64,000 nucleotides of DNA from IMG/VR virus record IMGVR_UViG_3300044972_002389, positions 62,001 to 126,000 of that record. One strand, given 5' to 3'. The notes beneath the pieces were generated by a model. The model was given only the letters and a program-made list of their open reading frames with translations. It did no database searches and had not been told where the DNA came from. This document shows positions 1-64,000 of the stretch, in pieces (positions within the stretch are counted from its first letter, which is position 1; every line of letters starts with the position of its first letter). A program made the translations under genes and the position numbers.

Positions 1-29
1 AAAAGCGACATGACTAGGTTTCAACTCAC

Positions 30-371
30 ATGGCTATAAACGAGATTCGCTGGCAAGACATCTTTGTGGAGAAGGTGCATGAGTTTGAAAAAGTGCTGCC
101 CATCTACAGGTGGTGCCTAGAAAGCTGGGGCAAAGAAGTGCCCGCCAATGCCTACACGTGGTTCAGGGTAGTGTTCTCAGCTGGTGAGCCCGGTGGTTGG
201 ACCAACAGTTGGCGAGACAGTGGCTTCAGCTTGATACACATGAACAGCAAGGTAATTGAAGACATCAAAGAGGACGCGGGAAGCTATCCGGACCTACTGA
301 AACGCTTCCCACTCTATGTTCTATTTTATAGCCAAGAGGCAGTAACTGAGTTTCGGTTGACCTGGCAATAA
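30..371 (+). CDS. Small hypothetical protein, probably of the 'F..E.D...F.L.W' C-terminal-motif family
   Basis: 113-aa ORF ending LFYSQEAVTEFRLTWQ, like the ends of ORFs at 59414-60359 and 63439-63639. Confidence 0.55.
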   Translation: MAINEIRWQDIFVEKVHEFEKVLPIYRWCLESWGKEVPANAYTWFRVVFSAGEPGGWTNSWRDSGFSLIHMNSKVIEDIKEDAGSYPDLLKRFPLYVLFYSQEAVTEFRLTWQ

Positions 372-374
372 GTT

Positions 375-1451
375 TTGACGCAACAGCAAACTATGTTAAA
401 AAAGTGTGTAACACAGGAGACTCTGGTGACTGACAAGCGAATTGGTTTTTGCTGTAAATTTGTATCTGAAACAGAGTTCAAAGACAAGAAGAGCGCAGCA
501 GAGTGGCACAGCCTCTACAACACAAAAGGCACAACTGTAACCTCACTGGAAAAGCTCACACGTACACAAGCCATTGACAAGCTGTGTGGCATTGTGCGCT
601 ACAACACTGAGGTACTTATGAGGCAGTTTCAGCTTGTAGGCAGTTGGCCACAAGAACTCCGAATGATGCGAATTGGCAGTGAGATTCTCCCTGCTCGCAC
701 ACACGCCAATTGGAGCTCTGCCTATCAAGAATCTGTGATGATTGAAGCACTGCGCGGATTTGGGGAGGTAGGCAAACTAGCACGTGACTTCGACATTCGA
801 CTCAGCACGCATCCTGGACAGTTCACTATGCTTGTGAGTCATGAGCCCGAGGTGGTGGAGCGTGCTATTGAAGACCTCGAGTACCACTCGGAGATTTTCC
901 GGCTCATGGGCTTTGATGGAAGTGATCAGCGACAGGAGATCAACATCCATGGTGGTGCCCGTCGAGACGATTTCCTTGATTACTTTCAACACAGCTTTGC
1001 TCGGCTGAGCAGTGACACAAAGCAATGGCTGAGTGTGGAGAATGATGAGTACAGTTACGGTCTCGATCATCTCTTGCCCTTGAAAGACAAGGTGAAGATC
1101 TGTCTCGACATCAACCACTACTGGATTCATCAAGGAACGTATCTCAGTCCAGATGACCCAAGGCTGACCCAGGTGATTGAAAGTTGGCGTGGTGCACGTC
1201 CAGAAATTCATGTGGCTTGGCCGCACGAAGATGTACTTCCCTCCCACAGCAACACAACCAGGCCAGACATTGCGTTGCTCGAGTCAAGTGGTATCAAACG
1301 AAGCAAGCTGCGTGCCCACAGCAAGCGACCTTGGAACAAGGCGTTGAACAGCTACTGTCTTGAGTTTTGGGATAGGATGGATCTCATGTGCGAAGCCAAG
1401 GAAAAGAATTTAGCTGCTAGAGAATTATATGACTATTCTCAAACACTATAA
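375..1451 (+). CDS. uvsE: UV-damage endonuclease (UvsE/UvdE family)
   Basis: Motifs RIGFCCK, MMRIGSEILP, RLSTHPGQFTML, INIHGG, LSVENDE, LDINHYW, HVAW, LRAHS and DLMCEAKEKNLA fit the UVDE TIM barrel; TTG start. Confidence 0.9.
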   Translation: MTQQQTMLKKCVTQETLVTDKRIGFCCKFVSETEFKDKKSAAEWHSLYNTKGTTVTSLEKLTRTQAIDKLCGIVRYNTEVLMRQFQLVGSWPQELRMMRIGSEILPARTHANWSSAYQESVMIEALRGFGEVGKLARDFDIRLSTHPGQFTMLVSHEPEVVERAIEDLEYHSEIFRLMGFDGSDQRQEINIHGGARRDDFLDYFQHSFARLSSDTKQWLSVENDEYSYGLDHLLPLKDKVKICLDINHYWIHQGTYLSPDDPRLTQVIESWRGARPEIHVAWPHEDVLPSHSNTTRPDIALLESSGIKRSKLRAHSKRPWNKALNSYCLEFWDRMDLMCEAKEKNLAARELYDYSQTL

Positions 1452-1454
1452 ATA
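1447..1454 (+). promoter_or_regulatory. T4-type late promoter TATAAATA
   Basis: Exact T4 late consensus upstream of aaggag SD and the ATG at 1495. Confidence 0.7.
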
Positions 1455-1494
1455 ACCACTTAAACCATCTTTTATACCAAGGAGCACATATGAG

Positions 1495-1875
1495 ATGAAA
1501 AACCTACCAAGCTGGGGCAAACATTTGGTCGTCGATGCAGCAGGGTGCAATGAAGCCATCAACGACAAAGAGACTGTAACCAAATGGGTTGACCAACTGG
1601 TTAACGATATTGATATGATTGCATTTGGTCGACCAGAGATTCATTGGTTCGCAGACCACGATGTTACTAAAGCTGGTATCAGTGCTGTGCAACTTATTAC
1701 TACATCGGCTATTGTATGTCATTTTGTACCTCACACTTGGACACTTCACCTAGACGTGTTTTCTTGTAAGGACTTTGATTCCAATATTGTGCTCAAGCTG
1801 TTGCAGGAATATTTTGGGGTGAAAGCTTGGAATATCAAGGAGTTTGAACGCGAAGCTCCTGACCTCAATAGCTGA
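1495..1875 (+). CDS. speD: Pyruvoyl-dependent S-adenosylmethionine decarboxylase-like proenzyme (SpeD/SpeH family)
   Basis: GKHLVVD..GC, GISAVQLITTS.I..H and LHLDVFSCKDF motifs; the autocleavage site reads TTSA instead of the usual ES(H/N). Confidence 0.8.
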   Translation: MKNLPSWGKHLVVDAAGCNEAINDKETVTKWVDQLVNDIDMIAFGRPEIHWFADHDVTKAGISAVQLITTSAIVCHFVPHTWTLHLDVFSCKDFDSNIVLKLLQEYFGVKAWNIKEFEREAPDLNS

Positions 1876-1897
1876 ATTATATTATAAGGAAAAAGTA

Positions 1898-2485
1898 ATG
1901 CTTATAGGTTATGCAAGGACTAGCACACATGAACAATCCGCAAGTCTAGAATCTCAAATTGCAGCATTGCAACAGGCTGGGTGTGAAAAAATCTTCGCAG
2001 AACAAACCAGTGCTGTTGGAAGTAGACCGCAGCTCACCGCAGCGATGTCATATATTCGTGAAAAAGATGTGTTTATGGTTACACGAGTAGACCGGTTGGC
2101 TCGAAGTACATCAGATCTTCTCAAAATTGTAGAAGATTTGGAAAAGCGAGAAATTGGCCTAATAGTGCAGAGCATGAACGGCATGGAATTAGACACACGA
2201 AATGCAATATCCAAGTTGATGCTGACTGTTTTAGGCGCAGTAGCAGAGTTTGAGCGTCAAATGATGCTTGAGCGGCAGCGAGAGGGCATCGCCAAGGCAA
2301 AGGCAGAGCGGCGCTACAAGGGCAGGGCGCCAACAGCACGCAGGCAGCTGGCTGAGATTCAGTCACTAAAATCCCAAGGGGTTGGTGCAAGTGAGATCGC
2401 AAGGCGGCTTAAGATCAATAGGTCAAGCGTTTATCGAGTGTTGGCACCAAACTCTGTTATCAGCCCACTGGTTCAAGGTAAGTAA
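1898..2485 (+). CDS. Serine recombinase (resolvase/invertase family) with C-terminal HTH
   Basis: N-terminal LIGYARTST (catalytic Ser), RPQL, VTRVDRLARS, AVAEFER..MLERQREGIAKAK..Y.GR and HTH SEIARRLKINRSSVYRVL; ATG 1898 follows aaggaa SD. Confidence 0.92.
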   Translation: MLIGYARTSTHEQSASLESQIAALQQAGCEKIFAEQTSAVGSRPQLTAAMSYIREKDVFMVTRVDRLARSTSDLLKIVEDLEKREIGLIVQSMNGMELDTRNAISKLMLTVLGAVAEFERQMMLERQREGIAKAKAERRYKGRAPTARRQLAEIQSLKSQGVGASEIARRLKINRSSVYRVLAPNSVISPLVQGK

Positions 2486-2504
2486 GTATAATGGCCACTG
2501 GTAC

Positions 2505-2768
2505 CTAATCTTCAACTATCAACAATTTCAAATCCCCTGAGCCCTTCAATAGTCTATGGAAGGTGTCTCGGGGGATTCTCACGACATCGCCGGGCTTGAG
2601 ATTGCAGGGCATGCAGTTGTCCATTTGAAGTTGCCAACCATTACCCTCAACCACTGTAATAAGTCTGTGACAGTGATCTCGATGCCACACTAGCTCATGA
2701 GAATCTACAGATTGAAAGAATGTTCTTTCCAAACCTTGAATTTGTTTCTTGTCACTGTAGGGATTCAT
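2505..2768 (-). CDS. Small cupin-fold protein
   Basis: WHRD...V.EG.GWQLQ and PGD...IP...FHRL.KG cupin-like motifs; ATG overlaps the upstream stop as TAATG at 2770-2766. Confidence 0.7.
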   Translation of the reverse strand: MNPYSDKKQIQGLERTFFQSVDSHELVWHRDHCHRLITVVEGNGWQLQMDNCMPCNLKPGDVVRIPRDTFHRLLKGSGDLKLLIVED

Positions 2769-3346
2769 TACCACCATTTGGCACTAATTGGACTCAATCC
2801 CAAGGATTTAGTATAGCGGGGAACTCTACACGCCCAGTATCCAGCCTTCATTTTGTCTGTTTTTTGTTCACAGTTGTGACGAGAAGCAAACGCTTTGCGT
2901 CGTTTGGGATCGCGGATTTTAACACTCAAACCTGACACATCACCAAAGGCAATTTTTTTGACCCTGCCTGTTTTGGGATTCTTGACGTAGACGTAATACT
3001 TTTTAGGACCGCCTCTCTTGGGCTTGTTAAGCTCAACAGCTTTTCCTTGATACTCAGCCTCATCAAGACTTTCTGGAGTTTCAAAAATACAATCCAACGG
3101 AACCATTCTGCCTTCATACACACCAAACGTGCCTAAATCACTCTCAATCATGTCCTGGTCAAGAGCGTGTTCCAAGAGTATATCTCCACAAGAAACACGA
3201 CGTCGCATCTCACAAAAAAACTCAAACCAAGCTGGGCTGTGAATACGGAATATGTTATCAACTAGCGGAACTTTGTTATCCTGGTGCCATTGAATGGCTT
3301 GATTTACACTTTCATTCAAAGGTTGCGTAAGGTCTTGAATTTTCAT
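2768..3346 (-). CDS. Two-module putative internal head protein (PLNES / SLDEA linkers; basic Cys-containing C-terminal module)
   Basis: Starts MKIQDL, has LNES and LDEA junctions like the proteins at 4833-12554, and follows a minus-strand TAAATA at 3377-3382. Confidence 0.7.
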   Translation of the reverse strand: MKIQDLTQPLNESVNQAIQWHQDNKVPLVDNIFRIHSPAWFEFFCEMRRRVSCGDILLEHALDQDMIESDLGTFGVYEGRMVPLDCIFETPESLDEAEYQGKAVELNKPKRGGPKKYYVYVKNPKTGRVKKIAFGDVSGLSVKIRDPKRRKAFASRHNCEQKTDKMKAGYWACRVPRYTKSLGLSPISAKWW

Positions 3347-3376
3347 TTGGTTTCCCAGATCTTGAAACGTTTGTGT

Positions 3377-3382
3377 TATTTA
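3377..3382 (-). promoter_or_regulatory. Late promoter core TAAATA (minus strand)
   Basis: tattta on the plus strand, upstream of the ATG at 3346. Confidence 0.55.
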
Positions 3383-4111
3383 GAAACCAAAATGCTCTTG
3401 TAAGATCTTGTCTATTTTGTGCAGTTGTTGAGTTACAGGCCCTAATAGGCAGTGAGTCCAGTGAGAAGGAACTATCGGAGGCAAGTAGCCGTCAATGTCC
3501 CGATTTAAATTTAACACGTTGATTACACTAGGACAATCCAACACTTTTGCGAAGTTATCAACAGGAACAACTGAGCCTGATGTTCCAATACACAGGAACA
3601 GGCTTTTGTCTGTAAGGCTGTCCAGTGTGTTGTAGAGATATTGGTATTTGGGTGCTGGTTCACCAAACAACACTACCGCAGGCTTGACATCAGTCAGGCT
3701 TTGGCAATTGGGACAACCTAGGGAGATGTTGTATCGAGTGTAGCCAATATTCCAAACATGGCCACAGTTTTCGCATTGCATTTCATCCAGCTGTCCGTGA
3801 ACATGCACAACAGGGATGCAACCAGCCTCCTCTAGCAAGAGGTCTGCATTTTGAGTTATCACTGTTGCACTGTATTTTCTCTGCCATTCTGCCACCTGTT
3901 TGTGGGCGGCGTTTGGCTGAAACTTCAGAAGCATTTCCCGTAAGTCGCTGTGAAATTCATTTACAATTTGAAAGTTTTGTCGCCAAGTGGCGTAATTACT
4001 GTAAACCAATGGATCATAACGGCTCCATAAACCTTCGCTATCTTCTCTAAATGTGGGGATGCCGCTTTCAGCACTCAAACCAGCGCCGCTAAAAATCAAT
4101 AATTGGGTCAT
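3380..4111 (-). CDS. Sir2/CobB-family NAD-dependent deacylase
   Basis: FSGAGLSAESGIPTFR, PNAAH, ITQNAD, HVHG, Zn ribbon CENC/CPNC, KPAVVLFGE, IGTSGSV; likely start MTQLLIF at 4111. Confidence 0.92.
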   Translation of the reverse strand: MTQLLIFSGAGLSAESGIPTFREDSEGLWSRYDPLVYSNYATWRQNFQIVNEFHSDLREMLLKFQPNAAHKQVAEWQRKYSATVITQNADLLLEEAGCIPVVHVHGQLDEMQCENCGHVWNIGYTRYNISLGCPNCQSLTDVKPAVVLFGEPAPKYQYLYNTLDSLTDKSLFLCIGTSGSVVPVDNFAKVLDCPSVINVLNLNRDIDGYLPPIVPSHWTHCLLGPVTQQLHKIDKILQEHFGF

Positions 4112-4197
4112 AATTTTGATTATGCAACAAATTTCTGGAGGGTTGCAATCCAATTCTCATGTTTACTGCCTTTGTATTGTGCTCACTGTCCAGACAA

Positions 4198-4203
4198 TAA
4201 ATA
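4198..4203 (+). promoter_or_regulatory. Late promoter core TAAATA
   Basis: Ends 4 nt before the ATG at 4208; heads the 4208-12554 plus-strand run. Confidence 0.6.
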
Positions 4204-4207
4204 TACT

Positions 4208-4846
4208 ATGCCATATTTGAATCATAATATCCCCGTTTTAACATGCCTAATACGTAACCAATACCTTTACAATCACACCAAAGGCCACGGCGAGTTCACT
4301 CCCTGTGATGTACACAGTGTCGCAAGTATGGAGAAACGCACGCCTTTATTTGAAGCATTTTTGGAAAATGGAGTGAACTGGACACGTCGACCCATAACTG
4401 CTTTTTGTTGGCGTAATGATGCACCAGTAAGACCACTTGCAGAACATGTTTATTGGGACTGTTTCAGTCATTATATTGATGTGCAGGTCCGGCAACGCAT
4501 GGCGGGGTTAAGGGCTACGTTGTTGGTTTACACTGGGGAACGTCGTCAAGGACAATACTGTATGACTTTAGACTGGGGTTGGGAAAACTCTGCTTTTACT
4601 GACACCAATTTCAGTGAAACGCCTGAACACAAATGCGCGCATTTGTTCAAAATGGATGAAGGAAACTATTATCTTTATCCCAACAATAGAATCATTTGGC
4701 ATGACAATGCTTGGGTGAAAAATCCTATAACCAGTAATCCTGGGTATCAAATAGACATGACAGTCTACAGTGTGGAGAACGCTGTGGACTTTTATACAGA
4801 TGACAGCTATATGACACATGTGGAGCCTGTAAATGAAGCTGGTTGA
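4208..4846 (+). CDS. Conserved phage hypothetical protein
   Basis: MPYLNHN...IRNQYLYNHTKGHGEF...PLFEAFLENGVNWTRRP resembles a family I recall from T4-like phages; function unknown. Confidence 0.75.
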   Translation: MPYLNHNIPVLTCLIRNQYLYNHTKGHGEFTPCDVHSVASMEKRTPLFEAFLENGVNWTRRPITAFCWRNDAPVRPLAEHVYWDCFSHYIDVQVRQRMAGLRATLLVYTGERRQGQYCMTLDWGWENSAFTDTNFSETPEHKCAHLFKMDEGNYYLYPNNRIIWHDNAWVKNPITSNPGYQIDMTVYSVENAVDFYTDDSYMTHVEPVNEAG

Positions 4847-7800
4847 TATTTTGGAAAACAAGGAGGACCAACAGAATCAAAAACCCAGTGTGTTCAGCCA
4901 GTGGGAAGACACTGACCCAAAGAATGACAAGCCGGAAGAGTCAAAAAATAATCCCAGTGAACTCTATCATAGCACTATACTAGACAATGCGCCTAATATC
5001 CTGCAATCAGGATATATAACAACCTCTATCTACAAAGATCCAGCCAAGGATATAGTGTTTGATTCTCGCTCTACAACACCCCATACATCACCAACTATAG
5101 CTGTTCTCACTTCTTGTGGGACACTGATGCAAACCTACAACGAACAAATTTCTCGCCAGCTAACGACGGCAAGCAGTCAACTGGGAACGCAAAGCAAAGC
5201 CTATCGAGCCTTGCGTGCCATCAGTCACGTTTTGGAATCACAGAAGCTTTTTGAAAACGATCCACAACTAGGTAACAACAGCATTTGGCTCTACACTGAA
5301 GGTTGCCAAAGTGCATTGCACATACTGCTCGACAACAAGACAGCAAAAATCACTTGGTTAGGTAGTTTGAATGGCACTGGTAGGCAACTTTTGGAGCAGG
5401 GGTTAGCACAAAGCCAGAAACAAGGTGCCTTACTCGCTGTTGTGAAACCCATCTGGAACAGCCACAAATTTTATGAGAAGATGGGATTTCAAGATCAAGG
5501 AACTGGTTATTGGAACTTACCTCTTGAGGAATCAGCTAATCAACTGGATCGCGCAGATCTAGAAGACTTATTGGGTGCAATCACATATGAGCAAGAAGAG
5601 ATTAACGACGCCAGCTATGATGCTGCGGGACCAAAGTATGAAAAACTTGACAAGGATTTCAAAGCCTTAGAGGCTGTTGCTTATGTGGTTAAAAATAACT
5701 TACGAGCACTTGACAATCCCAACTTGGGAAAAAATAGCATTTTCCTCTATAACTATACCCCAGATCTAGGCGTGTTCAGTGTAACTGCAATACATGTGGT
5801 GATTGAAAATCAAGTGGCGCATGTGAAATGGTTGGGCAGTTATGACAACAAACCTGGTGCTGGCAAAGCGTTGATGTTACAAGCCTTGACTATCGCAAAG
5901 AACAAAGGGGCCACCAAGAGCGTCGTAGAGGCCAAATGGGAAAGCGAAGGCTTTTATCACAAGCTGGGTTACGATGTGGAGAACAGAGGATCAAACAACC
6001 CATTTACAGGCACCAGTTTAGTCCAAATGGGAAAGAAGTTGGAAGAAGCTTGGACTGATGAAGACCAGCGTATGGTTCACAAAAATCCCACAATTCAAGA
6101 TTTGAAAAGGTTGGCACGCAACAACAAGTATCACAGTGCCAGATTTGTGATCTACAAAGATGGCAGTGTTGTGGCTGCGGATAGCGAACATTATACTCAC
6201 CACAGTGCTGCACCTGCCATGGGCGCTTGGGCTTTGAGAGGGTATGTGCAATACTTGGGTGGCAACGACTATGCCTATCGCAGCATGGAAGTCTACAGTC
6301 CCAAAAGTGTTGACCATCCTCTTTTCCGCAAGTGGGAATCTAGTGGTATAGAGAATGGCAATCCCTCTGTTGTTGAGGAAAAATGGACCAAAAAGTATAA
6401 GAAGAGTATCAACTGCTCTAATCCTCAAGGGTTCAGCCAACGTGCTCACTGTGCTGCTAGACGCAAACGACAAAAGGGCGGAAAGACAACTAGCAAGCCC
6501 TTGAATGAAAACAATAACGTAGAAATACACAACTATAAAAAGCTGGATCGCATCTTAGTTGCATTGTGTAACCTAGTTGACACCAGACGAAAGAAAAACC
6601 CTGACAAATACGGATGGGTAGCCGCAGGGTTGTTGGATCCCCGCAACCGTCTTGTAATAGGTTTCAGCACATTTGCCAATGACAAATGGTATCATGCTGA
6701 ACGATTGGCTATGAGGGCTTATCGTAAAAAATACGGAAGCATACCTGATGGCTGTATAATTGTAACCACATGCAGTCCATGCAGCGAGCAGATGCCAAGA
6801 TATGGTGAAAGTTGTACTGACCTAATCAACAAGAGTCCTGTCAAAAAAGTCTATTGCGGCTACTCTGATACAACTCAATCCCAAAGTCAACGCACTTTCA
6901 ATATTATGGTTACTGCTGATACAAACATACGAGAACGGTGCCAAAAATTTGCTGAAAACTTCATGGATTGGGAAGCGCAATATTTGGATGAAAGCTTGCG
7001 TGATTGGTTCAAACAAAAATGGGTGCGATTTGGGACAGATGGCAAGATCAGAGGCGACTGTGCTAGAGGCAGTGAAGGCGAAGGCAAGCCCAAATGCCTG
7101 CCACAGCGGAAGGCTTGGGCACTGGGCAAGAAAAAACGTGCAACTGCTGCTAGGCGCAAGCGTAGAGAAGATCCCAATCCTGAACGTGAAGGCAAGGCCC
7201 GGAACGTAGCCACAAAAGAAAGTGTTGGCTCTACAAAATTGGGAGATCTCTGCACTATCAAAACTAATTTTCCTGATGCTGACTTTTGGCTTGTGCGACG
7301 CAGTGATAGAACAAATGTGGGCACACCAGCCAAAGAATTCAGTCCCTATCATATTGGAATCAAAGTCACAGCTACTGAACAGCTGATGCCAGAATATCTC
7401 TACTATATGATGATGCATCTCCACAACCAAGGCTATTGGAACAGTCGAAGCATGGGCATGAGCAATCTTGTGCACATACGCACAGAAGATGTGAAAAACA
7501 TACAACTGGCTTTGACAGAGCATGAGCTGAAAGAAAACTCCAGTTGTCCACATTGCGGAGGCCAAATGGTTAACTACTCTATGCTCAGTGAAAAACAAGA
7601 TGCCTGCTACTACAAAGTCAAGAGTCGCTACAAAGTTTGGCCCAGTGCCTATGCCAGCGGTGCATTAGTGCAGTGCAGGAAAAAGGGTGCAAAAAACTGG
7701 GGCAAGAGCAAGACAAATGAAAGCATAAGCATTGATCAACAAGAGGAACATGGAGGTCTCGAAGCCTACATAACTGATACATCTACCCCACAATTGGTCA

Positions 7801-8561
7801 ATTATCTTGCAAGTGAAAATGCACCCGCCGACCTTGCAGAAAAATTGCAACGCAGATACAAAACAATAGCTGTGTTCAAAAACATATGGGTCGAGGAAGA
7901 TCATCAAGGGTCTGGAGTAGGTAGCTGGATTTTAGAGGCTGGTATTGGGGATGCAATAGACAACCAGGCTCATGCTGTCATTCTCACTGCTGTCTCAGAT
8001 GATCCCAAAAGACAATCACAACTTGAGAAATGGTATAAGTCTTATGACTTCAAAGAAATAGCTCGCAGTTCAACTGGGTATCCTGTGATGTTACTAGATT
8101 TAAACAAAGACCAGGTCTCAGAAGCTGCCCCGTGGCTCGGGCAGGGAGATGAGCCACTGCCCACTAAACTCTATCATGTCACAAGAACAAGAAACCGTTT
8201 GAGCATACGCCAGAGAGGACTTGTTCCCAAAACAAAGGAACATGATCATATATTGCGACAACCAGGTGTGTTTCTGTTTGAAACTTTTGAACAAGCTGAA
8301 GATTGGGCTTACTATTGGAGTCAAGATGAGGGCGAGAGTATGGATATATGGGAAATCAAGGTTCAAGATCCCAATGATCTAACTCCTGATCCAGCATTGG
8401 ATATTCAGCACGATTACGATGCATGGGTCATCTACAAGCCAATTCCTGCAGCCAATGTGAGGCTGAAATTTACGCAACGCTGGCCGGAACCTTGGGGAAA
8501 GCCTACTACAACGGTGAAAAAAATCCGCAACCTTGAAGAAGATCCTAATGAAACTGAATGA
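4833..8561 (+). CDS. 1242-aa modular protein: GNAT, GNAT, unknown, basic Cys module, Zn-deaminase, basic module, HsdS/TRD-like, Zn ribbon, basic module, GNAT, ART-like
   Basis: GNAT A/B motifs (GTGRQLL..FYEKMGF; GAGKALM..FYHKLGY; QGSGVGSWIL..WYKSYDF), HAE...SPC deaminase motif, LYHVT..GLVP ART-like motif; modules bounded by LEES, LEEA, VVEE, LNEN, LDES, TKES, LTEH, LSEK, TNES, VSEA. Confidence 0.85.
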   Translation: MKLVDILENKEDQQNQKPSVFSQWEDTDPKNDKPEESKNNPSELYHSTILDNAPNILQSGYITTSIYKDPAKDIVFDSRSTTPHTSPTIAVLTSCGTLMQTYNEQISRQLTTASSQLGTQSKAYRALRAISHVLESQKLFENDPQLGNNSIWLYTEGCQSALHILLDNKTAKITWLGSLNGTGRQLLEQGLAQSQKQGALLAVVKPIWNSHKFYEKMGFQDQGTGYWNLPLEESANQLDRADLEDLLGAITYEQEEINDASYDAAGPKYEKLDKDFKALEAVAYVVKNNLRALDNPNLGKNSIFLYNYTPDLGVFSVTAIHVVIENQVAHVKWLGSYDNKPGAGKALMLQALTIAKNKGATKSVVEAKWESEGFYHKLGYDVENRGSNNPFTGTSLVQMGKKLEEAWTDEDQRMVHKNPTIQDLKRLARNNKYHSARFVIYKDGSVVAADSEHYTHHSAAPAMGAWALRGYVQYLGGNDYAYRSMEVYSPKSVDHPLFRKWESSGIENGNPSVVEEKWTKKYKKSINCSNPQGFSQRAHCAARRKRQKGGKTTSKPLNENNNVEIHNYKKLDRILVALCNLVDTRRKKNPDKYGWVAAGLLDPRNRLVIGFSTFANDKWYHAERLAMRAYRKKYGSIPDGCIIVTTCSPCSEQMPRYGESCTDLINKSPVKKVYCGYSDTTQSQSQRTFNIMVTADTNIRERCQKFAENFMDWEAQYLDESLRDWFKQKWVRFGTDGKIRGDCARGSEGEGKPKCLPQRKAWALGKKKRATAARRKRREDPNPEREGKARNVATKESVGSTKLGDLCTIKTNFPDADFWLVRRSDRTNVGTPAKEFSPYHIGIKVTATEQLMPEYLYYMMMHLHNQGYWNSRSMGMSNLVHIRTEDVKNIQLALTEHELKENSSCPHCGGQMVNYSMLSEKQDACYYKVKSRYKVWPSAYASGALVQCRKKGAKNWGKSKTNESISIDQQEEHGGLEAYITDTSTPQLVNYLASENAPADLAEKLQRRYKTIAVFKNIWVEEDHQGSGVGSWILEAGIGDAIDNQAHAVILTAVSDDPKRQSQLEKWYKSYDFKEIARSSTGYPVMLLDLNKDQVSEAAPWLGQGDEPLPTKLYHVTRTRNRLSIRQRGLVPKTKEHDHILRQPGVFLFETFEQAEDWAYYWSQDEGESMDIWEIKVQDPNDLTPDPALDIQHDYDAWVIYKPIPAANVRLKFTQRWPEPWGKPTTTVKKIRNLEEDPNETE

Positions 8562-11442
8562 CCTATTGAACAAGCCTACCAGTAGCGTAGCTGAGCTGGC
8601 TAAAAAATACAAAGTGTCAACAGACTCTGTGGAGAAACAGCTGGCACAGGGCATCAAAGTGGAGATGGAACACACCCGGTTGCGGAGTGTGGCGCGAGAA
8701 ATAGCCTTGGATCACTTGGGTGAGGATCTTAACTATTACAAGAAATTGAGCAAACTTGAGAAAAAGCCTGCTCAAGAAGCTCTTCTGATAGAGCTGTTTG
8801 CCCTGCTAAATGAAGTAAAAATCGACAATGTGAGTGGCATTGGGGAAGTGCCTGACAATAAGAATGTGGATTATCTTGGCTTGAGAGTCGCGATGAAGCC
8901 CAGTGTATTTTTGAAATTGGCTAGCCCTTTGTCAAGAGAACATGCTGGGAGTGTGGATTATATCAAACAGCAACTAGATCAAGGGCAGGGAATGGCCAGT
9001 CCTTGGCTGGTCTTAGACATACCAATAGAATGGGAAAAAGGTCGTTATAATAAATCCGCAAGAGTAATTGGGCACGAAGGCCGCAACAGAATGTATGCGG
9101 TCCTAGAAACTGAAGGCGATGCACCTGTTGAAACTCATTTGTTTTTTGTCGGTGGATTGCGTGCTAGGCACATCAAACCTGAATGGATTGAAGCACTCAA
9201 CCTGCGTCTTGTACCACAGAGAGCAAACACTAGTGTATCTGGCCCGTTTTTTGAACTGCTGTTAAAGACTCAAAAAAGTCTCTCAGAAGAAAATGAAAAC
9301 AAAAGAGACACATACCGTGTAACCTGGAGAGGTAGATTGGGCGAATATGATCCCAATTATTTTGACATCAAAAGTGACCCACTTGAAGACGATGATGGCA
9401 AAGTCATCGCCGTAAAAGATCAGCTTGTTCCCAAATCTCATTTGCGTGCCAATTTAAACATAACTCCAAATCCCAACCTAGTGTATAGGGGCATGAGTAA
9501 TCATGAATTTCAAAATATCAAAAAAACAGGAGTGATACAAAGCAAAGGCGAGTATAACTTGGCTGGGCAACAGGGCTTAACCTATTTTTCAACTGAACCC
9601 AGGTCAGCTGAAACTTATGCTCATAGTTTTGCACCATGGAATCAAAAAGCCAACTGGGACAATCCAGCATGGGTAATTGCAGTGCCCAAACCTGATGAAT
9701 CAAAAATTGTGCATGTGCAAGGCACAGGATCACATGAAGTGGGAGTCAAAGGCTCTATACCAGCGAATCAAATAAGGGAGATATACCGAGGAAAGGTTGT
9801 AGAATACGATCCTGGTGTGCACAACCAAGTTGCACCATCAGCATGGCTGCATTGGGAGAAAATGCCTGTTGATACATTGTTAACAGAGCGCAAAGGTGCG
9901 CCTGGCACTCTCAAATCCAAAATCACCAGACTGTATGGCGGAGGTGTCACATGTGACAAAACACAAAAACTCAAAACACGCCAGGGTGCTACAACTCTAG
10001 ACAAACGCCAAGCCAACTGGTTTCAAAACAAACATTGCGGCGGAGCAACTAGAGTTGATGAAATCATAAGTGGTGAGCATATTCCAGGCGATTGGAAAAA
10101 ATATGGAAGCGGCGACGCAGAAATGTTTGAAACAGAGTTTGATCTTCAAGGATATAAGATCACAATAAGTGTGAGTCGGGATTGGGCCCAATCTGGTGCC
10201 TATGTGTTGATGAAGAAAAACATAGAGGCTGGAGCAAACCTGGTTGGCAGAGAAATAATATTCAGGGTAGATGGCGAAACTGATCCAACAGGCTTACTAG
10301 GCACAGGTGCAGCGAATGTAATTTCAATTGTTGTAGGAAAAATCATAGGACTACTACAAAATATAGAATGGGACTATTTGGTCTTCGCAGGTGCTGGGGA
10401 CAGTAGACAAAGAGTATATACTAAAATATTGAGTCAGATATCTCCAGGACTTGATTCAGAGCCAATGCAATTTGGAGATTGGTTCCTGCTGATCAAAAAC
10501 CATTTGTTGGCAGCAAAATCTCAAGAGCTGGATGAAGTTTTTAAAGGCAAGCCACTTCCTGGAGATTGGCAATCAATAAAGGGCGGTTCAACCCACTACA
10601 CTGAATTTGAATTTGCTGGCAGTGAAGTGCAAATAGCAGTCGTAAAAGACGCTTCTTATGAGCTTCAAACTATCTTGCAAAAGCAAGTGCCAGAAAACTG
10701 GGTTGGATATGAAGTGTCCTTCTCTGTAGATCACAGCATCTCTGTAACAGGTATGTTTGACCAAAAAAGTGCCCAATTATTTGATTTGATTATACGAAAA
10801 CTCAAATGGTTTTTCCAGACCCACAGCTGGGACTACATCAACTTCAGTGGGGATGAGCGCAGCCGCAACAAGCTCTATCTCCGGCTGGCAAAACAGTTGG
10901 CACCTGCTGATAGCACAGTGTTGCACACTAACAAAAGCTTTGCAATTGTCAAGCAGGACAAGCTTGCATCATTCACTAACTTGGACGAAAGTTTAAGTTA
11001 CAAAGGTTTGCGTCCTGGAGCAAATATTTGGTATGAGCCTGGCATGCAATATTCCCAATATAATTTATATCCAGGCAAAAGTATTGTGGGCCAGCGAGTA
11101 TACCATATGACCAATAAGCTTACAAGTATAATAAAGTCAGGCGGACTGAAACCAAAATATGATGAGACTGGTGCTAGAGAATTTGGCCGATATAGCACTG
11201 TGGAATATCCTTTCACTCCAGTTATTGCTATATTTTTTGATGTTGGTGAGCATGATTGGTTTGGCAAATACATCTTAAGTTGGGAAATAACACCTGAGGA
11301 TAAAACTGCACGAGCATATATGCCAGTAGATACCATGCAGCCTTCAGATAGAGATAATTTGCTGCCCAATTGTCAGGTAACACCTGTAAGTATTGATAGG
11401 ATTACTATCACAGATCTCAAAGGAAACCTTATAAAAGTATGA
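8548..11442 (+). CDS. ~964-aa modular protein: small helical domain, ParB-like, ART-like (YRG/YFST/E), basic Cys module, two copies of an unknown domain, ART-like (VYH/GLKP)
   Basis: Probable start MKLNDLLN at 8548 overlapping the previous stop; IGHEGRNR ParB-like motif; junctions LNE, LSEE, LTE, VDE, LDE, LDES. Confidence 0.85.
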   Translation: MKLNDLLNKPTSSVAELAKKYKVSTDSVEKQLAQGIKVEMEHTRLRSVAREIALDHLGEDLNYYKKLSKLEKKPAQEALLIELFALLNEVKIDNVSGIGEVPDNKNVDYLGLRVAMKPSVFLKLASPLSREHAGSVDYIKQQLDQGQGMASPWLVLDIPIEWEKGRYNKSARVIGHEGRNRMYAVLETEGDAPVETHLFFVGGLRARHIKPEWIEALNLRLVPQRANTSVSGPFFELLLKTQKSLSEENENKRDTYRVTWRGRLGEYDPNYFDIKSDPLEDDDGKVIAVKDQLVPKSHLRANLNITPNPNLVYRGMSNHEFQNIKKTGVIQSKGEYNLAGQQGLTYFSTEPRSAETYAHSFAPWNQKANWDNPAWVIAVPKPDESKIVHVQGTGSHEVGVKGSIPANQIREIYRGKVVEYDPGVHNQVAPSAWLHWEKMPVDTLLTERKGAPGTLKSKITRLYGGGVTCDKTQKLKTRQGATTLDKRQANWFQNKHCGGATRVDEIISGEHIPGDWKKYGSGDAEMFETEFDLQGYKITISVSRDWAQSGAYVLMKKNIEAGANLVGREIIFRVDGETDPTGLLGTGAANVISIVVGKIIGLLQNIEWDYLVFAGAGDSRQRVYTKILSQISPGLDSEPMQFGDWFLLIKNHLLAAKSQELDEVFKGKPLPGDWQSIKGGSTHYTEFEFAGSEVQIAVVKDASYELQTILQKQVPENWVGYEVSFSVDHSISVTGMFDQKSAQLFDLIIRKLKWFFQTHSWDYINFSGDERSRNKLYLRLAKQLAPADSTVLHTNKSFAIVKQDKLASFTNLDESLSYKGLRPGANIWYEPGMQYSQYNLYPGKSIVGQRVYHMTNKLTSIIKSGGLKPKYDETGAREFGRYSTVEYPFTPVIAIFFDVGEHDWFGKYILSWEITPEDKTARAYMPVDTMQPSDRDNLLPNCQVTPVSIDRITITDLKGNLIKV

Positions 11443-12554
11443 GAATTTACCATTTAGTGCCCTTAAAGAAGTTGCTAGAAGCTTATCAGCCATTGACAAC
11501 CAAATGGCAACAAGACAATGTGGGCTCAGTTTCAAGATATATTACAAGCTTTGAGTATGATGACCATTTAGTCGAACAAAGACTTACTCAAGATAAAAAT
11601 CAAAAAGACTTACAGGATGCATTGGCTGCCAGTGATTTAGAGCCCAATCCACAAGCCAAGGGCTATGTTTGGTTATGGACAGTGGATGGGGAAATAGAAC
11701 AAACTGGCACAATGGGCCTTAAGGCCATACCCTTGTGGAAAGAATTGGTGCGACGCCTCTTTGGTTGGCTTGGATCTCATGAATGGGACTACTTGACTTT
11801 TATTGGTGGACGCGGCAGCAGGAACAAGCTCTATAGCGCATTGGGTCAAATGTTGGCGCAGAGAGCTGGTGCCAAAGTATATTTTGATTTTGACACAAGT
11901 GACTTTGTTGTATATAAGCCCAGTGCAATAGTTCAACCAAAATTGCAAGAGGCTTTTGATTACCAACTTCCCCGGGATAAATGGAAGATAAAAACAGAAG
12001 GCGACAGCTATATTGATTTTTTGTTTGAAATTGATGGCAACGAATACGAGCTTCGAATGTCTCGATTGCAAGAGCCTCAGAAGAGGGGTATTTACGAGGT
12101 GGAATTTAGGCACACAGAGTATGGCATGGACATAAGTGGCACAGGTTCAGCCTTTAAAGTCTTCAGTGCTGTGTTTCAACTTCTCAAGTATGCTATTGAT
12201 CATCAAAAAACCTTACCTGTAAATGGACTTTGGTTCCAGGCTTGGGCCCCGAGCAGGAAAAAGCGTTATAAGAGTATGGCACCAAAATTAGCAAGACATC
12301 TGGGTTGGACTTGGGTAACCAAGCAAGAGAGTTTTCCCTACTCTCTCTCGCCAGGAACAGATGGCTACTTGATTCTCAAACCCAGTCTTGGCGAAACAGC
12401 TGGTGTGGGCAAGATAGTTAAAGGTGTGAACACTACCACCGATGTGGGACCTGATGCTGTTCAAAAACAAGCCCGGAAATTTCTCAACAAAGTCACAGCA
12501 GGAGGAGTTCCTCCTCAAACTCAAAGCAATGGCAAATTTCCCTCGGTTAAATAA
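11439..12554 (+). CDS. 371-aa modular protein with two more copies of the unknown 'TG...SR.KLY' domain and a short basic tail module
   Basis: WDYLTFIGGRGSRNKLY and GLWFQAWAPSRKKRY parallel the two domains at 10063-10980; junctions LLEA, LQEA, LGET. Confidence 0.8.
   Translation: MRIYHLVPLKKLLEAYQPLTTKWQQDNVGSVSRYITSFEYDDHLVEQRLTQDKNQKDLQDALAASDLEPNPQAKGYVWLWTVDGEIEQTGTMGLKAIPLWKELVRRLFGWLGSHEWDYLTFIGGRGSRNKLYSALGQMLAQRAGAKVYFDFDTSDFVVYKPSAIVQPKLQEAFDYQLPRDKWKIKTEGDSYIDFLFEIDGNEYELRMSRLQEPQKRGIYEVEFRHTEYGMDISGTGSAFKVFSAVFQLLKYAIDHQKTLPVNGLWFQAWAPSRKKRYKSMAPKLARHLGWTWVTKQESFPYSLSPGTDGYLILKPSLGETAGVGKIVKGVNTTTDVGPDAVQKQARKFLNKVTAGGVPPQTQSNGKFPSVK
12548..12553 (+). promoter_or_regulatory. Late promoter core TAAATA
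   Basis: Overlaps the previous stop; 7 nt before the ATG at 12561. Confidence 0.55.
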
Positions 12555-12560
12555 GCTGAA

Positions 12561-13556
12561 ATGGCAACTTTGTATAGTTTTGGTATGGATCCCACACGGT
12601 GGTACAGCAGGGCATTATATGCCTTCTCTACCAATGAATTAGGCTGGACTACAGGCAATAGTCCAGTCAATGGACTGGGCAGCATACAATCCATGGCGTA
12701 TGGAAACAATACGTGGGTTGGTGCTACAAATTTTGGAGACTTCACAGTAAGTGGTGATGGTGTAAATTGGTATTCCTACACTCCTGAAAACAAAAGTTGG
12801 CTTGTTAACAAAATCACATGGGGACAAGGATTGTTCACAGTTGTGGGACATGAAAAAAACTTCAGTAACCTTGCAGAAACTGGATTTGTCGCAGTGTCTG
12901 GAAATGGTGGTCCAGCAACTTGGGTCAGAAAATTTGTCAGTTATCAAGAACCCATGACTTTGTTTGATATCAAACACTTGGGCCTAGGAAAATGGATTGC
13001 TGTGGGCTGCACAAATCATCTGCGACAGCCTGTGGTAATCTATAGTGAAGACAACACTGACTCTTGGACAAGAATACTACTTCCAGATATTATCCCTGGC
13101 GGTATTTACAGTATTGAAGCCCACGTAGGAAGTAGTGTAAAAGTTTGGCTGGGCGGCAAAGGCTGGATAGCCTATACCAACGATTTTCAAACCACAAGCA
13201 CAGAATGGACATTGTTTGATAATTTAAAAGATCAAGGCAAATCCAAACCATTTACGCGGTTATTATACCGATCCACACTGGGCAAAGAAGCTATTGTTGC
13301 ACTGTCAGGATCTACAGTTTGGTTCAACGACACAGCTTTGAATTGGCGGAGCACTACACAAGAGGGCTATAGATTCCAGGACGTAGCTAATTTCCAAAAC
13401 CCCTTAACAAGCCAAGAGTCATTTAACTTTTCTGTTGGAGGCATGTTGAACCAGTACACTGGATTCAAAACTCCTTGGCAAGCCCAGAGCACACAAGAAT
13501 TCTCCCTCATTGGATATAACAATGGAGTCCAAGCCAGCAGCCTTATTGTTGTTTGA
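12561..13556 (+). CDS. Putative virion protein with beta-propeller/BNR-like repeats
   Basis: Repeated blade-like motifs (MAYGNNTWVG, VSGDGVNW, ITWGQGLFTVVG, YSEDNTDSWT); late promoter upstream. Confidence 0.6.
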   Translation: MATLYSFGMDPTRWYSRALYAFSTNELGWTTGNSPVNGLGSIQSMAYGNNTWVGATNFGDFTVSGDGVNWYSYTPENKSWLVNKITWGQGLFTVVGHEKNFSNLAETGFVAVSGNGGPATWVRKFVSYQEPMTLFDIKHLGLGKWIAVGCTNHLRQPVVIYSEDNTDSWTRILLPDIIPGGIYSIEAHVGSSVKVWLGGKGWIAYTNDFQTTSTEWTLFDNLKDQGKSKPFTRLLYRSTLGKEAIVALSGSTVWFNDTALNWRSTTQEGYRFQDVANFQNPLTSQESFNFSVGGMLNQYTGFKTPWQAQSTQEFSLIGYNNGVQASSLIVV

Positions 13557-13580
13557 CACATGTGCTGTCTGCCACACAAT
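13553..13580 (+). promoter_or_regulatory. Sigma70-like promoter TTGACA-N16-CACAAT
   Basis: Heads the replication gene block; same 16-bp spacing as other early promoters in the window. Confidence 0.5.
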
Positions 13581-13612
13581 CATGGCATACAACAAACGTG
13601 GAGCAAAAGTAG

Positions 13613-13888
13613 ATGGGTATCGGCACTCTAGGACCAAATGATCGCTCAAAGATTATGGCCCTTGTGAATTCAGGTATTGATGTGTTGCGCGAGATTGCTA
13701 CCCTCAAAGAGGGACTAAAAGACCAAGTGGGATCAGTAAGTGAGGAACTGGATATTGACAAAAAGATCCTAAACATGGCTATCCGAACCGCCTACAAGAT
13801 GAGCCAGCAGAATCAAGACACTTTGAACGATCTTCAAACACAGCTGGACAGTGTTGAAGAAGTGCTAAAAGCAGCAGGTGTTTCCTAA
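13613..13888 (+). CDS. Small helical dsDNA-binding protein (T4 DsbA-like)
   Basis: KIMALVNSG..VLREI..LKEGLKD.V..V.EEL.I.KKILN.AIR.A.K pattern; ggag SD; upstream of the polymerase. Confidence 0.55.
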   Translation: MGIGTLGPNDRSKIMALVNSGIDVLREIATLKEGLKDQVGSVSEELDIDKKILNMAIRTAYKMSQQNQDTLNDLQTQLDSVEEVLKAAGVS

Positions 13889-14168
13889 GGCTGCACTCAA
13901 AGCAAGGATACATTTTTATAGATCTTTGACTCAAAGATCTAAATGGATTGTAATGTTTTTTTTGGAGATTTTAGGTACAGCCAGCATACTGCTGGCTGTC
14001 GCCGTTTAAGCCTTTCAAATATTACCTTTGAGCACATTGTATTTGTTTTGGTTGTTTGGCAGTGTAGCCTTGACCATCAGCAGTATTTTGCGTAAGAATC
14101 TATTACTCGCTGTAATGATGTTGTTTTATACAGGGTTGAATTTATATGGATTATGGAGTTTTGGATGA
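13878..14168 (+). pseudogene. Small membrane-protein gene with an in-frame TAA
   Basis: GTG 13878 frame gives hydrophobic FFLEILGTASILLAVAV, TAA at 14007-14009, then AFQILPLSTLYLFWLFGS...LYGLWSFG to TGA 14166-14168, which overlaps the polymerase ATG as ATGA. Confidence 0.65.
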
Positions 14169-16921
14169 CGTATGTTGATGCTATTTTGGAGAAAGACAAA
14201 CACTGTATTCAAGTTGTGGAGCGTGTAAACCACAAACGAGTCTACAACACATATCCCAGCAAATACGTAATGTATTTTCCCAGTGAGCGTGGAAAATACA
14301 CTAGCATTTATGGTGAACGGCTGGATAAATTTGAAACCAATCGTTGGGAAGAGTTTCAAAGAGAGTGTCGCTTGGTTCCAAAAACACAACAATATGAAAG
14401 TGATAGCAATCCCATTTTCCGTTGTTTTTATGAACATTACAAAAATACAGCAAGTCCACAGTTGCATGTGGCGTTTTTTGACTTGGAAACTGATTTTGAT
14501 CCTGATCGGGGCTTCTCGTCAACTGACGAGGCGTTCAATCCCATTACAGCAGTATCTGTATATTTGAGTTGGCTGGGCAAAAACTTTACTCTTGTCCTCA
14601 AACCCAAAACACTCACAGTAGAGCAAGCATCAGCAGTTGTGGACAAATTTGAAGACACTGTGCTGTGTAGCAATGAAACTGAGCTATTGGATGTGTTTCT
14701 CACCCTCATTGAGGATGCAGATGTTCTCACAGGTTGGAATTCAGAGGGTTATGATATTCCCTATTTGCACAATCGTATCATTCAAATTTTGAGTAAGGAG
14801 CACACTAAAAGGCTGTGTCTCTGGAACAAATTTCCCAAGAAAAGGGAGTATGAAAGCTATGGCAAGCCCACTATTACTTTTGATCTAGTGGGCAGAGTCC
14901 ATCTTGACTATCTGCAACTGTACCGCAAGCATACCTATCACGAGATGCACAGTTATCGACTGGACTTTGTGGGCGAGTATGAAGTGGGCGACAAGAAGAT
15001 AGCTTACGAAGGCAGCTTGGACAAGCTCTATAACGAAGACTTTGAAAAGTTCATTGCCTATAACAGGCAAGACGTTATGCTGTTGGTGAAAATTGATCGC
15101 AAGCTGAAATTCATTGATCTAAGCAATGATCTAGCACACACAAACGGAGTGTTGATCCAAACAACAATGGGGTCAGTACAGCTTATTGACAATGCCATTA
15201 CTAACGAAGCACATGATCTTGGCTTATGTGTTCCTACTCGACGTAGAGACAATCCTGAAATCATGAAAGACGATCAGGGTGAAGACATTGAGCCCAATGG
15301 TATTGCTGGTGCATATGTGGCTGACCCAGTTGAAGGCATGCACAAATGGATTGGCGGTGTAGACATCAACAGTCTATATCCCAGTGCTATTCGAAGTTTG
15401 AACATGAGCAAGGAAACAGTAGTGGGGCAAATCCGCCCTGTGGGTAATGATCGTTTGATTCAACACAGGATGCAAAAGGAAAAACGCACTTTTGCTGACA
15501 GTTGGAACGAGATGTTTGGCATTATTGAGTATAACCAAGTGATGAATAGGGAAATGGTTATGCTGACTGTGGACTTTGAAGACGGCACCACTGTGGAACT
15601 CAGTGCTGACGAACTGTATCAATGGATTTTTGAAAATCCCAAAAAGCAAATGACGCTCAGTGCCAATGGCACTATTTTTGATCTCAACAAGGAAGGTGTG
15701 GTACCAGGCTTGCTGGCCCGCTGGTATGGTGAGAGAAAGGAGTTGCAGGCAGAAGCCAAAGCATGTTTCAAAAAAGCTGATGAAGAACCTAATCCCTCTA
15801 AGAAGAGTGAGTATCAAGAAAAAGCTGATTTTTATGACAGAAGGCAGTTGATTAAGAAAATTTTGCTAAATTCACTTTATGGAGCTATCGGAAATTCTAG
15901 CTCATCGTGGTTTGACAACCGTATTGCACAAAGTACTACTTTAACAGGTAGATGTATCGTCAAACACATGGGTAGTAAGATCAATGAGGTAATATCAGGG
16001 AAATATCACTACAAAGGTGATGCTGTCATATATGGCGACACCGACAGCATTTATTTTAGCGCATATCCAGTAATGAGCCAGCTTGAAGACTTCAAAAGCT
16101 TTGATTGGAGTCGTGAAGCAGTGGTGCAACTGTATGATCAAGTTGCAGACATCACTAACCAAAGCTTTCCTGGATTTATGAAACAGGCATTCAATGTACC
16201 TGAATCCAGGAGTGTGATCAAAGCTGGCCGTGAACTAGTAGCAAGCCATGGATTGTTCATTACCAAAAAACGGTATGCTGTGATGATCTACGACAAAGAA
16301 GGCAAGCGAAAGGATGTAGATGGCAAGCCAGGTGAGATCAAAGTTATGGGGCTTGATCTCAAGAGAAGTGATACACCAAAACCAGTCCAGGACTTCTTGA
16401 GTGAGATTTTAACTTTGGTTTTGACTGAGGTTGACAAAGACAGCATTTTCACGCGCATCAAGGAGTTCCGCACAGAGTTCAGCCAATGGCCCAGCTGGGC
16501 AAAAGGCAGCCCCAAAAGGGTGAATAACCTTACTCAATATGGCATGATTAAGAAAGCTCAGGAAAGCGTTGACCTCAACAAAGACACTGGGAAAAGAAAA
16601 ACTATTCCGGGCCATGTCCTTGCGAGCCTAAACTGGAACCTATTGTGTGAGATCTACAACGATTATGGATCAATGCGAATTCAAGACGGGCAAAAGGTGA
16701 TTGTCTGTAAGCTGAGATCAAACCCTTTGGGTATGACATCTGTTGCATACCCTGTAGATCAACTGTATCTTCCTGATTGGTTCAAGTCTATGCCTTTTGA
16801 CAACGCTCTTATGGAGGCCACAATTTTGGACAAGAAACTGGAAAACTTGTTGGGTGTATTGCACTGGAATCTTGAAGATGCCAAAAACAACGAAACTTTT
16901 GACAGCATGTTTAGTTTTTGA
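14165..16921 (+). CDS. Family B DNA polymerase (T4 gp43-like) with 3'-5' exonuclease
   Basis: ExoI FFDLET, ExoII GWNSEGYDIPY, ExoIII YNRQDV, DINSLYPS, KKILLNSLYG, YGDTDS, KKRYA; start MTYVDA at 14165; no intein seen. Confidence 0.97.
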   Translation: MTYVDAILEKDKHCIQVVERVNHKRVYNTYPSKYVMYFPSERGKYTSIYGERLDKFETNRWEEFQRECRLVPKTQQYESDSNPIFRCFYEHYKNTASPQLHVAFFDLETDFDPDRGFSSTDEAFNPITAVSVYLSWLGKNFTLVLKPKTLTVEQASAVVDKFEDTVLCSNETELLDVFLTLIEDADVLTGWNSEGYDIPYLHNRIIQILSKEHTKRLCLWNKFPKKREYESYGKPTITFDLVGRVHLDYLQLYRKHTYHEMHSYRLDFVGEYEVGDKKIAYEGSLDKLYNEDFEKFIAYNRQDVMLLVKIDRKLKFIDLSNDLAHTNGVLIQTTMGSVQLIDNAITNEAHDLGLCVPTRRRDNPEIMKDDQGEDIEPNGIAGAYVADPVEGMHKWIGGVDINSLYPSAIRSLNMSKETVVGQIRPVGNDRLIQHRMQKEKRTFADSWNEMFGIIEYNQVMNREMVMLTVDFEDGTTVELSADELYQWIFENPKKQMTLSANGTIFDLNKEGVVPGLLARWYGERKELQAEAKACFKKADEEPNPSKKSEYQEKADFYDRRQLIKKILLNSLYGAIGNSSSSWFDNRIAQSTTLTGRCIVKHMGSKINEVISGKYHYKGDAVIYGDTDSIYFSAYPVMSQLEDFKSFDWSREAVVQLYDQVADITNQSFPGFMKQAFNVPESRSVIKAGRELVASHGLFITKKRYAVMIYDKEGKRKDVDGKPGEIKVMGLDLKRSDTPKPVQDFLSEILTLVLTEVDKDSIFTRIKEFRTEFSQWPSWAKGSPKRVNNLTQYGMIKKAQESVDLNKDTGKRKTIPGHVLASLNWNLLCEIYNDYGSMRIQDGQKVIVCKLRSNPLGMTSVAYPVDQLYLPDWFKSMPFDNALMEATILDKKLENLLGVLHWNLEDAKNNETFDSMFSF

Positions 16922-16922
16922 A

Positions 16923-16972
16923 AGGTTGACAACGGAGCTATATGTCAAGTAGATTTGACAAAAGTCAACCTT
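16923..16972. repeat. Nested TTGAC/GTCAA inverted repeats after the polymerase gene
   Basis: AGGTTGAC (16923-30) matches GTCAACCT (16964-71), enclosing TTGAC-N13-GTCAA and TTGAC-AAAA-GTCAA. Confidence 0.6.
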
Positions 16973-16984
16973 AAGGAATAATTC

Positions 16985-17359
16985 ATGAATATTTTTTCTG
17001 CCTTATACGAACGCATACGACGGATGTTTGGGCCTGATCAAACACCAGTTTCAACTACTCTTGCACCCAGGACAGAACCAATCCAGCCAATAGTTGTGAC
17101 ACCCGCTGGAAATCCTGTGCCACCCAGCTCAGAGAAGGCAGCCCTTGTAATTGAAAAAGGTGCATACCAACCAATCACGTCTAGTCCAACAGATCCACCA
17201 GTGTTGCAGCAACCTGCCCCTGTAATTACTGCCAAACAAGAGCCATCACAGGAACCTCCCCCAGCTAAAACAGGGAAAAAGCCAAAAGCTACAACAGCCC
17301 TTAAGGAACCCAAGGCGCCTAGTCAACGCAAGGCACCAGCCAAAAAGAAAACTAATTAG
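16985..17359 (+). CDS. Pro/Lys-rich, probably disordered hypothetical protein
   Basis: aaggaa SD; P/T-rich middle and basic tail KAPSQRKAPAKKKTN. Confidence 0.65.
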   Translation: MNIFSALYERIRRMFGPDQTPVSTTLAPRTEPIQPIVVTPAGNPVPPSSEKAALVIEKGAYQPITSSPTDPPVLQQPAPVITAKQEPSQEPPPAKTGKKPKATTALKEPKAPSQRKAPAKKKTN

Positions 17360-17368
17360 CCAATTCTA

Positions 17369-18001
17369 GTGAGCCCTCTCTTTGGAACCTCTCTTGAAGA
17401 GAGGGCTCAACTCTTACGGTATAAGTCCTACCCTCCAACTTCACCGGCTTCTTGGAACTCACCAACAAGCACCCCCACTAGCACCTTAGTGTTCGTTACT
17501 GGCCATGTGTGTCTAGATTCAGTAGTGGACGACTTTCATGAAGTCGACAGCATAATTGAAGCTGAAGATTTGCTGTTTTCACAAGCAAACACTGTGGTGG
17601 AAAAATACGATGGATTGCCATTTGCACTCCGTAGACAGTCAACCTTATTAGGGCATCAAAATCGTCGAGGCTGTGGTAATCTCATTTTCACAACTCCGGA
17701 GATACGTGCCCAAATACCAGACAATCAACTGTATATTGATGACAGCAATTCCTGTAAACAAGTGGGCTGTTGGTACTCAGCAGGCGTGTTGCGCAAATTT
17801 GACAAACAAGGCAGTCAAATATTTGTTAGTGATCGGGTACCCGAGCACACTGCCTATGTGGCATACAAAGGTTCAAGTGATTTAGACAGCGTTGCACTCC
17901 TGTTCAAAAAAGAAGATCAAATGCGACTGTGGTGTCCCTTAAGAGTTGACATACCCGTGAGCATCGCTCACTATATTACAAAGGTTGTGTTTGACAACTG
18001 A
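17369..18001 (+). CDS. Truncated paralogue of the C-terminal part of a gp23-type major capsid protein
   Basis: RRGCGNLIFTTP, QVG, IFVS and AYVAYKGSSDLDSVALL echo the gp23-family segments I recall (RRGAGN..V.SP, VGTL, VYV, LIGYKGSSE.DA..FY); only 210 aa. Confidence 0.55.
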   Translation: MSPLFGTSLEERAQLLRYKSYPPTSPASWNSPTSTPTSTLVFVTGHVCLDSVVDDFHEVDSIIEAEDLLFSQANTVVEKYDGLPFALRRQSTLLGHQNRRGCGNLIFTTPEIRAQIPDNQLYIDDSNSCKQVGCWYSAGVLRKFDKQGSQIFVSDRVPEHTAYVAYKGSSDLDSVALLFKKEDQMRLWCPLRVDIPVSIAHYITKVVFDN

Positions 18002-18019
18002 CTCAATTGTGGAAAAATT

Positions 18020-18223
18020 ATGAAATCCCAAAAAACTCGAATATATGAGCCTACTGAACTCAAAACTTTATTTGAAGCATTGAACAGTGCACCACCTTGG
18101 CTAAGTCGAAGGTTCATACTCAAGAACATGATGGGTTGGACTGATGATGATTTGAAACAAAATGCCATCCTGGTTGACGAAGAGACAACACAACGCAAAA
18201 TGGGTAACAAAGGGAGTTATTGA
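18020..18223 (+). CDS. 67-aa protein resembling the C-terminal helix region of gp20-type portal proteins
   Basis: WLSRRFILKNMMGWTDDDLKQNAILVDEE resembles the portal C-terminal (Y/F)LS.RF.LK..LG.T.EE...N..L..EE. Confidence 0.5.
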   Translation: MKSQKTRIYEPTELKTLFEALNSAPPWLSRRFILKNMMGWTDDDLKQNAILVDEETTQRKMGNKGSY

Positions 18224-18978
18224 AAATGACAGCAACAGCTATTAAGGATGCAATTTCTGATCTTGCAAAGAACGTGATCAGTACTGGCTTTTACGAAAAA
18301 ATCAAGGTGTCTGGTGGCGCCAAAACCAGCACCATTGAGGCTATTGACAAAGACAAACAAGTGATTCTCAAGGCTGAAACTTTGCATCCTGTGGACGGCT
18401 GGGCTGGAGAATTTGGCCTTGCCAATCTAGGCTTGCTCAACAGCATTGTGAATGATTCCGAGTTTGCCCACAAAGACAGCAAGCTTGAACTAGTGCTTAC
18501 TGAGCGTGAAGGTGTAGACGTTCCCACTGAGATGCACTACACAAACAAGAGCAATAGTTTCATCAATTATCGCTTCCTAGCAAAAAACATGGTCCCAGAT
18601 CAACCCAAGTACATGGAACCACAGTGGGACGTGAAAATCAAACCCAGCAAAAGCAACATTCAACAGTTCAATTGGGCTGCTGGCAGTCTCAGCAGCTACG
18701 AGCAATACTTCATTCCCAAGACAGTTGATGGTAACCTCAAGTTTTTCATTGGAGATGAAGGTGCAGCTACTCAACGCGGCGGTGTAGTGTTTGCTACAGG
18801 GGTTACGGGCGAGTTTGAAAGCTCACACAAATGGCCTATTGCTCTTGTATCTGCACTTTTGAAGCTGGTTGATGGTGCTGATGCTGAAATGAGCTTCTCC
18901 GTCAAGGGTGCTATTCAGCTCAAGCTCAATACTGGCATTACCACATACAAGTATGTGCTGCCAGCAAAGCTGCGCTAA
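18220..18978 (+). CDS. DNA polymerase sliding clamp (gp45-like, jumbo-phage type)
   Basis: 252 aa; IEAIDKDKQVILKA, GEFGLANLG.LN and SVKGAIQLKLNTGITTYKYVLPA fit large-myovirus clamps; next to the polymerase. Confidence 0.7.
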   Translation: MKMTATAIKDAISDLAKNVISTGFYEKIKVSGGAKTSTIEAIDKDKQVILKAETLHPVDGWAGEFGLANLGLLNSIVNDSEFAHKDSKLELVLTEREGVDVPTEMHYTNKSNSFINYRFLAKNMVPDQPKYMEPQWDVKIKPSKSNIQQFNWAAGSLSSYEQYFIPKTVDGNLKFFIGDEGAATQRGGVVFATGVTGEFESSHKWPIALVSALLKLVDGADAEMSFSVKGAIQLKLNTGITTYKYVLPAKLR

Positions 18979-18988
18979 TAGGACACAG

Positions 18989-19014
18989 TGGGCACCCCAC
19001 AGTGCCCATTTTTT
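18989..19014 (+). terminator. Rho-independent terminator
   Basis: TGGGCAC-CCCACA-GTGCCCA followed by TTTTTT. Confidence 0.75.
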
Positions 19015-19025
19015 GGAGACTGCTT

Positions 19026-19556
19026 GTGCCAGTTGAACACGAACGCAAAATGCTCCTGCGACCTGAAAGCCCGCAGGAGCTACTACGACATTTGAAACGC
19101 CAACCCCTTGTGCAAACCTTTGAAATAACACAGGGTTATATCAACAAAAGTGCAAGAATTCGACATGTGGTACCACACAATGGTGATGCAGAAACGCATT
19201 GGTTCACTTTCAAAACCAAGGTTACTGGAAATACAGTGGAGATCGAAACAGAAATTTCAATCCACGACTATCACAAACTTTTCTTGATAGCTAAACCCGT
19301 AATCCACAAAACTCGCTGCAAGTTTCAAGAAGGGTTGAACTGTTGGGACGTGGATTTTTTCAAAAATCCCAAAAGCGGCGACATTTATTTGAGCATGGCA
19401 GAAGTGGAAATGCCAGAATTTGAGTTAGACCTTCCTGAGGTTCATCCTCTCTTACAGGAGAATTTTTGGCGCTGGATTGACGCAAACGACAAGAGGTTTC
19501 AGAACAAGAATCTTAGTAACTATAAAAAAGTTTTGATGAACCTGAAAGGTCTATAA
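19026..19556 (+). CDS. CYTH-domain protein (adenylate cyclase/triphosphatase-like)
   Basis: EHERK, ITQGY, ARIR, EIETEI, IHKTR, WDVDFF, MAEVE; GTG start after ggag SD. Confidence 0.85.
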   Translation: MPVEHERKMLLRPESPQELLRHLKRQPLVQTFEITQGYINKSARIRHVVPHNGDAETHWFTFKTKVTGNTVEIETEISIHDYHKLFLIAKPVIHKTRCKFQEGLNCWDVDFFKNPKSGDIYLSMAEVEMPEFELDLPEVHPLLQENFWRWIDANDKRFQNKNLSNYKKVLMNLKGL

Positions 19557-20344
19557 TGCCAAACAGCAAATATCGTAGCATCTTCATAAGCGATACGCAT
19601 CTTGGTAGTCGTGCATGCCAAGCTGAGCTACTTGTGGAGTTTTTGAAACACAACTCCTGCCAAAATCTATACCTCGTTGGTGACATATTTGATTTGTGGA
19701 AATTGAAAAGCAGCAAATTCTGGCCACAAACACATAGCAATGTGGTTCGAAGAATTCTCACTGCGGCCAAGAGAGGCACACAGGTGAGATATGTTTTAGG
19801 TAATCATGATGAGTACCTTCGAGCATGGATTCCAGACATACACACTTTTGGCAACATTGAGCTGGGCAATGCCTTTGAACATCACTCTGTTCATGGGCAG
19901 AGATTTTTGGTAACACACGGTGATTTGTTTGACGGTGTAATTCGATATCACAAATGGCTTAGCTTGATGGGCGACAAAGCACACAGTTTTTTACTGTGGT
20001 TGAACACACATTTGAATCATATGCGCCGGTTTTTTGGAAAAGATTATTGGAGTCTAAGTTCATACCTTAAAACAAACACGAAACAAGCTGTTGCATTTAT
20101 CACCAAATACGAGCAACATGTAGTACAATATGCTCGGGACGAAGCATTTCATGGAGTAATTTGTGGCCATATTCATTCTCCATCGTTGAAAACGTTTGAG
20201 GATGGGTTTGTGTATATGAATTGTGGTGATTTTTGTGAAACTGTGTCAGCTTTGGTTGAAAACTTTGATGGCTCAATAGAGCTACTGGTTTACGACACTG
20301 AAACAAAAAGTATGATGACGAAAAACACATGGAGCCTTGAATGA
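19556..20344 (+). CDS. LpxH-like metallophosphoesterase, resembling the PlcP phospholipase C clade
   Basis: YRSIFISDTHLG.R.CQAE, LYLVGDIFD.W, GNHDE, HGD.FD, ICGHIH, YMNCGDFCE; directly upstream of an Agt-like GT4. Confidence 0.85.
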   Translation: MPNSKYRSIFISDTHLGSRACQAELLVEFLKHNSCQNLYLVGDIFDLWKLKSSKFWPQTHSNVVRRILTAAKRGTQVRYVLGNHDEYLRAWIPDIHTFGNIELGNAFEHHSVHGQRFLVTHGDLFDGVIRYHKWLSLMGDKAHSFLLWLNTHLNHMRRFFGKDYWSLSSYLKTNTKQAVAFITKYEQHVVQYARDEAFHGVICGHIHSPSLKTFEDGFVYMNCGDFCETVSALVENFDGSIELLVYDTETKSMMTKNTWSLE

Positions 20345-21333
20345 GACTTGTGATTGTTGATGACAACTGCCAAGACCAAGTGAATGGTGTTGTAACTACA
20401 ATGAATGCAGTGAAAAAACAAATGTTTTCTCGAGGCATACAGAATCTCATTCACATCACTCCTGATCAAATGATGTCTATGCCTGCATTGGTATATCCAG
20501 GTGCTCGCATACCATTGAATTTTTGGAATTTGAAAAAAAGAATAGAGGCGTATGAACCCACACACTTGCACATTTGTACAGAAGGTGTGCTGGGCTTAAC
20601 TGCTAGGCAATTTTTTCAAAACAAAAATTGGCGCTACACAACTAGCTTTCACACAAGATGGGATCACTATCTCAAGGAAAAATTTGGTGTGCCGGCCCTC
20701 AAAACCATGAGGTATCTCAAATGGTTTCATCAAAATAGTGCAGCAACTTTGGTCAACACTCCTACTATGCAAAGAGAGATGGTGTCGCTTGGCCTGTCTC
20801 AAGCCATCACATGGTCACGGGGAGTCAACACCCAACTGTTTCAATTTAATGACCGCAAGTGTGACACCAAGCCCACATTGTTGAGTGTTGGTCGAATCAG
20901 TGCTGAGAAAAATTTAGAGGTGTTTTGTAGCCTATCAGCAGAAAAATACAATCTAGTGTGTGTTGGTGATGGCCCTGATCTCAAGCGGTTACAGAACAAA
21001 TACCCCTGGGTGACATTTACTGGGCAATTGAGCGGTAAGCAACTGGTACAGCAGTTCCAAAATGCTGACTGCTTTGTTTTCACCAGCAAAAGTGACACGT
21101 TTGGGTTGGTTATGATTGAAAGCATGAGTGTTGGTACTCCTGTTGCAGCATTTCCTGTGCAGGGTCCAATAGATGTTGTAGATGATGGGGTGACTGGTGT
21201 GCTAAATGAGGATATTCAGACAGCTATCTCGCAATGTTTGACATTGAGTCGAAAAACTGTTTTTGAAGGCAGCAAGCGATGGAGTTGGGAAAAAACAACT
21301 GATATCTTTGTTGATACGCTGGTACCCAAATGA
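20341..21333 (+). CDS. GT4 glycosyltransferase, resembling Agt glycolipid synthases
   Basis: QVNGVVTT, HICTEG.LG, TTSFHTR, SRGV, VGRISAEKNL, VGDGP, DTFGLVMIESM..GTPVAAFP. Confidence 0.88.
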   Translation: MRLVIVDDNCQDQVNGVVTTMNAVKKQMFSRGIQNLIHITPDQMMSMPALVYPGARIPLNFWNLKKRIEAYEPTHLHICTEGVLGLTARQFFQNKNWRYTTSFHTRWDHYLKEKFGVPALKTMRYLKWFHQNSAATLVNTPTMQREMVSLGLSQAITWSRGVNTQLFQFNDRKCDTKPTLLSVGRISAEKNLEVFCSLSAEKYNLVCVGDGPDLKRLQNKYPWVTFTGQLSGKQLVQQFQNADCFVFTSKSDTFGLVMIESMSVGTPVAAFPVQGPIDVVDDGVTGVLNEDIQTAISQCLTLSRKTVFEGSKRWSWEKTTDIFVDTLVPK

Positions 21334-21557
21334 AACATAAAAAAACCATTCCATCAAATTTTCCCACTCTCAAATGTGTTGCATGCGGCACAAGCTGTGA
21401 GCCTTACAGGAAATACGTTTGTGACAATGATGGGGCAGTAGTCCATACTCAAAGTGACATTTGGCCAGAATATTTCCGTGACATGGGGACCACCCGTATT
21501 GAGTTTTGTAGTGCACAATGTGGCCTCAAATATTGCACAGTAAATCAATTGGTGTAG
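21330..21557 (+). CDS. Small Cys-rich (zinc-binding-like) protein
   Basis: CVAC near the N-terminus and EFCSAQC near the C-terminus. Confidence 0.55.
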   Translation: MKHKKTIPSNFPTLKCVACGTSCEPYRKYVCDNDGAVVHTQSDIWPEYFRDMGTTRIEFCSAQCGLKYCTVNQLV

Positions 21558-21613
21558 CGGTTGATTTAGCTGACTACAGCATATAATCTGAACACATAAC
21601 AAAGAGAGAAATA

Positions 21614-21985
21614 ATGACAGAACCAACTACAAGAAAAATCTACGTGACTTTTCAACGTGAAGGGATTCACAAGTATCCAGCAGCTGGAACTGACCCCTCC
21701 CTTGCAGATGTAAATTTTCTTCAATATCCGCATAGGCACATGTTTCATTTCAAGGTTGGAATTGGCGTCAATCACCTAGACCGAGACATTGAATTTATCA
21801 TTTTCAAGCGTTGGCTGGAAAGTCTCTATGGTGATGGTGTGATCCAACTGGATTTCAAAAGCTGCGAGATGATCGCCGAAGACCTCTACGCCCAAATCTC
21901 TGCTCGCTATCCAGGTCGTGCAGTGAGCATTGACGTTAGTGAAGATGGTGAGAATGGGGCTGTGCTAGCCTGGGACGCTGCATAA
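21614..21985 (+). CDS. T-fold QueD paralogue with LxxxHRHxF signature (DpdL-like)
   Basis: FLQYPHRHMFHF, DRDIEFI, SCEMIA and VSEDGENGA; lacks the canonical QueD C-x3-HGH motif; two genes upstream of dpdA. Confidence 0.8.
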   Translation: MTEPTTRKIYVTFQREGIHKYPAAGTDPSLADVNFLQYPHRHMFHFKVGIGVNHLDRDIEFIIFKRWLESLYGDGVIQLDFKSCEMIAEDLYAQISARYPGRAVSIDVSEDGENGAVLAWDAA

Positions 21986-22000
21986 CCACCAAGGATTGCT

Positions 22001-22062
22001 ATACAAAGTATTTGAGCGCCAGGAGATCGAGATAGGATTGTGCTGGCTCAAATACTTTGTAT
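22001..22062. repeat. Perfect 17-bp inverted repeat with a 28-nt spacer
   Basis: ATACAAAGTATTTGAGC (22001-17) and GCTCAAATACTTTGTAT (22046-62). Confidence 0.9.
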
Positions 22063-22155
22063 TGGCGATAACCTTATAATTTTCAATGCTATAATTGTCA
22101 AAAACTCCTGTGGTTTATATACTATCTCTATTAGAGAATATTTGAAGGATCAAAA

Positions 22156-23244
22156 ATGCCCAATGTATTTGTATGGCCTATCGAGCCATTGGATAATCGC
22201 TACACCCAACAATGGTATCACGAGATTCCGTTGCGGCTCCAAGAAATAGTTGGAAATGCAGCAAAAGTAATCCAACTTGATGGGGTCCAAAACACTACAA
22301 GCACCACATCTGGTGCATTTTTGAATTTCAGCGACACCAACAGATGGAAAAGCACTCAACTGGTTGAGTTTCTCAACAAACATGATGCTGGAGAAACAAC
22401 TCCAAATGATGTGCATTTGTTCACTGACGCTTGGAATCCAGTGATTCTGCAAGTCAAGTATATGAATGATCTCATGGGATATAATTGGAACATACAAGGT
22501 TACTGGCATGCTGGAGCATACGATCCCACTGATATCCTTGGATATAAAATGAGCAAACCGTGGCCCTGGCTAGCTGAGCAGGCACTGTTTCATGCCTGCG
22601 ATGAGAATTGGTATGCAACAGATTTTCATAAAAAAATGTTTTTGAGCAATCTGGGCATCAGCAATGAATATCATCACAAAGCCAAAACTAGTGGGCAACC
22701 ACACTCTGCTATTGTCAAACAAATGCAAGATATTATGCAGGACAGCCGAGAGAGGAAACAGGGCGTTATTTGGCCACACCGTTACAATCCAGATAAGCAG
22801 CCTGAAATTGCTGAAGATCTCTCCAACAGCATGAAACAGCCTTGGTGTATTACACAAAAAATGAATCTCAACAAAAGCAGTTATTACGAAAAGCTGGCTG
22901 ACTGCCAAGTAATTTTTTCCTGTAGCTTGCATGAAAACTTGGGCATCAGTGTAATGGAAGCTGTGCTGGCAGATGTGATCCCAGTGCTGCCCAATCGGTG
23001 CAGCTACAGCGAAATGTATCATCCTGATTTTCTCTATCCCAGCAACTGGACTCAAGATTGGGAAAGTTATCAAACACACAAACAACAATTGACTGAATTT
23101 ATTCAGTACAGATTGAATCACCCCAAAAAGTTCAGTAGGCAGTTGGAAAAGCAAAAGAAAGTGCTCTTACAAAAATATCTTTCAGCTAGCGTAATGTTTG
23201 AAAACATCAGCAACACAGTTGCTAGATCAACCACAGTAAAGTAA
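22156..23244 (+). CDS. GT-B fold glycosyltransferase within the deazaguanine cluster
   Basis: LFTDAWNP, YWHAGAYDP, WPHRY.PDKQPE and SLHENLGISVMEA (E-x7-E) with PVLP...SY.EM. Confidence 0.8.
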   Translation: MPNVFVWPIEPLDNRYTQQWYHEIPLRLQEIVGNAAKVIQLDGVQNTTSTTSGAFLNFSDTNRWKSTQLVEFLNKHDAGETTPNDVHLFTDAWNPVILQVKYMNDLMGYNWNIQGYWHAGAYDPTDILGYKMSKPWPWLAEQALFHACDENWYATDFHKKMFLSNLGISNEYHHKAKTSGQPHSAIVKQMQDIMQDSRERKQGVIWPHRYNPDKQPEIAEDLSNSMKQPWCITQKMNLNKSSYYEKLADCQVIFSCSLHENLGISVMEAVLADVIPVLPNRCSYSEMYHPDFLYPSNWTQDWESYQTHKQQLTEFIQYRLNHPKKFSRQLEKQKKVLLQKYLSASVMFENISNTVARSTTVK

Positions 23245-23253
23245 GATATATCT

Positions 23254-24912
23254 ATGACAAAACTTTCCAGCCCCAACCCACATTTGAAAAAAATTGATCA
23301 AAACATGCAACCTGTGGTGGGTAGAGACATGTGGACCACCAACAAGGACTATGCTATTTTTCTTCCTTCAATCTCAGCGATCTATGTGCGACTAGTAAGT
23401 CAGCCCAACGCTCGCACAGTCAAGGGGCTGCCGGGTGGATTGCAGGATTTGGACTTTCTGCAAACCAATACCAACTTATTTTATTATCCCACTGCACTCT
23501 ACAGCAGCGGTCACAGTTATTGGGATCCTGCTCAAAGTGATATCCAAGAAGCTATGGTGCAAAAGCGAGACAAAAACGCCTCAGTAATTGTGGGCGACAG
23601 TGGTGGTTATCAGATTGCTACTGGCGTTCTCAAATGGCCTTGGCAGAAAAAAGAAAAGCAAACTGATCAAGACTGGATGAAGGACAAAGACGCCATTAGG
23701 ATGAAAATCCTACGCTGGCTTGAACACACTTGTGACTACAGTATGGTATTAGATGTCCCCACAGGCAGCTTGTTGAAGTTTGGTAACGATCCCATCACAG
23801 GTGAGAACCTACATCCTGGGGTTAAGAACTTTAGAGACTGTCTTGAAAGCAGTATGGAGAATCACAACTTTTTCATCAAAAATCGTCGGGAAGGTAGTAC
23901 ACAATTTTTGAATGTGTTGCAGGGGCGCAATCAAGAAGAAGGTGACATTTGGTGGGACGTTGTGAAAGATCTTCCTTTTGAAACCTGGGCATTCAGTAAT
24001 GTGCAAGCCAGCAACTTTGCTATAAATCTCCGTCGGATCATTATCATGCGAGATGGCAAGTATTTGGATAACAGAGATTGGATCCATTATCTAGGCAATG
24101 GCAAAATCAAGGCAGGCTGCGCTCTTACTACACTTCAACGAGTGTGGAGAAAGCACATCAACGAGCGTACAACTCTCAGTTACGATGCAGCAAGTCCTTT
24201 TGTGAACGTAGCAAAAGGCAACATCTACTACAGTTGGGAAGTAAGTCCGCAAAGCATTGCATATAAAAACAACTCGTTGCCAGACAAAAAAGAGCTTAAG
24301 GGCAGTCAAGAACTGTTTCAAGACTGGATCAATCGCCACAATCAAAAACATGCTGTTCGCGAAAGCAGCATTGGCAAGCGGATCACCATTGGTGATATCT
24401 GTGTCAAAGGTTATGAAGATCTCAATTTCAAAAAACAAGCTTTTTCACAAAAAGAGTTTGAAAGCTTGTTGTATCAACAAAGCTTGGAAGGCGTTCATGG
24501 CGAGAAGTTTCGCTACAGTGATGAATACAAACATTATCTTATGCATGAGCACACTGACCACGGCAGCGGCATGTTTGATTGGGGCAAGAAAGAGTTTAAG
24601 GACCATGAAAAGTATCAGGTCAAATGGCCCAGCAGCATGGATGGTCTCAGCTATGTGCTGGGCATGAGCCACAATGTTGAGCTTCATATTGAAGCTATTC
24701 AACATGCATGTGCAATGCAAGACCTGCCAATGGAGGAGAGGAAACATCACATCAGCGAAGACTTGATTGAATTTGCTGGGGGACTTTGTGAAGAGATCTT
24801 CACTAGTGAAAAACCCATGCAACTGATTGAAAAACATTCTGCTATGTTAGCCAAAATCACAGGAATGAACGCTGATAACAACATTGTCATGGATTTTGAT
24901 GAATTTGAATAG
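23254..24912 (+). CDS. dpdA: DpdA-like DNA base-exchange transglycosylase (TGT fold)
   Basis: TGT motifs IVGDSGGYQI, MVLDVP, NVLQG, IHYLG, SYDAASPF; next to folE and a T-fold gene. Confidence 0.8.
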   Translation: MTKLSSPNPHLKKIDQNMQPVVGRDMWTTNKDYAIFLPSISAIYVRLVSQPNARTVKGLPGGLQDLDFLQTNTNLFYYPTALYSSGHSYWDPAQSDIQEAMVQKRDKNASVIVGDSGGYQIATGVLKWPWQKKEKQTDQDWMKDKDAIRMKILRWLEHTCDYSMVLDVPTGSLLKFGNDPITGENLHPGVKNFRDCLESSMENHNFFIKNRREGSTQFLNVLQGRNQEEGDIWWDVVKDLPFETWAFSNVQASNFAINLRRIIIMRDGKYLDNRDWIHYLGNGKIKAGCALTTLQRVWRKHINERTTLSYDAASPFVNVAKGNIYYSWEVSPQSIAYKNNSLPDKKELKGSQELFQDWINRHNQKHAVRESSIGKRITIGDICVKGYEDLNFKKQAFSQKEFESLLYQQSLEGVHGEKFRYSDEYKHYLMHEHTDHGSGMFDWGKKEFKDHEKYQVKWPSSMDGLSYVLGMSHNVELHIEAIQHACAMQDLPMEERKHHISEDLIEFAGGLCEEIFTSEKPMQLIEKHSAMLAKITGMNADNNIVMDFDEFE

Positions 24913-24932
24913 CAATAACACAATTTTTGTGT

Positions 24933-24940
24933 TATAAATA
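24933..24940 (+). promoter_or_regulatory. T4-type late promoter TATAAATA upstream of folE
   Basis: Exact consensus, followed by a 75-nt structured leader. Confidence 0.7.
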
Positions 24941-25015
24941 GTCTGCTACATTACGGTAGCAAATTGGTGGAAACACCCGTTGTGCATAAACGACAGATGC
25001 TTTGAAAGGAAAGAT

Positions 25016-25696
25016 ATGAGCTATAATCGCACAAAATGTGATCCTGAACTGGGTCGCAAAGTACATGAATACCTAGTTTCCAAAGGGGTTGAAACCCCAA
25101 CAGTGGAAAATTCCCTAAGCCGCACAGACAAAATTGATATTATTGAACGCAAGTTCAAGGACATCATGGAAACAATGGGCTTGAATCTATCAGATGATAG
25201 TTTGGCTGAAACGCCGACACGAGTGGCTCGCATGTTTATCCAGGAACTTTTTTGGGGTCTTGATTGGGAAGCTTTCCCCAAGTGCACCACTGTTGCCAAC
25301 AAAATGGGCTATGATGAAATGGTGTGTGAACGAAATGTCACTGTCAAAAGTGCCTGCGAACATCACTTCATTGTGATTGATGGTGTAGCAACTGTGGCTT
25401 ATATTCCCAAAGAAAAGGTATTGGGCCTAAGCAAGATCAATCGAATTGTCGAATACTTTAGCCGCCGACCACAAATTCAAGAGCGTTTGACTGAGCAGAT
25501 CTTTCATGCAATGGAATATATCCTGGAAACCGATAGCATTGCTGTCGTCATTCACGGCAAGCACTATTGCGTAAGTCATCGTGGCGTTGAAGATGATTGC
25601 AGCAGCACAGTTACCAGCAAGCTGGGTGGTGCGTTCAAACAGGATCCCAGTGCTCGTGCTGAATTTATGAAGATGGTTGACTTGACCTCTCTCTAA
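25016..25696 (+). CDS. folE: GTP cyclohydrolase I
   Basis: LAETPTRVARMF, VKSACEHHF, GLSKINRIVEYFSRRPQIQERLT, HYCVSHRGV, RAEF; aaggaaag SD. Confidence 0.95.
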   Translation: MSYNRTKCDPELGRKVHEYLVSKGVETPTVENSLSRTDKIDIIERKFKDIMETMGLNLSDDSLAETPTRVARMFIQELFWGLDWEAFPKCTTVANKMGYDEMVCERNVTVKSACEHHFIVIDGVATVAYIPKEKVLGLSKINRIVEYFSRRPQIQERLTEQIFHAMEYILETDSIAVVIHGKHYCVSHRGVEDDCSSTVTSKLGGAFKQDPSARAEFMKMVDLTSL

Positions 25697-25735
25697 TACA
25701 ACAGTTATTGTAACAGAGAATTTTTAGGTCAAAAT

Positions 25736-26020
25736 ATGAAAATCATCAACAGTAGATATAGAGAGTGGAATGTGTTGCCCGAGAGTGTTCGGGCAATACT
25801 CATTCACAATCAATTACTCCTTAGCTTCGAAGAGCTTTACAAGCCATCCAACCAACGTTATGAACCCAGTTATGAACTGTTGTTCAATTGGTGTGTGGAA
25901 AATTGCACCAATATTTGGTCCACAGAAAAAATCAGCTATGAGAGTTTTCGGTTCAGTTTTTGGGCTGTGGAAGATCAAGCTCGTTTTATAGAGTTTTTGC
26001 AATCGCCCAGAGGTTCCTGA
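25736..26020 (+). CDS. Small hypothetical protein, probably of the 'F..E.D...F' family
   Basis: LFNWCVENC...FSFWAVEDQARFIEFL. Confidence 0.55.
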   Translation: MKIINSRYREWNVLPESVRAILIHNQLLLSFEELYKPSNQRYEPSYELLFNWCVENCTNIWSTEKISYESFRFSFWAVEDQARFIEFLQSPRGS

Positions 26021-26475
26021 TGGCCTCTAATATTTTTAAGGTAACCAGTGTCTGTCAAGGCAGTGTAACCGGTATCACAGTGAATAACCTTGGATCAGGT
26101 TACACGGTTGGTACGTTACTGACATTTGGTAGCAGTAATGCCAGGCCTACTCAAGCATTGCGAGTTGACAATGACTATGGCGAAACCATCTTAAGCATCA
26201 GCATACAAGGTGAGGTCACTTGGCATCAAAACCATCCCACTAAGGCAGCATCTAAGTTGGTAGACAGTTTGCAGAACTGCATTGACATAAAAGCCGCTGG
26301 GGAAGTAGCTATAGCAAGAAGTTATCTACAAGGGGTTAAAAAGTGTTTGAGGATAGCTAAACAAGTTTCCCATGAGGACCTGATTAGGCCATTGGAAACA
26401 GAAGTTGAGCATAGAGAAGGGAAACTCACTTGGCAGGCGTTAAACAACAGTTTGGAGAATCAAAATGACACATGA
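26020..26475 (+). CDS. Hypothetical protein
   Basis: ATG overlaps the previous stop as TGATG; the N-terminal VTGITVNNLGSGYT resembles a repeat motif of phage structural proteins. Confidence 0.6.
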   Translation: MASNIFKVTSVCQGSVTGITVNNLGSGYTVGTLLTFGSSNARPTQALRVDNDYGETILSISIQGEVTWHQNHPTKAASKLVDSLQNCIDIKAAGEVAIARSYLQGVKKCLRIAKQVSHEDLIRPLETEVEHREGKLTWQALNNSLENQNDT

Positions 26476-27046
26476 AACCAGTAAAGCTGTTATGAGAAGG
26501 CTCTCTGACAGCAGATTTATTACTCGATATTTCGTAGGCAATGGCATTGACATTGGTGCTGGGGATGACCCAGTCAGCAATTACAAAGATTTTTTTCCAG
26601 GAATGCAGCAGGTGAGAAATTGGGACCTACCTGATGGTGATGCGCAGTTGATGGCAGGTGTAGCTGACAACAGTTTTGATTGGTTACTCAGCAGCCATTG
26701 TCTTGAGCACATGAGAGACCCTACAGAAGCTATGAGAAACTGGAGCAGAATTTTGCAACCAGGTGGGCATATGGTCCTATTGGTTCCAGATGAAGACCTT
26801 TATGAACAAGGGGTTTTTCCCAGTCGTTTCAACTGGGATCACAAAACTACTTGGACAATTCAAAAAAATCTCAGCTGGAGTCCTGTTTCTGTAAGCTGCA
26901 CAAGTTTCCTAGCCAACTTTCCCGAACTCACTATCTTGAAGCTTGAGCTTTTGGATGCCAGTTATCGATACCATATTCAAAATCAAGATCAAACACTGAC
27001 ACCCATTGGTGAATCAGCTATCGAAATCATTCTTAGGAAAAAGTGA
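26465..27046 (+). CDS. Class I SAM-dependent methyltransferase
   Basis: GNGIDIGAGDDP (motif I), WDLPDGDAQ, SFDWLLSSHCLEHM, ILQPGGH. Confidence 0.88.
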   Translation: MTHETSKAVMRRLSDSRFITRYFVGNGIDIGAGDDPVSNYKDFFPGMQQVRNWDLPDGDAQLMAGVADNSFDWLLSSHCLEHMRDPTEAMRNWSRILQPGGHMVLLVPDEDLYEQGVFPSRFNWDHKTTWTIQKNLSWSPVSVSCTSFLANFPELTILKLELLDASYRYHIQNQDQTLTPIGESAIEIILRKK

Positions 27047-27091
27047 CAATCTTGCACGACTCTGGTATAGTTTTGAAATAGTTTTCTTGGG

Positions 27092-27889
27092 TTGATTGTG
27101 CTGAAAAACTTCATAACCTATGCCACTGCTGGTGATATAATATACAGTCTTTGTGCAGTAAAAATCCTTGGGGGTGGCAACATTTACCTCAAATTGGGAT
27201 ACCTTGATGAGTTTTGCCGAAATGTGTTGGGTTGGTACAATCAGCCCTTCACAGGCAGAATAAGTGAAAAAGATTTTCAAAACATTGAAAGCCTGTTGTT
27301 ACACCAAAGTTATTTGCATGAAGTGCAAATCTATACCAACCAGCACATTGATTATGATTTAGCAGCTGAAAATTGGAAATTCATATTACCTTCTGGTTGG
27401 CAAGGTAATCAAACTCAAGCCTATGCCTTGGGACTGGGATGGGATATGACTGACGTTCAATTGCAGCACCAGTTGTTGAGAGAGCCTTGGCTCACACAGG
27501 TTAGCCCAATCCTTATCCCCAATCGACCCATAGTAATCAATCGAACACCTAGACATAGAGACAACAGTGCTACACAAAAATGGATGGATTTTATCAAACA
27601 AGGTCTGTGCAAGCAGGCTGTGTTTGTGGGCACACCTAGAGAACATCAAGAGTGGCAAACAGAGTTCAAGGAGACTATTGACTATTTTCCTACCCTAGAT
27701 CTGTTGCATTTGGCACAGGTAATTCAAGGTTGTGAAATGTTCATTGGCAATCAAAGTGCGCCATTGGCTATAGCGATAGGTTTGGGCAAAAGCTATTGGT
27801 GCGAAGGCAATCGGGATACAAAAACACAAACTCCTCTAGGAGGCGGGGGCGATTGTTGGTTTGACCGCATAAATGGAAATTATTTTTGA
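27092..27889 (+). CDS. GT9 (heptosyltransferase)-like glycosyltransferase
   Basis: AGDIIYSL at the N-terminus and LLHLAQVIQGCEMFIGNQSAP.AIA.GLGK at the C-terminus. Confidence 0.7.
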   Translation: MIVLKNFITYATAGDIIYSLCAVKILGGGNIYLKLGYLDEFCRNVLGWYNQPFTGRISEKDFQNIESLLLHQSYLHEVQIYTNQHIDYDLAAENWKFILPSGWQGNQTQAYALGLGWDMTDVQLQHQLLREPWLTQVSPILIPNRPIVINRTPRHRDNSATQKWMDFIKQGLCKQAVFVGTPREHQEWQTEFKETIDYFPTLDLLHLAQVIQGCEMFIGNQSAPLAIAIGLGKSYWCEGNRDTKTQTPLGGGGDCWFDRINGNYF

Positions 27890-28593
27890 TCGGGCAACAC
27901 ATGTATGGACTGCTGGTTGTTTACAACAACAATTTCTCAGAACTTTCAAAAATAACCTTGGACAAAAACAAAAAGCTGTATGCTCAGAGACACAATTATC
28001 ATCTGTTTGAAAAAACCACTTGGACCAGTCACTTTGACAGAATCCATGCGGTGTTGGAACTTTTTGACACACACCCACATCTCAGTTGGCTTTGGTATAC
28101 TGATACTGATGTTTTGATCACCAACTTCAAAACAACCATACAAGAAAAAACTAGTGACACACATGATTTACTCATCTCAACTGATGTAAATGGCCTCAAT
28201 ACAGGCAGCATTTTATTTCGTAACTCAAGTCAGTGTCGGTCATTACTGCACGAGTTATTGAAAGTGGAAAAAGAAGCTTTGCAACATTGGGACTCAGAAC
28301 AGTGGGCATTGAATCAGTTATTTGGGTTCCCCGGCACACACCACCCAAGTTACCCGCAAGGCGAGTCTTTGAAAATTCCACATCCTTGGGACAAAACGAT
28401 TCAAGTTGTGCCTCAACGAATGTTAAACAGCTATGATTACAACCTATATCCTTATATACCAAAACCTGCCTTGGACAAACTGTTGACAGATGGCTCATGG
28501 CAGCCAGGCGATTGGGCTGTGCATTTTCCTGGTGTAAGTGAATCAGAAAAAATAAATTTGTGCAACAGTTGGCAAAACAAAATACTGTTGTAA
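27886..28593 (+). CDS. GT34/GMA12-like GT-A glycosyltransferase
   Basis: KKLYAQRHNY, WLWYTDTDVLITN (DxD), D.NGLNTGSIL, EQWAL, DWAVHFPG. Confidence 0.75.
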   Translation: MIGQHMYGLLVVYNNNFSELSKITLDKNKKLYAQRHNYHLFEKTTWTSHFDRIHAVLELFDTHPHLSWLWYTDTDVLITNFKTTIQEKTSDTHDLLISTDVNGLNTGSILFRNSSQCRSLLHELLKVEKEALQHWDSEQWALNQLFGFPGTHHPSYPQGESLKIPHPWDKTIQVVPQRMLNSYDYNLYPYIPKPALDKLLTDGSWQPGDWAVHFPGVSESEKINLCNSWQNKILL

Positions 28594-28611
28594 CTGCCAA
28601 AGGACAAAAAA

Positions 28612-29484
28612 TTGAAAGTATATGATTGTTTTACTTTTTTCAATGAGTTAGATCTACTTGAAATACGCCTTGAAGAGCTATGGGACGTTGTTGACTATTT
28701 TGTGTTAGCTGAATCAAATGTTACACATACTGGCATGTTCAAGCCCTTGTATTTTGATCTAAACAAACAACGCTTTGAAAAATATGCCCAGAAAATTCGT
28801 CACATTGTTGTTGATGACATGCCTGGCGGTGAAGACAACCTTTGGTTCAGAGAAAATCATCAACGCAGATGTCTTGCTCGAGGACTAGGAGACAAAAGCC
28901 CTGATGATTTGATCATTGTAACTGATGCCGATGAAATTCCTCGAGCATCAGTAGTTTCTAGCATAAAACATGATAGTCAGCACACTCGTTGGATTTTGTT
29001 TGCTCCACAGTATTTGTATAAATTAAATTACATGAGAATCAAAACCACAAATGGGGTAGATTGGCAAGCTGGTCCAAGTATTATTGTCTCAAAGTCTCAA
29101 GACTTTACTGACCCTCAAACAGAACGAACATTTACGTTTCCATGGGTTGGGTTGCCTGATGGCACAGCCTTTGTTGCGCATGGAGGTTGGCATTGGAGCT
29201 CATTGGGAAACAATCAGCATTGTATTCAAAAGATCAACAGTTTTGTTCATACAAATGAGAATATACCTGAAATAGTCGAAAACTTTGACATTGACAGATT
29301 TATAGCCACAAAAGGTAGCCATCACACCCCAGGACAGTTTTTTGAAACAGTGGAATTGAACAACTATTTTCCCAATTTTGTCTTATCCAATGCACAAAAA
29401 TTCTCGCAACATGTTGCACCTGGGTTAGGTGTCAAAACAAGTGATATCTATCCTTTTGATACCCAACACACTTACAGAACATAA
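28612..29484 (+). CDS. GT17 (beta-1,4-GlcNAc transferase)-like glycosyltransferase
   Basis: VYDCFTFFNELDLLEIRL, VDYFVLAESN.TH.G..KPLYF, ENHQR, VTDADEIP, GGWHWS. Confidence 0.88.
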   Translation: MKVYDCFTFFNELDLLEIRLEELWDVVDYFVLAESNVTHTGMFKPLYFDLNKQRFEKYAQKIRHIVVDDMPGGEDNLWFRENHQRRCLARGLGDKSPDDLIIVTDADEIPRASVVSSIKHDSQHTRWILFAPQYLYKLNYMRIKTTNGVDWQAGPSIIVSKSQDFTDPQTERTFTFPWVGLPDGTAFVAHGGWHWSSLGNNQHCIQKINSFVHTNENIPEIVENFDIDRFIATKGSHHTPGQFFETVELNNYFPNFVLSNAQKFSQHVAPGLGVKTSDIYPFDTQHTYRT

Positions 29485-29500
29485 CAAGGGAGAAATAAAA

Positions 29501-30085
29501 ATGGACATGAGCCTTGAACAAATGCTGGCCCAAACAGGTAAGCGCCAAGCCAGCTTTGAAATAATGATAAATCATCTAAAACAAACTGCCAATCCGTTGA
29601 TTGTTGAAACTGGATGCAGTCGCAGCCTACAACATGGATTCCACGGTGATGGTTTCAGTACAATAATTTTTGACAAGTATGTGGAAACTTTTTCTGGGCA
29701 ACTATTGACAGTTGATTTGGATGAGTCTCATGTGAATTTTTCTCGCTCACAAGTGTGCTCAAACACACAAATTTTTTGTCAAGACAGTGTTGTTTGGTTA
29801 CGAAATTTAAGTCAAAAGTTGCAGGCAGAAAACCGTCAGATAAACTTACTCTATCTCGACAGTTTTGATTTTTACCCAGACAATCCTCATCCCAGTAGTT
29901 TTCATCATATGAAAGAATTGACTGCAATTTGGAGTTGTTTGGGTCCAGGCACAATGATTGCTGTGGACGATAATTTTGGTGACTCTTCTTCTCGGATAGG
30001 CAAAGGCAAGTATGTGGAAGAATTCTTTCAAAACATTTGTGTGCCGCTTGTATATGACGGCTATCAACTAGTTTGGCAGCTTTAA
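29501..30085 (+). CDS. Class I SAM-dependent methyltransferase (Methyltransf_24-like)
   Basis: IVETG, TVDLD, CQDSV..L, LLYLDS, IAVDDN, GKG; aagggag SD. Confidence 0.75.
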   Translation: MDMSLEQMLAQTGKRQASFEIMINHLKQTANPLIVETGCSRSLQHGFHGDGFSTIIFDKYVETFSGQLLTVDLDESHVNFSRSQVCSNTQIFCQDSVVWLRNLSQKLQAENRQINLLYLDSFDFYPDNPHPSSFHHMKELTAIWSCLGPGTMIAVDDNFGDSSSRIGKGKYVEEFFQNICVPLVYDGYQLVWQL

Positions 30086-30147
30086 CACAAGCTCCTTGAC
30101 TTGTCTGCATGGTTACAACAAAATTATAACAAATAGGAGAATCTAGG

Positions 30148-31029
30148 ATGTTTGGACGCAATGAGCTGGTTGGTGAACGTTACTTCAAAAATGCAGAAGA
30201 TGAACTTTTTGTAACTAGTATTTTCACCACATTTCAGGGAGAAGGCCCATATCGAGGCGAGCCTGCTGTGTTTGTTAGGCTAGCCAAGTGCAATCTCCAA
30301 TGTTCATTTTGTGATACTTTCTTTGATGATGGTGATTGGATGACAATCCAAGAGATTGACTCCAAAATCGCAAAGAGCATCTCTGACAGCTTCAATGGTA
30401 ATACCCCTCTTTGGGCTGATGTTGTGTATGGGGGTCCAGGAAGTGATCCTGTAAAGAAACGCAACATGGTTCTCGTGCTTACTGGCGGTGAGCCCATGCT
30501 ACAAAAAAACATTGTTCCATTTTTAGAGCATATGAATACCCAGTTTGCCCGAACGCAAATTGAAAGCAACGGCACTATCGTCCAGAACATTCCTCAGGAA
30601 ACTACCTTAGTAGTAAGTCCCAAGTGCAGTGAAAAAAATGGCCGTCCGGTGAAATATCTTGAACCACGAGCAGAAATGCTAGGAAGAGCAGACTGTTTGA
30701 AATTTGTAATGAGTGCAGATTCTGATACTCCTTACAATAATGTCCCTGACTGGGCACACAACTGGCGGGACCAAACTGGTAAGAAGGTGTTTGTAAGTCC
30801 CATGAACATTTACAACCATGAACCGCAGAAAAGCAAGCAAATTCGAGCTGAGAAAAATCAAATTAGTCTTGAAGAACGCAGTATTGTGGATGAAGTTGTG
30901 AGTTTTTGGACGCCAGGGCTTATCAATATGCAAACTGCTCAAGCCAATCACGAACACGCTGCTCGTTATTGTGTCCAGAACGGATTCGTCTTTAATATGC
31001 AATTGCATTTATTTGGAAGTTACGCCTAA
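30148..31029 (+). CDS. queE: 7-carboxy-7-deazaguanine synthase (radical SAM)
   Basis: IFTTFQGEGPY.G.PAVFVRL, CNLQCSFCDT (CxxxCxxC), LTGGEPMLQ, IESNGT, VSPK, MQLH. Confidence 0.93.
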   Translation: MFGRNELVGERYFKNAEDELFVTSIFTTFQGEGPYRGEPAVFVRLAKCNLQCSFCDTFFDDGDWMTIQEIDSKIAKSISDSFNGNTPLWADVVYGGPGSDPVKKRNMVLVLTGGEPMLQKNIVPFLEHMNTQFARTQIESNGTIVQNIPQETTLVVSPKCSEKNGRPVKYLEPRAEMLGRADCLKFVMSADSDTPYNNVPDWAHNWRDQTGKKVFVSPMNIYNHEPQKSKQIRAEKNQISLEERSIVDEVVSFWTPGLINMQTAQANHEHAARYCVQNGFVFNMQLHLFGSYA

Positions 31030-31031
31030 GC

Positions 31032-31298
31032 ATGAGCATACCTGTCAGATTTGATTGGTATTCAGATAGTGGCGAGCTGTTGGTGGCCAACCGGGGATTC
31101 TTCACCATCTCGTATGGTCAGGATCCCCACAATCTCTCCACGCTAGCTAGTAGGGTGGCTGAGTGTCCTATTTCAGAGCACCAAAAATACATCCATCCCC
31201 AAGTGAGGTATGCAGTGCCACTTTCAGCACCCGACTACATGTTTGATCTACAAGATCTCAGTTATGTGCTACCAAACAACTTCAAGGAAAAAACATGA
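31032..31298 (+). CDS. Hypothetical protein
   Basis: 88-aa ORF filling the gap; ATGA overlap with the next gene. Confidence 0.55.
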   Translation: MSIPVRFDWYSDSGELLVANRGFFTISYGQDPHNLSTLASRVAECPISEHQKYIHPQVRYAVPLSAPDYMFDLQDLSYVLPNNFKEKT

Positions 31299-31915
31299 GC
31301 AAGAATCTAAAAATCCCCTTTGGCCTTTGGCCAGGAAGTTGGGGTCTACGAGGTCGCACAAGACAAATTGCAGAAGCCGAATACACTATGCAGGGTCTTG
31401 ACCTTGAGTTACGCTTGATTGAAATAAATGAGGAAGATCCTCTTCAGAAAGAGATCAAAACTCTCAAATCCAAAAAGAAATATGGGCAACTTACTGAGTA
31501 TGAGTTTGACCAGCAAATATGCATGCTGACTACTGAAGAAACCAGTGTTGATCGTGCAATAGCCCTGTTGGATGTTGAACTCAAACACAACAAAATTGAT
31601 CGCAATGAGCATGAGAAGCAAACAGCTGAGGCCAAAAAAGAGCCTTGGGTAGCTATGCCCAACATCAGTTGGGACCCCACTGATCCGTCACGAAGCTTTT
31701 TTGAATTGGATTACAACAGTTATTTTGTGGAATTTCTCCGCAACCACGGTTATGAAGGTGCCAGTGAGCAAGAAGTAGTGGAAAAGTGGTTAACAGATGT
31801 TTGTCGAGCCGTAGCCTCAGATTTGGGCGAACAAGATGATGCATTTGTTGCCACTGCTATACCAACTAACCGGAGAGCAAGGCGACCTAACAAACAGAAG
31901 ACTGAATACAGTTGA
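31295..31915 (+). CDS. Conserved jumbo-phage hypothetical protein
   Basis: IPFGLWPGSWGL.G, KKEPWV, FFELDYN..FVEFL...GY.G..E.E.V.KW. Confidence 0.7.
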   Translation: MSKNLKIPFGLWPGSWGLRGRTRQIAEAEYTMQGLDLELRLIEINEEDPLQKEIKTLKSKKKYGQLTEYEFDQQICMLTTEETSVDRAIALLDVELKHNKIDRNEHEKQTAEAKKEPWVAMPNISWDPTDPSRSFFELDYNSYFVEFLRNHGYEGASEQEVVEKWLTDVCRAVASDLGEQDDAFVATAIPTNRRARRPNKQKTEYS

Positions 31916-31939
31916 CACACTGCCTAGCCTTGCTAGAGT
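31912..31939 (+). promoter_or_regulatory. Sigma70-like promoter TTGACA-N16-TAGAGT
   Basis: Upstream of ggag SD and the TTG start at 31965. Confidence 0.6.
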
Positions 31940-31964
31940 TGTGTCATATAGTGGAGATAGAACT

Positions 31965-32945
31965 TTGAGCACTTATGTAATTGTAGATCTGCAAAATTTG
32001 GCGATGCGTGTTCGATATGGTGTAAGAGCTCCAGATTTCAATGCACAAGTGGGCTTGGCCATGCACATTATTTTCACCAGCATCAAAAAGGTGTGGAACG
32101 ATTTCAATGGGTCACATTTAGTGTGCTGCCTCGAAAGCAGGAGTTGGCGACGGGATTTTTACCAGCCTTACAAAGCTCATCGCCGAGTAGCTGCTGGACA
32201 GCGCACAGCGGATGAACAGGAAGAAGATCGAGTGTTTTATGAAGCTCTTGATGACTTCATTAAGTTCGTAAGCTCGCGTACCAATGCAACAGTGTTGAAG
32301 GCGCCACAAGCTGAAGCAGATGATCTCATTGCACGTTGGATCCAATTGCATCCGGGTGATGATCATGTGATTGTCAGCACTGACAGTGACTTTCAACAAC
32401 TGCTAGCCACGAATGTTAAAATTTACGATGGTATCAGTGCGTTGCTCTATACCATAAACGGAATTTACGACAAAGATGGCAATCTTGCGCACAACAAGAA
32501 GGGCGAGGCACTACCAGTGCCTCATCCTGAATGGATTTTGTTTGAAAAATGCATTAGGGGTGATGCCAGTGATAATGTCATGAGTGCATTCCCAGGTGTG
32601 CGGAAGAAAAAGATGTTGGAAGCATTTGAAAACAAAGTGTCCCAAGGCTATTCCTGGAACAATCTCATGCTCAGCACGTGGACAGACCACAACGGAGAAG
32701 AGATTCGAGTTCGTGACGCATATGAAAGAAACTGTACTCTTGTTGATCTCACCGCTCAGCCTCAAGAGTTTGTGGAAACTTGGGATACTTGCATCAAAAA
32801 TGCAGTAAACCAACCCCGTAAGGCACAAGTGGGCATTGCATTGCTGAAATTTGCAGCACAGTGGGGTTTGATGCGGATTGAAAAAACAGCCTCAGATTAC
32901 AGTGTGTGTTTCAGTAGTGAATATCAAGGACACTTGACCGAGTAA
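31965..32945 (+). CDS. rnh: T4 RNase H-like 5'-3' exonuclease (FEN fold)
   Basis: IVD..N, SWRRDFYQPYKAHR, EADDLIA, IVSTDSDF.QL, GDASDNV. Confidence 0.9.
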   Translation: MSTYVIVDLQNLAMRVRYGVRAPDFNAQVGLAMHIIFTSIKKVWNDFNGSHLVCCLESRSWRRDFYQPYKAHRRVAAGQRTADEQEEDRVFYEALDDFIKFVSSRTNATVLKAPQAEADDLIARWIQLHPGDDHVIVSTDSDFQQLLATNVKIYDGISALLYTINGIYDKDGNLAHNKKGEALPVPHPEWILFEKCIRGDASDNVMSAFPGVRKKKMLEAFENKVSQGYSWNNLMLSTWTDHNGEEIRVRDAYERNCTLVDLTAQPQEFVETWDTCIKNAVNQPRKAQVGIALLKFAAQWGLMRIEKTASDYSVCFSSEYQGHLTE

Positions 32946-32953
32946 ATAAGGCT

Positions 32954-33508
32954 ATGGATTTGGATTTTCAAAACATCTGGAACATCCTAGTCTCATGTCA
33001 ACCTCCTGAGATCACACACTTTCAACAAAAGAGCCATCCTGGCCGCGGATGGTGGTTAAAGACGTGTGTACCACTTATTGGTGAACCAGACCTATACAAA
33101 ATTTGGAGTCGCATCATCAAAAACAACAATCGTTTGGTTTGTATTACTAGTGAAAGTTTTGATTGGCAACAGGCCCCAATTCCAAATACTGCTAGCATTT
33201 GGTGCCGCGATGGTATAGATATAACCCTAAAAATAGCAGATGGTGTTTTTGACTACAACATATTGCCTTTTGAAAATTCATTTAACCAACATGGAAACTC
33301 CTTAAGAAAACAATTGCTTAAATTCAACGAATCTTATCCAGGGGCACTAGCACCTGATGAGTTGACAAAGCTGGTTGCTGTTGCAGACTTGATGTGTAAC
33401 TGGCAGACAGAAACACAAGCGAAGGCCCGTAGGGCAAAGTTCAAGGTAGTTGACAATGAAGAAAATCTCAGCCAAACCCATCAGTGCACAAAGTTGGATG
33501 TTGACTGA
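32954..33508 (+). CDS. Hypothetical protein
   Basis: 184-aa ORF starting 5 nt after TAAATA (32943-48). Confidence 0.6.
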   Translation: MDLDFQNIWNILVSCQPPEITHFQQKSHPGRGWWLKTCVPLIGEPDLYKIWSRIIKNNNRLVCITSESFDWQQAPIPNTASIWCRDGIDITLKIADGVFDYNILPFENSFNQHGNSLRKQLLKFNESYPGALAPDELTKLVAVADLMCNWQTETQAKARRAKFKVVDNEENLSQTHQCTKLDVD

Positions 33509-33932
33509 ATGGGGGAATAGAGTTGGAGTGCTCAGTGCCCAGGATGGATCTTACACGCTCCTAAGCAGCCAAACAACTGAAACATTCTCTAGTCAAGAGG
33601 CGTTGGAAAAGTCGCTGGGGTGGCACATCACTTTTGAGCAACTGGAAGCAAAGGAAGAACCTTTGGACAAAATTGGCGTTTGGCCAATCAAGCATACGAA
33701 TCCACAAAATGTCCAAGACTCTCCTTTTGTTACCTATTCAAAAACAGCACACAGCAAAAGTAGATTTGCAGCTGGATATTGGGGCATTCACTATAGTCAT
33801 GGCTGGAGTCCCAGTTTTTGTCCCAAGATGGAAACTGTAGAAAACGCCCCTACTGTGGGGCCATTTTCCAGCAAGTTGGAACTCAATACAGTGCTCAACA
33901 AAAAACAAAAAGAGGGACAAAAACAGCCATGA
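33456..33932 (+). CDS. Conserved phage hypothetical protein
   Basis: SKS.FAAGYWGI....GWSPSFCPK...GPF motif. Confidence 0.65.
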   Translation: MKKISAKPISAQSWMLTEWGNRVGVLSAQDGSYTLLSSQTTETFSSQEALEKSLGWHITFEQLEAKEEPLDKIGVWPIKHTNPQNVQDSPFVTYSKTAHSKSRFAAGYWGIHYSHGWSPSFCPKMETVENAPTVGPFSSKLELNTVLNKKQKEGQKQP

Positions 33933-34174
33933 GCAGCAACTTTTCCAGTGATCCCATCAATCAGTTTGTGAAACTGGTGAACACTGCTCGCGACTACAAC
34001 TCAAAAGAGATTCGCATGTCAAGAGAAGACGCGGAAAGTTTGGCCTTGAGCTTAACTGCATTGTTGGCTCGCGATGTAAATCTTGCACAAAAAGTGATGG
34101 AACTACAAGAAAAACTTGTGGGGCAACTGCAATCAACCCCACGCAATCTAGATCTCAATGGAGGCACGTTCTGA
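33929..34174 (+). CDS. Small helical hypothetical protein
   Basis: I.QF.K.V....N.KEIRM...DA and terminal L.LNGGTF; ATGA overlap. Confidence 0.6.
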   Translation: MSSNFSSDPINQFVKLVNTARDYNSKEIRMSREDAESLALSLTALLARDVNLAQKVMELQEKLVGQLQSTPRNLDLNGGTF

Positions 34175-34866
34175 TGTTGATGAAGCCTGTGGTTGATCCC
34201 TTATTCCAAACTTTGATTGCTCGAATGCCTCCTTTGAGTATTACTGAAGGGCCTTGGATTGCTGGCGGCGCGGCACGCAAACTTTGGGAAAACAATCCCT
34301 GGACTACTGGTGACTTAGATGTGTTTTTCACCAGCGGGGAACAGCTGGCCACTTGGAAAAAAATCTTTGAAACCTCTCTTATGGTGAATGTGCAGGAGGA
34401 GTTTGAAAAAGAAACTGAATGCATGGAACAAGAAGACAACACCTTCACAGTAGAGCTTTTCAACAACTTCAAATGCCTACAGACCAAACCCAAAAACAAG
34501 TTTTACGTTGCACACCAAAGTGATAATGCCATCACTTATCGGATGCCAGGTGATTCCCCGCTCACAGGAATAACAGTGCAAATGATCAAACGCCGCTTTG
34601 GAGAAAGTGTAGAGAAGGTTTGGGACAGCTTTGACTTCCACAATTGTGAGTTTGCCACAGATGGGAAAACACTGCTGGCTTCAGAATCTGCTGCTTGGGG
34701 CAGCCTTTCTGGAGAGCTGCTCTTGAAAGACTCTGACAACACCCGCAACTTGCCCTTGAGAACCTTGAAATATCATTTGCATGGTTTTGAAGCCAGCAAA
34801 GAATTGCTATTGACTGCGGTAGAGCAACTTACAAAGGGAGGAGTAACATGGGACAACGATTACTAG
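34174..34866 (+). CDS. Nucleotidyltransferase-fold protein (poly(A) polymerase/CCA head-like)
   Basis: GPWIAGGAAR, GDLDVFF, VQMI and FDF..CEFA motifs. Confidence 0.75.
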   Translation: MLMKPVVDPLFQTLIARMPPLSITEGPWIAGGAARKLWENNPWTTGDLDVFFTSGEQLATWKKIFETSLMVNVQEEFEKETECMEQEDNTFTVELFNNFKCLQTKPKNKFYVAHQSDNAITYRMPGDSPLTGITVQMIKRRFGESVEKVWDSFDFHNCEFATDGKTLLASESAAWGSLSGELLLKDSDNTRNLPLRTLKYHLHGFEASKELLLTAVEQLTKGGVTWDNDY

Positions 34867-35261
34867 ACTTCCAGCATTCAGATTTGGAATGCCTCCGAAT
34901 CGCCAGCGATTTGGGTGAAAGTGTCCTGGTAGACCGGTTGCCAACCTCAGAGGGCACCACTTGCGTAATTGCTGCTGGCAGCCTTTTGTTCACATCTCGC
35001 AGTTTCACCACATTTTGGATGTGGCTATGCATGGGTGGCAAATGGTATCAAGCAAACATCTGCAAAGATGGTGAACATGAGCTGATCCGTGATATGCGAC
35101 TGTTAAATCCCAATGTCTATGCTCATGTGTGCAAAGACACTCAGTTTGTGCCTGAGCGTTTTCTCAGCTTTCTCTTCAGTATTCTCAGCAAAAAACTCAA
35201 GAACATGACCCATGAGGAGCGTTTTGCCACTTTCAAGCGAGTGGTTTACGAGGTGGACTGA
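34848..35261 (+). CDS. Hypothetical protein
   Basis: 137-aa ORF overlapping the previous gene in the operon. Confidence 0.5.
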   Translation: MGQRLLDFQHSDLECLRIASDLGESVLVDRLPTSEGTTCVIAAGSLLFTSRSFTTFWMWLCMGGKWYQANICKDGEHELIRDMRLLNPNVYAHVCKDTQFVPERFLSFLFSILSKKLKNMTHEERFATFKRVVYEVD

Positions 35262-35314
35262 CTGAGAAAACTCACGACTCATAAATATTGCACACCAGAA
35301 ACAAGGCAATAGTC

Positions 35315-35617
35315 ATGAGTCGTCCCAAGCCCAAAGTGTTGTTGAGCTACACTGATCCCAAGACATTTCAGAGCGAACAGATTATTGCGGCCAAGGCAAT
35401 TTATGCTGTATTTTATGATGGAACCCCCATCAACCTCAAGAGTGTCAATACACTGCATGACGATTCAAATCCAAAATATCGTAGGGTCACTTTTCCAGAA
35501 AGTCCTGGGCATGCCTTCAATCTTGCTGATAAACTTAACAAAATGTTCAAAACAACTAAATTTGAAGTGTTTGAGTTTTCCCAAGGTGTTAAGATATCTA
35601 GACCTCCCAAGGTGTAA
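35315..35617 (+). CDS. Conserved phage hypothetical protein
   Basis: MSRPKPKVLL...AIYAVFY.G.PINLK...PKYRRVTF...GHAFNLA.KLN.MF; TAAATA at 35282-87. Confidence 0.7.
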   Translation: MSRPKPKVLLSYTDPKTFQSEQIIAAKAIYAVFYDGTPINLKSVNTLHDDSNPKYRRVTFPESPGHAFNLADKLNKMFKTTKFEVFEFSQGVKISRPPKV

Positions 35618-36013
35618 GTGACCCAATTACAGCGGGCAATCTGGGAAGATTTTTGCGAGCAGATCAACCCAGATGCAACTGAGCAAGCTTTTCCAGAAAA
35701 CCTTGTGGAAGGTGGTTTTGAAGGTTTTTGTAAAATTCTGTTTGTAAATTGGAGCAGCACACGCCCTAGTTTTCGGTTAACATCAACAGGGCTTCTGATC
35801 CTTTGTAGGATGTACCAATTTTGGGAATTTGATATCAGCAAACAGCCTTTCAACACATTTAATATTCCAAAGGTTCACATCCATCTGTATAGGAGTGTGA
35901 AAAGCCCTTATCACTATGATCAAAAACGGTTTGTAGTTTTTCATTCTGAGCGTGCTATGGAACTGGAGATGGCGGGTGGCAATATACTGACGTGGGCTGA
36001 AATGTTCGGATGA
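35618..36013 (+). CDS. Conserved phage hypothetical protein
   Basis: SFRLT..G and KSPY motifs; GTG start immediately after the previous stop. Confidence 0.6.
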   Translation: MTQLQRAIWEDFCEQINPDATEQAFPENLVEGGFEGFCKILFVNWSSTRPSFRLTSTGLLILCRMYQFWEFDISKQPFNTFNIPKVHIHLYRSVKSPYHYDQKRFVVFHSERAMELEMAGGNILTWAEMFG

Positions 36014-36021
36014 TTTTTGTG

Positions 36022-36049
36022 TTGACGTAAAAAATACCTGCCATATATT
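36022..36049 (+). promoter_or_regulatory. Sigma70-like promoter TTGACG-N16-TATATT
   Basis: Upstream of aagga SD and the moxR-like ATG. Confidence 0.7.
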
Positions 36050-36086
36050 CAGCTGGTAATACACAACAGCAAGGACACACGCAGAC

Positions 36087-37301
36087 ATGGCTAAGGCAGC
36101 TCAAGAGAAAATCCAGACAATCACTACTGTCAGTCCCAGCAAGCTGAAGGTGATGATCGATCACGTGACGCGTAGGAAGCGACCTCTCTTCATCGCCGGC
36201 CCTCCTGGCATTGGCAAGAGTGACATTGTTGCAGAGGTTGCTCGTGCTCAGAAGCGCCCACTGATTGACATTCGACTTCCCCTACTTGAGGCCACTGACA
36301 TTCGAGGCATTCCGCACCTCGCAGAAGTGACTATCCGCGATGCAGAAGGCAACGTGGTAAAGAATGAGCACAACGTTCCACTGACAGAGAAGATTTTCAA
36401 GTGGAGCAACCCTACCGATCTGCCCACTGATCCCAACAGCCGCGCAATGGTGTTTTTTGATGAGATGAGCGCAGCACCACCCTCTGTGCAGGCTGCCACA
36501 TATCAGCTGATCCTGAACCGGCGCATTGGCAGTTACCAGCTGCCTGATGATGCAGTGATGGTTGCTGCTGGTAACCGAGTGCGTGACAAGGGTGTGGCCT
36601 ACAACATGCCAACTCCGCTGGCAAATCGCTTCATCCATGCAACGCTGGCTGTGGACTTTGATGACTGGCAGGAATGGGCTATGATGAATCGCATCCACGA
36701 GCATGTGGTGGGTTACCTCAGCTATCAGCCCAATGATCTCTTTGACTTTGATCCCCGTCGCGAAAGCTATGCGTTTGCTACCCCACGTAGCTGGAGCTTT
36801 GTCAGCGAACTGCTGTATGAGCCCCAACTGGATGGCAGCTACCGCGAGACGGATCTGCCAGCAGATGTGCTTGGCGATCTCATCAAGGGCACTGTAGGTG
36901 AGGGTCCTGCCCTGAAGTTCCTCAGCTATCGTCGACAAGCAGCTAACCTACCCCGTGCACGCGACATCCTTGATGGCACAGTCACCAAGCTGAACGTGAA
37001 GCAGATGGACATTTGCTATGCACTGACCACTGCACTGGTGTATGAGCTCACAGATGATGTCAAGAAAGCTGAGAGTAATAAGCAGAATGGTGTGAAGAAT
37101 TCGCACGATGACATGTATAAGAGCGCCGATCGCTTCTTCCAGTTCATGATGGACAACTTTGAACCGGAGATGGTTGTAATGGGTGCTCGGTCGTTTATGG
37201 CAACTACACGTGACCACCCCATCAAGCCAAATCAACTGAGTTCATGGAAAGTTTTTGTGAAACAATATTCGTCACTTATTCCGAGCATGAACGCAAACTA
37301 A
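36087..37301 (+). CDS. MoxR-family AAA+ ATPase
   Basis: Walker A GPPGIGKS, Walker B VFFDE, sensor AAGNR, PLANRF and ATPRSW. Confidence 0.92.
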   Translation: MAKAAQEKIQTITTVSPSKLKVMIDHVTRRKRPLFIAGPPGIGKSDIVAEVARAQKRPLIDIRLPLLEATDIRGIPHLAEVTIRDAEGNVVKNEHNVPLTEKIFKWSNPTDLPTDPNSRAMVFFDEMSAAPPSVQAATYQLILNRRIGSYQLPDDAVMVAAGNRVRDKGVAYNMPTPLANRFIHATLAVDFDDWQEWAMMNRIHEHVVGYLSYQPNDLFDFDPRRESYAFATPRSWSFVSELLYEPQLDGSYRETDLPADVLGDLIKGTVGEGPALKFLSYRRQAANLPRARDILDGTVTKLNVKQMDICYALTTALVYELTDDVKKAESNKQNGVKNSHDDMYKSADRFFQFMMDNFEPEMVVMGARSFMATTRDHPIKPNQLSSWKVFVKQYSSLIPSMNAN

Positions 37302-37321
37302 ACTCAGCTACTAGAGTTACC

Positions 37322-37368
37322 AAGAACAAGGGTGCAGCGTTGTGGAGCACTGCACCTTTGTTCTTTTT
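37322..37368. terminator. Bidirectional hairpin terminator
   Basis: AAGAACAA-G-GGTGCAG pairs with CTGCACC-T-TTGTTCTT, then T-run; between convergent units. Confidence 0.75.
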
Positions 37369-37509
37369 AGCTACTGCGTTCCTTTCATATGCACTAGCAA
37401 GGTTGCGATCCTCAAAAGGATTTATGATACCTCAAGCCAAATCAACTTTCTACGTGTAAGGTTGTTTGTGAATCAGTCTTCCCCGCGTGCACGTCTATAG
37501 CACCATAGG

Positions 37510-37542
37510 TGAAAACGGAGGACAATATGCCCTCCGTTTTCA
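37510..37542 (-). terminator. Hairpin at the end of the minus-strand fibre/glycan operon
   Basis: TGAAAACGGAGG (37510-21) and CCTCCGTTTTCA (37531-42), 12-bp perfect stem just past the stop at 37562. Confidence 0.7.
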
Positions 37543-37561
37543 TGTTTTTGCATAACTTAAA

Positions 37562-37870
37562 TTATCCGTTCAAAATGGTCTTGATACGTGTAATGAGATC
37601 TTCGTTGCGCCAAGTGTCCCTTATAGCATCATACGCATCATTGTCCCACACTGTAATCCCTCGACGACTGCTTCCTCTTGTTTGCGTGCTGCCATCTGGT
37701 CTTGTGTCAGTAACAAATGGCCCAAGCTCAATCTCAGCCCGCACAGAACGGTTCACAATGCTTTCATAAATTTCAGCAATAACAAACTCATTTGTTACTA
37801 CTCTTTCACTTAAAACAATTTCAGTAGTTATTGTTTGTGGATCAATAATTGATCCCACTGTCTCACTCAT
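37562..37870 (-). CDS. Small late protein (possibly fibre-associated)
   Basis: aaggag SD and exact TATAAATA at 37895-37902 on the minus strand. Confidence 0.7.
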   Translation of the reverse strand: MSETVGSIIDPQTITTEIVLSERVVTNEFVIAEIYESIVNRSVRAEIELGPFVTDTRPDGSTQTRGSSRRGITVWDNDAYDAIRDTWRNEDLITRIKTILNG

Positions 37871-37894
37871 GTTTTTTTCTCCTTGGATATAACA

Positions 37895-37902
37895 TATTTA
37901 TA
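37895..37902 (-). promoter_or_regulatory. T4-type late promoter TATAAATA (minus strand)
   Basis: tatttata on the plus strand. Confidence 0.7.
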
Positions 37903-38773
37903 TAACTTTATTGAACTCTAGTGCAGTTAGCAAGGATTTTATTATGTCGTTGAAACGGCATTCGTTAAGTAACCCGTGTAATTGATATTTTTCAATAATA
38001 GATGTTGGTTGTCCTGAACTCATACACAAGTCGTGTAAATCTTCTCCCCATTTCTCAATAAAAGTTTGCATATACAACCGGTTACGCAGTTGAGTTTCAG
38101 CTAAGGTTTCCGCCCCGTTCCAACTACTGCAACCGTTGAAGTGTAGCAAATAACTGCTGCAATATTTGATTTCAAAGCCTTTTTGAAGTAGGCGCAATCT
38201 ATAGTCCACATCTTCACCTCCCATGTTGAACGCTTCATCAAAGCCTCCAACTTCTTGGTAAATTAGACGTGGAATTCTACATACATAGGTGGGCATGAGA
38301 AGGCGCTCAAAAGGTGCTGGTGACCGTGCAGCATGTGTGTGAGCAGCTACATTCAAATGTAGAAATCTACCACCAAATTGCTGTAGATTTAAGGTAGGGT
38401 CAAAGCCATAAAAATGAGTTTGATTACAACTGGGAATGCTCACTGTCCTGTCATTTATCACTAGACGGGTAGCCCACTTGGGGGTAAAAACAACATCATT
38501 GCTGAGGAAAACTAAATCTGCATATTGTTCATCAGCCCATCTCAGCAATTGATTGATATTTGTGCTAAAATTCTGAGGGTTTGAATTCACATATACTAGG
38601 TTGGGATCAAAACAGTCCAAATGCCAGTTTTTAGTCCATTCTCCGTCGTTGTCAATCAACACAAACCTATCTTCTGCAGATAATTTTGTGTGTTTGAAAA
38701 AACTTGTAAGGGCTACATGTGTATATTGGTTGCTGCTTGCAACAGTTATCATCCCATATAAGGTGCCTGCCAT
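37898..38773 (-). CDS. GT2-family glycosyltransferase
   Basis: VLIDND, NFSTNINQ, VFLSNDVVF, VGGFDEAF..GGEDVDY.LR, LHF. Confidence 0.85.
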   Translation of the reverse strand: MAGTLYGMITVASSNQYTHVALTSFFKHTKLSAEDRFVLIDNDGEWTKNWHLDCFDPNLVYVNSNPQNFSTNINQLLRWADEQYADLVFLSNDVVFTPKWATRLVINDRTVSIPSCNQTHFYGFDPTLNLQQFGGRFLHLNVAAHTHAARSPAPFERLLMPTYVCRIPRLIYQEVGGFDEAFNMGGEDVDYRLRLLQKGFEIKYCSSYLLHFNGCSSWNGAETLAETQLRNRLYMQTFIEKWGEDLHDLCMSSGQPTSIIEKYQLHGLLNECRFNDIIKSLLTALEFNKVI

Positions 38774-38779
38774 TTATAA

Positions 38780-39216
38780 TTGCTTTCTTGTAGGTGTATG
38801 AAACTTCCAGTGTTGCATACTTTTGTTAAAAGATCTGCTATATGCGTGAATCTAGAGGATATTTTGTAATTCTAAGCTGTTTCATTACCAAAAAATCATA
38901 AGGTAATTACAGATCCTACAACACAGTCGTCAAGTCTCTTGGAGAATTGGTAGTAGCGACCACTTTTTTTGGACTGTATGCTATCCAATATCAAACTCAT
39001 TGTGAGTATTTGCCGGCGTCGATCTCAAGTTATTTGTGCAACCACACCAACAGGGCTGTTGATGTCTCTTATAAGGATGTGCACAAAACTATGCAAAGGA
39101 TCACTTATAGTGGCAGAGAACTTTGGATTTTGTTTAATTATGCTGTTGAGCAGTGGGCTACCTGCTCCAGGTAACGCACTGCTCAAGTGAAACTCTTTTA
39201 AATTTACTGTTTGCAT
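38780..39216 (-). pseudogene. Decayed sulfotransferase gene
   Basis: FHLSSALPGAGSPLLNSIIKQNP resembles the sulfotransferase 5'-PSB loop (LPRSGSTLL...QNP); in-frame TGA at 39027-25, then DRRRQIL..ILDS remnants and further stops/frameshifts. Confidence 0.7.
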
Positions 39217-40901
39217 ACTAACATTCCCAGATCGGGAAGATACAGGTAGTGGATATCACAGTTGAAGATTGTTATCAAGGCGTCTACCAGTGTTTCCACC
39301 AATGGCTGCCCAGCTAGATTGAAACTAGTGTTAAACAGCAACGGTGTTTCGGTTTGTTGCCGAAAAGCATCTAGCAGCTGATACAAATGCAAGTTTTGCT
39401 CGCTGGTGACAGTTTGTACTCTGCAGGTGCCATCCACATGTGTAACTGCAGGAATCAACTCTCTTTGGCTTTCCTTCACATTTACAGCATACATCATGTA
39501 AGGGCTTTCATTGAGATTGCGCATGTCAAACCAGTCATTTGCATGTTCTGCCATCACACTCGCAGCAAAAGGGCGGAACCATTCACGATTTTTAACTTGG
39601 TTAACAATATCCTTGCCGTTGGTTACTCGAGGATCAAAAAGAATGCTTCTGTTGCCTAGTGCACGAGGCCCACCTTCACTAGCGCCTTGAAACAAAGCCA
39701 CAATATTGCCTTCTGCCAGCAGTAGTGCCACTTCAGCAGGTGATGTGTCTCTCATGCTGATACCTTCAACAGAAGCAATAGTGGTTTCAATCTGATTATA
39801 GTCTGGCAACACACTCAAGTAGAGATGAGAGAGTGGTTGAGGTGTAGTATCTTGGCTCAGAACATAATAAGCATGCCGAGCTAAACCAATGGCTGTTCCA
39901 CCATCATGTGCAATGGGATCAATGTAAAACTCAATATTAGGGAAACGTTCTAGATATTTGTAGTTGGCAACACAGTTGAGTGCATAACCACCACTGATTA
40001 CAATGCGATTTTCTCCAGTAATGTCAATAGCACGCTCAATCAACTTCACCATCTGCTCTTCAGTTTCTTTCTGCACATGGTAGGCTAGATTCTTGTCTTG
40101 ATCTCGCACTAATTCAAAGTTATTATGCCAGTCACTTGGTTGTGTGTATCTACGCAAGTAAGGAAATCTATTCTCGTCAATGTGTGCGCCGGTGGGATAT
40201 CGAGGAATCAACAAGTTCTTGTTGCCTTTATTGTTGATGAAAAAGGCAGGAATGTTGCTGTCTTCTTGGCCATAAGGAGCTAGTCCCATGGTCTTCCCAG
40301 CTTCAATAGCCCCAAATCCTAAATAATCACTTACACTCTCGTATGCCTTAACAATAGTAACATTATTATCAAATTCTTGGATACCGTTGTCGTAGTAGAG
40401 GCTGGTTTCCGCACCGTCACTGTATCTTTTGTAAACTGCGTTGAACTCATGTGGATAGCTGCAATGATAGATGCTTTCAGTTTCAAAACCCCCAGTAAGT
40501 GGTAGTCCTTCTCCCATGCTTTCTTGCACATAGCTTCCGGCCCCATCTACGACCAAGGCGCATGCTGTTTCAAAACCACTGCCATAGAAGGCATTAGCTG
40601 CATGACCCAAGTGATGTAGATGGCCCATTAGGGTAACTTGCACATTAGGACTGAATTTGCGAGCTAATGCAGCATAGGCATTCTCGTTAGTCCAAGGAAG
40701 AGTAACCCAATTAGTGGTGGTCCCACCAATGATCAAGTGGTCTACCAAATGATTAGTTAGTACCCATAGCATGGCTCTAAATGGATTACCGTCATACTTT
40801 AGGCGACTCCATCGTTCTTCCTCGCTATAAAACAGCAACTTACCGTCTTCAACAAGCGCCACACTGCTGTTGTGACCGGGATTGATGGCCATTATTTTCA
40901 T
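39204..40901 (-). CDS. O-carbamoyltransferase (NodU/CmcH/TobZ family)
   Basis: GHNSS, HHLGHA..AF, VVDGAG, AGKTMGLAPYG, SGGYALNC, HDGGTAIG, E.GPRALGNRSIL, KNREWFRPFA, HVDGTCR.QTV, NTSFNLAG.PL. Confidence 0.95.
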   Translation of the reverse strand: MKIMAINPGHNSSVALVEDGKLLFYSEEERWSRLKYDGNPFRAMLWVLTNHLVDHLIIGGTTTNWVTLPWTNENAYAALARKFSPNVQVTLMGHLHHLGHAANAFYGSGFETACALVVDGAGSYVQESMGEGLPLTGGFETESIYHCSYPHEFNAVYKRYSDGAETSLYYDNGIQEFDNNVTIVKAYESVSDYLGFGAIEAGKTMGLAPYGQEDSNIPAFFINNKGNKNLLIPRYPTGAHIDENRFPYLRRYTQPSDWHNNFELVRDQDKNLAYHVQKETEEQMVKLIERAIDITGENRIVISGGYALNCVANYKYLERFPNIEFYIDPIAHDGGTAIGLARHAYYVLSQDTTPQPLSHLYLSVLPDYNQIETTIASVEGISMRDTSPAEVALLLAEGNIVALFQGASEGGPRALGNRSILFDPRVTNGKDIVNQVKNREWFRPFAASVMAEHANDWFDMRNLNESPYMMYAVNVKESQRELIPAVTHVDGTCRVQTVTSEQNLHLYQLLDAFRQQTETPLLFNTSFNLAGQPLVETLVDALITIFNCDIHYLYLPDLGMLVCKQ

Positions 40902-41833
40902 CAGCGTGTTTTCCTTTCAATATCTGCAACAATCTTTTGATAGATGTCGTCTAGTTCTTTGGTTGAGAATTTCATTGTGCCTTCATTCAGCCTATTGCTG
41001 AGATTTACGTCCAGACCAGCAATACGAATAGGACTATATTTCCTAGCAGCAGGCTTTTCAATTATTTGAAAGTAATCTGGATAGCTGGTGTTCTTGGGAA
41101 ACGTACTCCCAATAATTACTGTGCCTGGTACTCCAGAGGCTCTAGCAATATGCTGGCCTACACTGTCACATCCTACAAAATAGTCAGAGTTGGCAACTAG
41201 AGCTGACCAAACTCTTAAATCAGCAGTGTATTTGGCACTCCAGTTGTCGTCTTTCAATTGAAAGTCAGGCTCGCCAAAAAAGATCATGTTGTATTTTTGA
41301 TTAAGACGCCGGCTCAGGCTCAAATAGTCGTTTGAGCTTAAGCTTCTGCTTTCTTCGTCAATCACTGTGGCACGATCCAGTTTGGCACCACGGCCAAAGG
41401 GTTGAAATACAATAGTTTTGTTCTTTTTGCTCACACTTTTGAGATCAGCTATGGTATTCTTGGCTACTAGAGTTTCTTGTTGATTGAATGCCAAGCGTGG
41501 TGGCAATAAATCACTGTGATCTGTAGTTTGGTTGATTTCCCTGTCAAAAGCTTCAGCCAAACTTATCTCTTGCCTAAAATATGCTGGGATACGATAAGGC
41601 TCCGGGGTTACTATTTGATCAGCATTCTTGACTACGTTGTCAAAAACACCTTTTGTATCAAGATTGTAGGTGCGATCTTGCAGCTCGGGAATACCCCAGT
41701 ATAAGAAATCCCATGCCCCAACCAACACAGCCCATTCGCTGTTGGGATGCAATCGACCGTATTTGATTAATGCAGGAATAGCGGTGATTACTCTACCAGC
41801 ACCACCGTCTATCCAAAATATCTTTTTTGTCAT
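40901..41833 (-). CDS. GT9-like glycosyltransferase
   Basis: IDGGAGRVI.AIPA at the N-terminus and LRVWSALV...DYFVGCDSVGQH.A; start MTKKIF after gagg SD. Confidence 0.7.
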   Translation of the reverse strand: MTKKIFWIDGGAGRVITAIPALIKYGRLHPNSEWAVLVGAWDFLYWGIPELQDRTYNLDTKGVFDNVVKNADQIVTPEPYRIPAYFRQEISLAEAFDREINQTTDHSDLLPPRLAFNQQETLVAKNTIADLKSVSKKNKTIVFQPFGRGAKLDRATVIDEESRSLSSNDYLSLSRRLNQKYNMIFFGEPDFQLKDDNWSAKYTADLRVWSALVANSDYFVGCDSVGQHIARASGVPGTVIIGSTFPKNTSYPDYFQIIEKPAARKYSPIRIAGLDVNLSNRLNEGTMKFSTKELDDIYQKIVADIERKTR

Positions 41834-41955
41834 TCTAGTTCCTCGAAGCTTCAAGATATTATAAGGCAAATTGACTATTTTTGCCAAAATTTAAGATTCA
41901 TCTGCCTATAATAGACTAAAAAGCTGTTGAGAACTTGACCAACACTTGTAGGTAG

Positions 41956-42654
41956 TCACAATTGCCGGCCTTTTGTCTGTCCCAGCCCTGTGTACCATTG
42001 TAGGAAGTCACCCTGATATTGCTTATAGCCGCCGTGCTTGCAAGTGATTGTGGTGTCAAGATATATGGGAAATCCGCCTTCCTGAAGTTTTTCAAACATA
42101 CGTATGTCCTCACTCATAAGACCGGTGTTGGTAACTATCACATCACAGATCATTCGGCGTTGCTTCATGTCTTTGGGATCAATATAGGCTTGACTGGTGT
42201 TCCACAAATGGTTTATAGCTTGTCGACTCATGCGTGCAAATCCTGTGCCCAAGCCATCAACTTCCATCAAACCAGTTTGCGGGTCAATAGGGCGTTTAGT
42301 CATTTGTCTTACAACATATTCTGGACGATCCCCTTTTTTGGGATATGTGCCACCCACAACATCTACAGGATGATCCAGTAGTTTAAAAAACTGTTGCGGG
42401 GTCCATTCAATATCTTGATCAATCCATACGAGATCATCAACACCGATCTCATATGCTAATTGCAAGGTGTCATTTCTAGCTCTTTGAATCAATGCATCGA
42501 AGCTGACCCATAAGGGTAAAAGTTCAATGTTTCTTTTTTCAGCAGCTTTAGTAGTATAAAATAAACTGCTAGTGTAGCTGACCTCTACCTTGCCATCATA
42601 GCTAGGGGTGCCTATCATTACTCTGCGACGAGTTGATTGATTAAAATTTGCCAT
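41956..42654 (-). CDS. GT-A fold glycosyltransferase-like protein
   Basis: IGTPSY, LIQRARN, VWIDQDI (DxD), VVGGTYP, LGTGF, SEDI, CKH.G. Confidence 0.78.
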   Translation of the reverse strand: MANFNQSTRRRVMIGTPSYDGKVEVSYTSSLFYTTKAAEKRNIELLPLWVSFDALIQRARNDTLQLAYEIGVDDLVWIDQDIEWTPQQFFKLLDHPVDVVGGTYPKKGDRPEYVVRQMTKRPIDPQTGLMEVDGLGTGFARMSRQAINHLWNTSQAYIDPKDMKQRRMICDVIVTNTGLMSEDIRMFEKLQEGGFPIYLDTTITCKHGGYKQYQGDFLQWYTGLGQTKGRQL

Positions 42655-43526
42655 TCGTGTATTCTAGTGTTCCAACTGTAGAGTTTGTCAAATAATAATG
42701 CTTGATTTTGCCATTGAGGGTTATTTGAATCATATTTGCTCAATTGGTTATCAAGAGATTTAGCAAAGGCTGCTGACAATACCCGTTTGTTGGTAGTATA
42801 GTCTACAAAACAAGCACTTTCGCCAAGGGTTTCTTCAAGAGCACCAAGTCGAGTGGTGACCACCTGGCACCCAGCACTAGCAGCCTCTATTGCTGAGATG
42901 CAGCTGGTTTCTGGGAAAGTGCTGGGATATACCCATAAGTGACTGCCTTGCAATCTCTTTCTCACAGCTTGATTGAGCCCGTAACCAACATACTGGATTT
43001 GAGTGTGCTGGCGACAGCGATCAAACAAAGACTGATAGCCTCTCATGGTGCTGTCACTGAAACCTTTGCCATAGATAATGGTGCTGCTGTAAACTGTGAG
43101 ACGCCAGTTTTGATATTGCAGTTGGTCTACAGCATCCAGCAACACATCAAGTCCTCTCCAAGGAGTGCTGGTGTAGATCATTTCAATTTGCTGAGAGGCG
43201 GGTTTGAGTTGCCAATTGAAAGAGTGTATGGCATTGCGGATCACAACTGTTTTGTTTGGATCTATGCCAAAATAGTTTATCCATTTTATACGTTGCCATT
43301 CACTTACAAATATCCAGCAAGCAACAGCCTGTTGAAACTGTGGATTAGCCGCACCTTGACTGGCCTCTTGGTCGGTGTCGAGATGCTGCCAAACAACGTT
43401 CTTTTTGTTGGGATCTATTTGATGTAAGCTGCAATTGCTTACTATGAGATTCAACGATGTTGGCCAACCTCCCAGTTGTTGAGAGAGATTGGCCATCATG
43501 AGTTCAGTGCCACCGCGTGGGATCAT
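42618..43526 (-). CDS. GT-B (GT4-like) glycosyltransferase
   Basis: PRGGTE, IFVSEWQ, IRNAI, IYTSTPWRGL, YPSTFPETSCISAIEA..AG. Confidence 0.85.
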   Translation of the reverse strand: MIPRGGTELMMANLSQQLGGWPTSLNLIVSNCSLHQIDPNKKNVVWQHLDTDQEASQGAANPQFQQAVACWIFVSEWQRIKWINYFGIDPNKTVVIRNAIHSFNWQLKPASQQIEMIYTSTPWRGLDVLLDAVDQLQYQNWRLTVYSSTIIYGKGFSDSTMRGYQSLFDRCRQHTQIQYVGYGLNQAVRKRLQGSHLWVYPSTFPETSCISAIEAASAGCQVVTTRLGALEETLGESACFVDYTTNKRVLSAAFAKSLDNQLSKYDSNNPQWQNQALLFDKLYSWNTRIHEWQILINQLVAE

Positions 43527-43537
43527 AAGCCTAAAGT

Positions 43538-46500
43538 CTACACACCTTTGGCAGTGAGTGCAAGTTCAAGAGCTGTCACACGCTGATTGAGCTGATCGTT
43601 GCTTTCAGCCAACTCTTGCACAGCTCGAATCAACACAGGGAACACGTTAGCTACTGTGGCTTCAAGCTTCTCTGGGTTGTCCTCAAGCACCAAATGCAGC
43701 CAGTCTTGTAGATTATATCGATTGCTGACTTCCAGTACTTCTTGAGCAATAAATCCAGCGCTCTTGACCCCTACTCGGCTGCCATCTCTAGTATTCCATG
43801 TGAATTTTACTGGACGTAGATCACGTATCAGCTGCAATCCCAAAGGAATATCTTCGATGTCAGTTTTGTCTCTAGCATCAGACAAAGCAGTAATAGTAGT
43901 TACCTGAGCTCGCAGTGTAGTAATGCTGGAATCACCAAAAGTTATTGTGTTGTTGCTGGTTGCTGTTGCTCCACTTGCACCGCATCCCAAAAACACGTTG
44001 TTACTGCCATTTGTGTTGCTCGTACCTGCTGATCGTCCTATTGCAGTGTTGTTTGTGCCATTGGTATTCTGCTGTAGGGCAGCGCCGCCAATTGCTATGT
44101 TTGAATTGGTGGTATTGTTCCTTAGAGCACATGCCCCCAATGCAATGTTGTCACTGCCACAAAAGTTAGTGCCAAGGGCATCAAAGCCCAGGCCTATATT
44201 ATTGATACCACTTGTATTAAATTGGAGTGCCCAACAACCAACTGCAATGTTATTGCTACCAGTTGTATTGCATCGTAGAGCACAAGCACCGATAGCTGTA
44301 TTATTACTACCATTTTGGTTGCAACAAAGCGCAGCTAGGCCAAATGCCATGTTAAATAGCCCAGTGCTGCTGGTATTGGATGTGCCTATTTTATAACTGC
44401 TAGTGCAGTCCAAACACGCATATCCACAACAGCCCACAGGGTTGCCGTTTATAGCAAATCCATTCCCATCTATAGCCAGTCGCAGACAACTGCCAGCAGC
44501 AATCAGCACACAAGATACACTGCCTGCTGCTGGTGTTACATTGCCAATTACCGTGTTGTTGAACCCAGTTGTGATCAGACTTCCAGCGTTTTGGCCAATT
44601 GCTATGTTACATGTTCCAGTGGTGTTGGCAGTCAGCGCACCAATACCCAGTGCTATGTTACCAGTCCCAGTAGTATTCTGCTGTAGGGCAGCGCCGCCAA
44701 TTGCTATGTTTGAATTGGTGGTATTGTTCCTTAGAGCACATGCCCCCAATGCAATGTTGTCACAGCCACCAGGGTTAATTCCAAGGGCATCAAAGCCCAT
44801 GCCTATGTTATTGTTACCACTTGTATTAAATTGGAGTGCTAAACAACCAACTGCAATGTTGTGACACCCGCTAGTATTGCATCGTAGAGCAGACGCACCG
44901 ATAGCTGTATTGCTACAACCATTACGGTTGCAACAAAGCGCAGCTAGGCCAAATGCCATGTTAAATAGCCCAGTGCTGCTGGTATTGGATGTGCCTATTT
45001 TATAACTGCTAGTGCAGTCCAAACACGCATATCCACAACAGCCCACAGGGTTGCCGTTTATAGCAAATCCATTCCCATCTATAGCCAGTCGCAGACAACT
45101 GCCAGCAGCAATCAGCACACAAGATACACTGCCTGCTGCTGGTGTTACATTGCCAATTACCGTGTTGTTGAACCCAGTTGTGATCAGACTTCCAGCGTTT
45201 TGGCCAATTGCTATGTTACATGTTCCAGTGGTGTTGGCAGTCAGCGCACCAATACCCAGTGCTATGTTACCAGTCCCAGTAGTATTCTGCGATAGGGCAA
45301 AGTAACCAATTGCTATGTTGCAACCGGTGGTGTTTGAGCAAAGGGCCAATGCCCCCAATGCTATGTTGTCACTTCCATTCAAGTTAGTGCCTAGGGCATT
45401 AACTCCCATGCCTATGTTATTGCAACCTAGTGTGTTGAATTGAAGTGCCAAACAACCAATTGCAATATTATGAGACCCGTTCTGGTTGCATCGTAGAGCA
45501 GACGCACCGATAGCTGTATTGCTACAACCAGTTAAATTACAACAAAGCGCCCCTTGGCCAAATGCCATGTTAAATGTCCCAGCACTGCTGGACATAAATG
45601 TGCCTATTTTATAACTGGAAGTGCAGTCCAAACATGCATATCCACAGCTACCAATAGATGCTCCATTAACATAAAGCCCAGTTCCGTCTACTCGCAGTCG
45701 TTCACATGCGCCAGCACCAATCAATACAGTGCAAACCAAACCCCCGGTGCCAGACAAATTGCCAATTACCGTGTTGTTGAACCCAGTGGTTATTAGGGAG
45801 CCAGCGTTTTGGCCAATTGCTATGTTACATGTTCCAGTGGTGTTGGCAGTCAGCGCACCAATACCCAGTGCTATGTTAAATGTGCCATTGGTATTCTGCT
45901 GTAGGGCAGCGCCGCCAATTGCTATGTTTGAATTGGTAAGATTGTTCCTTAGAGCACATGCCCCCAATGCAATGTTGTCACAGCCACCAGGGTTAATGCC
46001 AAGGGCATCAAAGCCCATGCCTATGTTATTGTTACCAGTTAGGTTTAATTGGAGTGCCAAACAACCAACTGCAATGTTATTGCTACCAGCAGTATTGCAT
46101 CGTAGAGCAGACGCACCGATAGCTGTATTGCTACTACCATTACGGTTGCAACAAAGCGCACCTAGGCCAAATGCCATGTTATATAACCCAGTGCTGCTGG
46201 ACATAAATGTGCCTATTTTATAACTGCTAGTGCAGTCCAAAGACGCATATCCACAGCTACCAATAGATGCCCCATTAACATAAAGCCCACTTGAGTCTAC
46301 TTTCAGTCGTTCACAACTGCCAGCACCAATCAATACAGTGTTATTCAAACCCGTAGTGCCAGACAAATTGCCAATTATTGTGTTGTTGCACCCAGTTGTG
46401 ATCAGACTTCCAGCGAGTTGGCCAATTGCTATGTTACATGTTCCAACGGTGTTTGCACCTAGCGCACCAATACCCAGTGCTATGTTAAATGTGCCACTGC

Positions 46501-49500
46501 AATTCTGCTGTAGGGCAGCGCCGCCAATTGCTATGTTTGAATTGGTCTGATTGTTCCTTAGAGCACATGCCCCCAATGCAATGTTGTCACTGCCACCAGA
46601 GGTAGTGCCAAGGGTGCCAAGGGCATCAAAGCCCATGCCTATGTTATTGTTACCACTTGTATTAAATTGGAGTGCCAGACAACCAACTGCAATGTTATTG
46701 CTACCAGTTGTATTGCATCGTAGAGCAGACGCACCGATAGCTGTATTATTACTACCATTTAGATTAAGACAAAGCGCAGCTAGGCCAAATGCCATGTTAT
46801 ATAACCCAGTGCTGCTGGACATAAATGTGCCTATTTTATAACTGCTATAGACGTCCAAACACGCATATCCACAGCTACCAATAGATGCCCCATTAACATA
46901 AAGCCCACTTGAGTCTACTTTCAGTCGTTCACAACTGCCAGCACCAATCAATACAGTGTTATTCAAACCCGTAGTGCCAGACAAATTGCCAATTATTGTG
47001 TTGTTGCACCCAGTTGTGATCAGACTTCCAGCGAGTTGGCCAATTGCTATGTTACATGTTCCAACGGTGTTTGCACCTAGCGCACCAATACCCAGTGCTA
47101 TGTTAAATGTGCCACTGCAATTCTGCTGTAGGGCAGCGCCGCCAATTGCTATGTTTGAATTGGTCTGATTGTTCCTTAGAGCACATGCCCCCAATGCAAT
47201 GTTGTCACTGCCACCAGAGGTAGTGCCAAGGGTGCCAAGGGCATCAAAGCCCATGCCTATGTTATTGTTACCAGTTAGGTTAAGTTGGAGTGCTAAACAA
47301 CCAACTGCAATATTGTGACACCCGCTAGTATTGCATCGTAGAGCAGACGCACCGATAGCTGTATTGCTACAACCATTTCGGTTACAACAAAGCGCACCTT
47401 GGCCAAATGCCATGTTAAATGTCCCAGTGCTGCTGGTATTGAATGTGCCTATTTTATAACTGCTAGTGCAGTCCAAACACGCATATCCGCAACAGCCCAC
47501 ACCGCTGCCGTTTATAGCAAATCCATTCACATCTATAGCCAGTCGCTGACAACTGCCAGCAGCAATCAGCACACAACATACACTGCCGGCTGCTGGTGAC
47601 AAATTGCCAATTATTGTGTTGTTGAACCCAGTTGTGATCAGACTTCCAGCGAGTTGGCCAATTGCTATGTTACATATTCCAGCGGTGTTTGCAGTCAGCG
47701 CACCAATACCCAGTGCTATGTTAAATGTGCCACTGGTATTCTGCTGTAGGGCAGCGCCGCCAATTGCTATGTTTGAATTGGTAATATTGTTCCTTAGAGC
47801 ACATGCCCCCAATGCAATGTTGTCACTGCCATTAAAATTAGTGCCAAGGGCATCAAAGCCCATGCCTATGTTATTGTTACCACTTGTATTAAATTGGAGT
47901 GCCAAACAACCAACTGCAATGTTATTGCTACCAGTTGTATTGCATCGTAGAGCACTCGCACCGATAGCTGTATTGCTACAACCATTTCGGTTACAACAAA
48001 GCGCACCTTGGCCAAAAGCAAAGTTGTTTGTTCCTGTACTGACTGTAAGGCCGTTACCAACCTTATAGCTGGCATAGATGTCCAAATTGGCAGTAGTAGC
48101 CGCAACACCTGTTAAAGCAGCGCCGCAACCAAAATAACATCTTGCACACACGTCCCCTGTGCCGTTGTTGACAACCAAACAGTTTGCGTCAACTCTTAGT
48201 CTTTCGTTTGTTCCAGCGCCTATCAACACTGTGTTCACACAATCAGCTGTGCCAGCCAAGTTACCAATTACTGTATTACTGCACCCAGTTGTTATTGAAA
48301 AACCTGCACAAACGCCTATACCAATGTTGCTGTTACCAGTTGTGTTGCAGTTCAGGGCCATGAATCCAAGTGCTGTATTGAAACAGCCTATAGTATTTGA
48401 CTTAAGACTATTCCCGCCAACCGCAGTATTGCACAAACCTATTGTGTTAGCTGTAAGGCTGCAAGTGCCTATACCAACATTTTCCACTCCTGTGGTATTG
48501 GCGTCTACAGCATAAGCCCCAATTCCAATGTTGTTAAAGCCTGAGGTATTAGCCCCCAATGCAAAGGCACCAAAACCTATGTTTTGGCATCCTATTGTAT
48601 TGTTTTGAAGTACTTGCTCACCAACCGCAGTGTTGTAGCCACCAGTTGTAGTCCTTCTCAAGGCAAAATGTCCCAGAGCCACATTGGCTGTTCCCTGTGT
48701 GCCACTTACGCAACAAAGAGCCCCGTTACCAACACCAATGTTACCACACGGCCCGCCTCCTAACATCATGGTGTCAATGCCTATTGCGATATTACTGCGC
48801 CCAGTTGTGCTTGCACACATGCTGCTGCTGCCAAATGCCAAGTTTTGACATCCAAAACCGTTGTTGACCAAAGCTAGACAACCAACTGCAATGTTATCTG
48901 CTCCAGTAGCAGTAGTATTGCCAGCATTATATCCCAACTGCACATTCGACCCAACAGGAGTGTTGGCATAAACTGTCCCCAAACTTGTGGGAGTAGCAGC
49001 AGACACACTTCCGCCGCTAATGCCAGTTAAACCAGCACCACAGCCAAAGAAGCAGCGAGCACACACATCACCAGTGCCATTGTTTACAACTAGACAATTG
49101 GCGTCAACACGGATACGTTCAGTAGCCCCTGCGCCAATCAATACAGTGGCGGTGAGGCCAGCACAACCTGATAAATTACCTATAATAGTATTGCTGGTTC
49201 CGGTTGTGATATTACCCCCACTGCTGTTGCCAATTGCTATATTACATGCACCAGTAGTTGTGTTGAGTAGCGAAAGAACACCAATGCCAATGTTGCAGTT
49301 GCCAGTATTAGCGGCCAAAGCACATCTGCCCATTGCAATGTTACGAACTCCTACTGTATTGCTGGCCAAAGCAAATGGCCCAACAGCAACGTTGCTACCA
49401 CCCGATGTGTTTGCAGCTAGTGAGCATGCGCCAAGAGCAATATTGCATGCTCCAATGGTGTTGGCACATGATGCGTAGTGGCCGATAGCTGTATTCAAGG

Positions 49501-50674
49501 TTCCTGTTGTGTTGGCAGAGAGGGCAAACGATCCAAATGCAGCATTGTCTGAACCAACTGAGCTGCTGCACATGCTGGAGAATCCCAAAGCAATATTGTT
49601 GCAGCCTGTGGTGTTGCAGCGCAAAGCATTTGAGCCCACAGCGATGTTCCATAAGCCGTTAGTGAGTCCTCCCAGGGCACTGCTGCCAACAGCTACGTTG
49701 TCTGATCCACTCACACTATTGAACAGGGCACAGTCACCAACAGCAATGTTCCGACTGCCACTGGTGTTGTTAAACAAACTGTTGTTGCCAACAGCAATGT
49801 TCAAGTTGCCTTGGGTATTGCAACGCAAGGCGCTTGTGCCCAGTGCAGTATTGTAGCTGCCTGTTGTGTTGCACAACAGGGTGGCTTCACCAAATGCGGC
49901 ATTGAAGCTGCCAGTGGTATTAGTGCACAGACTGTTCCGCCCAACAGCCACATTCATTTGGCCCACAGTGTTGGCATATAGTGCACACCGCCCTACAGCC
50001 ACGTTCCAATTGCCAGTTGTGTTTGAGAACAACGCGTCGCTGCCAAGGGCAGTATTTTCTTGCCCAATCGTATTGGATTTGAGCGCGTCTACCCCCACGG
50101 CAGTGTTTTGAACGCCAGTTGTGTTATTGCTGAGCGCCAAACAACCAATAGCAATATTTTCTGTGCCTGTGCTGGTTGTGCTGCCTGCACAGTATCCTAT
50201 TGCAGTGTTGGAGTTGTTGCTTGTGAGGCCATACACAGTTCCCAATTGAATTGGAGTTGCTGCTGAAACTGCCCCGCCAGAAATGCCAGTTAAACCAGCA
50301 CCACAACCAAAGAAGCAGCGGGCACACACATCACCAGTGCCATTGTTGACAACTAGACAATTGGCGTCAACACGCAATCTCTCAGTTGTGCCAGCACCAA
50401 TCAGCACAGTGTCAACGAGGCCTGGGGTACCAGCCAACTGCCCAATCACTGTGTTGGCACAGCCTGTTGTGATGCTACCACCAGCATAGACACCTAGACC
50501 CATGTTCAGAGAGCCGGTTGAGACAGCCAGAAGAGCCCCACCACCAAAAGCTGTATTGCTAACACCTGTGTTGAGATTACAAAGTGCATTGATACCCACG
50601 GCTGTGTTAAGTGCAGTCGTATTGCATCCTGTACTATTGGGAATCACTATATTCCCACAAATTTTTATCGCCAT
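43538..50674 (-). CDS. 2378-aa Cys-rich repeat fibre/adhesin with C-terminal intramolecular chaperone (peptidase S74)
   Basis: Many ~14-aa N-x-A-(I/V)-G-x-x-A-L-x-x-N-x-x-G repeats (YadA/Hep_Hag-like) separated by neck motifs; C-terminal SDARDK..I..I..GL..I..LRPV.F.W and GFIAQEV (Ser codon at 43882-80). Confidence 0.88.
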   Translation of the reverse strand: MAIKICGNIVIPNSTGCNTTALNTAVGINALCNLNTGVSNTAFGGGALLAVSTGSLNMGLGVYAGGSITTGCANTVIGQLAGTPGLVDTVLIGAGTTERLRVDANCLVVNNGTGDVCARCFFGCGAGLTGISGGAVSAATPIQLGTVYGLTSNNSNTAIGYCAGSTTSTGTENIAIGCLALSNNTTGVQNTAVGVDALKSNTIGQENTALGSDALFSNTTGNWNVAVGRCALYANTVGQMNVAVGRNSLCTNTTGSFNAAFGEATLLCNTTGSYNTALGTSALRCNTQGNLNIAVGNNSLFNNTSGSRNIAVGDCALFNSVSGSDNVAVGSSALGGLTNGLWNIAVGSNALRCNTTGCNNIALGFSSMCSSSVGSDNAAFGSFALSANTTGTLNTAIGHYASCANTIGACNIALGACSLAANTSGGSNVAVGPFALASNTVGVRNIAMGRCALAANTGNCNIGIGVLSLLNTTTGACNIAIGNSSGGNITTGTSNTIIGNLSGCAGLTATVLIGAGATERIRVDANCLVVNNGTGDVCARCFFGCGAGLTGISGGSVSAATPTSLGTVYANTPVGSNVQLGYNAGNTTATGADNIAVGCLALVNNGFGCQNLAFGSSSMCASTTGRSNIAIGIDTMMLGGGPCGNIGVGNGALCCVSGTQGTANVALGHFALRRTTTGGYNTAVGEQVLQNNTIGCQNIGFGAFALGANTSGFNNIGIGAYAVDANTTGVENVGIGTCSLTANTIGLCNTAVGGNSLKSNTIGCFNTALGFMALNCNTTGNSNIGIGVCAGFSITTGCSNTVIGNLAGTADCVNTVLIGAGTNERLRVDANCLVVNNGTGDVCARCYFGCGAALTGVAATTANLDIYASYKVGNGLTVSTGTNNFAFGQGALCCNRNGCSNTAIGASALRCNTTGSNNIAVGCLALQFNTSGNNNIGMGFDALGTNFNGSDNIALGACALRNNITNSNIAIGGAALQQNTSGTFNIALGIGALTANTAGICNIAIGQLAGSLITTGFNNTIIGNLSPAAGSVCCVLIAAGSCQRLAIDVNGFAINGSGVGCCGYACLDCTSSYKIGTFNTSSTGTFNMAFGQGALCCNRNGCSNTAIGASALRCNTSGCHNIAVGCLALQLNLTGNNNIGMGFDALGTLGTTSGGSDNIALGACALRNNQTNSNIAIGGAALQQNCSGTFNIALGIGALGANTVGTCNIAIGQLAGSLITTGCNNTIIGNLSGTTGLNNTVLIGAGSCERLKVDSSGLYVNGASIGSCGYACLDVYSSYKIGTFMSSSTGLYNMAFGLAALCLNLNGSNNTAIGASALRCNTTGSNNIAVGCLALQFNTSGNNNIGMGFDALGTLGTTSGGSDNIALGACALRNNQTNSNIAIGGAALQQNCSGTFNIALGIGALGANTVGTCNIAIGQLAGSLITTGCNNTIIGNLSGTTGLNNTVLIGAGSCERLKVDSSGLYVNGASIGSCGYASLDCTSSYKIGTFMSSSTGLYNMAFGLGALCCNRNGSSNTAIGASALRCNTAGSNNIAVGCLALQLNLTGNNNIGMGFDALGINPGGCDNIALGACALRNNLTNSNIAIGGAALQQNTNGTFNIALGIGALTANTTGTCNIAIGQNAGSLITTGFNNTVIGNLSGTGGLVCTVLIGAGACERLRVDGTGLYVNGASIGSCGYACLDCTSSYKIGTFMSSSAGTFNMAFGQGALCCNLTGCSNTAIGASALRCNQNGSHNIAIGCLALQFNTLGCNNIGMGVNALGTNLNGSDNIALGALALCSNTTGCNIAIGYFALSQNTTGTGNIALGIGALTANTTGTCNIAIGQNAGSLITTGFNNTVIGNVTPAAGSVSCVLIAAGSCLRLAIDGNGFAINGNPVGCCGYACLDCTSSYKIGTSNTSSTGLFNMAFGLAALCCNRNGCSNTAIGASALRCNTSGCHNIAVGCLALQFNTSGNNNIGMGFDALGINPGGCDNIALGACALRNNTTNSNIAIGGAALQQNTTGTGNIALGIGALTANTTGTCNIAIGQNAGSLITTGFNNTVIGNVTPAAGSVSCVLIAAGSCLRLAIDGNGFAINGNPVGCCGYACLDCTSSYKIGTSNTSSTGLFNMAFGLAALCCNQNGSNNTAIGACALRCNTTGSNNIAVGCWALQFNTSGINNIGLGFDALGTNFCGSDNIALGACALRNNTTNSNIAIGGAALQQNTNGTNNTAIGRSAGTSNTNGSNNVFLGCGASGATATSNNTITFGDSSITTLRAQVTTITALSDARDKTDIEDIPLGLQLIRDLRPVKFTWNTRDGSRVGVKSAGFIAQEVLEVSNRYNLQDWLHLVLEDNPEKLEATVANVFPVLIRAVQELAESNDQLNQRVTALELALTAKGV
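44317..45290. repeat. Direct repeat in the fibre gene, ~365 bp at offset 609
   Basis: 44317-44681 matches 44926-45290 as far as I could read; the antisense ORFs at 44403 and 45012 translate identically over that span. Confidence 0.85.
46244..47273. repeat. Direct repeat in the fibre gene, ~410 bp at offset 618
   Basis: 46244-46655 matches 46862-47273; the antisense ORFs 46338-46550 and 46956-47168 are identical. Confidence 0.85.
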
Positions 50675-50778
50675 AGTGGATTACACCTTGTTTTCGTTTT
50701 CAGAGTTCTTTCCTGCACTACAACAAAAATGGCTGAACCATCTTCGCTCTCCCCTGCTGGATCAAACTCGGCTACCCC

Positions 50779-50784
50779 TATTTA
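50779..50784 (-). promoter_or_regulatory. Late promoter core TAAATA for the fibre operon
   Basis: tattta on the plus strand, about 105 nt upstream of the fibre ATG. Confidence 0.55.
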
Positions 50785-50882
50785 CGGAATGGTCTTGGAG
50801 CTAGGTAGTTGATTACCGTTTTGCCTCTACCTTTTTAAGGTGTCCTGACACCGTCGGGAAAAATTTTTTCCCAAATTTCCAC

Positions 50883-50910
50883 GTGACTTAAGAGTTTTTG
50901 GTTGTATATT
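50883..50910 (+). promoter_or_regulatory. Sigma70-like promoter GTGACT-N16-TATATT
   Basis: Upstream of aaggagg SD and the VWA ATG; palindrome GGGAAAAA-T-TTTTTCCC at 50856-72 nearby. Confidence 0.6.
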
Positions 50911-50947
50911 ATGCTGAATATGCCACTACGCAAGGAGGCCACTTATT

Positions 50948-52210
50948 ATGTCTATCGCCAATGACGATTCAGCTATGACCAAGATCCGCAAGGCTCGATT
51001 GAAGTTGATGTTCACCCATCCTTTTTTCGGAACATTGGTCATGAACCTTCCGGTTAAGGACGCAACTGATGCTGGATGGTGCCCGACTGCTGCGGTTGAT
51101 GGTCGATATATCTACTACAACCGAAATTTCATCAACGACCTATCAGTTGATGAAGTGCTGTTTGTTTTTGCGCACGAGTGCTACCATTGTATCTTTGATC
51201 ACTTTGGTCGACGCAGCCATCGTGATCCGCAGTGGTTTAACATGGCCAATGATTACGTTATAAACGGCCTACTTGTGCAAGACAAGATTGGCAAAATGCC
51301 AGAAAAAAAGGTAGAAGTTAAAGACGCTGATGGCAAATCCACCCAGCGTGTTGGCCTCTACGACAGCAAGTATCTGGGCTGGACGTCAGAAAAAGTCTAT
51401 GACGACCTTGTAAAGCGCAAGGTGAAGAAACAGCTTACTCTCGACGTGCACATTGAGATGGGCAAAGATGCCCAAAACTCAGATGGGCAAAAAAGCAACC
51501 AAGGCATTCCTGTTGAGATTGATGAGGAAAGCCTCAAACAGCTTCGAGCTGAGCTCAAAGACAAGGTTCTGCAAGCTGCCAATGCCTCTGCTGGAAATCT
51601 TCCAGCCAGCATTGCACGTCTTGTGGACCATCTTGTGGAGCCCAAGATCAACTGGCGTGACTTCATTCGCGAGACTATTCAAAGCCAACTCACAAGCGAC
51701 TACACCTACCGGCGCCCCAATCGTCGCCATCATGGTGGTGATGTGGTGTTTGCCAGCCTGGAGCGTGAGGAAACTGTGGATGTGGAGGTCAGCATTGACC
51801 AAAGCGGCAGCATCTCTGCTGACATGGCACGCGACTTTCTAAGTGAAGTTTTGGGGATAACTTCACAATATGATAATTTCCGGCTTGCAGTCAGCACCTT
51901 TGATACCCGGCTCTATAATCGCCAGGAGTTTACTCCAGAAAACATTGAAGAGCTGCTGGAGTATGAGCCCATGGGTGGCGGCGGAACCGACATTTCTGTG
52001 GTTATTAGATCACTCAAGGAAATGAATGTTGAGCCCAAGGTATTGATCATCTTCACAGATCTTGAATCAAGTGAGTTTGGCGAGCCCAATTTCTGTCCCG
52101 TTGTTTGGCTTGTCAACAATCCTTGGAACAAGAATATCGTTCCGCCGTTTGGTACCTGGGTGCGGTTCACAAAAGAAGAAGGGGTGGCTGAAACAGGAGA
52201 TGCAGGCTAG
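50948..52210 (+). CDS. HExxH metallopeptidase-like + VWA protein (DUF2201-type MoxR partner)
   Basis: PTAAVDG..IYYN, FAHECYHC (HExxH), N.A.D..IN; MIDAS IDQSGS, GGGGTD, IIFTD. Confidence 0.9.
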   Translation: MSIANDDSAMTKIRKARLKLMFTHPFFGTLVMNLPVKDATDAGWCPTAAVDGRYIYYNRNFINDLSVDEVLFVFAHECYHCIFDHFGRRSHRDPQWFNMANDYVINGLLVQDKIGKMPEKKVEVKDADGKSTQRVGLYDSKYLGWTSEKVYDDLVKRKVKKQLTLDVHIEMGKDAQNSDGQKSNQGIPVEIDEESLKQLRAELKDKVLQAANASAGNLPASIARLVDHLVEPKINWRDFIRETIQSQLTSDYTYRRPNRRHHGGDVVFASLEREETVDVEVSIDQSGSISADMARDFLSEVLGITSQYDNFRLAVSTFDTRLYNRQEFTPENIEELLEYEPMGGGGTDISVVIRSLKEMNVEPKVLIIFTDLESSEFGEPNFCPVVWLVNNPWNKNIVPPFGTWVRFTKEEGVAETGDAG

Positions 52211-52221
52211 ATAATTGCCTC

Positions 52222-52251
52222 AATAGGCGGAAGTTATTTCCGCCTATTTTT
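52222..52251. terminator. Bidirectional terminator
   Basis: AATAGGCGGAA-GTTAT-TTCCGCCTATT plus T-run, overlapping the HNH stop. Confidence 0.8.
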
Positions 52252-53169
52252 AGCACTTGCAGACATTTTTCTTTTTGACTCGTCAGAATGTTTGAGACCT
52301 TGTCTGCTTTCACTGATTTTCTTTTTTGTCTCATCCGAAAGCTTGCGACCTTTGTTATTTTCGCTGATTTTCCTTTTTGTTTCTTCAGATTGAGTTTTAC
52401 CCTTTTTAATCTCGCTCATTTTCTGTTTTGACAAATCGCTGTGTTTCTTTCCTTTGAACGGGTTAACCATTCCGTTGGTGTAATTCTGCTTGTTTTTTTG
52501 ACGTGATTTTTCTTTTACTTCTTCGCTGCGCGGAATGCCACGGAGTTTACTGACCTTGCCCATATTGATTTGGGATAATAAGGCTCTAGTTTGCTCGGAT
52601 ACAATACGACCCTTCAATTTAGCTGCGCGTTTAGCCACTAATTCTAGTGGCTGTTTTTTACCTTTCAAAGCTTCTGATCTTTTTCTATTGGACTCCTCTG
52701 AGGGAGTTCTGCCTTTGCTACTTTCTCCTATCTTCTTGCAGGTTTCTGGTGAATGTTTTCTGCCTGTCCTGACTTGTGATACCATCTTTCTGCACTTCTC
52801 ATATAGAGATGCAGTAACAAAATGTGAATTTGTTCGATAACCTACCATATAATTCAGTGCATAAATCATTTTAGCTTTCGCTGAGTCAGTAGATACTATA
52901 TAAATCAATAGTTGATGACATAACAAATGTTCTCTTGCTGTGAGGCGAACTAAATTCGAAGGGTCATTTGAATTTCCTTCAATCCATCCTCTTGTACCCT
53001 TCCGATTACGATGTAAAAAGAAAGAGTCAGGGACTATGTGATGTTGTTCTGTATACCCAACAAGTTGACGAATTCTTGCTGATTCAATTATACTGTAATA
53101 CCATTGAGTGTATTTGTTGTCTAAATACGGATGGTTGATAGGCAAAGATACCCTAGGCAATAATTTCAT
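52234..53169 (-). mobile_element. Free-standing HNH homing endonuclease with ~9 NUMOD3-type repeats
   Basis: YTEQHHIVP...NLVRLTAREHLLCHQLL nuclease domain, then repeats such as KHSPETCKKIGES, TQSEETKRKISEN, KHSDESKRKMSAS; gaaggag SD; TAAATA at 53234-39. Confidence 0.88.
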
Positions 53170-53283
53170 GCTGAATGCTCCTTCATAGCGTTTAGAGCGG
53201 TCGGAGAGGTTAGAGGCTCGCGGACCGCAATTGTATTTAGTGTCAATTTTGACACGTACACACATAATTGTACAAACTCTGCT

Positions 53284-53553
53284 ATGAGCACCAACATATC
53301 AACCCAACTTGAAGAACTGGCTGTGGGCATTGTCACCAGAGTCAGTGAAATGCTGTATGTGGCCAGCAAAGATCTTGAGCCCAGCAAGCGGGAAAAGATC
53401 GTAGAGATGATTGAAAACCAACTGCCTACAGTGGTTGTCAACACTCTCTTCCGAACAGAGGCTCTTCACACACCAAAAGGCATTGATCATCTCAGAGAGA
53501 ATATCGAAGATTATTCAATGCAGTTCACACAAATGTTCATCAGGAACGATTGA
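53284..53553 (+). CDS. Small helical hypothetical protein
   Basis: 89-aa ORF with coding-like composition. Confidence 0.6.
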   Translation: MSTNISTQLEELAVGIVTRVSEMLYVASKDLEPSKREKIVEMIENQLPTVVVNTLFRTEALHTPKGIDHLRENIEDYSMQFTQMFIRND

Positions 53554-53615
53554 GCTTAAATAGGGGTGTGACCCAACCCCTCACTGTTTGTCTCAAATTT
53601 CCACGAGACTGTTCC

Positions 53616-53876
53616 ATGACACTGCTAAGAATAGCAGTACTGGAAACTCAAATCACAAACACATATGAAAATGTAGGTTTCCGCAAACAGGAAACAATTT
53701 ATGACATTGACGTCACCATAGAGTTTAACTCAGTTGGTGACCAAATACATTGGGAATTTACCAATTCCTCCTTGACACAAGTGGCTGGCATGTTATTTTG
53801 GCCCCATGAGCAAGAAAACAACAGCTTATTTTTCCATAGACATCGAAACCGATGGACCCTGTCCAGGACTCAATAG
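53616..53876 (+). CDS. Small hypothetical protein (3' end runs into the next promoter and gene)
   Basis: After TAAATA (53557-62) and a hairpinned leader; IEFNSVGDQIHWEFTN resembles the small-protein family end, then the frame overlaps the next gene by 71 nt. Confidence 0.4.
   Translation: MTLLRIAVLETQITNTYENVGFRKQETIYDIDVTIEFNSVGDQIHWEFTNSSLTQVAGMLFWPHEQENNSLFFHRHRNRWTLSRTQ
53772..53799 (+). promoter_or_regulatory. Sigma70-like promoter TTGACA-N16-TATTTT
   Basis: Ends 6 nt before the ATG at 53806. Confidence 0.55.
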
Positions 53877-54384
53877 TATGTTGAGCTTGGGTTGTGTGGC
53901 TTTTGATGAACAGGGCAACAATCTTGACACCTACTATGTGAACTTGAATCTGTTGCCTGAGGCCAAACCAGACCCCAAAACAATGGATTTCTGGGCACAA
54001 CATCAAAAATATTATGATGAGACGCGAGTGTGGTGTCAAAGCCCAGAGGAGGCTATGCCCCATTTCAGTCAGTGGGTGGCAAGTTTTCCTGGTAGTCCAG
54101 TGGCAGTGTGCATGCCCAGTGGATTTGACTTCACTTGGGTGTATTACTATCTCATGCGTTTCACAGGGAAAAGTGTGTTCAGTTTCAGTGTGTTAGACAT
54201 GAAGACCATGGCCATGTGCATGCTGCGGCTGCCTTACCGTGAGAGTGTGAAAAGGAATTGGCCACGACATTGGTTTAGCAAGTTGCCGCACACTCACAAC
54301 GCTCTTGCAGATTCGCTCGAGCAGGCTGAGACCTTCAAACTCATGCTGAAGGATTTGATGGGAAGTGATGATGAGAAAGCTTGA
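53806..54384 (+). CDS. DEDDh 3'-5' exonuclease (Rv2179c-like exoribonuclease)
   Basis: SIDIETDG, SMLSLG, FDF, LDMKT and HTHNALADS. Confidence 0.85.
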   Translation: MSKKTTAYFSIDIETDGPCPGLNSMLSLGCVAFDEQGNNLDTYYVNLNLLPEAKPDPKTMDFWAQHQKYYDETRVWCQSPEEAMPHFSQWVASFPGSPVAVCMPSGFDFTWVYYYLMRFTGKSVFSFSVLDMKTMAMCMLRLPYRESVKRNWPRHWFSKLPHTHNALADSLEQAETFKLMLKDLMGSDDEKA

Positions 54385-54667
54385 CCGATGGCAGTGCATT
54401 GATGCTGGTGGGCACTGGCGCTACCCATTAGCCGACAATTTCCTCAACCATCATTTGGAGAACATTTTCCACCAGTATGGTGGTCGCAAAGGGTGGCTAC
54501 AACACTATTTTCCTGAACTTTGGTGTTGGCTAGAGTTGAATGTGCCGCATTATGAGTGGGATATAGGCTACAAGATACCTTTTGAAACCCTTGATTTGTT
54601 GCTGGTCTATAATGTGAGACCTCTGTTTGAAGCTGCCTGGGAGGATCAGATCCTTGACACCGTTTGA
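54368..54667 (+). CDS. Paralogue 1 of a three-gene array
   Basis: FPELWCWLE motif shared with the next two ORFs. Confidence 0.65.
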   Translation: MMRKLDRWQCIDAGGHWRYPLADNFLNHHLENIFHQYGGRKGWLQHYFPELWCWLELNVPHYEWDIGYKIPFETLDLLLVYNVRPLFEAAWEDQILDTV

Positions 54668-54959
54668 CTACAACCCCCCTTATAGTCGAGGAGATGGTGT
54701 GTTTGTGTATCCATTGGCTAACAATCTCACCAAACATGAAAAAGTCCTGGCTACAAGGAACGCACACTCAAGACTTCTGTTGTTTCAAGAAAATTTCCCT
54801 GATCTCTATACCTGGTGTATCTTGAATTTAGATGGTGAAGAGTGGGACTTAGTGACTGCCTGGGACACAAGCACCAATTGGCAATTTGAGCTGCTGTTGG
54901 GAGAAAGGGCCTTTGAGAGATTTCAAGCTGCTTGGGGAGAAGATGATGAGGCAGCTTGA
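54627..54959 (+). CDS. Paralogue 2 of a three-gene array
   Basis: FPDLYTWCILN; start codon uncertain. Confidence 0.6.
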   Translation: MKLPGRIRSLTPFDYNPPYSRGDGVFVYPLANNLTKHEKVLATRNAHSRLLLFQENFPDLYTWCILNLDGEEWDLVTAWDTSTNWQFELLLGERAFERFQAAWGEDDEAA

Positions 54960-55257
54960 TCCCATTCGTGCCACTCGGCGTTTTGCCAATGGTTTTTTCT
55001 ATACTCTCTCTGATGATCTTGATGAGAATGAAACAACACAAGTTACTAAAGATGAAACTGAGAGAATGCGGTTTTTCCAGACACATTGGCCTGATCTCTA
55101 CACCTGGCTGATGTTGAACAGTAATGAGGAACACTTGAGTTTGTATTACAGAGGGATCTATCCCAATGTGAGTTTTATATTGGCAATCTATTTTGATGAT
55201 GCACTCTATTTCAACAGTGCATTCAGGAATCGAATAGAGTTTGTAGATATACTATAA
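54943..55257 (+). CDS. Paralogue 3 of a three-gene array
   Basis: WPDLYTWLMLN; ATG overlaps the previous stop. Confidence 0.65.
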   Translation: MMRQLDPIRATRRFANGFFYTLSDDLDENETTQVTKDETERMRFFQTHWPDLYTWLMLNSNEEHLSLYYRGIYPNVSFILAIYFDDALYFNSAFRNRIEFVDIL

Positions 55258-55259
55258 AC

Positions 55260-55790
55260 ACCTGATTATACAATTGGGTATTTCCTGGTTGGCTCAGAGA
55301 ACATACTCTCCCTGAGCAAGTCAGGGAGATAAAAGCTTTCCCGGCAGTACGCAGAGACTGGGTTTTGATGCTGTATGTCTACAGAAGTGGTTACTCGGTA
55401 CTTCTTGATCCTTGGGGATCCACATCCTATCTCGAACAAAAATTGTTCAGTAGCGGCAAAAAACTGGAGGAGACCCAATCAACCTCCAGTTTTCCTGATC
55501 GTTGTCAATGCACAGACAGAGCGATCCATTTGAACACAGTGCCTCACACTGCGAAGATGATTTGAGCCTATTCTGTGACTGGGCTTGTTATTCCGGGTTC
55601 GCGCTGGAGAGTTTCTTTGCATAACAGACAGCGGTGCTTCCCGGTCCGGTGGGCAGAGTTCCACCGACTTGTTTGCGTTCCTGACAGGTCACCTGTCCCT
55701 TCCGCCAGCGGATGCCATTTACCGCCATATCAATACTGCTGTTGCTCATATGTTAAGCTCCAAGGCGCATTCATGCTATCAAAATCACCA
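55260..55790. ncRNA. Candidate structured non-coding RNA(s) or replication/regulatory element
   Basis: No convincing ORF; at least eight hairpins and a central bidirectional terminator at 55460-55493. No family recognised. Confidence 0.4.
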
Positions 55791-55799
55791 ACTTTTCTG

Positions 55800-55827
55800 T
55801 TGACTTGGTAGGAGAGTGTTATATTGT
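55800..55827 (+). promoter_or_regulatory. Sigma70-like promoter TTGACT-N16-TATTGT
   Basis: Upstream of aagga SD and the TTG start at 55852. Confidence 0.5.
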
Positions 55828-55851
55828 TGAGTCAATGAGAAAGGACTCCAA

Positions 55852-56211
55852 TTGAATATAGTGGCCTTATTTTTGTCAGTGTTCTTTTGGTCACAAGTGG
55901 CTATAATGGCCATTTGTGTGGGCCTCATGCTTCCCCTGATAATTTGGTATGAGTGGCGCAAGGGCAACGATCTCACATATGAACAGTTTTTCAAACTGTT
56001 GATTTTGTTCTCTGCAATGGGCGCCACCGGACTTGGGTTGGTATTGTTGGCGCTTATCTTGTGGAAATTTCCACCAGACAGTGTGGAATTGTTGGGCCAA
56101 TATCAACCCAACAGCATTTACGAGCCAGTTGGCTCTCAAACCCTTATGCTGCCAGGCAGCCGGAGTGCCAAAACAATGCGAGCATTGCTTAGCTCAAGTG
56201 AGGATTCTTGA
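55852..56211 (+). CDS. Small two-TM membrane protein (paralogue A)
   Basis: Two hydrophobic segments; WR.G.D and GSRSAKT.RAL shared with the next ORF. Confidence 0.7.
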   Translation: MNIVALFLSVFFWSQVAIMAICVGLMLPLIIWYEWRKGNDLTYEQFFKLLILFSAMGATGLGLVLLALILWKFPPDSVELLGQYQPNSIYEPVGSQTLMLPGSRSAKTMRALLSSSEDS

Positions 56212-56504
56212 ACATGGACGCAGTTATTTTTTGGATAGTAATGTATTTTGGAACAGGTTTCTTAGTTGGAGTGATAGGTGGAGCTGTTTCAATTTGGGAA
56301 AAATGGCGGCAAGGCGATGATGTACTGCTATGCGATCTCTTTGATCTCGTTGGGGCAATGATGGTATGCTTGTTCGTATGGCCGGCCGTAATCTGGATGG
56401 TGATTGTAGACGTCACAAAAAGCAAGTTCAAAATCAACAAAAACAGCGTTGTGCTCAAAGGTAGCAGGAGTGCCAAAACCTATCGAGCATTGACTGAGGA
56501 ATAG
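56208..56504 (+). CDS. Small two-TM membrane protein (paralogue B)
   Basis: Same motifs; 4-nt (TTGA) overlap with paralogue A. Confidence 0.7.
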   Translation: MNMDAVIFWIVMYFGTGFLVGVIGGAVSIWEKWRQGDDVLLCDLFDLVGAMMVCLFVWPAVIWMVIVDVTKSKFKINKNSVVLKGSRSAKTYRALTEE

Positions 56505-56506
56505 CT

Positions 56507-56512
56507 TAAATA
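56507..56512 (+). promoter_or_regulatory. Late promoter core TAAATA
   Basis: 4 nt before the ATG at 56517; no SD. Confidence 0.6.
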
Positions 56513-56516
56513 TCTC

Positions 56517-57116
56517 ATGAAGATAAATGAGATCACACAACGCATAGTTTGGCACAGCAGCCATGTTCCTGATATTCAAGAGTTTAGGTTTTTAACACAT
56601 CTTGGAACCTGGGCTGCTGCTGTTGAACGTGCGTTGCAAAAAGATTTTTATACCGACATGCTCATGGCCGATCTGGGCCCAAAAACCTACATGTATCAAG
56701 TCAACATAGATGCCTGTGAGCGAGGCATTAGAATCAAGGACGATCCTGATTATGGTGATCCCTGGGATCACATTGCCTACAACTGGGATCGCATGCCAAC
56801 GGAAATACAAACCAACATATCAAAAGATGCTCCTTATCATGAGCTGGCAGAAAAGCTTCCTGATATGTTCAAAAGCCTAGGCATTGACTATCTTTGGTAC
56901 TACAACCGAATTGAAAGTCCACGCAGCAAAAGCTATATTGCACTCAACCCCAAATGTTTCAAAATAATAGACATTCATGCATACGCTCCGCGCGAGCTAC
57001 TTTTAGCTGATCCGAGAGTGATTGATTTACAGGTAAGGCGCGGAATGTGGGCCAAATCAACAGCTCAGAAAATCAAAAGCATCCTTCGAGCCCGAGACCC
57101 AAACATCAAATTTTAG
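56517..57116 (+). CDS. Late protein with MKINEI N-terminus and ART-like fold
   Basis: VWHSS...THLGT..AA.ER, YQV.I, Y.N..E...S.SYI.LNP resembles ART-like phage domains; N-terminus like the modular proteins. Confidence 0.6.
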   Translation: MKINEITQRIVWHSSHVPDIQEFRFLTHLGTWAAAVERALQKDFYTDMLMADLGPKTYMYQVNIDACERGIRIKDDPDYGDPWDHIAYNWDRMPTEIQTNISKDAPYHELAEKLPDMFKSLGIDYLWYYNRIESPRSKSYIALNPKCFKIIDIHAYAPRELLLADPRVIDLQVRRGMWAKSTAQKIKSILRARDPNIKF

Positions 57117-57117
57117 G

Positions 57118-57145
57118 TTGACTCTAGTGTAAACTTTGTTACTGT
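57118..57145 (+). promoter_or_regulatory. Sigma70-like promoter TTGACT-N16-TACTGT
   Basis: Followed by (AGTAAC)x3 and agga SD. Confidence 0.55.
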
Positions 57146-57176
57146 AGTAACAGTAACAGTAACAGGAACATTTCAC

Positions 57177-57362
57177 ATGTTTGACCATAAGCAACAAGTT
57201 TTAGCTGCACTCGAGGCAGCACGAGCGAGAATTGATTCAGAGGATTGGCATGGAGAATGTGTATGCCTTCACAGGACACTAGGACGATGCCCTTGCCATG
57301 AGGATCATCAAACTCTGTTGATTCAGTTGGAAGCTGCCATCAAAACCATGCAAACTGTTTGA
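57177..57362 (+). CDS. Small Cys/His-motif protein
   Basis: ECVCLH....RCPCH. Confidence 0.55.
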   Translation: MFDHKQQVLAALEAARARIDSEDWHGECVCLHRTLGRCPCHEDHQTLLIQLEAAIKTMQTV

Positions 57363-57374
57363 CAGGAGACTGGG

Positions 57375-58262
57375 ATGCTGCTGCACACATTAGTTGACCG
57401 AAAACTCATACACCCGCCCAAGTGGTTGCCCGACAACACTCAATTTCTGGGCTATGCTGGTAGTGCTGCCTATGGTGTCAGCAACGACACGAGTGACATG
57501 GACTGCTTTGGCTTCTGCATCCCGCCCCGTGAGATTGTGTTCCCCTTCACCGACGGCGGCAGGGTGTATGGCTTTGGCACACAGGAACAGCGGTTTCGAG
57601 TGTGGAGCGAGCATCACATTCAGCTGCCGGATCAACGGAAAGAGTTGGACTTTTCTATTTATAATATCGTTGATTTTATGCAACTGGCGATGGAAAATAA
57701 TCCAAATGTTTTGGACGTTCTCTTTCTTCCCCGCCGCTGCATTCTCCACAGCACCAAAATCGCAGAGCATGTGAGAGAGCATAGGAAAGAGTTCCTCCAC
57801 AAAGGAGCTATGGGAAAACTTCGGGGATACGCATTTTCACAAATTTCAAAAATTCGCAACAAAACCAACAGCAGCAATCCCAAAAGAGCTGCCACTATTG
57901 CTGAACACGGATGGGATCTGAAGTTTGGAGTGCATGTAGTGAGGCTCATGCTGCAATGCGAGCAGATCCTGGTAGAGCATGACCTTGACATTGAGCGCAA
58001 CAGCGAGGTGCTCAAGAGCATTCGGCGAGGTGAGTGGACACTAGAGCAGCTGGACAGTTGGTTTGATGTCAAGGAAAAATCTCTAGAGACACTACATGCC
58101 AACAGCACGTTGCGAGATAAGCCAGATGAGAAGAGGATCAAACATCTACTTCTTGACTGTTTGTCAATGCACTATGGCCCTCTCACCACCGGTGTCAAGC
58201 GAGAAACTGGTGTTGATCAACTGGTAAATGAGCTGCAAACTGTGCTGGATAGATATCGATAA
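57375..58262 (+). CDS. DNA polymerase beta-superfamily nucleotidyltransferase (RlaP/YcgL-like)
   Basis: GSAAYG...TSDMDCFG (G-S...DxD), NPNVLDVLF, GYAFSQ, K...H..RL, I.RGE; aggag SD. Confidence 0.85.
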   Translation: MLLHTLVDRKLIHPPKWLPDNTQFLGYAGSAAYGVSNDTSDMDCFGFCIPPREIVFPFTDGGRVYGFGTQEQRFRVWSEHHIQLPDQRKELDFSIYNIVDFMQLAMENNPNVLDVLFLPRRCILHSTKIAEHVREHRKEFLHKGAMGKLRGYAFSQISKIRNKTNSSNPKRAATIAEHGWDLKFGVHVVRLMLQCEQILVEHDLDIERNSEVLKSIRRGEWTLEQLDSWFDVKEKSLETLHANSTLRDKPDEKRIKHLLLDCLSMHYGPLTTGVKRETGVDQLVNELQTVLDRYR

Positions 58263-58270
58263 GGTCTAGG

Positions 58271-58298
58271 TTGACAAGATCGTCAACCGTGCTATATT
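58271..58298 (+). promoter_or_regulatory. Sigma70-like promoter TTGACA-N16-TATATT overlapped by palindrome GGTTGAC-N6-GTCAACC
   Basis: Palindrome at 58269-58288; aaggag SD downstream. Confidence 0.7.
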
Positions 58299-58322
58299 CC
58301 CTACACAAAAAAGGAGCCACAC

Positions 58323-58667
58323 ATGAGTTACCTCCGTAAGCGTATGATGGAGCAAACCGAACTTTTGCGCACTGTGGACTTCAGCACAGTAGCTAATTAC
58401 CAGGTGATGAAACGAGTGTATCACCAGCTGGTGAGCCAGCACCATTTCCCAGGCGATCTAGCCGCCGAAATCTCCGCTAGCATGCAGATCAATGTAAGTG
58501 ATGCTGCACTACTTGATGAGGAGTTCATCACAGCCATCATCACCAGCACATGTGTGGCAGCGAGCCGACTGTATCGCCAACTGGAGATTGATTTTGGAGT
58601 CAATCGTGCCAACGTGATGCTGACGAGCCTCACCGGTCAGTTCAGCATCACTTACGACGTGCCATGA
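58323..58667 (+). CDS. Hypothetical protein
   Basis: 114 aa; strong SD and promoter. Confidence 0.7.
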   Translation: MSYLRKRMMEQTELLRTVDFSTVANYQVMKRVYHQLVSQHHFPGDLAAEISASMQINVSDAALLDEEFITAIITSTCVAASRLYRQLEIDFGVNRANVMLTSLTGQFSITYDVP

Positions 58668-58873
58668 TCCTTGACGTTGCCATGCTGGTGATTGCAGCTG
58701 GCTTTTGGTACACAGGCTACCTTCTGTGGACCATGAGGCAGGGGTTCAAAGCGTCAGCAAGCTTGGCTCTGCTATGTGGGTTTTTCAGCTTCTTGGCCTT
58801 TTGGGCAGTGGTTGAGTGGTTGCCGTTGGCAGCGGGCCTGTTTTGTCTATTCACTCTAGTCATGTTGAGTTGA
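58664..58873 (+). CDS. Small hydrophobic membrane protein
   Basis: Mostly hydrophobic; ATGA overlap. Confidence 0.6.
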   Translation: MILDVAMLVIAAGFWYTGYLLWTMRQGFKASASLALLCGFFSFLAFWAVVEWLPLAAGLFCLFTLVMLS

Positions 58874-58876
58874 GCC

Positions 58877-59410
58877 ATGGATGACAAGTTTCGCAAGATA
58901 CTGGAACGAGCGCTGCATCCCAGCACCATGGAGGGCGAGTGGGACTCGGCTTTCCGTGCAGCACGTCGCATGGTTGGGGCCAGCAGCTTGGACAAGCTGT
59001 TGGGTGCTGCCTCGCAGCCACAGGTGCGGGAGGTGGTGCGTGAACGTGTGGTGTATCGGGAACCCAACTACAGCCACAGCATGGAAGTCAGTCTCAAGAT
59101 CTCTGCTCGTTGGCAGCACAGCTTCATGGAAACCATCTGGAAGGACGCCCAGAGTGGTGGCTTGAAGATTGAGATCTTGCACCTGCGATGCCGAGACAAA
59201 ACCTTGAACAGCGGCTTGGACATGCGCGTGAAGGTGCACGGTAGTGCAAGTGGTTTGGCATGGTGGAATGGTCGAGTGGACGATTATTTAGCGGAGATGA
59301 ACAGCAAGAACAAGAACAACACGAGGCCTACAGGTCCAGATGTAGCTGGTGAAACCATCCCCAAAAAGCCTGGATTTTGGCAGCGTTTGGCGAACGTCCT
59401 TCGGGGATAA
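58877..59410 (+). CDS. Hypothetical protein with DUF2786-like N-terminus
   Basis: KFRKILERA...T.EGE...AF.AA resembles the DUF2786 helix pair. Confidence 0.55.
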   Translation: MDDKFRKILERALHPSTMEGEWDSAFRAARRMVGASSLDKLLGAASQPQVREVVRERVVYREPNYSHSMEVSLKISARWQHSFMETIWKDAQSGGLKIEILHLRCRDKTLNSGLDMRVKVHGSASGLAWWNGRVDDYLAEMNSKNKNNTRPTGPDVAGETIPKKPGFWQRLANVLRG

Positions 59411-59413
59411 CCG

Positions 59414-59671
59414 GTGAGGAAGCTCACTCCAGATACTGCGGTGAACCGCCGGCAATTTCCCTACTTTGTGCGAGTCGTCAACGTGAGTAATTTTTCGCAC
59501 TACACGGAAATTTGCAGCTGGACTAAACAGCGTTGGGGCTCACCAAGTAGACTCCACAAAGACGCATTGTGGGCATGTCAGATTGAAACAAGCACTGCTG
59601 GAGAGCAGGAGATGTGGATTTGGTTCCGGCATGAAGATGACATGGTGCTGTTCTCTCTCACTTGGTGCTAG
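59414..59671 (+). CDS. Array paralogue 1 (ends WFRHEDDMVLFSLTWC)
   Basis: C-terminal motif shared with the next three ORFs. Confidence 0.7.
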   Translation: MRKLTPDTAVNRRQFPYFVRVVNVSNFSHYTEICSWTKQRWGSPSRLHKDALWACQIETSTAGEQEMWIWFRHEDDMVLFSLTWC

Positions 59672-59677
59672 GGCAAC

Positions 59678-59887
59678 ATGACAGACGTTGAAAGAGAACT
59701 AATCAACCTTGGGTTTGATATCCTCAAAGGCTGGCACAGTTGTCGACTGAGCAGTCCGTTGCCTGATCAAAAATCCGTTTACAACTGGCTCAACACTACA
59801 GATGGCGGACGCTATTGGGTTGGTGTCATCTCCATTTATTTTGAACGAGAAGAAGACATGATCCTGTTCCAGCTCACATGGTGTTGA
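59678..59887 (+). CDS. Array paralogue 2 (ends YFEREEDMILFQLTWC)
   Basis: Shared motif. Confidence 0.75.
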   Translation: MTDVERELINLGFDILKGWHSCRLSSPLPDQKSVYNWLNTTDGGRYWVGVISIYFEREEDMILFQLTWC

Positions 59888-59903
59888 TTGGTAGGAAGAA
59901 TAA

Positions 59904-60125
59904 ATGATCGATATTGATCAACAATACCCCAGCGACTACCACACTAACCACACTAAAATCCAGGAATGGCATAGCTGTTCTATTCGCCAATTTGTTGGGC
60001 CTGATCGACATACCATCCTCCAGTGGCTCAAAACAACAGATGGTGGCCGCTTTTGGGAGGGCGGAACTCGAGTATGGTTTGAGAGAGAAGAAGACATGAT
60101 CTTGTTCACGCTCACGTGGTCATAG
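59904..60125 (+). CDS. Array paralogue 3 (ends WFEREEDMILFTLTWS)
   Basis: Shared motif; WL.TTDGGR.W also shared with paralogue 2. Confidence 0.75.
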   Translation: MIDIDQQYPSDYHTNHTKIQEWHSCSIRQFVGPDRHTILQWLKTTDGGRFWEGGTRVWFEREEDMILFTLTWS

Positions 60126-60128
60126 CCC

Positions 60129-60359
60129 GTGCACGATATCGACAACGACTATCTCGCCAAAGGTCACAACCAGAGACGTGACTACAGCATGCTGGACCAA
60201 TGGCATCTCTGCCAAGTGAATTTCTCCGCCGTTAACGGAGACAAGATGTTTAGTTGGCTTGACGCAGCACCTGGGGAACGGTATTATTGGACACGAGCTG
60301 GTAACATTTGGTTTGAGAGGGAAGAAGACATGCTCTTGTTCAAGCTCACATGGTGTTGA
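60129..60359 (+). CDS. Array paralogue 4 (ends WFEREEDMLLFKLTWC)
   Basis: Shared motif. Confidence 0.75.
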   Translation: MHDIDNDYLAKGHNQRRDYSMLDQWHLCQVNFSAVNGDKMFSWLDAAPGERYYWTRAGNIWFEREEDMLLFKLTWC

Positions 60360-60481
60360 GGGATGCAAGCCGGCAAAGTGTCAGAGCATGGCACGCTTTT
60401 GCTCCCTGTTGCCATTCAAAGACGTGATAGTGATCAGCTGTTTCCATCGTGCATAAAGCCTTGTTTGCTGTCAAACAAGGG

Positions 60482-60509
60482 TTGACACCCTGCCTAAATC
60501 TGCTATACT
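60482..60509 (+). promoter_or_regulatory. Sigma70-like promoter TTGACA-N16-TATACT
   Basis: Preceded by hairpin CCTTGTTTG-CTGT-CAAACAAGG; gagg SD downstream. Confidence 0.7.
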
Positions 60510-60536
60510 CACCACACAAGGAAAGAGGACAAGTTG

Positions 60537-60917
60537 ATGAGCAACAAGCGAGCACTAGTTAAGCTGGGTCAGTTTATGATGCAGAGTGCTAGTAATTTTA
60601 AGTGCGATGTGACCTTCAACAAGTGGGCACGAGTAGGACAAGCACTTACTGAGCTGGACAGAATTTTTGCGCCGCAACTGCGCGAGTTTCCTGTAGAGGA
60701 CCAACTGGTGGTGAAGTCTGCTGCGGCTGTGATGATGGGCAAGCTTGAAATGCCTGATATGCTGGTGCCTCGCGAGAGTATTCCTCGACGCACGCGTCGT
60801 GCTCGCATGACCCGGGTTATGAGCAAGAAGGAGCCCAAGGCTGCCAAGCCAACACTGTCCCAAGACAGTGTGGCGCCTCGCAAGCGTGGTCGACCCCGTA
60901 AAGTGGTGGCTGCATGA
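60537..60917 (+). CDS. Basic protein with a C-terminal AT-hook-like motif
   Basis: Arg-rich PRRTRRARMTR and terminal RKRGRPRK. Confidence 0.7.
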   Translation: MSNKRALVKLGQFMMQSASNFKCDVTFNKWARVGQALTELDRIFAPQLREFPVEDQLVVKSAAAVMMGKLEMPDMLVPRESIPRRTRRARMTRVMSKKEPKAAKPTLSQDSVAPRKRGRPRKVVAA

Positions 60918-61123
60918 GCCACTCTCTGCAAGCGGGCTGCGATGAAAACACCCTCAACCATATCACAATGGTGCTGAGTGAGCTGAGCAAGCATTTTGAT
61001 GTGAGTTTCCGTCATGCAGCAATGCGAGCTGTGGGGTTGGAACTGATCTCTCAGGACCAATGGGTGGCACTCCAAGAACTAGCCAAGAGCGAAGCTGTTC
61101 ATCAAGCTTTGATGAAAGAATAG
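60914..61123 (+). CDS. Small hypothetical protein
   Basis: ATGA overlap. Confidence 0.55.
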   Translation: MSHSLQAGCDENTLNHITMVLSELSKHFDVSFRHAAMRAVGLELISQDQWVALQELAKSEAVHQALMKE

Positions 61124-61134
61124 GAAAACTGCAC

Positions 61135-61293
61135 ATGCGAGTTTTGTATCTAGACTGGGACCCTGCCACTCGGTGCTACTTTGCTGTTACCAGCCAGGGC
61201 AGCCGCATTACATTGAAAAGCTCAACTGAGCCTGACGCAGATGCTGAGGCTTCTCAACTGGAAGCTGATGAAATGGTTCACGATGAGTTCTGA
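61135..61293 (+). CDS. Small acidic hypothetical protein
   Basis: agga SD; acidic C-terminus. Confidence 0.5.
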   Translation: MRVLYLDWDPATRCYFAVTSQGSRITLKSSTEPDADAEASQLEADEMVHDEF

Positions 61294-61522
61294 ACGAAAA
61301 GTGCTGTATCAGCGGAATACTATGGGCTATTGGATCTTGCAGCATCCATCAGGTTTGTATCCTGCTGATACAGCACAGGGTTTTTGGAGTAATCACCAGG
61401 TGGAAGCCATGAGATTCCTCACAAAAGAGGAAGCCAACGCCTGTGCTGAGTATCTCTCCACGAGCGTTATAAGCGGTATCAAATGTGACAGTCTCTTGGT
61501 GGAGCCGCTGTTTCAGATGTGA
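61283..61522 (+). CDS. Small hypothetical protein
   Basis: W....A.RF...EEA pattern; overlaps the previous stop. Confidence 0.55.
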   Translation: MSSERKVLYQRNTMGYWILQHPSGLYPADTAQGFWSNHQVEAMRFLTKEEANACAEYLSTSVISGIKCDSLLVEPLFQM

Positions 61523-62241
61523 ACATCAGGGTTGTAGTTGGCATTGTGACAGAGATCATGCCACTGAGTTTGAGTGTCATCTCTATAAGCTTTGCCACCA
61601 CCCTTCTCTTCTACAGCTAACATTGGGTAGATAAGGGCCCTGCGGCCGCTTTTGGTGATAGTCCAGTCAGCATTGTTTGAAATGCTATAATGAGGATCAA
61701 TCAAAGTTTTCCATTGGTGAACTGGGTCCTCAAATGTGTCTACAGCCCATTGAGCATGACGTCGGCGTATCATATACATTTGAGTACCATAAACATTGAA
61801 TTCAAAGCTGTGATACGTGTAGGGCTGACTGATAATTGGCATAGTGGCCTCTACTCTAGAGATGGTTTCAGGCCTTAGGTATCCCAGCATCAATATATCC
61901 AAATCAAGCTTCTGGAAATTGGCTACCACACAAGGCAATTCTTCAGCAAAGTCTCGGCGGATCATAACATCATCCTCCACTACTATACAAATTTCGTCAC
62001 CTGAATAGATAAACTTTTTGAGAATCTTCATGTGACCAGCCATGCAACTCCAAGCCAGCTCGCTCCATTTGTTTTCTTTTTTGATCCTTTCTTTTTGCCA
62101 GTTATCTGGTGCCAGTGTGGGGTGCGATGCAGCAACACTCTCCACAAGAGAGATGTCTAGCCCCACTTGCTCAAACCGGTGTCGCATGCGTTCTGCTTTG
62201 CTGAGATTGCGAAAAGTTAGGCAATAGATCGTGGGAATCAT
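61513..62241 (-). CDS. GT25 (LPS biosynthesis-type) glycosyltransferase
   Basis: IYCL....ER..RM..RF, SC.AGH...LKKF, IVVEDDV, GTQMYMI, P.L.VE. Confidence 0.85.
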   Translation of the reverse strand: MIPTIYCLTFRNLSKAERMRHRFEQVGLDISLVESVAASHPTLAPDNWQKERIKKENKWSELAWSCMAGHMKILKKFIYSGDEICIVVEDDVMIRRDFAEELPCVVANFQKLDLDILMLGYLRPETISRVEATMPIISQPYTYHSFEFNVYGTQMYMIRRRHAQWAVDTFEDPVHQWKTLIDPHYSISNNADWTITKSGRRALIYPMLAVEEKGGGKAYRDDTQTQWHDLCHNANYNPDVHI

Positions 62242-62283
62242 AATCCATAGTAGTTGACGTTGTGGAAAATCACAAATAACTTG

Positions 62284-62311
62284 TTGACAAAGATGTCGTC
62301 TGTCCTACACT
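62284..62311 (+). promoter_or_regulatory. Sigma70-like promoter TTGACA-N16-TACACT
   Basis: Upstream of ggag SD and the ATG at 62335. Confidence 0.65.
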
Positions 62312-62334
62312 GGAAGGATATGGAGAATCTTACA

Positions 62335-62757
62335 ATGGGTAAATCAACAAGTTGTGGTGTGGTGATAACTGACGGGAACAAGTTGGTTGTTGGGCATGTA
62401 ACACGTGGTAAATGGTGGGACCTACCTAAAGGAGGCATGAACCCTGGAGAAAGCTTTCTTGAAGCTGCACTGAGGGAACTAAATGAAGAAACTGGTTTGG
62501 TAGTGGAAGACACCTCAGCCCTTACGCCTCTGGGCGTGTTCCTATATAAGCCAAAAAAGGATCTAGTGCTGTATCTTTGGAAGGTCGAACAAATGCCAGA
62601 CCCCACTTCCCTAGTCTGCAAGAGCACGTTTAAAGACTCCAAAGGTCGTGATGTCAAAGAATTGGATCAATTTAAAGTAGTCACCTGGCAAGAAGCTGCA
62701 AACTTAGTCAATCCAGATATGCAAAAAGTATTGAAAAAAGTAGAGAAGGAAATTTAA
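62335..62757 (+). CDS. NUDIX hydrolase
   Basis: Nudix box WDLPKGGMNPGESFLEAALRELNEETGL. Confidence 0.93.
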   Translation: MGKSTSCGVVITDGNKLVVGHVTRGKWWDLPKGGMNPGESFLEAALRELNEETGLVVEDTSALTPLGVFLYKPKKDLVLYLWKVEQMPDPTSLVCKSTFKDSKGRDVKELDQFKVVTWQEAANLVNPDMQKVLKKVEKEI

Positions 62758-63053
62758 TGACACGAGATCAATTTGTTGAAAAACTGTTGTCTGGTGAAGT
62801 CAACCTAGTGTTTGAGAAACGAGATGGCTCTCACCGAAAAATGAAGGCCACATTATCTGAACAACTTGTGCCGCAAGTATCCACGACGCAAGTATCAACC
62901 AATAGAAAGTCAAAGGGGCAAAACTTGAATCTAGTGGTCCTCTGGGATCTAGATAAGGGAAATTGGCGCAGTCTGAGGTTTGATAGTCTGCTGTCTGTTA
63001 ATGGAATAGACATGTCTCAACTCATCAAAAATACTGAACGCTCCACAAATTGA
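62757..63053 (+). CDS. WYL-like (SH3-fold) phage protein
   Basis: V.F.K.DG..R.M.ATL...V..WDL....WRS.RFD. Confidence 0.75.
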   Translation: MTRDQFVEKLLSGEVNLVFEKRDGSHRKMKATLSEQLVPQVSTTQVSTNRKSKGQNLNLVVLWDLDKGNWRSLRFDSLLSVNGIDMSQLIKNTERSTN

Positions 63054-63160
63054 GATTGAGGTATGTGTTTTGAGCATGCCTGTCTGGTAGCTATGCAACT
63101 TGTTGATCGCATAAATCTAGTGTAAATATTGCAGTGCAACATAGAGAAAGAGAGAAAGCA

Positions 63161-63340
63161 ATGTTTACTACACTTATCCGCGCTATTTTTGGCGACGTTT
63201 CAACCCACAACAGCAACATGAACCTGCGTTGGTCCAGCAACACTGAACTAGCCAATTATTTCCGCGCAGAGTACAAGGAAAATGCTCCAGAAGCATATGA
63301 CTACTTCATGTGCACAGGCAAGGGCAACTTTGCTGGCTGA
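63161..63340 (+). CDS. Small hypothetical protein
   Basis: Follows TAAATA at 63123-28 and precedes a terminator. Confidence 0.55.
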   Translation: MFTTLIRAIFGDVSTHNSNMNLRWSSNTELANYFRAEYKENAPEAYDYFMCTGKGNFAG

Positions 63341-63366
63341 GTGCTAGCCCACATCTAAGATAGTGC

Positions 63367-63394
63367 AAAAAGCCCGGTGTATTCCGGGCTTTTT
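63367..63394. terminator. Bidirectional terminator
   Basis: AAAAAGCCCGG-TGTATT-CCGGGCTTTTT. Confidence 0.85.
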
Positions 63395-63438
63395 CCTTGA
63401 CATCGTAAGCAGCTATTTGGTAGTGTGATTACACTGGC

Positions 63439-63639
63439 ATGACACTTTCTCATTGTTACAACACACGGCTAATCAGGATGAGTATTCAAGAAGCCAACAG
63501 TCGTATCTGTTGGTGTGCTGATAATTTTGGTGACCGGGATATCAAGTGGACTGTGCGATGCCACGACAGAAGTCGTTATGAATGGTGGTTTACAAATAAG
63601 GATGATTTAATTTGGTTTGGCCTTGTTTGGGAAAGTTGA
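63439..63639 (+). CDS. Small protein of the 'F..E.D...F.L.W' family
   Basis: WCADNFG...WWFTNKDDLIWFGLVW. Confidence 0.65.
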   Translation: MTLSHCYNTRLIRMSIQEANSRICWCADNFGDRDIKWTVRCHDRSRYEWWFTNKDDLIWFGLVWES

Positions 63640-63700
63640 CTGAACAACAGGGTGTGTTAAGTTTCAGATTGTTGAAACACTCGTGTATGGAGTAGGAAAA

Positions 63701-63979
63701 ATGAACACTCGCGTTTCTGAGTCTCAGCGTCGGGAAAATTCTCGAGCTATTGCTCGTAGGGATAAATGGCGTCAACAATATGTGGTTGTGGTGAAGGCTA
63801 TTCGTGAACTCAAAAGCCAAACTCGCGGCCGGCCATATGATCCGGTGATCAAAGTGCAACTGCGTACAATGAGGCAGCTGGCTTGCGACATGATGTTTGA
63901 ACGGACGCATTACATCCGTTTTGATCTGGTGAATACAGCATATCCTTATGCAGCTACAACACTGGAACAAGCTGCATGA
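63701..63979 (+). CDS. Basic hypothetical protein
   Basis: agga SD; TTGACT-N16-TAAGTT at 63636-63663. Confidence 0.6.
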   Translation: MNTRVSESQRRENSRAIARRDKWRQQYVVVVKAIRELKSQTRGRPYDPVIKVQLRTMRQLACDMMFERTHYIRFDLVNTAYPYAATTLEQAA

Positions 63980-64000
63980 ACAAAGAAACTGTGTTAATGC

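What the first reader, a model, noticed from the sequence alone, without database searches (positions are those of the whole stretch)
37562..50784. Fibre gene co-transcribed with a glycan-building and decorating operon
Seen: one minus-strand unit: late promoter, 2378-aa fibre, GT4-like, GT-A, GT9-like, carbamoyltransferase, sulfotransferase remnant, GT2, small protein, hairpin. The fibre has very many N-x-S/T sequons (NTT, NTS, NNT, NGS) and 15 Cys in one 203-aa unit. Known: some bacterial adhesins are glycosylated at N-x-S/T by cytoplasmic GTs, giant-virus fibrils are glycosylated, and carbamoyl plus sulfate groups decorate Nod factors. Inference: the phage builds a carbamoylated (formerly also sulfated) glycan on its fibres or virion for host-glycan mimicry, adhesion or shielding. 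Host surface modification is the alternative.
Basis: partly seen in the sequence, partly recalled or inferred. Interest (0 to 1): 0.76.

Follow-up and report, generated by a model that had tools for sequence, protein, structure and literature searches.

The report
Phage fibre gene with glycan-decorating enzyme cassette
A freshwater jumbo phage carries a giant tail-fibre gene followed by sugar-transferring and sugar-decorating enzymes; the linkage is conserved in many related phages and probably serves to put a modified sugar coat on the fibre or virion, though no experiment shows this.

Summary
On the minus strand, 37510-50786 holds a late-promoter-like motif, a 2378-aa fibre with a C-terminal Peptidase_S74 chaperone, a GT4-like GT-B, a GT-A, a GT9-like GT-B, a NodU/TobZ-type O-carbamoyltransferase, the first 72 codons of a sulfotransferase, a GT2-like GT-A, a small late protein and a strong hairpin.

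The window comes from a roughly 400-kb T4-superfamily jumbo phage found in many lake metagenomes. In 22 of 24 dereplicated related loci a fibre-like gene lies just upstream of the cassette. The GT9-like plus carbamoyltransferase pair also sits among tail-fibre genes in cyanomyoviruses (P-SSM2, S-SSM7, S-CAM1) and in a marine virus, and a GT9-like gene alone does so in an N4-like Vibrio phage.

Relatives carry two intact sulfotransferases, methyltransferases and a kinase. This lineage has lost them from the cassette, so "formerly sulfated" is supported.

All enzymes are predicted soluble, are under purifying selection and lie behind late-type promoters. This favours modification of a phage-made target, but nothing here identifies the target.

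The N-x-S/T argument fails. NTT(G) is part of the fibre's 17-residue structural repeat, and no GT41 N-glycosyltransferase was found. Modification of the host envelope remains a serious rival.

The parts
50779..50786 (-). Late-promoter-like motif CGTAAATA (TAAATA core), 105 nt upstream of the fibre start codon
   Evidence: Sequence. TAAATA is 12.7x enriched in the 80 nt upstream of genes; there are 54 sites in the 223-kb record on both strands, and only two on this strand in 37300-51000.
43538..50674 (-). Fibre gene, 2378 aa: Gly/Asn/Ala/Thr-rich, 134 Cys, built of 17-residue repeats
   Evidence: Identical ORF in another contig, L012.
44513..48184 (-). Six super-repeats of 203/206 aa (aa 831-2054). 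Each is a Cys-rich stretch of about 50 aa followed by about nine 17-residue turns with consensus ALxxNTTGxNNxAxGxx
   Evidence: Autocorrelation peaks at shifts 17, 203 and 206. Alignment A3 consensus. The AF2 model has one short strand per 17 residues, pLDDT 74.
43727..43882 (-). Peptidase_S74 intramolecular chaperone domain (aa 2265-2316), beginning with the motif SDARDK
   Evidence: Pfam 3e-11, 43.9 bits against a cut-off of 22. Motif position.
42618..43526 (-). GT4-like GT-B glycosyltransferase, 302 aa; starts 11 nt after the fibre stop codon
   Evidence: Pfam Glyco_trans_1_4 2.2e-10, Glycos_transf_1 6.4e-10, phrog_2170 1e-24. dN/dS 0.12 against L006.
41956..42654 (-). GT-A fold glycosyltransferase, 232 aa, DQD motif; overlaps the GT4 gene by 37 nt
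   Evidence: phrog_34859 7e-8. Atlas structural neighbours are GT2/Anp1-like, TM 0.87-0.92. dN/dS 0.02.
40901..41833 (-). GT9-like GT-B glycosyltransferase (310 aa from the ATG), a phage-restricted divergent clade
   Evidence: Best PDB matches: WaaF 1psw 1.5e-10, 3tov, TibC 4rap, WaaC 2h1h. dN/dS 0.04.
39204..40901 (-). NodU/CmcH/TobZ-family O-carbamoyltransferase, 565 aa; its start overlaps the GT9-like stop
   Evidence: Pfam Carbam_trans_C 6.5e-60 and Carbam_trans_N 4.7e-24. PDB carbamoyltransferases 7xb6, NovN, TobZ and GdmN at 1e-45 to 5e-52.
39004..39216 (-). Sulfotransferase remnant: only the first ~72 codons remain. The ~230 nt that follow, up to the next gene, match nothing in the relative
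   Evidence: tblastn with the L006 302-aa sulfotransferase: residues 1-72, 69% identity, E 7e-25. dN/dS 0.35, relaxed. The same truncation is present in L010-L017.
37898..38773 (-). GT2-like GT-A glycosyltransferase, 291 aa
   Evidence: Weak Pfam GT2/GT7C hits at about 1e-3. Atlas neighbours are GT2 at 0.98-0.99. Orthologues in L004 and L006.
37895..37902 (-). Perfect T4-type late promoter core TATAAATA, 32 nt upstream of the small gene; overlaps the GT2-like stop codon
   Evidence: The same arrangement occurs in relatives L004, L006, L020 and L038.
37562..37870 (-). Small acidic protein, 102 aa, unknown function; conserved at the end of the cassette
   Evidence: Orthologues at 62-89% identity in L004 and L006. 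Atlas neighbours are viral hypothetical proteins. dN/dS 0.04.
37510..37542 (-). Terminator-like hairpin, 15-bp stem
   Evidence: RNA fold -24.6 kcal/mol, z -6.1, 0 of 200 shuffles as stable.

Best explanation
This is a late-expressed fibre module of a freshwater T4-superfamily jumbo phage. A giant, probably trimeric solenoid fibre is folded with the help of a C-terminal S74 chaperone. Its gene is followed by five soluble cytoplasmic enzymes: three GT-A/GT-B transferases of GT4, GT2 and GT-A type, a divergent GT9-like transferase, and an O-carbamoyltransferase.

The most likely function (inferred, not shown) is as follows. Late in infection these enzymes build a short O-carbamoylated oligosaccharide directly on a phage-made acceptor in the cytoplasm. 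The acceptor would be the Cys-rich fibre itself or another virion surface protein. No lipid carrier or export step would be needed.

In relatives the same product is also sulfated, using two sulfotransferases and a P-loop kinase, and methylated. This lineage has deleted those decorating genes from the cassette.

The GT9-like and carbamoyltransferase pair is the conserved core. By analogy with GT9 chemistry it may add a heptose that is then carbamoylated.
For: 1. Anatomy. The genes are co-directional with gaps from -37 to +122 nt. There is one late-type motif upstream and one strong hairpin downstream.

2. Linkage. In 22 of 24 dereplicated related loci a co-oriented fibre-like ORF ends no more than 5.3 kb upstream of the GT9-like gene, and the gap is filled with other glyco-genes. 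The other two loci lack upstream sequence. Fibre sequences diverge to 35-40% identity or become unrecognisable while the linkage persists.

3. Other lineages. The GT9-like plus carbamoyltransferase pair lies among tail-fibre genes, and next to neck genes gp13/gp14, in P-SSM2, S-CAM1 and S-SSM7. It also occurs in marine virus AG-345-O18. In an N4-like Vibrio podovirus a GT9-like gene lies between tail fibre gp062 and tail protein gp067.

4. Late promoters. TAAATA lies 17-35 nt upstream of the GT9-like and GT4 starts in relatives L004, L020, L036, L038, L054 and L062.

5. Second cassette. A paralogous cassette in the same genome also lies downstream of a TATAAATA motif (at 32353) in one co-directional gene run and follows six repetitive RCC1-like proteins.

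6. No membrane steps. None of the enzymes has a hydrophobic segment (maximum 19-residue Kyte-Doolittle mean 1.38). No Wzx/Wzy/phosphoglycosyltransferase-type Pfam family was reported for any gene of the cassette in relatives.

7. Purifying selection. dN/dS is 0.02-0.12 for the genes where it could be computed (GT4-like, GT-A, GT9-like, carbamoyltransferase, small protein), against 0.35 for the remnant; dS was saturated for the GT2-like gene.

8. Phage-restricted family. The GT9-like family has 353 clusters among 1.84 billion representatives, and no close relative of the window's protein in 185,579 species genomes.

9. Precedent. Mycobacteriophage virion glycosylation by phage-encoded transferases is cited in PMC12619734.
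Against: There is no direct evidence for any acceptor.

The nearest solved structures include the LPS enzymes WaaF and WaaC as well as the protein heptosyltransferase TibC, at similar scores. The phage enzyme lacks the TibC-specific N-terminal beta-barrel and four-Cys iron finger.

The near-identical variant L015-L018 has this fibre gene collapsed to 92 codons yet keeps an intact cassette.

No heptose pathway gene (GmhA/SIS_2) was found in 223-329 kb of this phage, so the donor sugar is unknown.

Solved relatives of the carbamoyltransferase act on small molecules.

Synteny among related phages is partly inherited and is not independent evidence.
Confidence: 0.45

Rival explanations
1. Host envelope remodelling. 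The enzymes act on host LPS core or another host glycoconjugate at the inner face of the membrane, for example by adding a carbamoylated heptose. The purpose would be to mask receptors, block superinfection or stop progeny re-adsorbing to debris. The link to the fibre would then reflect co-adaptation of receptor and receptor-binding protein.
For: The best structural matches include WaaF and WaaC, which are compact two-lobe enzymes of about 310-350 aa like this one. The homologous cyanophage clusters were interpreted as LPS genes that alter the host surface (PMC1079782; PMC3037559). The GT4-like protein has weak NCBIfam similarity to an LPS GlcNAc transferase. The cassette persists where the adjacent fibre is deleted. 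From my own knowledge, 7-O-carbamoyl-heptose occurs in the Pseudomonas aeruginosa LPS core.
Against: The promoter motifs are of late type. That gives little time for newly made LPS to reach the surface of a cell about to lyse. Close relatives of the GT9-like protein are absent from cellular genomes, and it is only 9-16% identical to the GT9 enzymes it matches. The N-lobe has no net positive charge (0 here, family mean -0.6). The gene is consistently embedded among fibre and Cys-rich protein genes in distinct phage families.
Confidence: 0.25
2. The cassette makes a free or non-virion glycoconjugate. This would be a small decorated oligosaccharide or glycosylated metabolite, by analogy with Nod factors or aminoglycosides. 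The link to the fibre would be incidental, because fibre regions are hotspots for accessory genes.
For: Solved relatives of the carbamoyltransferase (TobZ, NovN, GdmN) and NodU modify small molecules. The set of decorating enzymes (carbamoyl, sulfate with a kinase, methyl) parallels Nod-factor tailoring. The content of the cassette varies between close relatives, as it does in accessory islands.
Against: No scaffold-forming synthase such as a NodC-like enzyme is present, and no exporter. The position among structural genes is conserved in several phage families. The promoter motifs are late-type. Selection is strongly purifying.
Confidence: 0.1
3. DNA hypermodification. The transferases glycosylate modified bases in phage DNA, as in T4 and other phages.
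For: In this window the unit lies among replication genes: DNA polymerase 14153-16921, an exonuclease, an ATPase and HNH endonucleases. Phage transferases that hypermodify DNA are known and are cited in PMC12619734.
Against: No thymidylate-synthase-family hydroxymethylase was found in three records of 223-329 kb. In relatives the cassette lies next to gp13, gp15 and sheath genes, not replication genes. The promoters are late-type. No carbamoylated or sulfated DNA glycan is known to me.
Confidence: 0.05
4. One reading: cytoplasmic N-glycosylation of the fibre at N-x-S/T sequons, as in HMW1/HMW1C adhesins.
For: There are 86 sequons against 54.7 expected from shuffles, z about 5.
Against: NTT(G) is a conserved position of the 17-residue structural repeat in this fibre and in its relatives. 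The dipeptide N[ST] is more enriched than the sequon. No GT41 family member was found in G000, G001 or G002. None of the five transferases belongs to a known N-glycosylating family.
Confidence: 0.05

Closest known systems
Cyanomyovirus 'LPS gene clusters' (P-SSM2 PSSM2_307/308 = T4-GC 302/303; S-SSM7_120/121; S-CAM1 SXBG_222/221)
   Same: The GT9-like plus Nol-like carbamoyltransferase pair is orthologous (36-39% and 42-47% identity) and is adjacent and co-oriented. It lies between tail-fibre genes and next to the neck genes gp13/gp14, and follows Cys-rich proteins.
   Different: The cyanophages add heptose-nucleotide pathway genes (GmhA-like, kinase, adenylyltransferase) that were not found here. 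They lack the GT4, GT-A and GT2 genes and the sulfotransferases of the jumbo-phage cassette. The literature treats them as host-LPS genes of unknown functionality.
Mycobacteriophage virion glycosylation (Freeman et al. 2023, cited in PMC12619734)
   Same: Phage-encoded cytoplasmic glycosyltransferases are proposed or shown to decorate virion proteins. No lipid carrier is involved.
   Different: There the targets are the capsid and tail-tube C-termini, and the finding is experimentally proven. Here the target is only inferred. The enzymes differ (GT9-like, carbamoyltransferase, sulfotransferases), and so does the phage type.
Bacterial autotransporter heptosyltransferases TibC/AAH acting on TibA/AIDA-I (PMC4358343)
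   Same: A GT9-related GT-B enzyme is encoded next to a long repetitive beta-solenoid adhesin that it hyperglycosylates in the cytoplasm. TibC is among the best structural matches (E about 1e-9, TM 0.55-0.62).
   Different: The phage enzyme has no N-terminal beta-barrel and no four-Cys iron finger (it has 1 Cys). It is 310 aa against about 406. It is equally close to WaaF and WaaC. It may work like a BAHT, but it is not a member of that family.
LPS inner-core heptosyltransferases WaaC/WaaF (CAZy GT9)
   Same: Two-lobe GT-B fold and similar size. The C-lobe motif DSVGQH aligns with the nucleotide-sugar-binding region of WaaF and WaaC.
   Different: Identity is only 9-16% to the GT9 enzymes matched. 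The window protein itself has no Pfam hit. The family is phage-restricted. Its neighbours are fibres, not LPS core genes.
Giant-virus glycosylation clusters (Mimivirus fibril cluster, chlorovirus capsid glycans); from my own knowledge
   Same: The virus encodes its own cytoplasmic glycan machinery, linked to genes for surface fibrils or capsid.
   Different: Those viruses infect eukaryotes and use unrelated enzymes and sugars. No homology was tested here.
Nod-factor tailoring set (NodU carbamoyl, NodH sulfate with NodPQ, NodS/NoeI methyl)
   Same: The relatives' cassettes carry the same combination of decorations.
   Different: The NodU match is far below the equivalog cut-off (137 bits against 1000). 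There is no NodC-type backbone synthase.

Membership tests
CAZy GT9 / Pfam PF01075 heptosyltransferase | GT-B fold with two Rossmann-like lobes that most resembles solved GT9 enzymes | tested here: met
   AF2 model pLDDT 97.5. The 30 best Foldseek PDB matches are all GT9: 1psw, 3tov, 4rap/4rb4, 2h1h, 2gt1, 6dfe, at E 1.5e-10 to 8e-8.
CAZy GT9 / Pfam PF01075 heptosyltransferase | Sequence match to the family model above the curated cut-off | tested here: not met
   The window protein has no Pfam hit at E<=0.01. 31 of 63 family members match PF01075 (best 2.4e-8). A family profile reaches WaaF only at E 0.0099. It is therefore a remote relative, not a regular member.
CAZy GT9 / Pfam PF01075 heptosyltransferase | Uses ADP-heptose as donor | not testable with these tools
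   The motif DSVGQH has invariant D223 and H228 and aligns with the donor-binding region. No GmhA was found in this phage. The cyanophage orthologues are linked to heptose pathway genes.
BAHT (TibC/AAH) protein heptosyltransferases | N-terminal beta-barrel domain of about 97 residues | tested here: not met
   The model starts directly with a Rossmann strand at residues 3-8 and a helix at 12-28. The feature is defined in PMC4358343.
BAHT (TibC/AAH) protein heptosyltransferases | Iron finger formed by four conserved Cys residues | tested here: not met
   The protein has only one Cys. TibC uses Cys339, 342, 358 and 370.
NodU/CmcH/TobZ O-carbamoyltransferases | Both the Kae1-like N-domain and the YrdC-like C-domain score above Pfam cut-offs | tested here: met
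   Carbam_trans_N 85.9 bits (cut-off 24) and Carbam_trans_C 202 bits (cut-off 27). PDB homologues at about 1e-50.
NodU equivalog (NCBIfam NF041651) | Score above the equivalog cut-off | tested here: not met
   137 bits against a cut-off of 1000. It is a family member, not a NodU orthologue.
Peptidase_S74 (intramolecular chaperone) tail fibres and spikes | C-terminal S74 domain above the cut-off | tested here: met
   43.9 bits against a cut-off of 22, aa 2265-2316 of 2378. The domain begins with SDARDK.
Peptidase_S74 (intramolecular chaperone) tail fibres and spikes | Trimerisation and autocleavage at the conserved Ser | not testable with these tools
   The monomer model of one repeat unit has pLDDT 74 and no significant PDB match.
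HMW1C-type cytoplasmic N-glycosylation at N-x-S/T | A GT41-family N-glycosyltransferase encoded by the system | tested here: not met
   No PF13844 match in G000, G001 or G002, with positive controls. These records are 54-77% complete.
T4-type late transcription unit | TATAAATA-like late promoter upstream | tested here: inconclusive
   CGTAAATA (6 of 8) lies 105 nt upstream of the fibre start, and a perfect TATAAATA lies 32 nt upstream of the small gene. The core hexamer is 12.7x enriched upstream of genes. No RNA run was listed.
Phage virion glycosylation systems (mycobacteriophage type) | Glycan demonstrably attached to virion proteins | not testable with these tools
   Only genomic context is available.
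Lipid-carrier (Wzx/Wzy or ABC) polysaccharide pathway | Initiating phosphoglycosyltransferase, flippase or polymerase, with membrane-spanning segments | tested here: not met
   No hydrophobic 19-residue window above 1.38 in any enzyme. No such Pfam family was reported in the cassettes of the relatives.

The most novel reading that the evidence does not exclude
The GT9-like transferase and its partner carbamoyltransferase form a dedicated phage protein-glycosylation system. Its substrates would be the Cys-rich fibre proteins that precede it in every lineage examined. It would be a viral counterpart of autotransporter heptosylation, adding a carbamoylated sugar (in relatives also sulfated and methylated) to virion fibres. 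On this reading, the cyanophage 'LPS clusters' described in 2005 are in part virion-glycosylation clusters.
Probability: 0.3. Interest if true: 0.8.

Novelty: new variant of a known kind. Interest (0 to 1): 0.6.

Why it matters
If the cassette decorates the fibre or virion, virus-encoded virion glycosylation would extend from mycobacteriophages and giant viruses to abundant aquatic myoviruses. The chemistry would also be new for a virion: a GT9-like transferase plus carbamoyl, sulfate and methyl decorations.

It would give a testable function to the cyanophage "LPS genes", whose role has been open since 2005. The core pair is present in the isolated cyanophages P-SSM2, S-SSM7 and S-CAM1, so glycoproteomics could settle the question.

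Close relatives gain and lose the decorating genes. This suggests a rapidly varying surface glycan, which would bear on host range, on adsorption and on how such phages interact with particles and grazers in water.

Tried and rejected
- Direct sequence searches of the GT9-like, GT-A and GT2-like proteins against PDB sequences gave only chance hits. Structure prediction was needed.
- Megablast of the whole region against 50,697 phage records found nothing.
- The search for related loci with the diverse alignment A2 failed because it has no conserved stretch. The closer alignment A1 worked.
- The AF2 model of one 203-aa fibre unit (pLDDT 74) had no significant PDB match; only LRR-type solenoids appeared at E>0.05. 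The fibre fold is therefore unassigned.
- No RNA run was listed for the carbamoyltransferase gene, so co-transcription rests on motifs only.
- Literature searches for this operon, or for heptosyltransferase-linked fibre glycosylation in phages, found nothing.
- A scan of 185,579 species genomes found no cellular close relative, so it gave no clue to the host. Cluster look-ups gave no taxonomy.
- I rejected sequon enrichment as evidence for N-glycosylation.
- I rejected BAHT membership.
- I rejected "stuffer DNA" (dN/dS 0.02-0.12).
- N-lobe charge was computed as a proxy for LPS binding. It is too weak to use.
- BLAST found no similarity between the Cys-rich proteins of the cyanomyoviruses and those of the other lineages or the window fibre, and PHROGs gives none of them a function.

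Full report
**Where the window comes from.**
The window is bases 61942-125941 of a 223-kb IMG/VR virus record that CheckV rates 54% complete. Near-identical contigs of 310 and 329 kb are rated 76-77% complete, so the genome is about 400 kb. Its family-B DNA polymerase (14153-16921) is 43-47% identical to those of Agrobacterium phage Atu_ph07, Sinorhizobium phage Phosso and the GAP32 group. That places it among T4-superfamily jumbo myoviruses. The region 37500-43600 is held by at least 20 lake-water metagenome runs, so the phage is a freshwater one. Its host is unknown.

**Observation check.**
- The 2378-aa ORF 43538-50674 ends in a Peptidase_S74 intramolecular chaperone domain (43.9 bits, aa 2265-2316, beginning SDARDK). 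It matches the PHROG families 'tail spike' and 'virion structural protein' many times over.
- Next come a GT4-like GT-B (Pfam 2e-10) and a 232-aa GT-A. The GT-A has no Pfam hit but a PHROG glycosyltransferase hit, GT2/Anp1-like neighbours in the ESM Atlas at TM about 0.9, and a DQD motif.
- Then a GT9-like protein and a NodU/TobZ-type O-carbamoyltransferase. The carbamoyltransferase matches Pfam at 6.5e-60 and the solved TobZ, NovN and GdmN at about 1e-50.
- Then a 430-nt gap, a GT2-like GT-A and a 102-aa acidic protein.
- A 15-bp hairpin (-24.6 kcal/mol, z -6.1) lies at 37510-37542.

The GT9 label needed the most work. The protein has no Pfam hit and no PDB sequence hit. However, 31 of 63 diverse homologues match PF01075, and a family profile reaches WaaF at E 0.0099. 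An AF2 model with pLDDT 97.5 finds only GT9 enzymes among its 30 best PDB matches: WaaF, a Veillonella GT9, TibC and WaaC.

The sulfotransferase remnant is real. Window 39004-39216 matches residues 1-72 of an intact 302-aa sulfotransferase in the closest relative at 69% identity (E 7e-25).

**The fibre.**
It is 15.5% Gly, 12.8% Asn, 12.2% Ala, 10.5% Thr and 5.6% Cys, with 134 Cys in total. Autocorrelation shows a 17-residue repeat and super-repeats of 203/206 residues, with six units over aa 831-2054.

Aligning 44 units from this fibre and its relatives gives the consensus ALxxNTTGxNNxAxGxx. The AF2 model of one unit has one short strand per 17 residues after a poorly modelled Cys-rich stretch of about 50 residues. 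It has no significant PDB match.

There are 86 N-x-S/T sequons against 54.7 +/- 6.3 in shuffles. The dipeptide N[ST] is more enriched still (100 against 55), and 42 of the 86 sequons are followed by Gly, which is the NTTG position of the repeat. The sequons are therefore a structural feature of the solenoid. They are not evidence for N-glycosylation, and no GT41/HMW1C-type enzyme was found in three records of this phage.

**Transcription signals.**
TAAATA, the core of the T4-type late promoter, is the most enriched hexamer in the 80 nt upstream of genes. It is enriched 12.7-fold, precedes 29 of 252 genes, and occurs only 54 times in the record on both strands.

On the minus strand between 37300 and 51000 there are two copies. 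One is at 50784, 105 nt upstream of the fibre ATG. The other is a perfect TATAAATA 32 nt upstream of the small gene. Gene spacing runs from -37 to +122 nt.

In relatives the motif also lies 17-35 nt upstream of the GT4 and GT9-like starts, in L004, L020, L036, L038, L054 and the marine L062. No RNA run could be listed, so late co-transcription is inferred and not shown.

**Comparative genomics.**
The GT9-like protein has 2291 homologues at E<=1e-5 in the 5.8-billion-protein set. Many lie on contigs of 100-370 kb. Among 1.84 billion 50%-identity representatives there are only 353 clusters. No close relative of the window's protein occurs in 185,579 species genomes. The family appears to be phage-restricted.

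Loci from relatives (L004-L007, L010-L056) show a common order: fibre(s) with S74 end, GT4, GT-A, sulfotransferase A, (GT2-like), GT9-like, carbamoyltransferase, sulfotransferase B, small protein, P-loop kinase. L006 and L036 also carry two methyltransferases.

In 22 of 24 dereplicated loci a co-oriented fibre-like ORF ends no more than 5.3 kb upstream of the GT9-like gene. The other two loci end inside the cassette. In L004 and L005 the cassette lies next to the T4 gp15, gp13 and sheath homologues.

The window's lineage is a reduced version.
- Sulfotransferase A is gone. A 264-nt remnant survives in the 99%-identical variant L015-L018.
- Sulfotransferase B is cut to 72 codons.
- Both methyltransferases are absent.

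The reduced form is colinear in contigs from four lake metagenomes. The only indels are 1-nt ones at the intergenic positions 37872 and 41883.

Between the window and L006, dN/dS is 0.12 for GT4, 0.02 for GT-A, 0.04 for GT9-like, 0.05 for the carbamoyltransferase and 0.04 for the small protein. It is 0.35 for the remnant. The enzymes are therefore maintained by selection.

**Other lineages.**
The GT9-like plus carbamoyltransferase pair is adjacent and co-oriented in P-SSM2 (PSSM2_307/308), S-CAM1, S-SSM7 and S-CAM3, and in marine virus AG-345-O18.

In the cyanophages it lies between annotated tail-fibre genes. In S-CAM1 and S-SSM7 it also lies next to gp13/gp14. It is joined there by heptose-nucleotide pathway genes.

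In the N4-like Vibrio phage SBP1 a GT9-like protein (PF01075, 25.4 bits) lies between tail fibre gp062 and tail protein gp067.

**An unexplained regularity.**
In several of these lineages the GT9-like gene lies next to proteins very rich in Cys, almost always just downstream of them.
- P-SSM2: two proteins at 10.1% Cys.
- S-CAM1: three at 8.4-11.6%.
- S-SSM7: three at 10.6-11.5%.
- AG-345-O18: 9.6% and 10.6%.
- Freshwater loci L047, L050, L054 and L055: 7.4-10.7%.
- SBP1: the gene after it, at 4.4%.

In the window's own genome only one of 72 long ORFs reaches 4% Cys, and it is this fibre. BLAST finds no similarity between the cyanomyovirus Cys-rich proteins and those of the other lineages or the window fibre, and PHROGs assigns them no function.

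**A second cassette.**
Outside the window (G000 32353-55785) a TATAAATA motif at 32353 heads a second co-directional run of genes. It holds six RCC1-repeat proteins of about 450 aa, a DUF5672 protein, a second carbamoyltransferase, an intact sulfotransferase, a GT2, methyltransferases and a second GT9-like gene (42% identical). It also holds an Mrp/NUBPL-type ATPase, a kinase-like protein, a nucleotide-sugar epimerase and an aminotransferase. The phage as a whole can therefore still sulfate something.

**Mechanism.**
Shown:
- The gene content, order and conservation.
- Purifying selection on the enzymes.
- Predicted soluble enzymes with no hydrophobic segment.
- No lipid-carrier pathway genes in the cassettes.
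- Late-type promoter motifs.

Inferred: the enzymes act late, in the cytoplasm, on a phage-made acceptor. They would build a short glycan that is O-carbamoylated, and in relatives also sulfated and methylated. The fibre or the Cys-rich proteins are the most economical acceptors, because they are the constant neighbours.

The TibC/AAH-AIDA-I system is a working analogy. There a GT9-related enzyme is encoded beside the repetitive solenoid adhesin that it hyperglycosylates. The phage enzyme is not a BAHT, however. It has no N-terminal barrel and only one Cys, where TibC has a four-Cys iron finger. It is structurally as close to WaaF and WaaC as to TibC.

**Rivals.**
- Host-envelope remodelling stays credible. 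It is supported by the similarity to WaaF/WaaC, by the literature view, and by the fact that the cassette persists where this fibre gene has collapsed to 92 codons in L015-L018. In that variant, though, another fibre lies upstream.
- A free glycoconjugate is possible, because the carbamoyltransferase's solved relatives act on small molecules.
- DNA glycosylation is unlikely. No thymidylate-synthase-family hydroxymethylase was found, and the promoters are late-type.

**Verdict.**
The conserved link, the late unit and the lost sulfation hold up. The sequon argument does not, and the acceptor remains unknown. I rate virion or fibre glycosylation at about 0.45 and host-envelope modification at about 0.25. 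If true, it would be a new variant of a known kind, namely virus-encoded virion glycosylation. It can be tested in the isolated cyanophages that share the core pair.

Noticed in passing
G000:C1:32353-55785 (outside the window; L008 = G000:C1:36000-55999): A second, paralogous glycan cassette lies downstream of a TATAAATA motif at 32353 in one co-directional run of genes. It holds six tandem RCC1-repeat proteins of about 450 aa, DUF5672, carbamoyltransferase no. 2, an intact sulfotransferase, GT2, methyltransferases, GT9-like no. 2 (42% identical), an Mrp/NUBPL-type P-loop ATPase, a kinase-like protein, a nucleotide-sugar epimerase and an aminotransferase.
   Followed up: partly
L003 7852-10718; L002 7178-9978; L063 7926-10319; L062 8015-11160; L054 3741-5882; L055 382-3159; L050 3-3305; L047 7454-9067: Proteins with 7-12% Cys lie just upstream of the GT9-like gene (with carbamoyltransferase in most loci) in cyanomyoviruses, a marine virus and freshwater phages. 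BLAST finds no similarity between the cyanomyovirus ones and those of the other lineages, and PHROGs gives them no function.
   Followed up: partly
L016 1-2862 (also L015, L017, L018): In a variant 99% identical in the enzymes, the window-type fibre gene is collapsed to a 92-codon ORF that joins its first ~12 and last ~21 codons. Upstream lies a different fibre end without S74, a 342-aa repeat protein (YPWSxSGFGTKY repeats) and two small genes. This indicates swapping of the fibre module next to a constant cassette.
   Followed up: partly
window 50948-52210 (+) and 52234-53265 (-): An HNH endonuclease (phrog_1314, 3e-103) and a homing endonuclease (phrog_655, 9e-39) lie immediately upstream of the fibre unit. 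They may explain why the module sits among replication genes here but next to gp13/gp15 in relatives.
   Followed up: no
window 20341-21333 (+): Another glycosyltransferase-like ORF of 330 aa (phrog_2170 3.6e-9, phrog_4356) lies inside the replication-gene region, away from both cassettes.
   Followed up: no
L004 13844-14695 (also L005 and other relatives): The 283-aa protein at the end of the relatives' cassettes joins an APS-kinase-like P-loop N-terminus to an NMNAT/cytidylyltransferase-like C-terminus. It could be a small nucleotide-activating enzyme for sulfate or for a sugar phosphate. It is absent from the window's cassette.
   Followed up: no
whole record G000: GGTTGACA / TTGACA motifs are enriched upstream of genes (9.4x for the octamer). 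They probably mark an early, host-sigma-70-type promoter class distinct from the TAAATA class.
   Followed up: no
window 41834-41955: The GT-A to GT9-like spacer is the site where relatives carry sulfotransferase A. It holds a near-consensus sigma-70-like site (TTGGCA, 18 nt, TATAAT; 11 of 12), and a natural 1-nt indel occurs at 41883 in one lake population.
   Followed up: partly
G000:C1:1586-9079 (-), outside the window: A second giant ORF (2497 aa) has ATAAATA 35 nt upstream of its start. Parts of it resemble the P-SSM2 tail fibre PSSM2_301.
   Followed up: no
window 4833-8561 (+): A 1242-aa ORF has weak acetyltransferase-like PHROG hits and otherwise matches unknown families. It is followed by three large ORFs with no PHROG match.
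   Followed up: no
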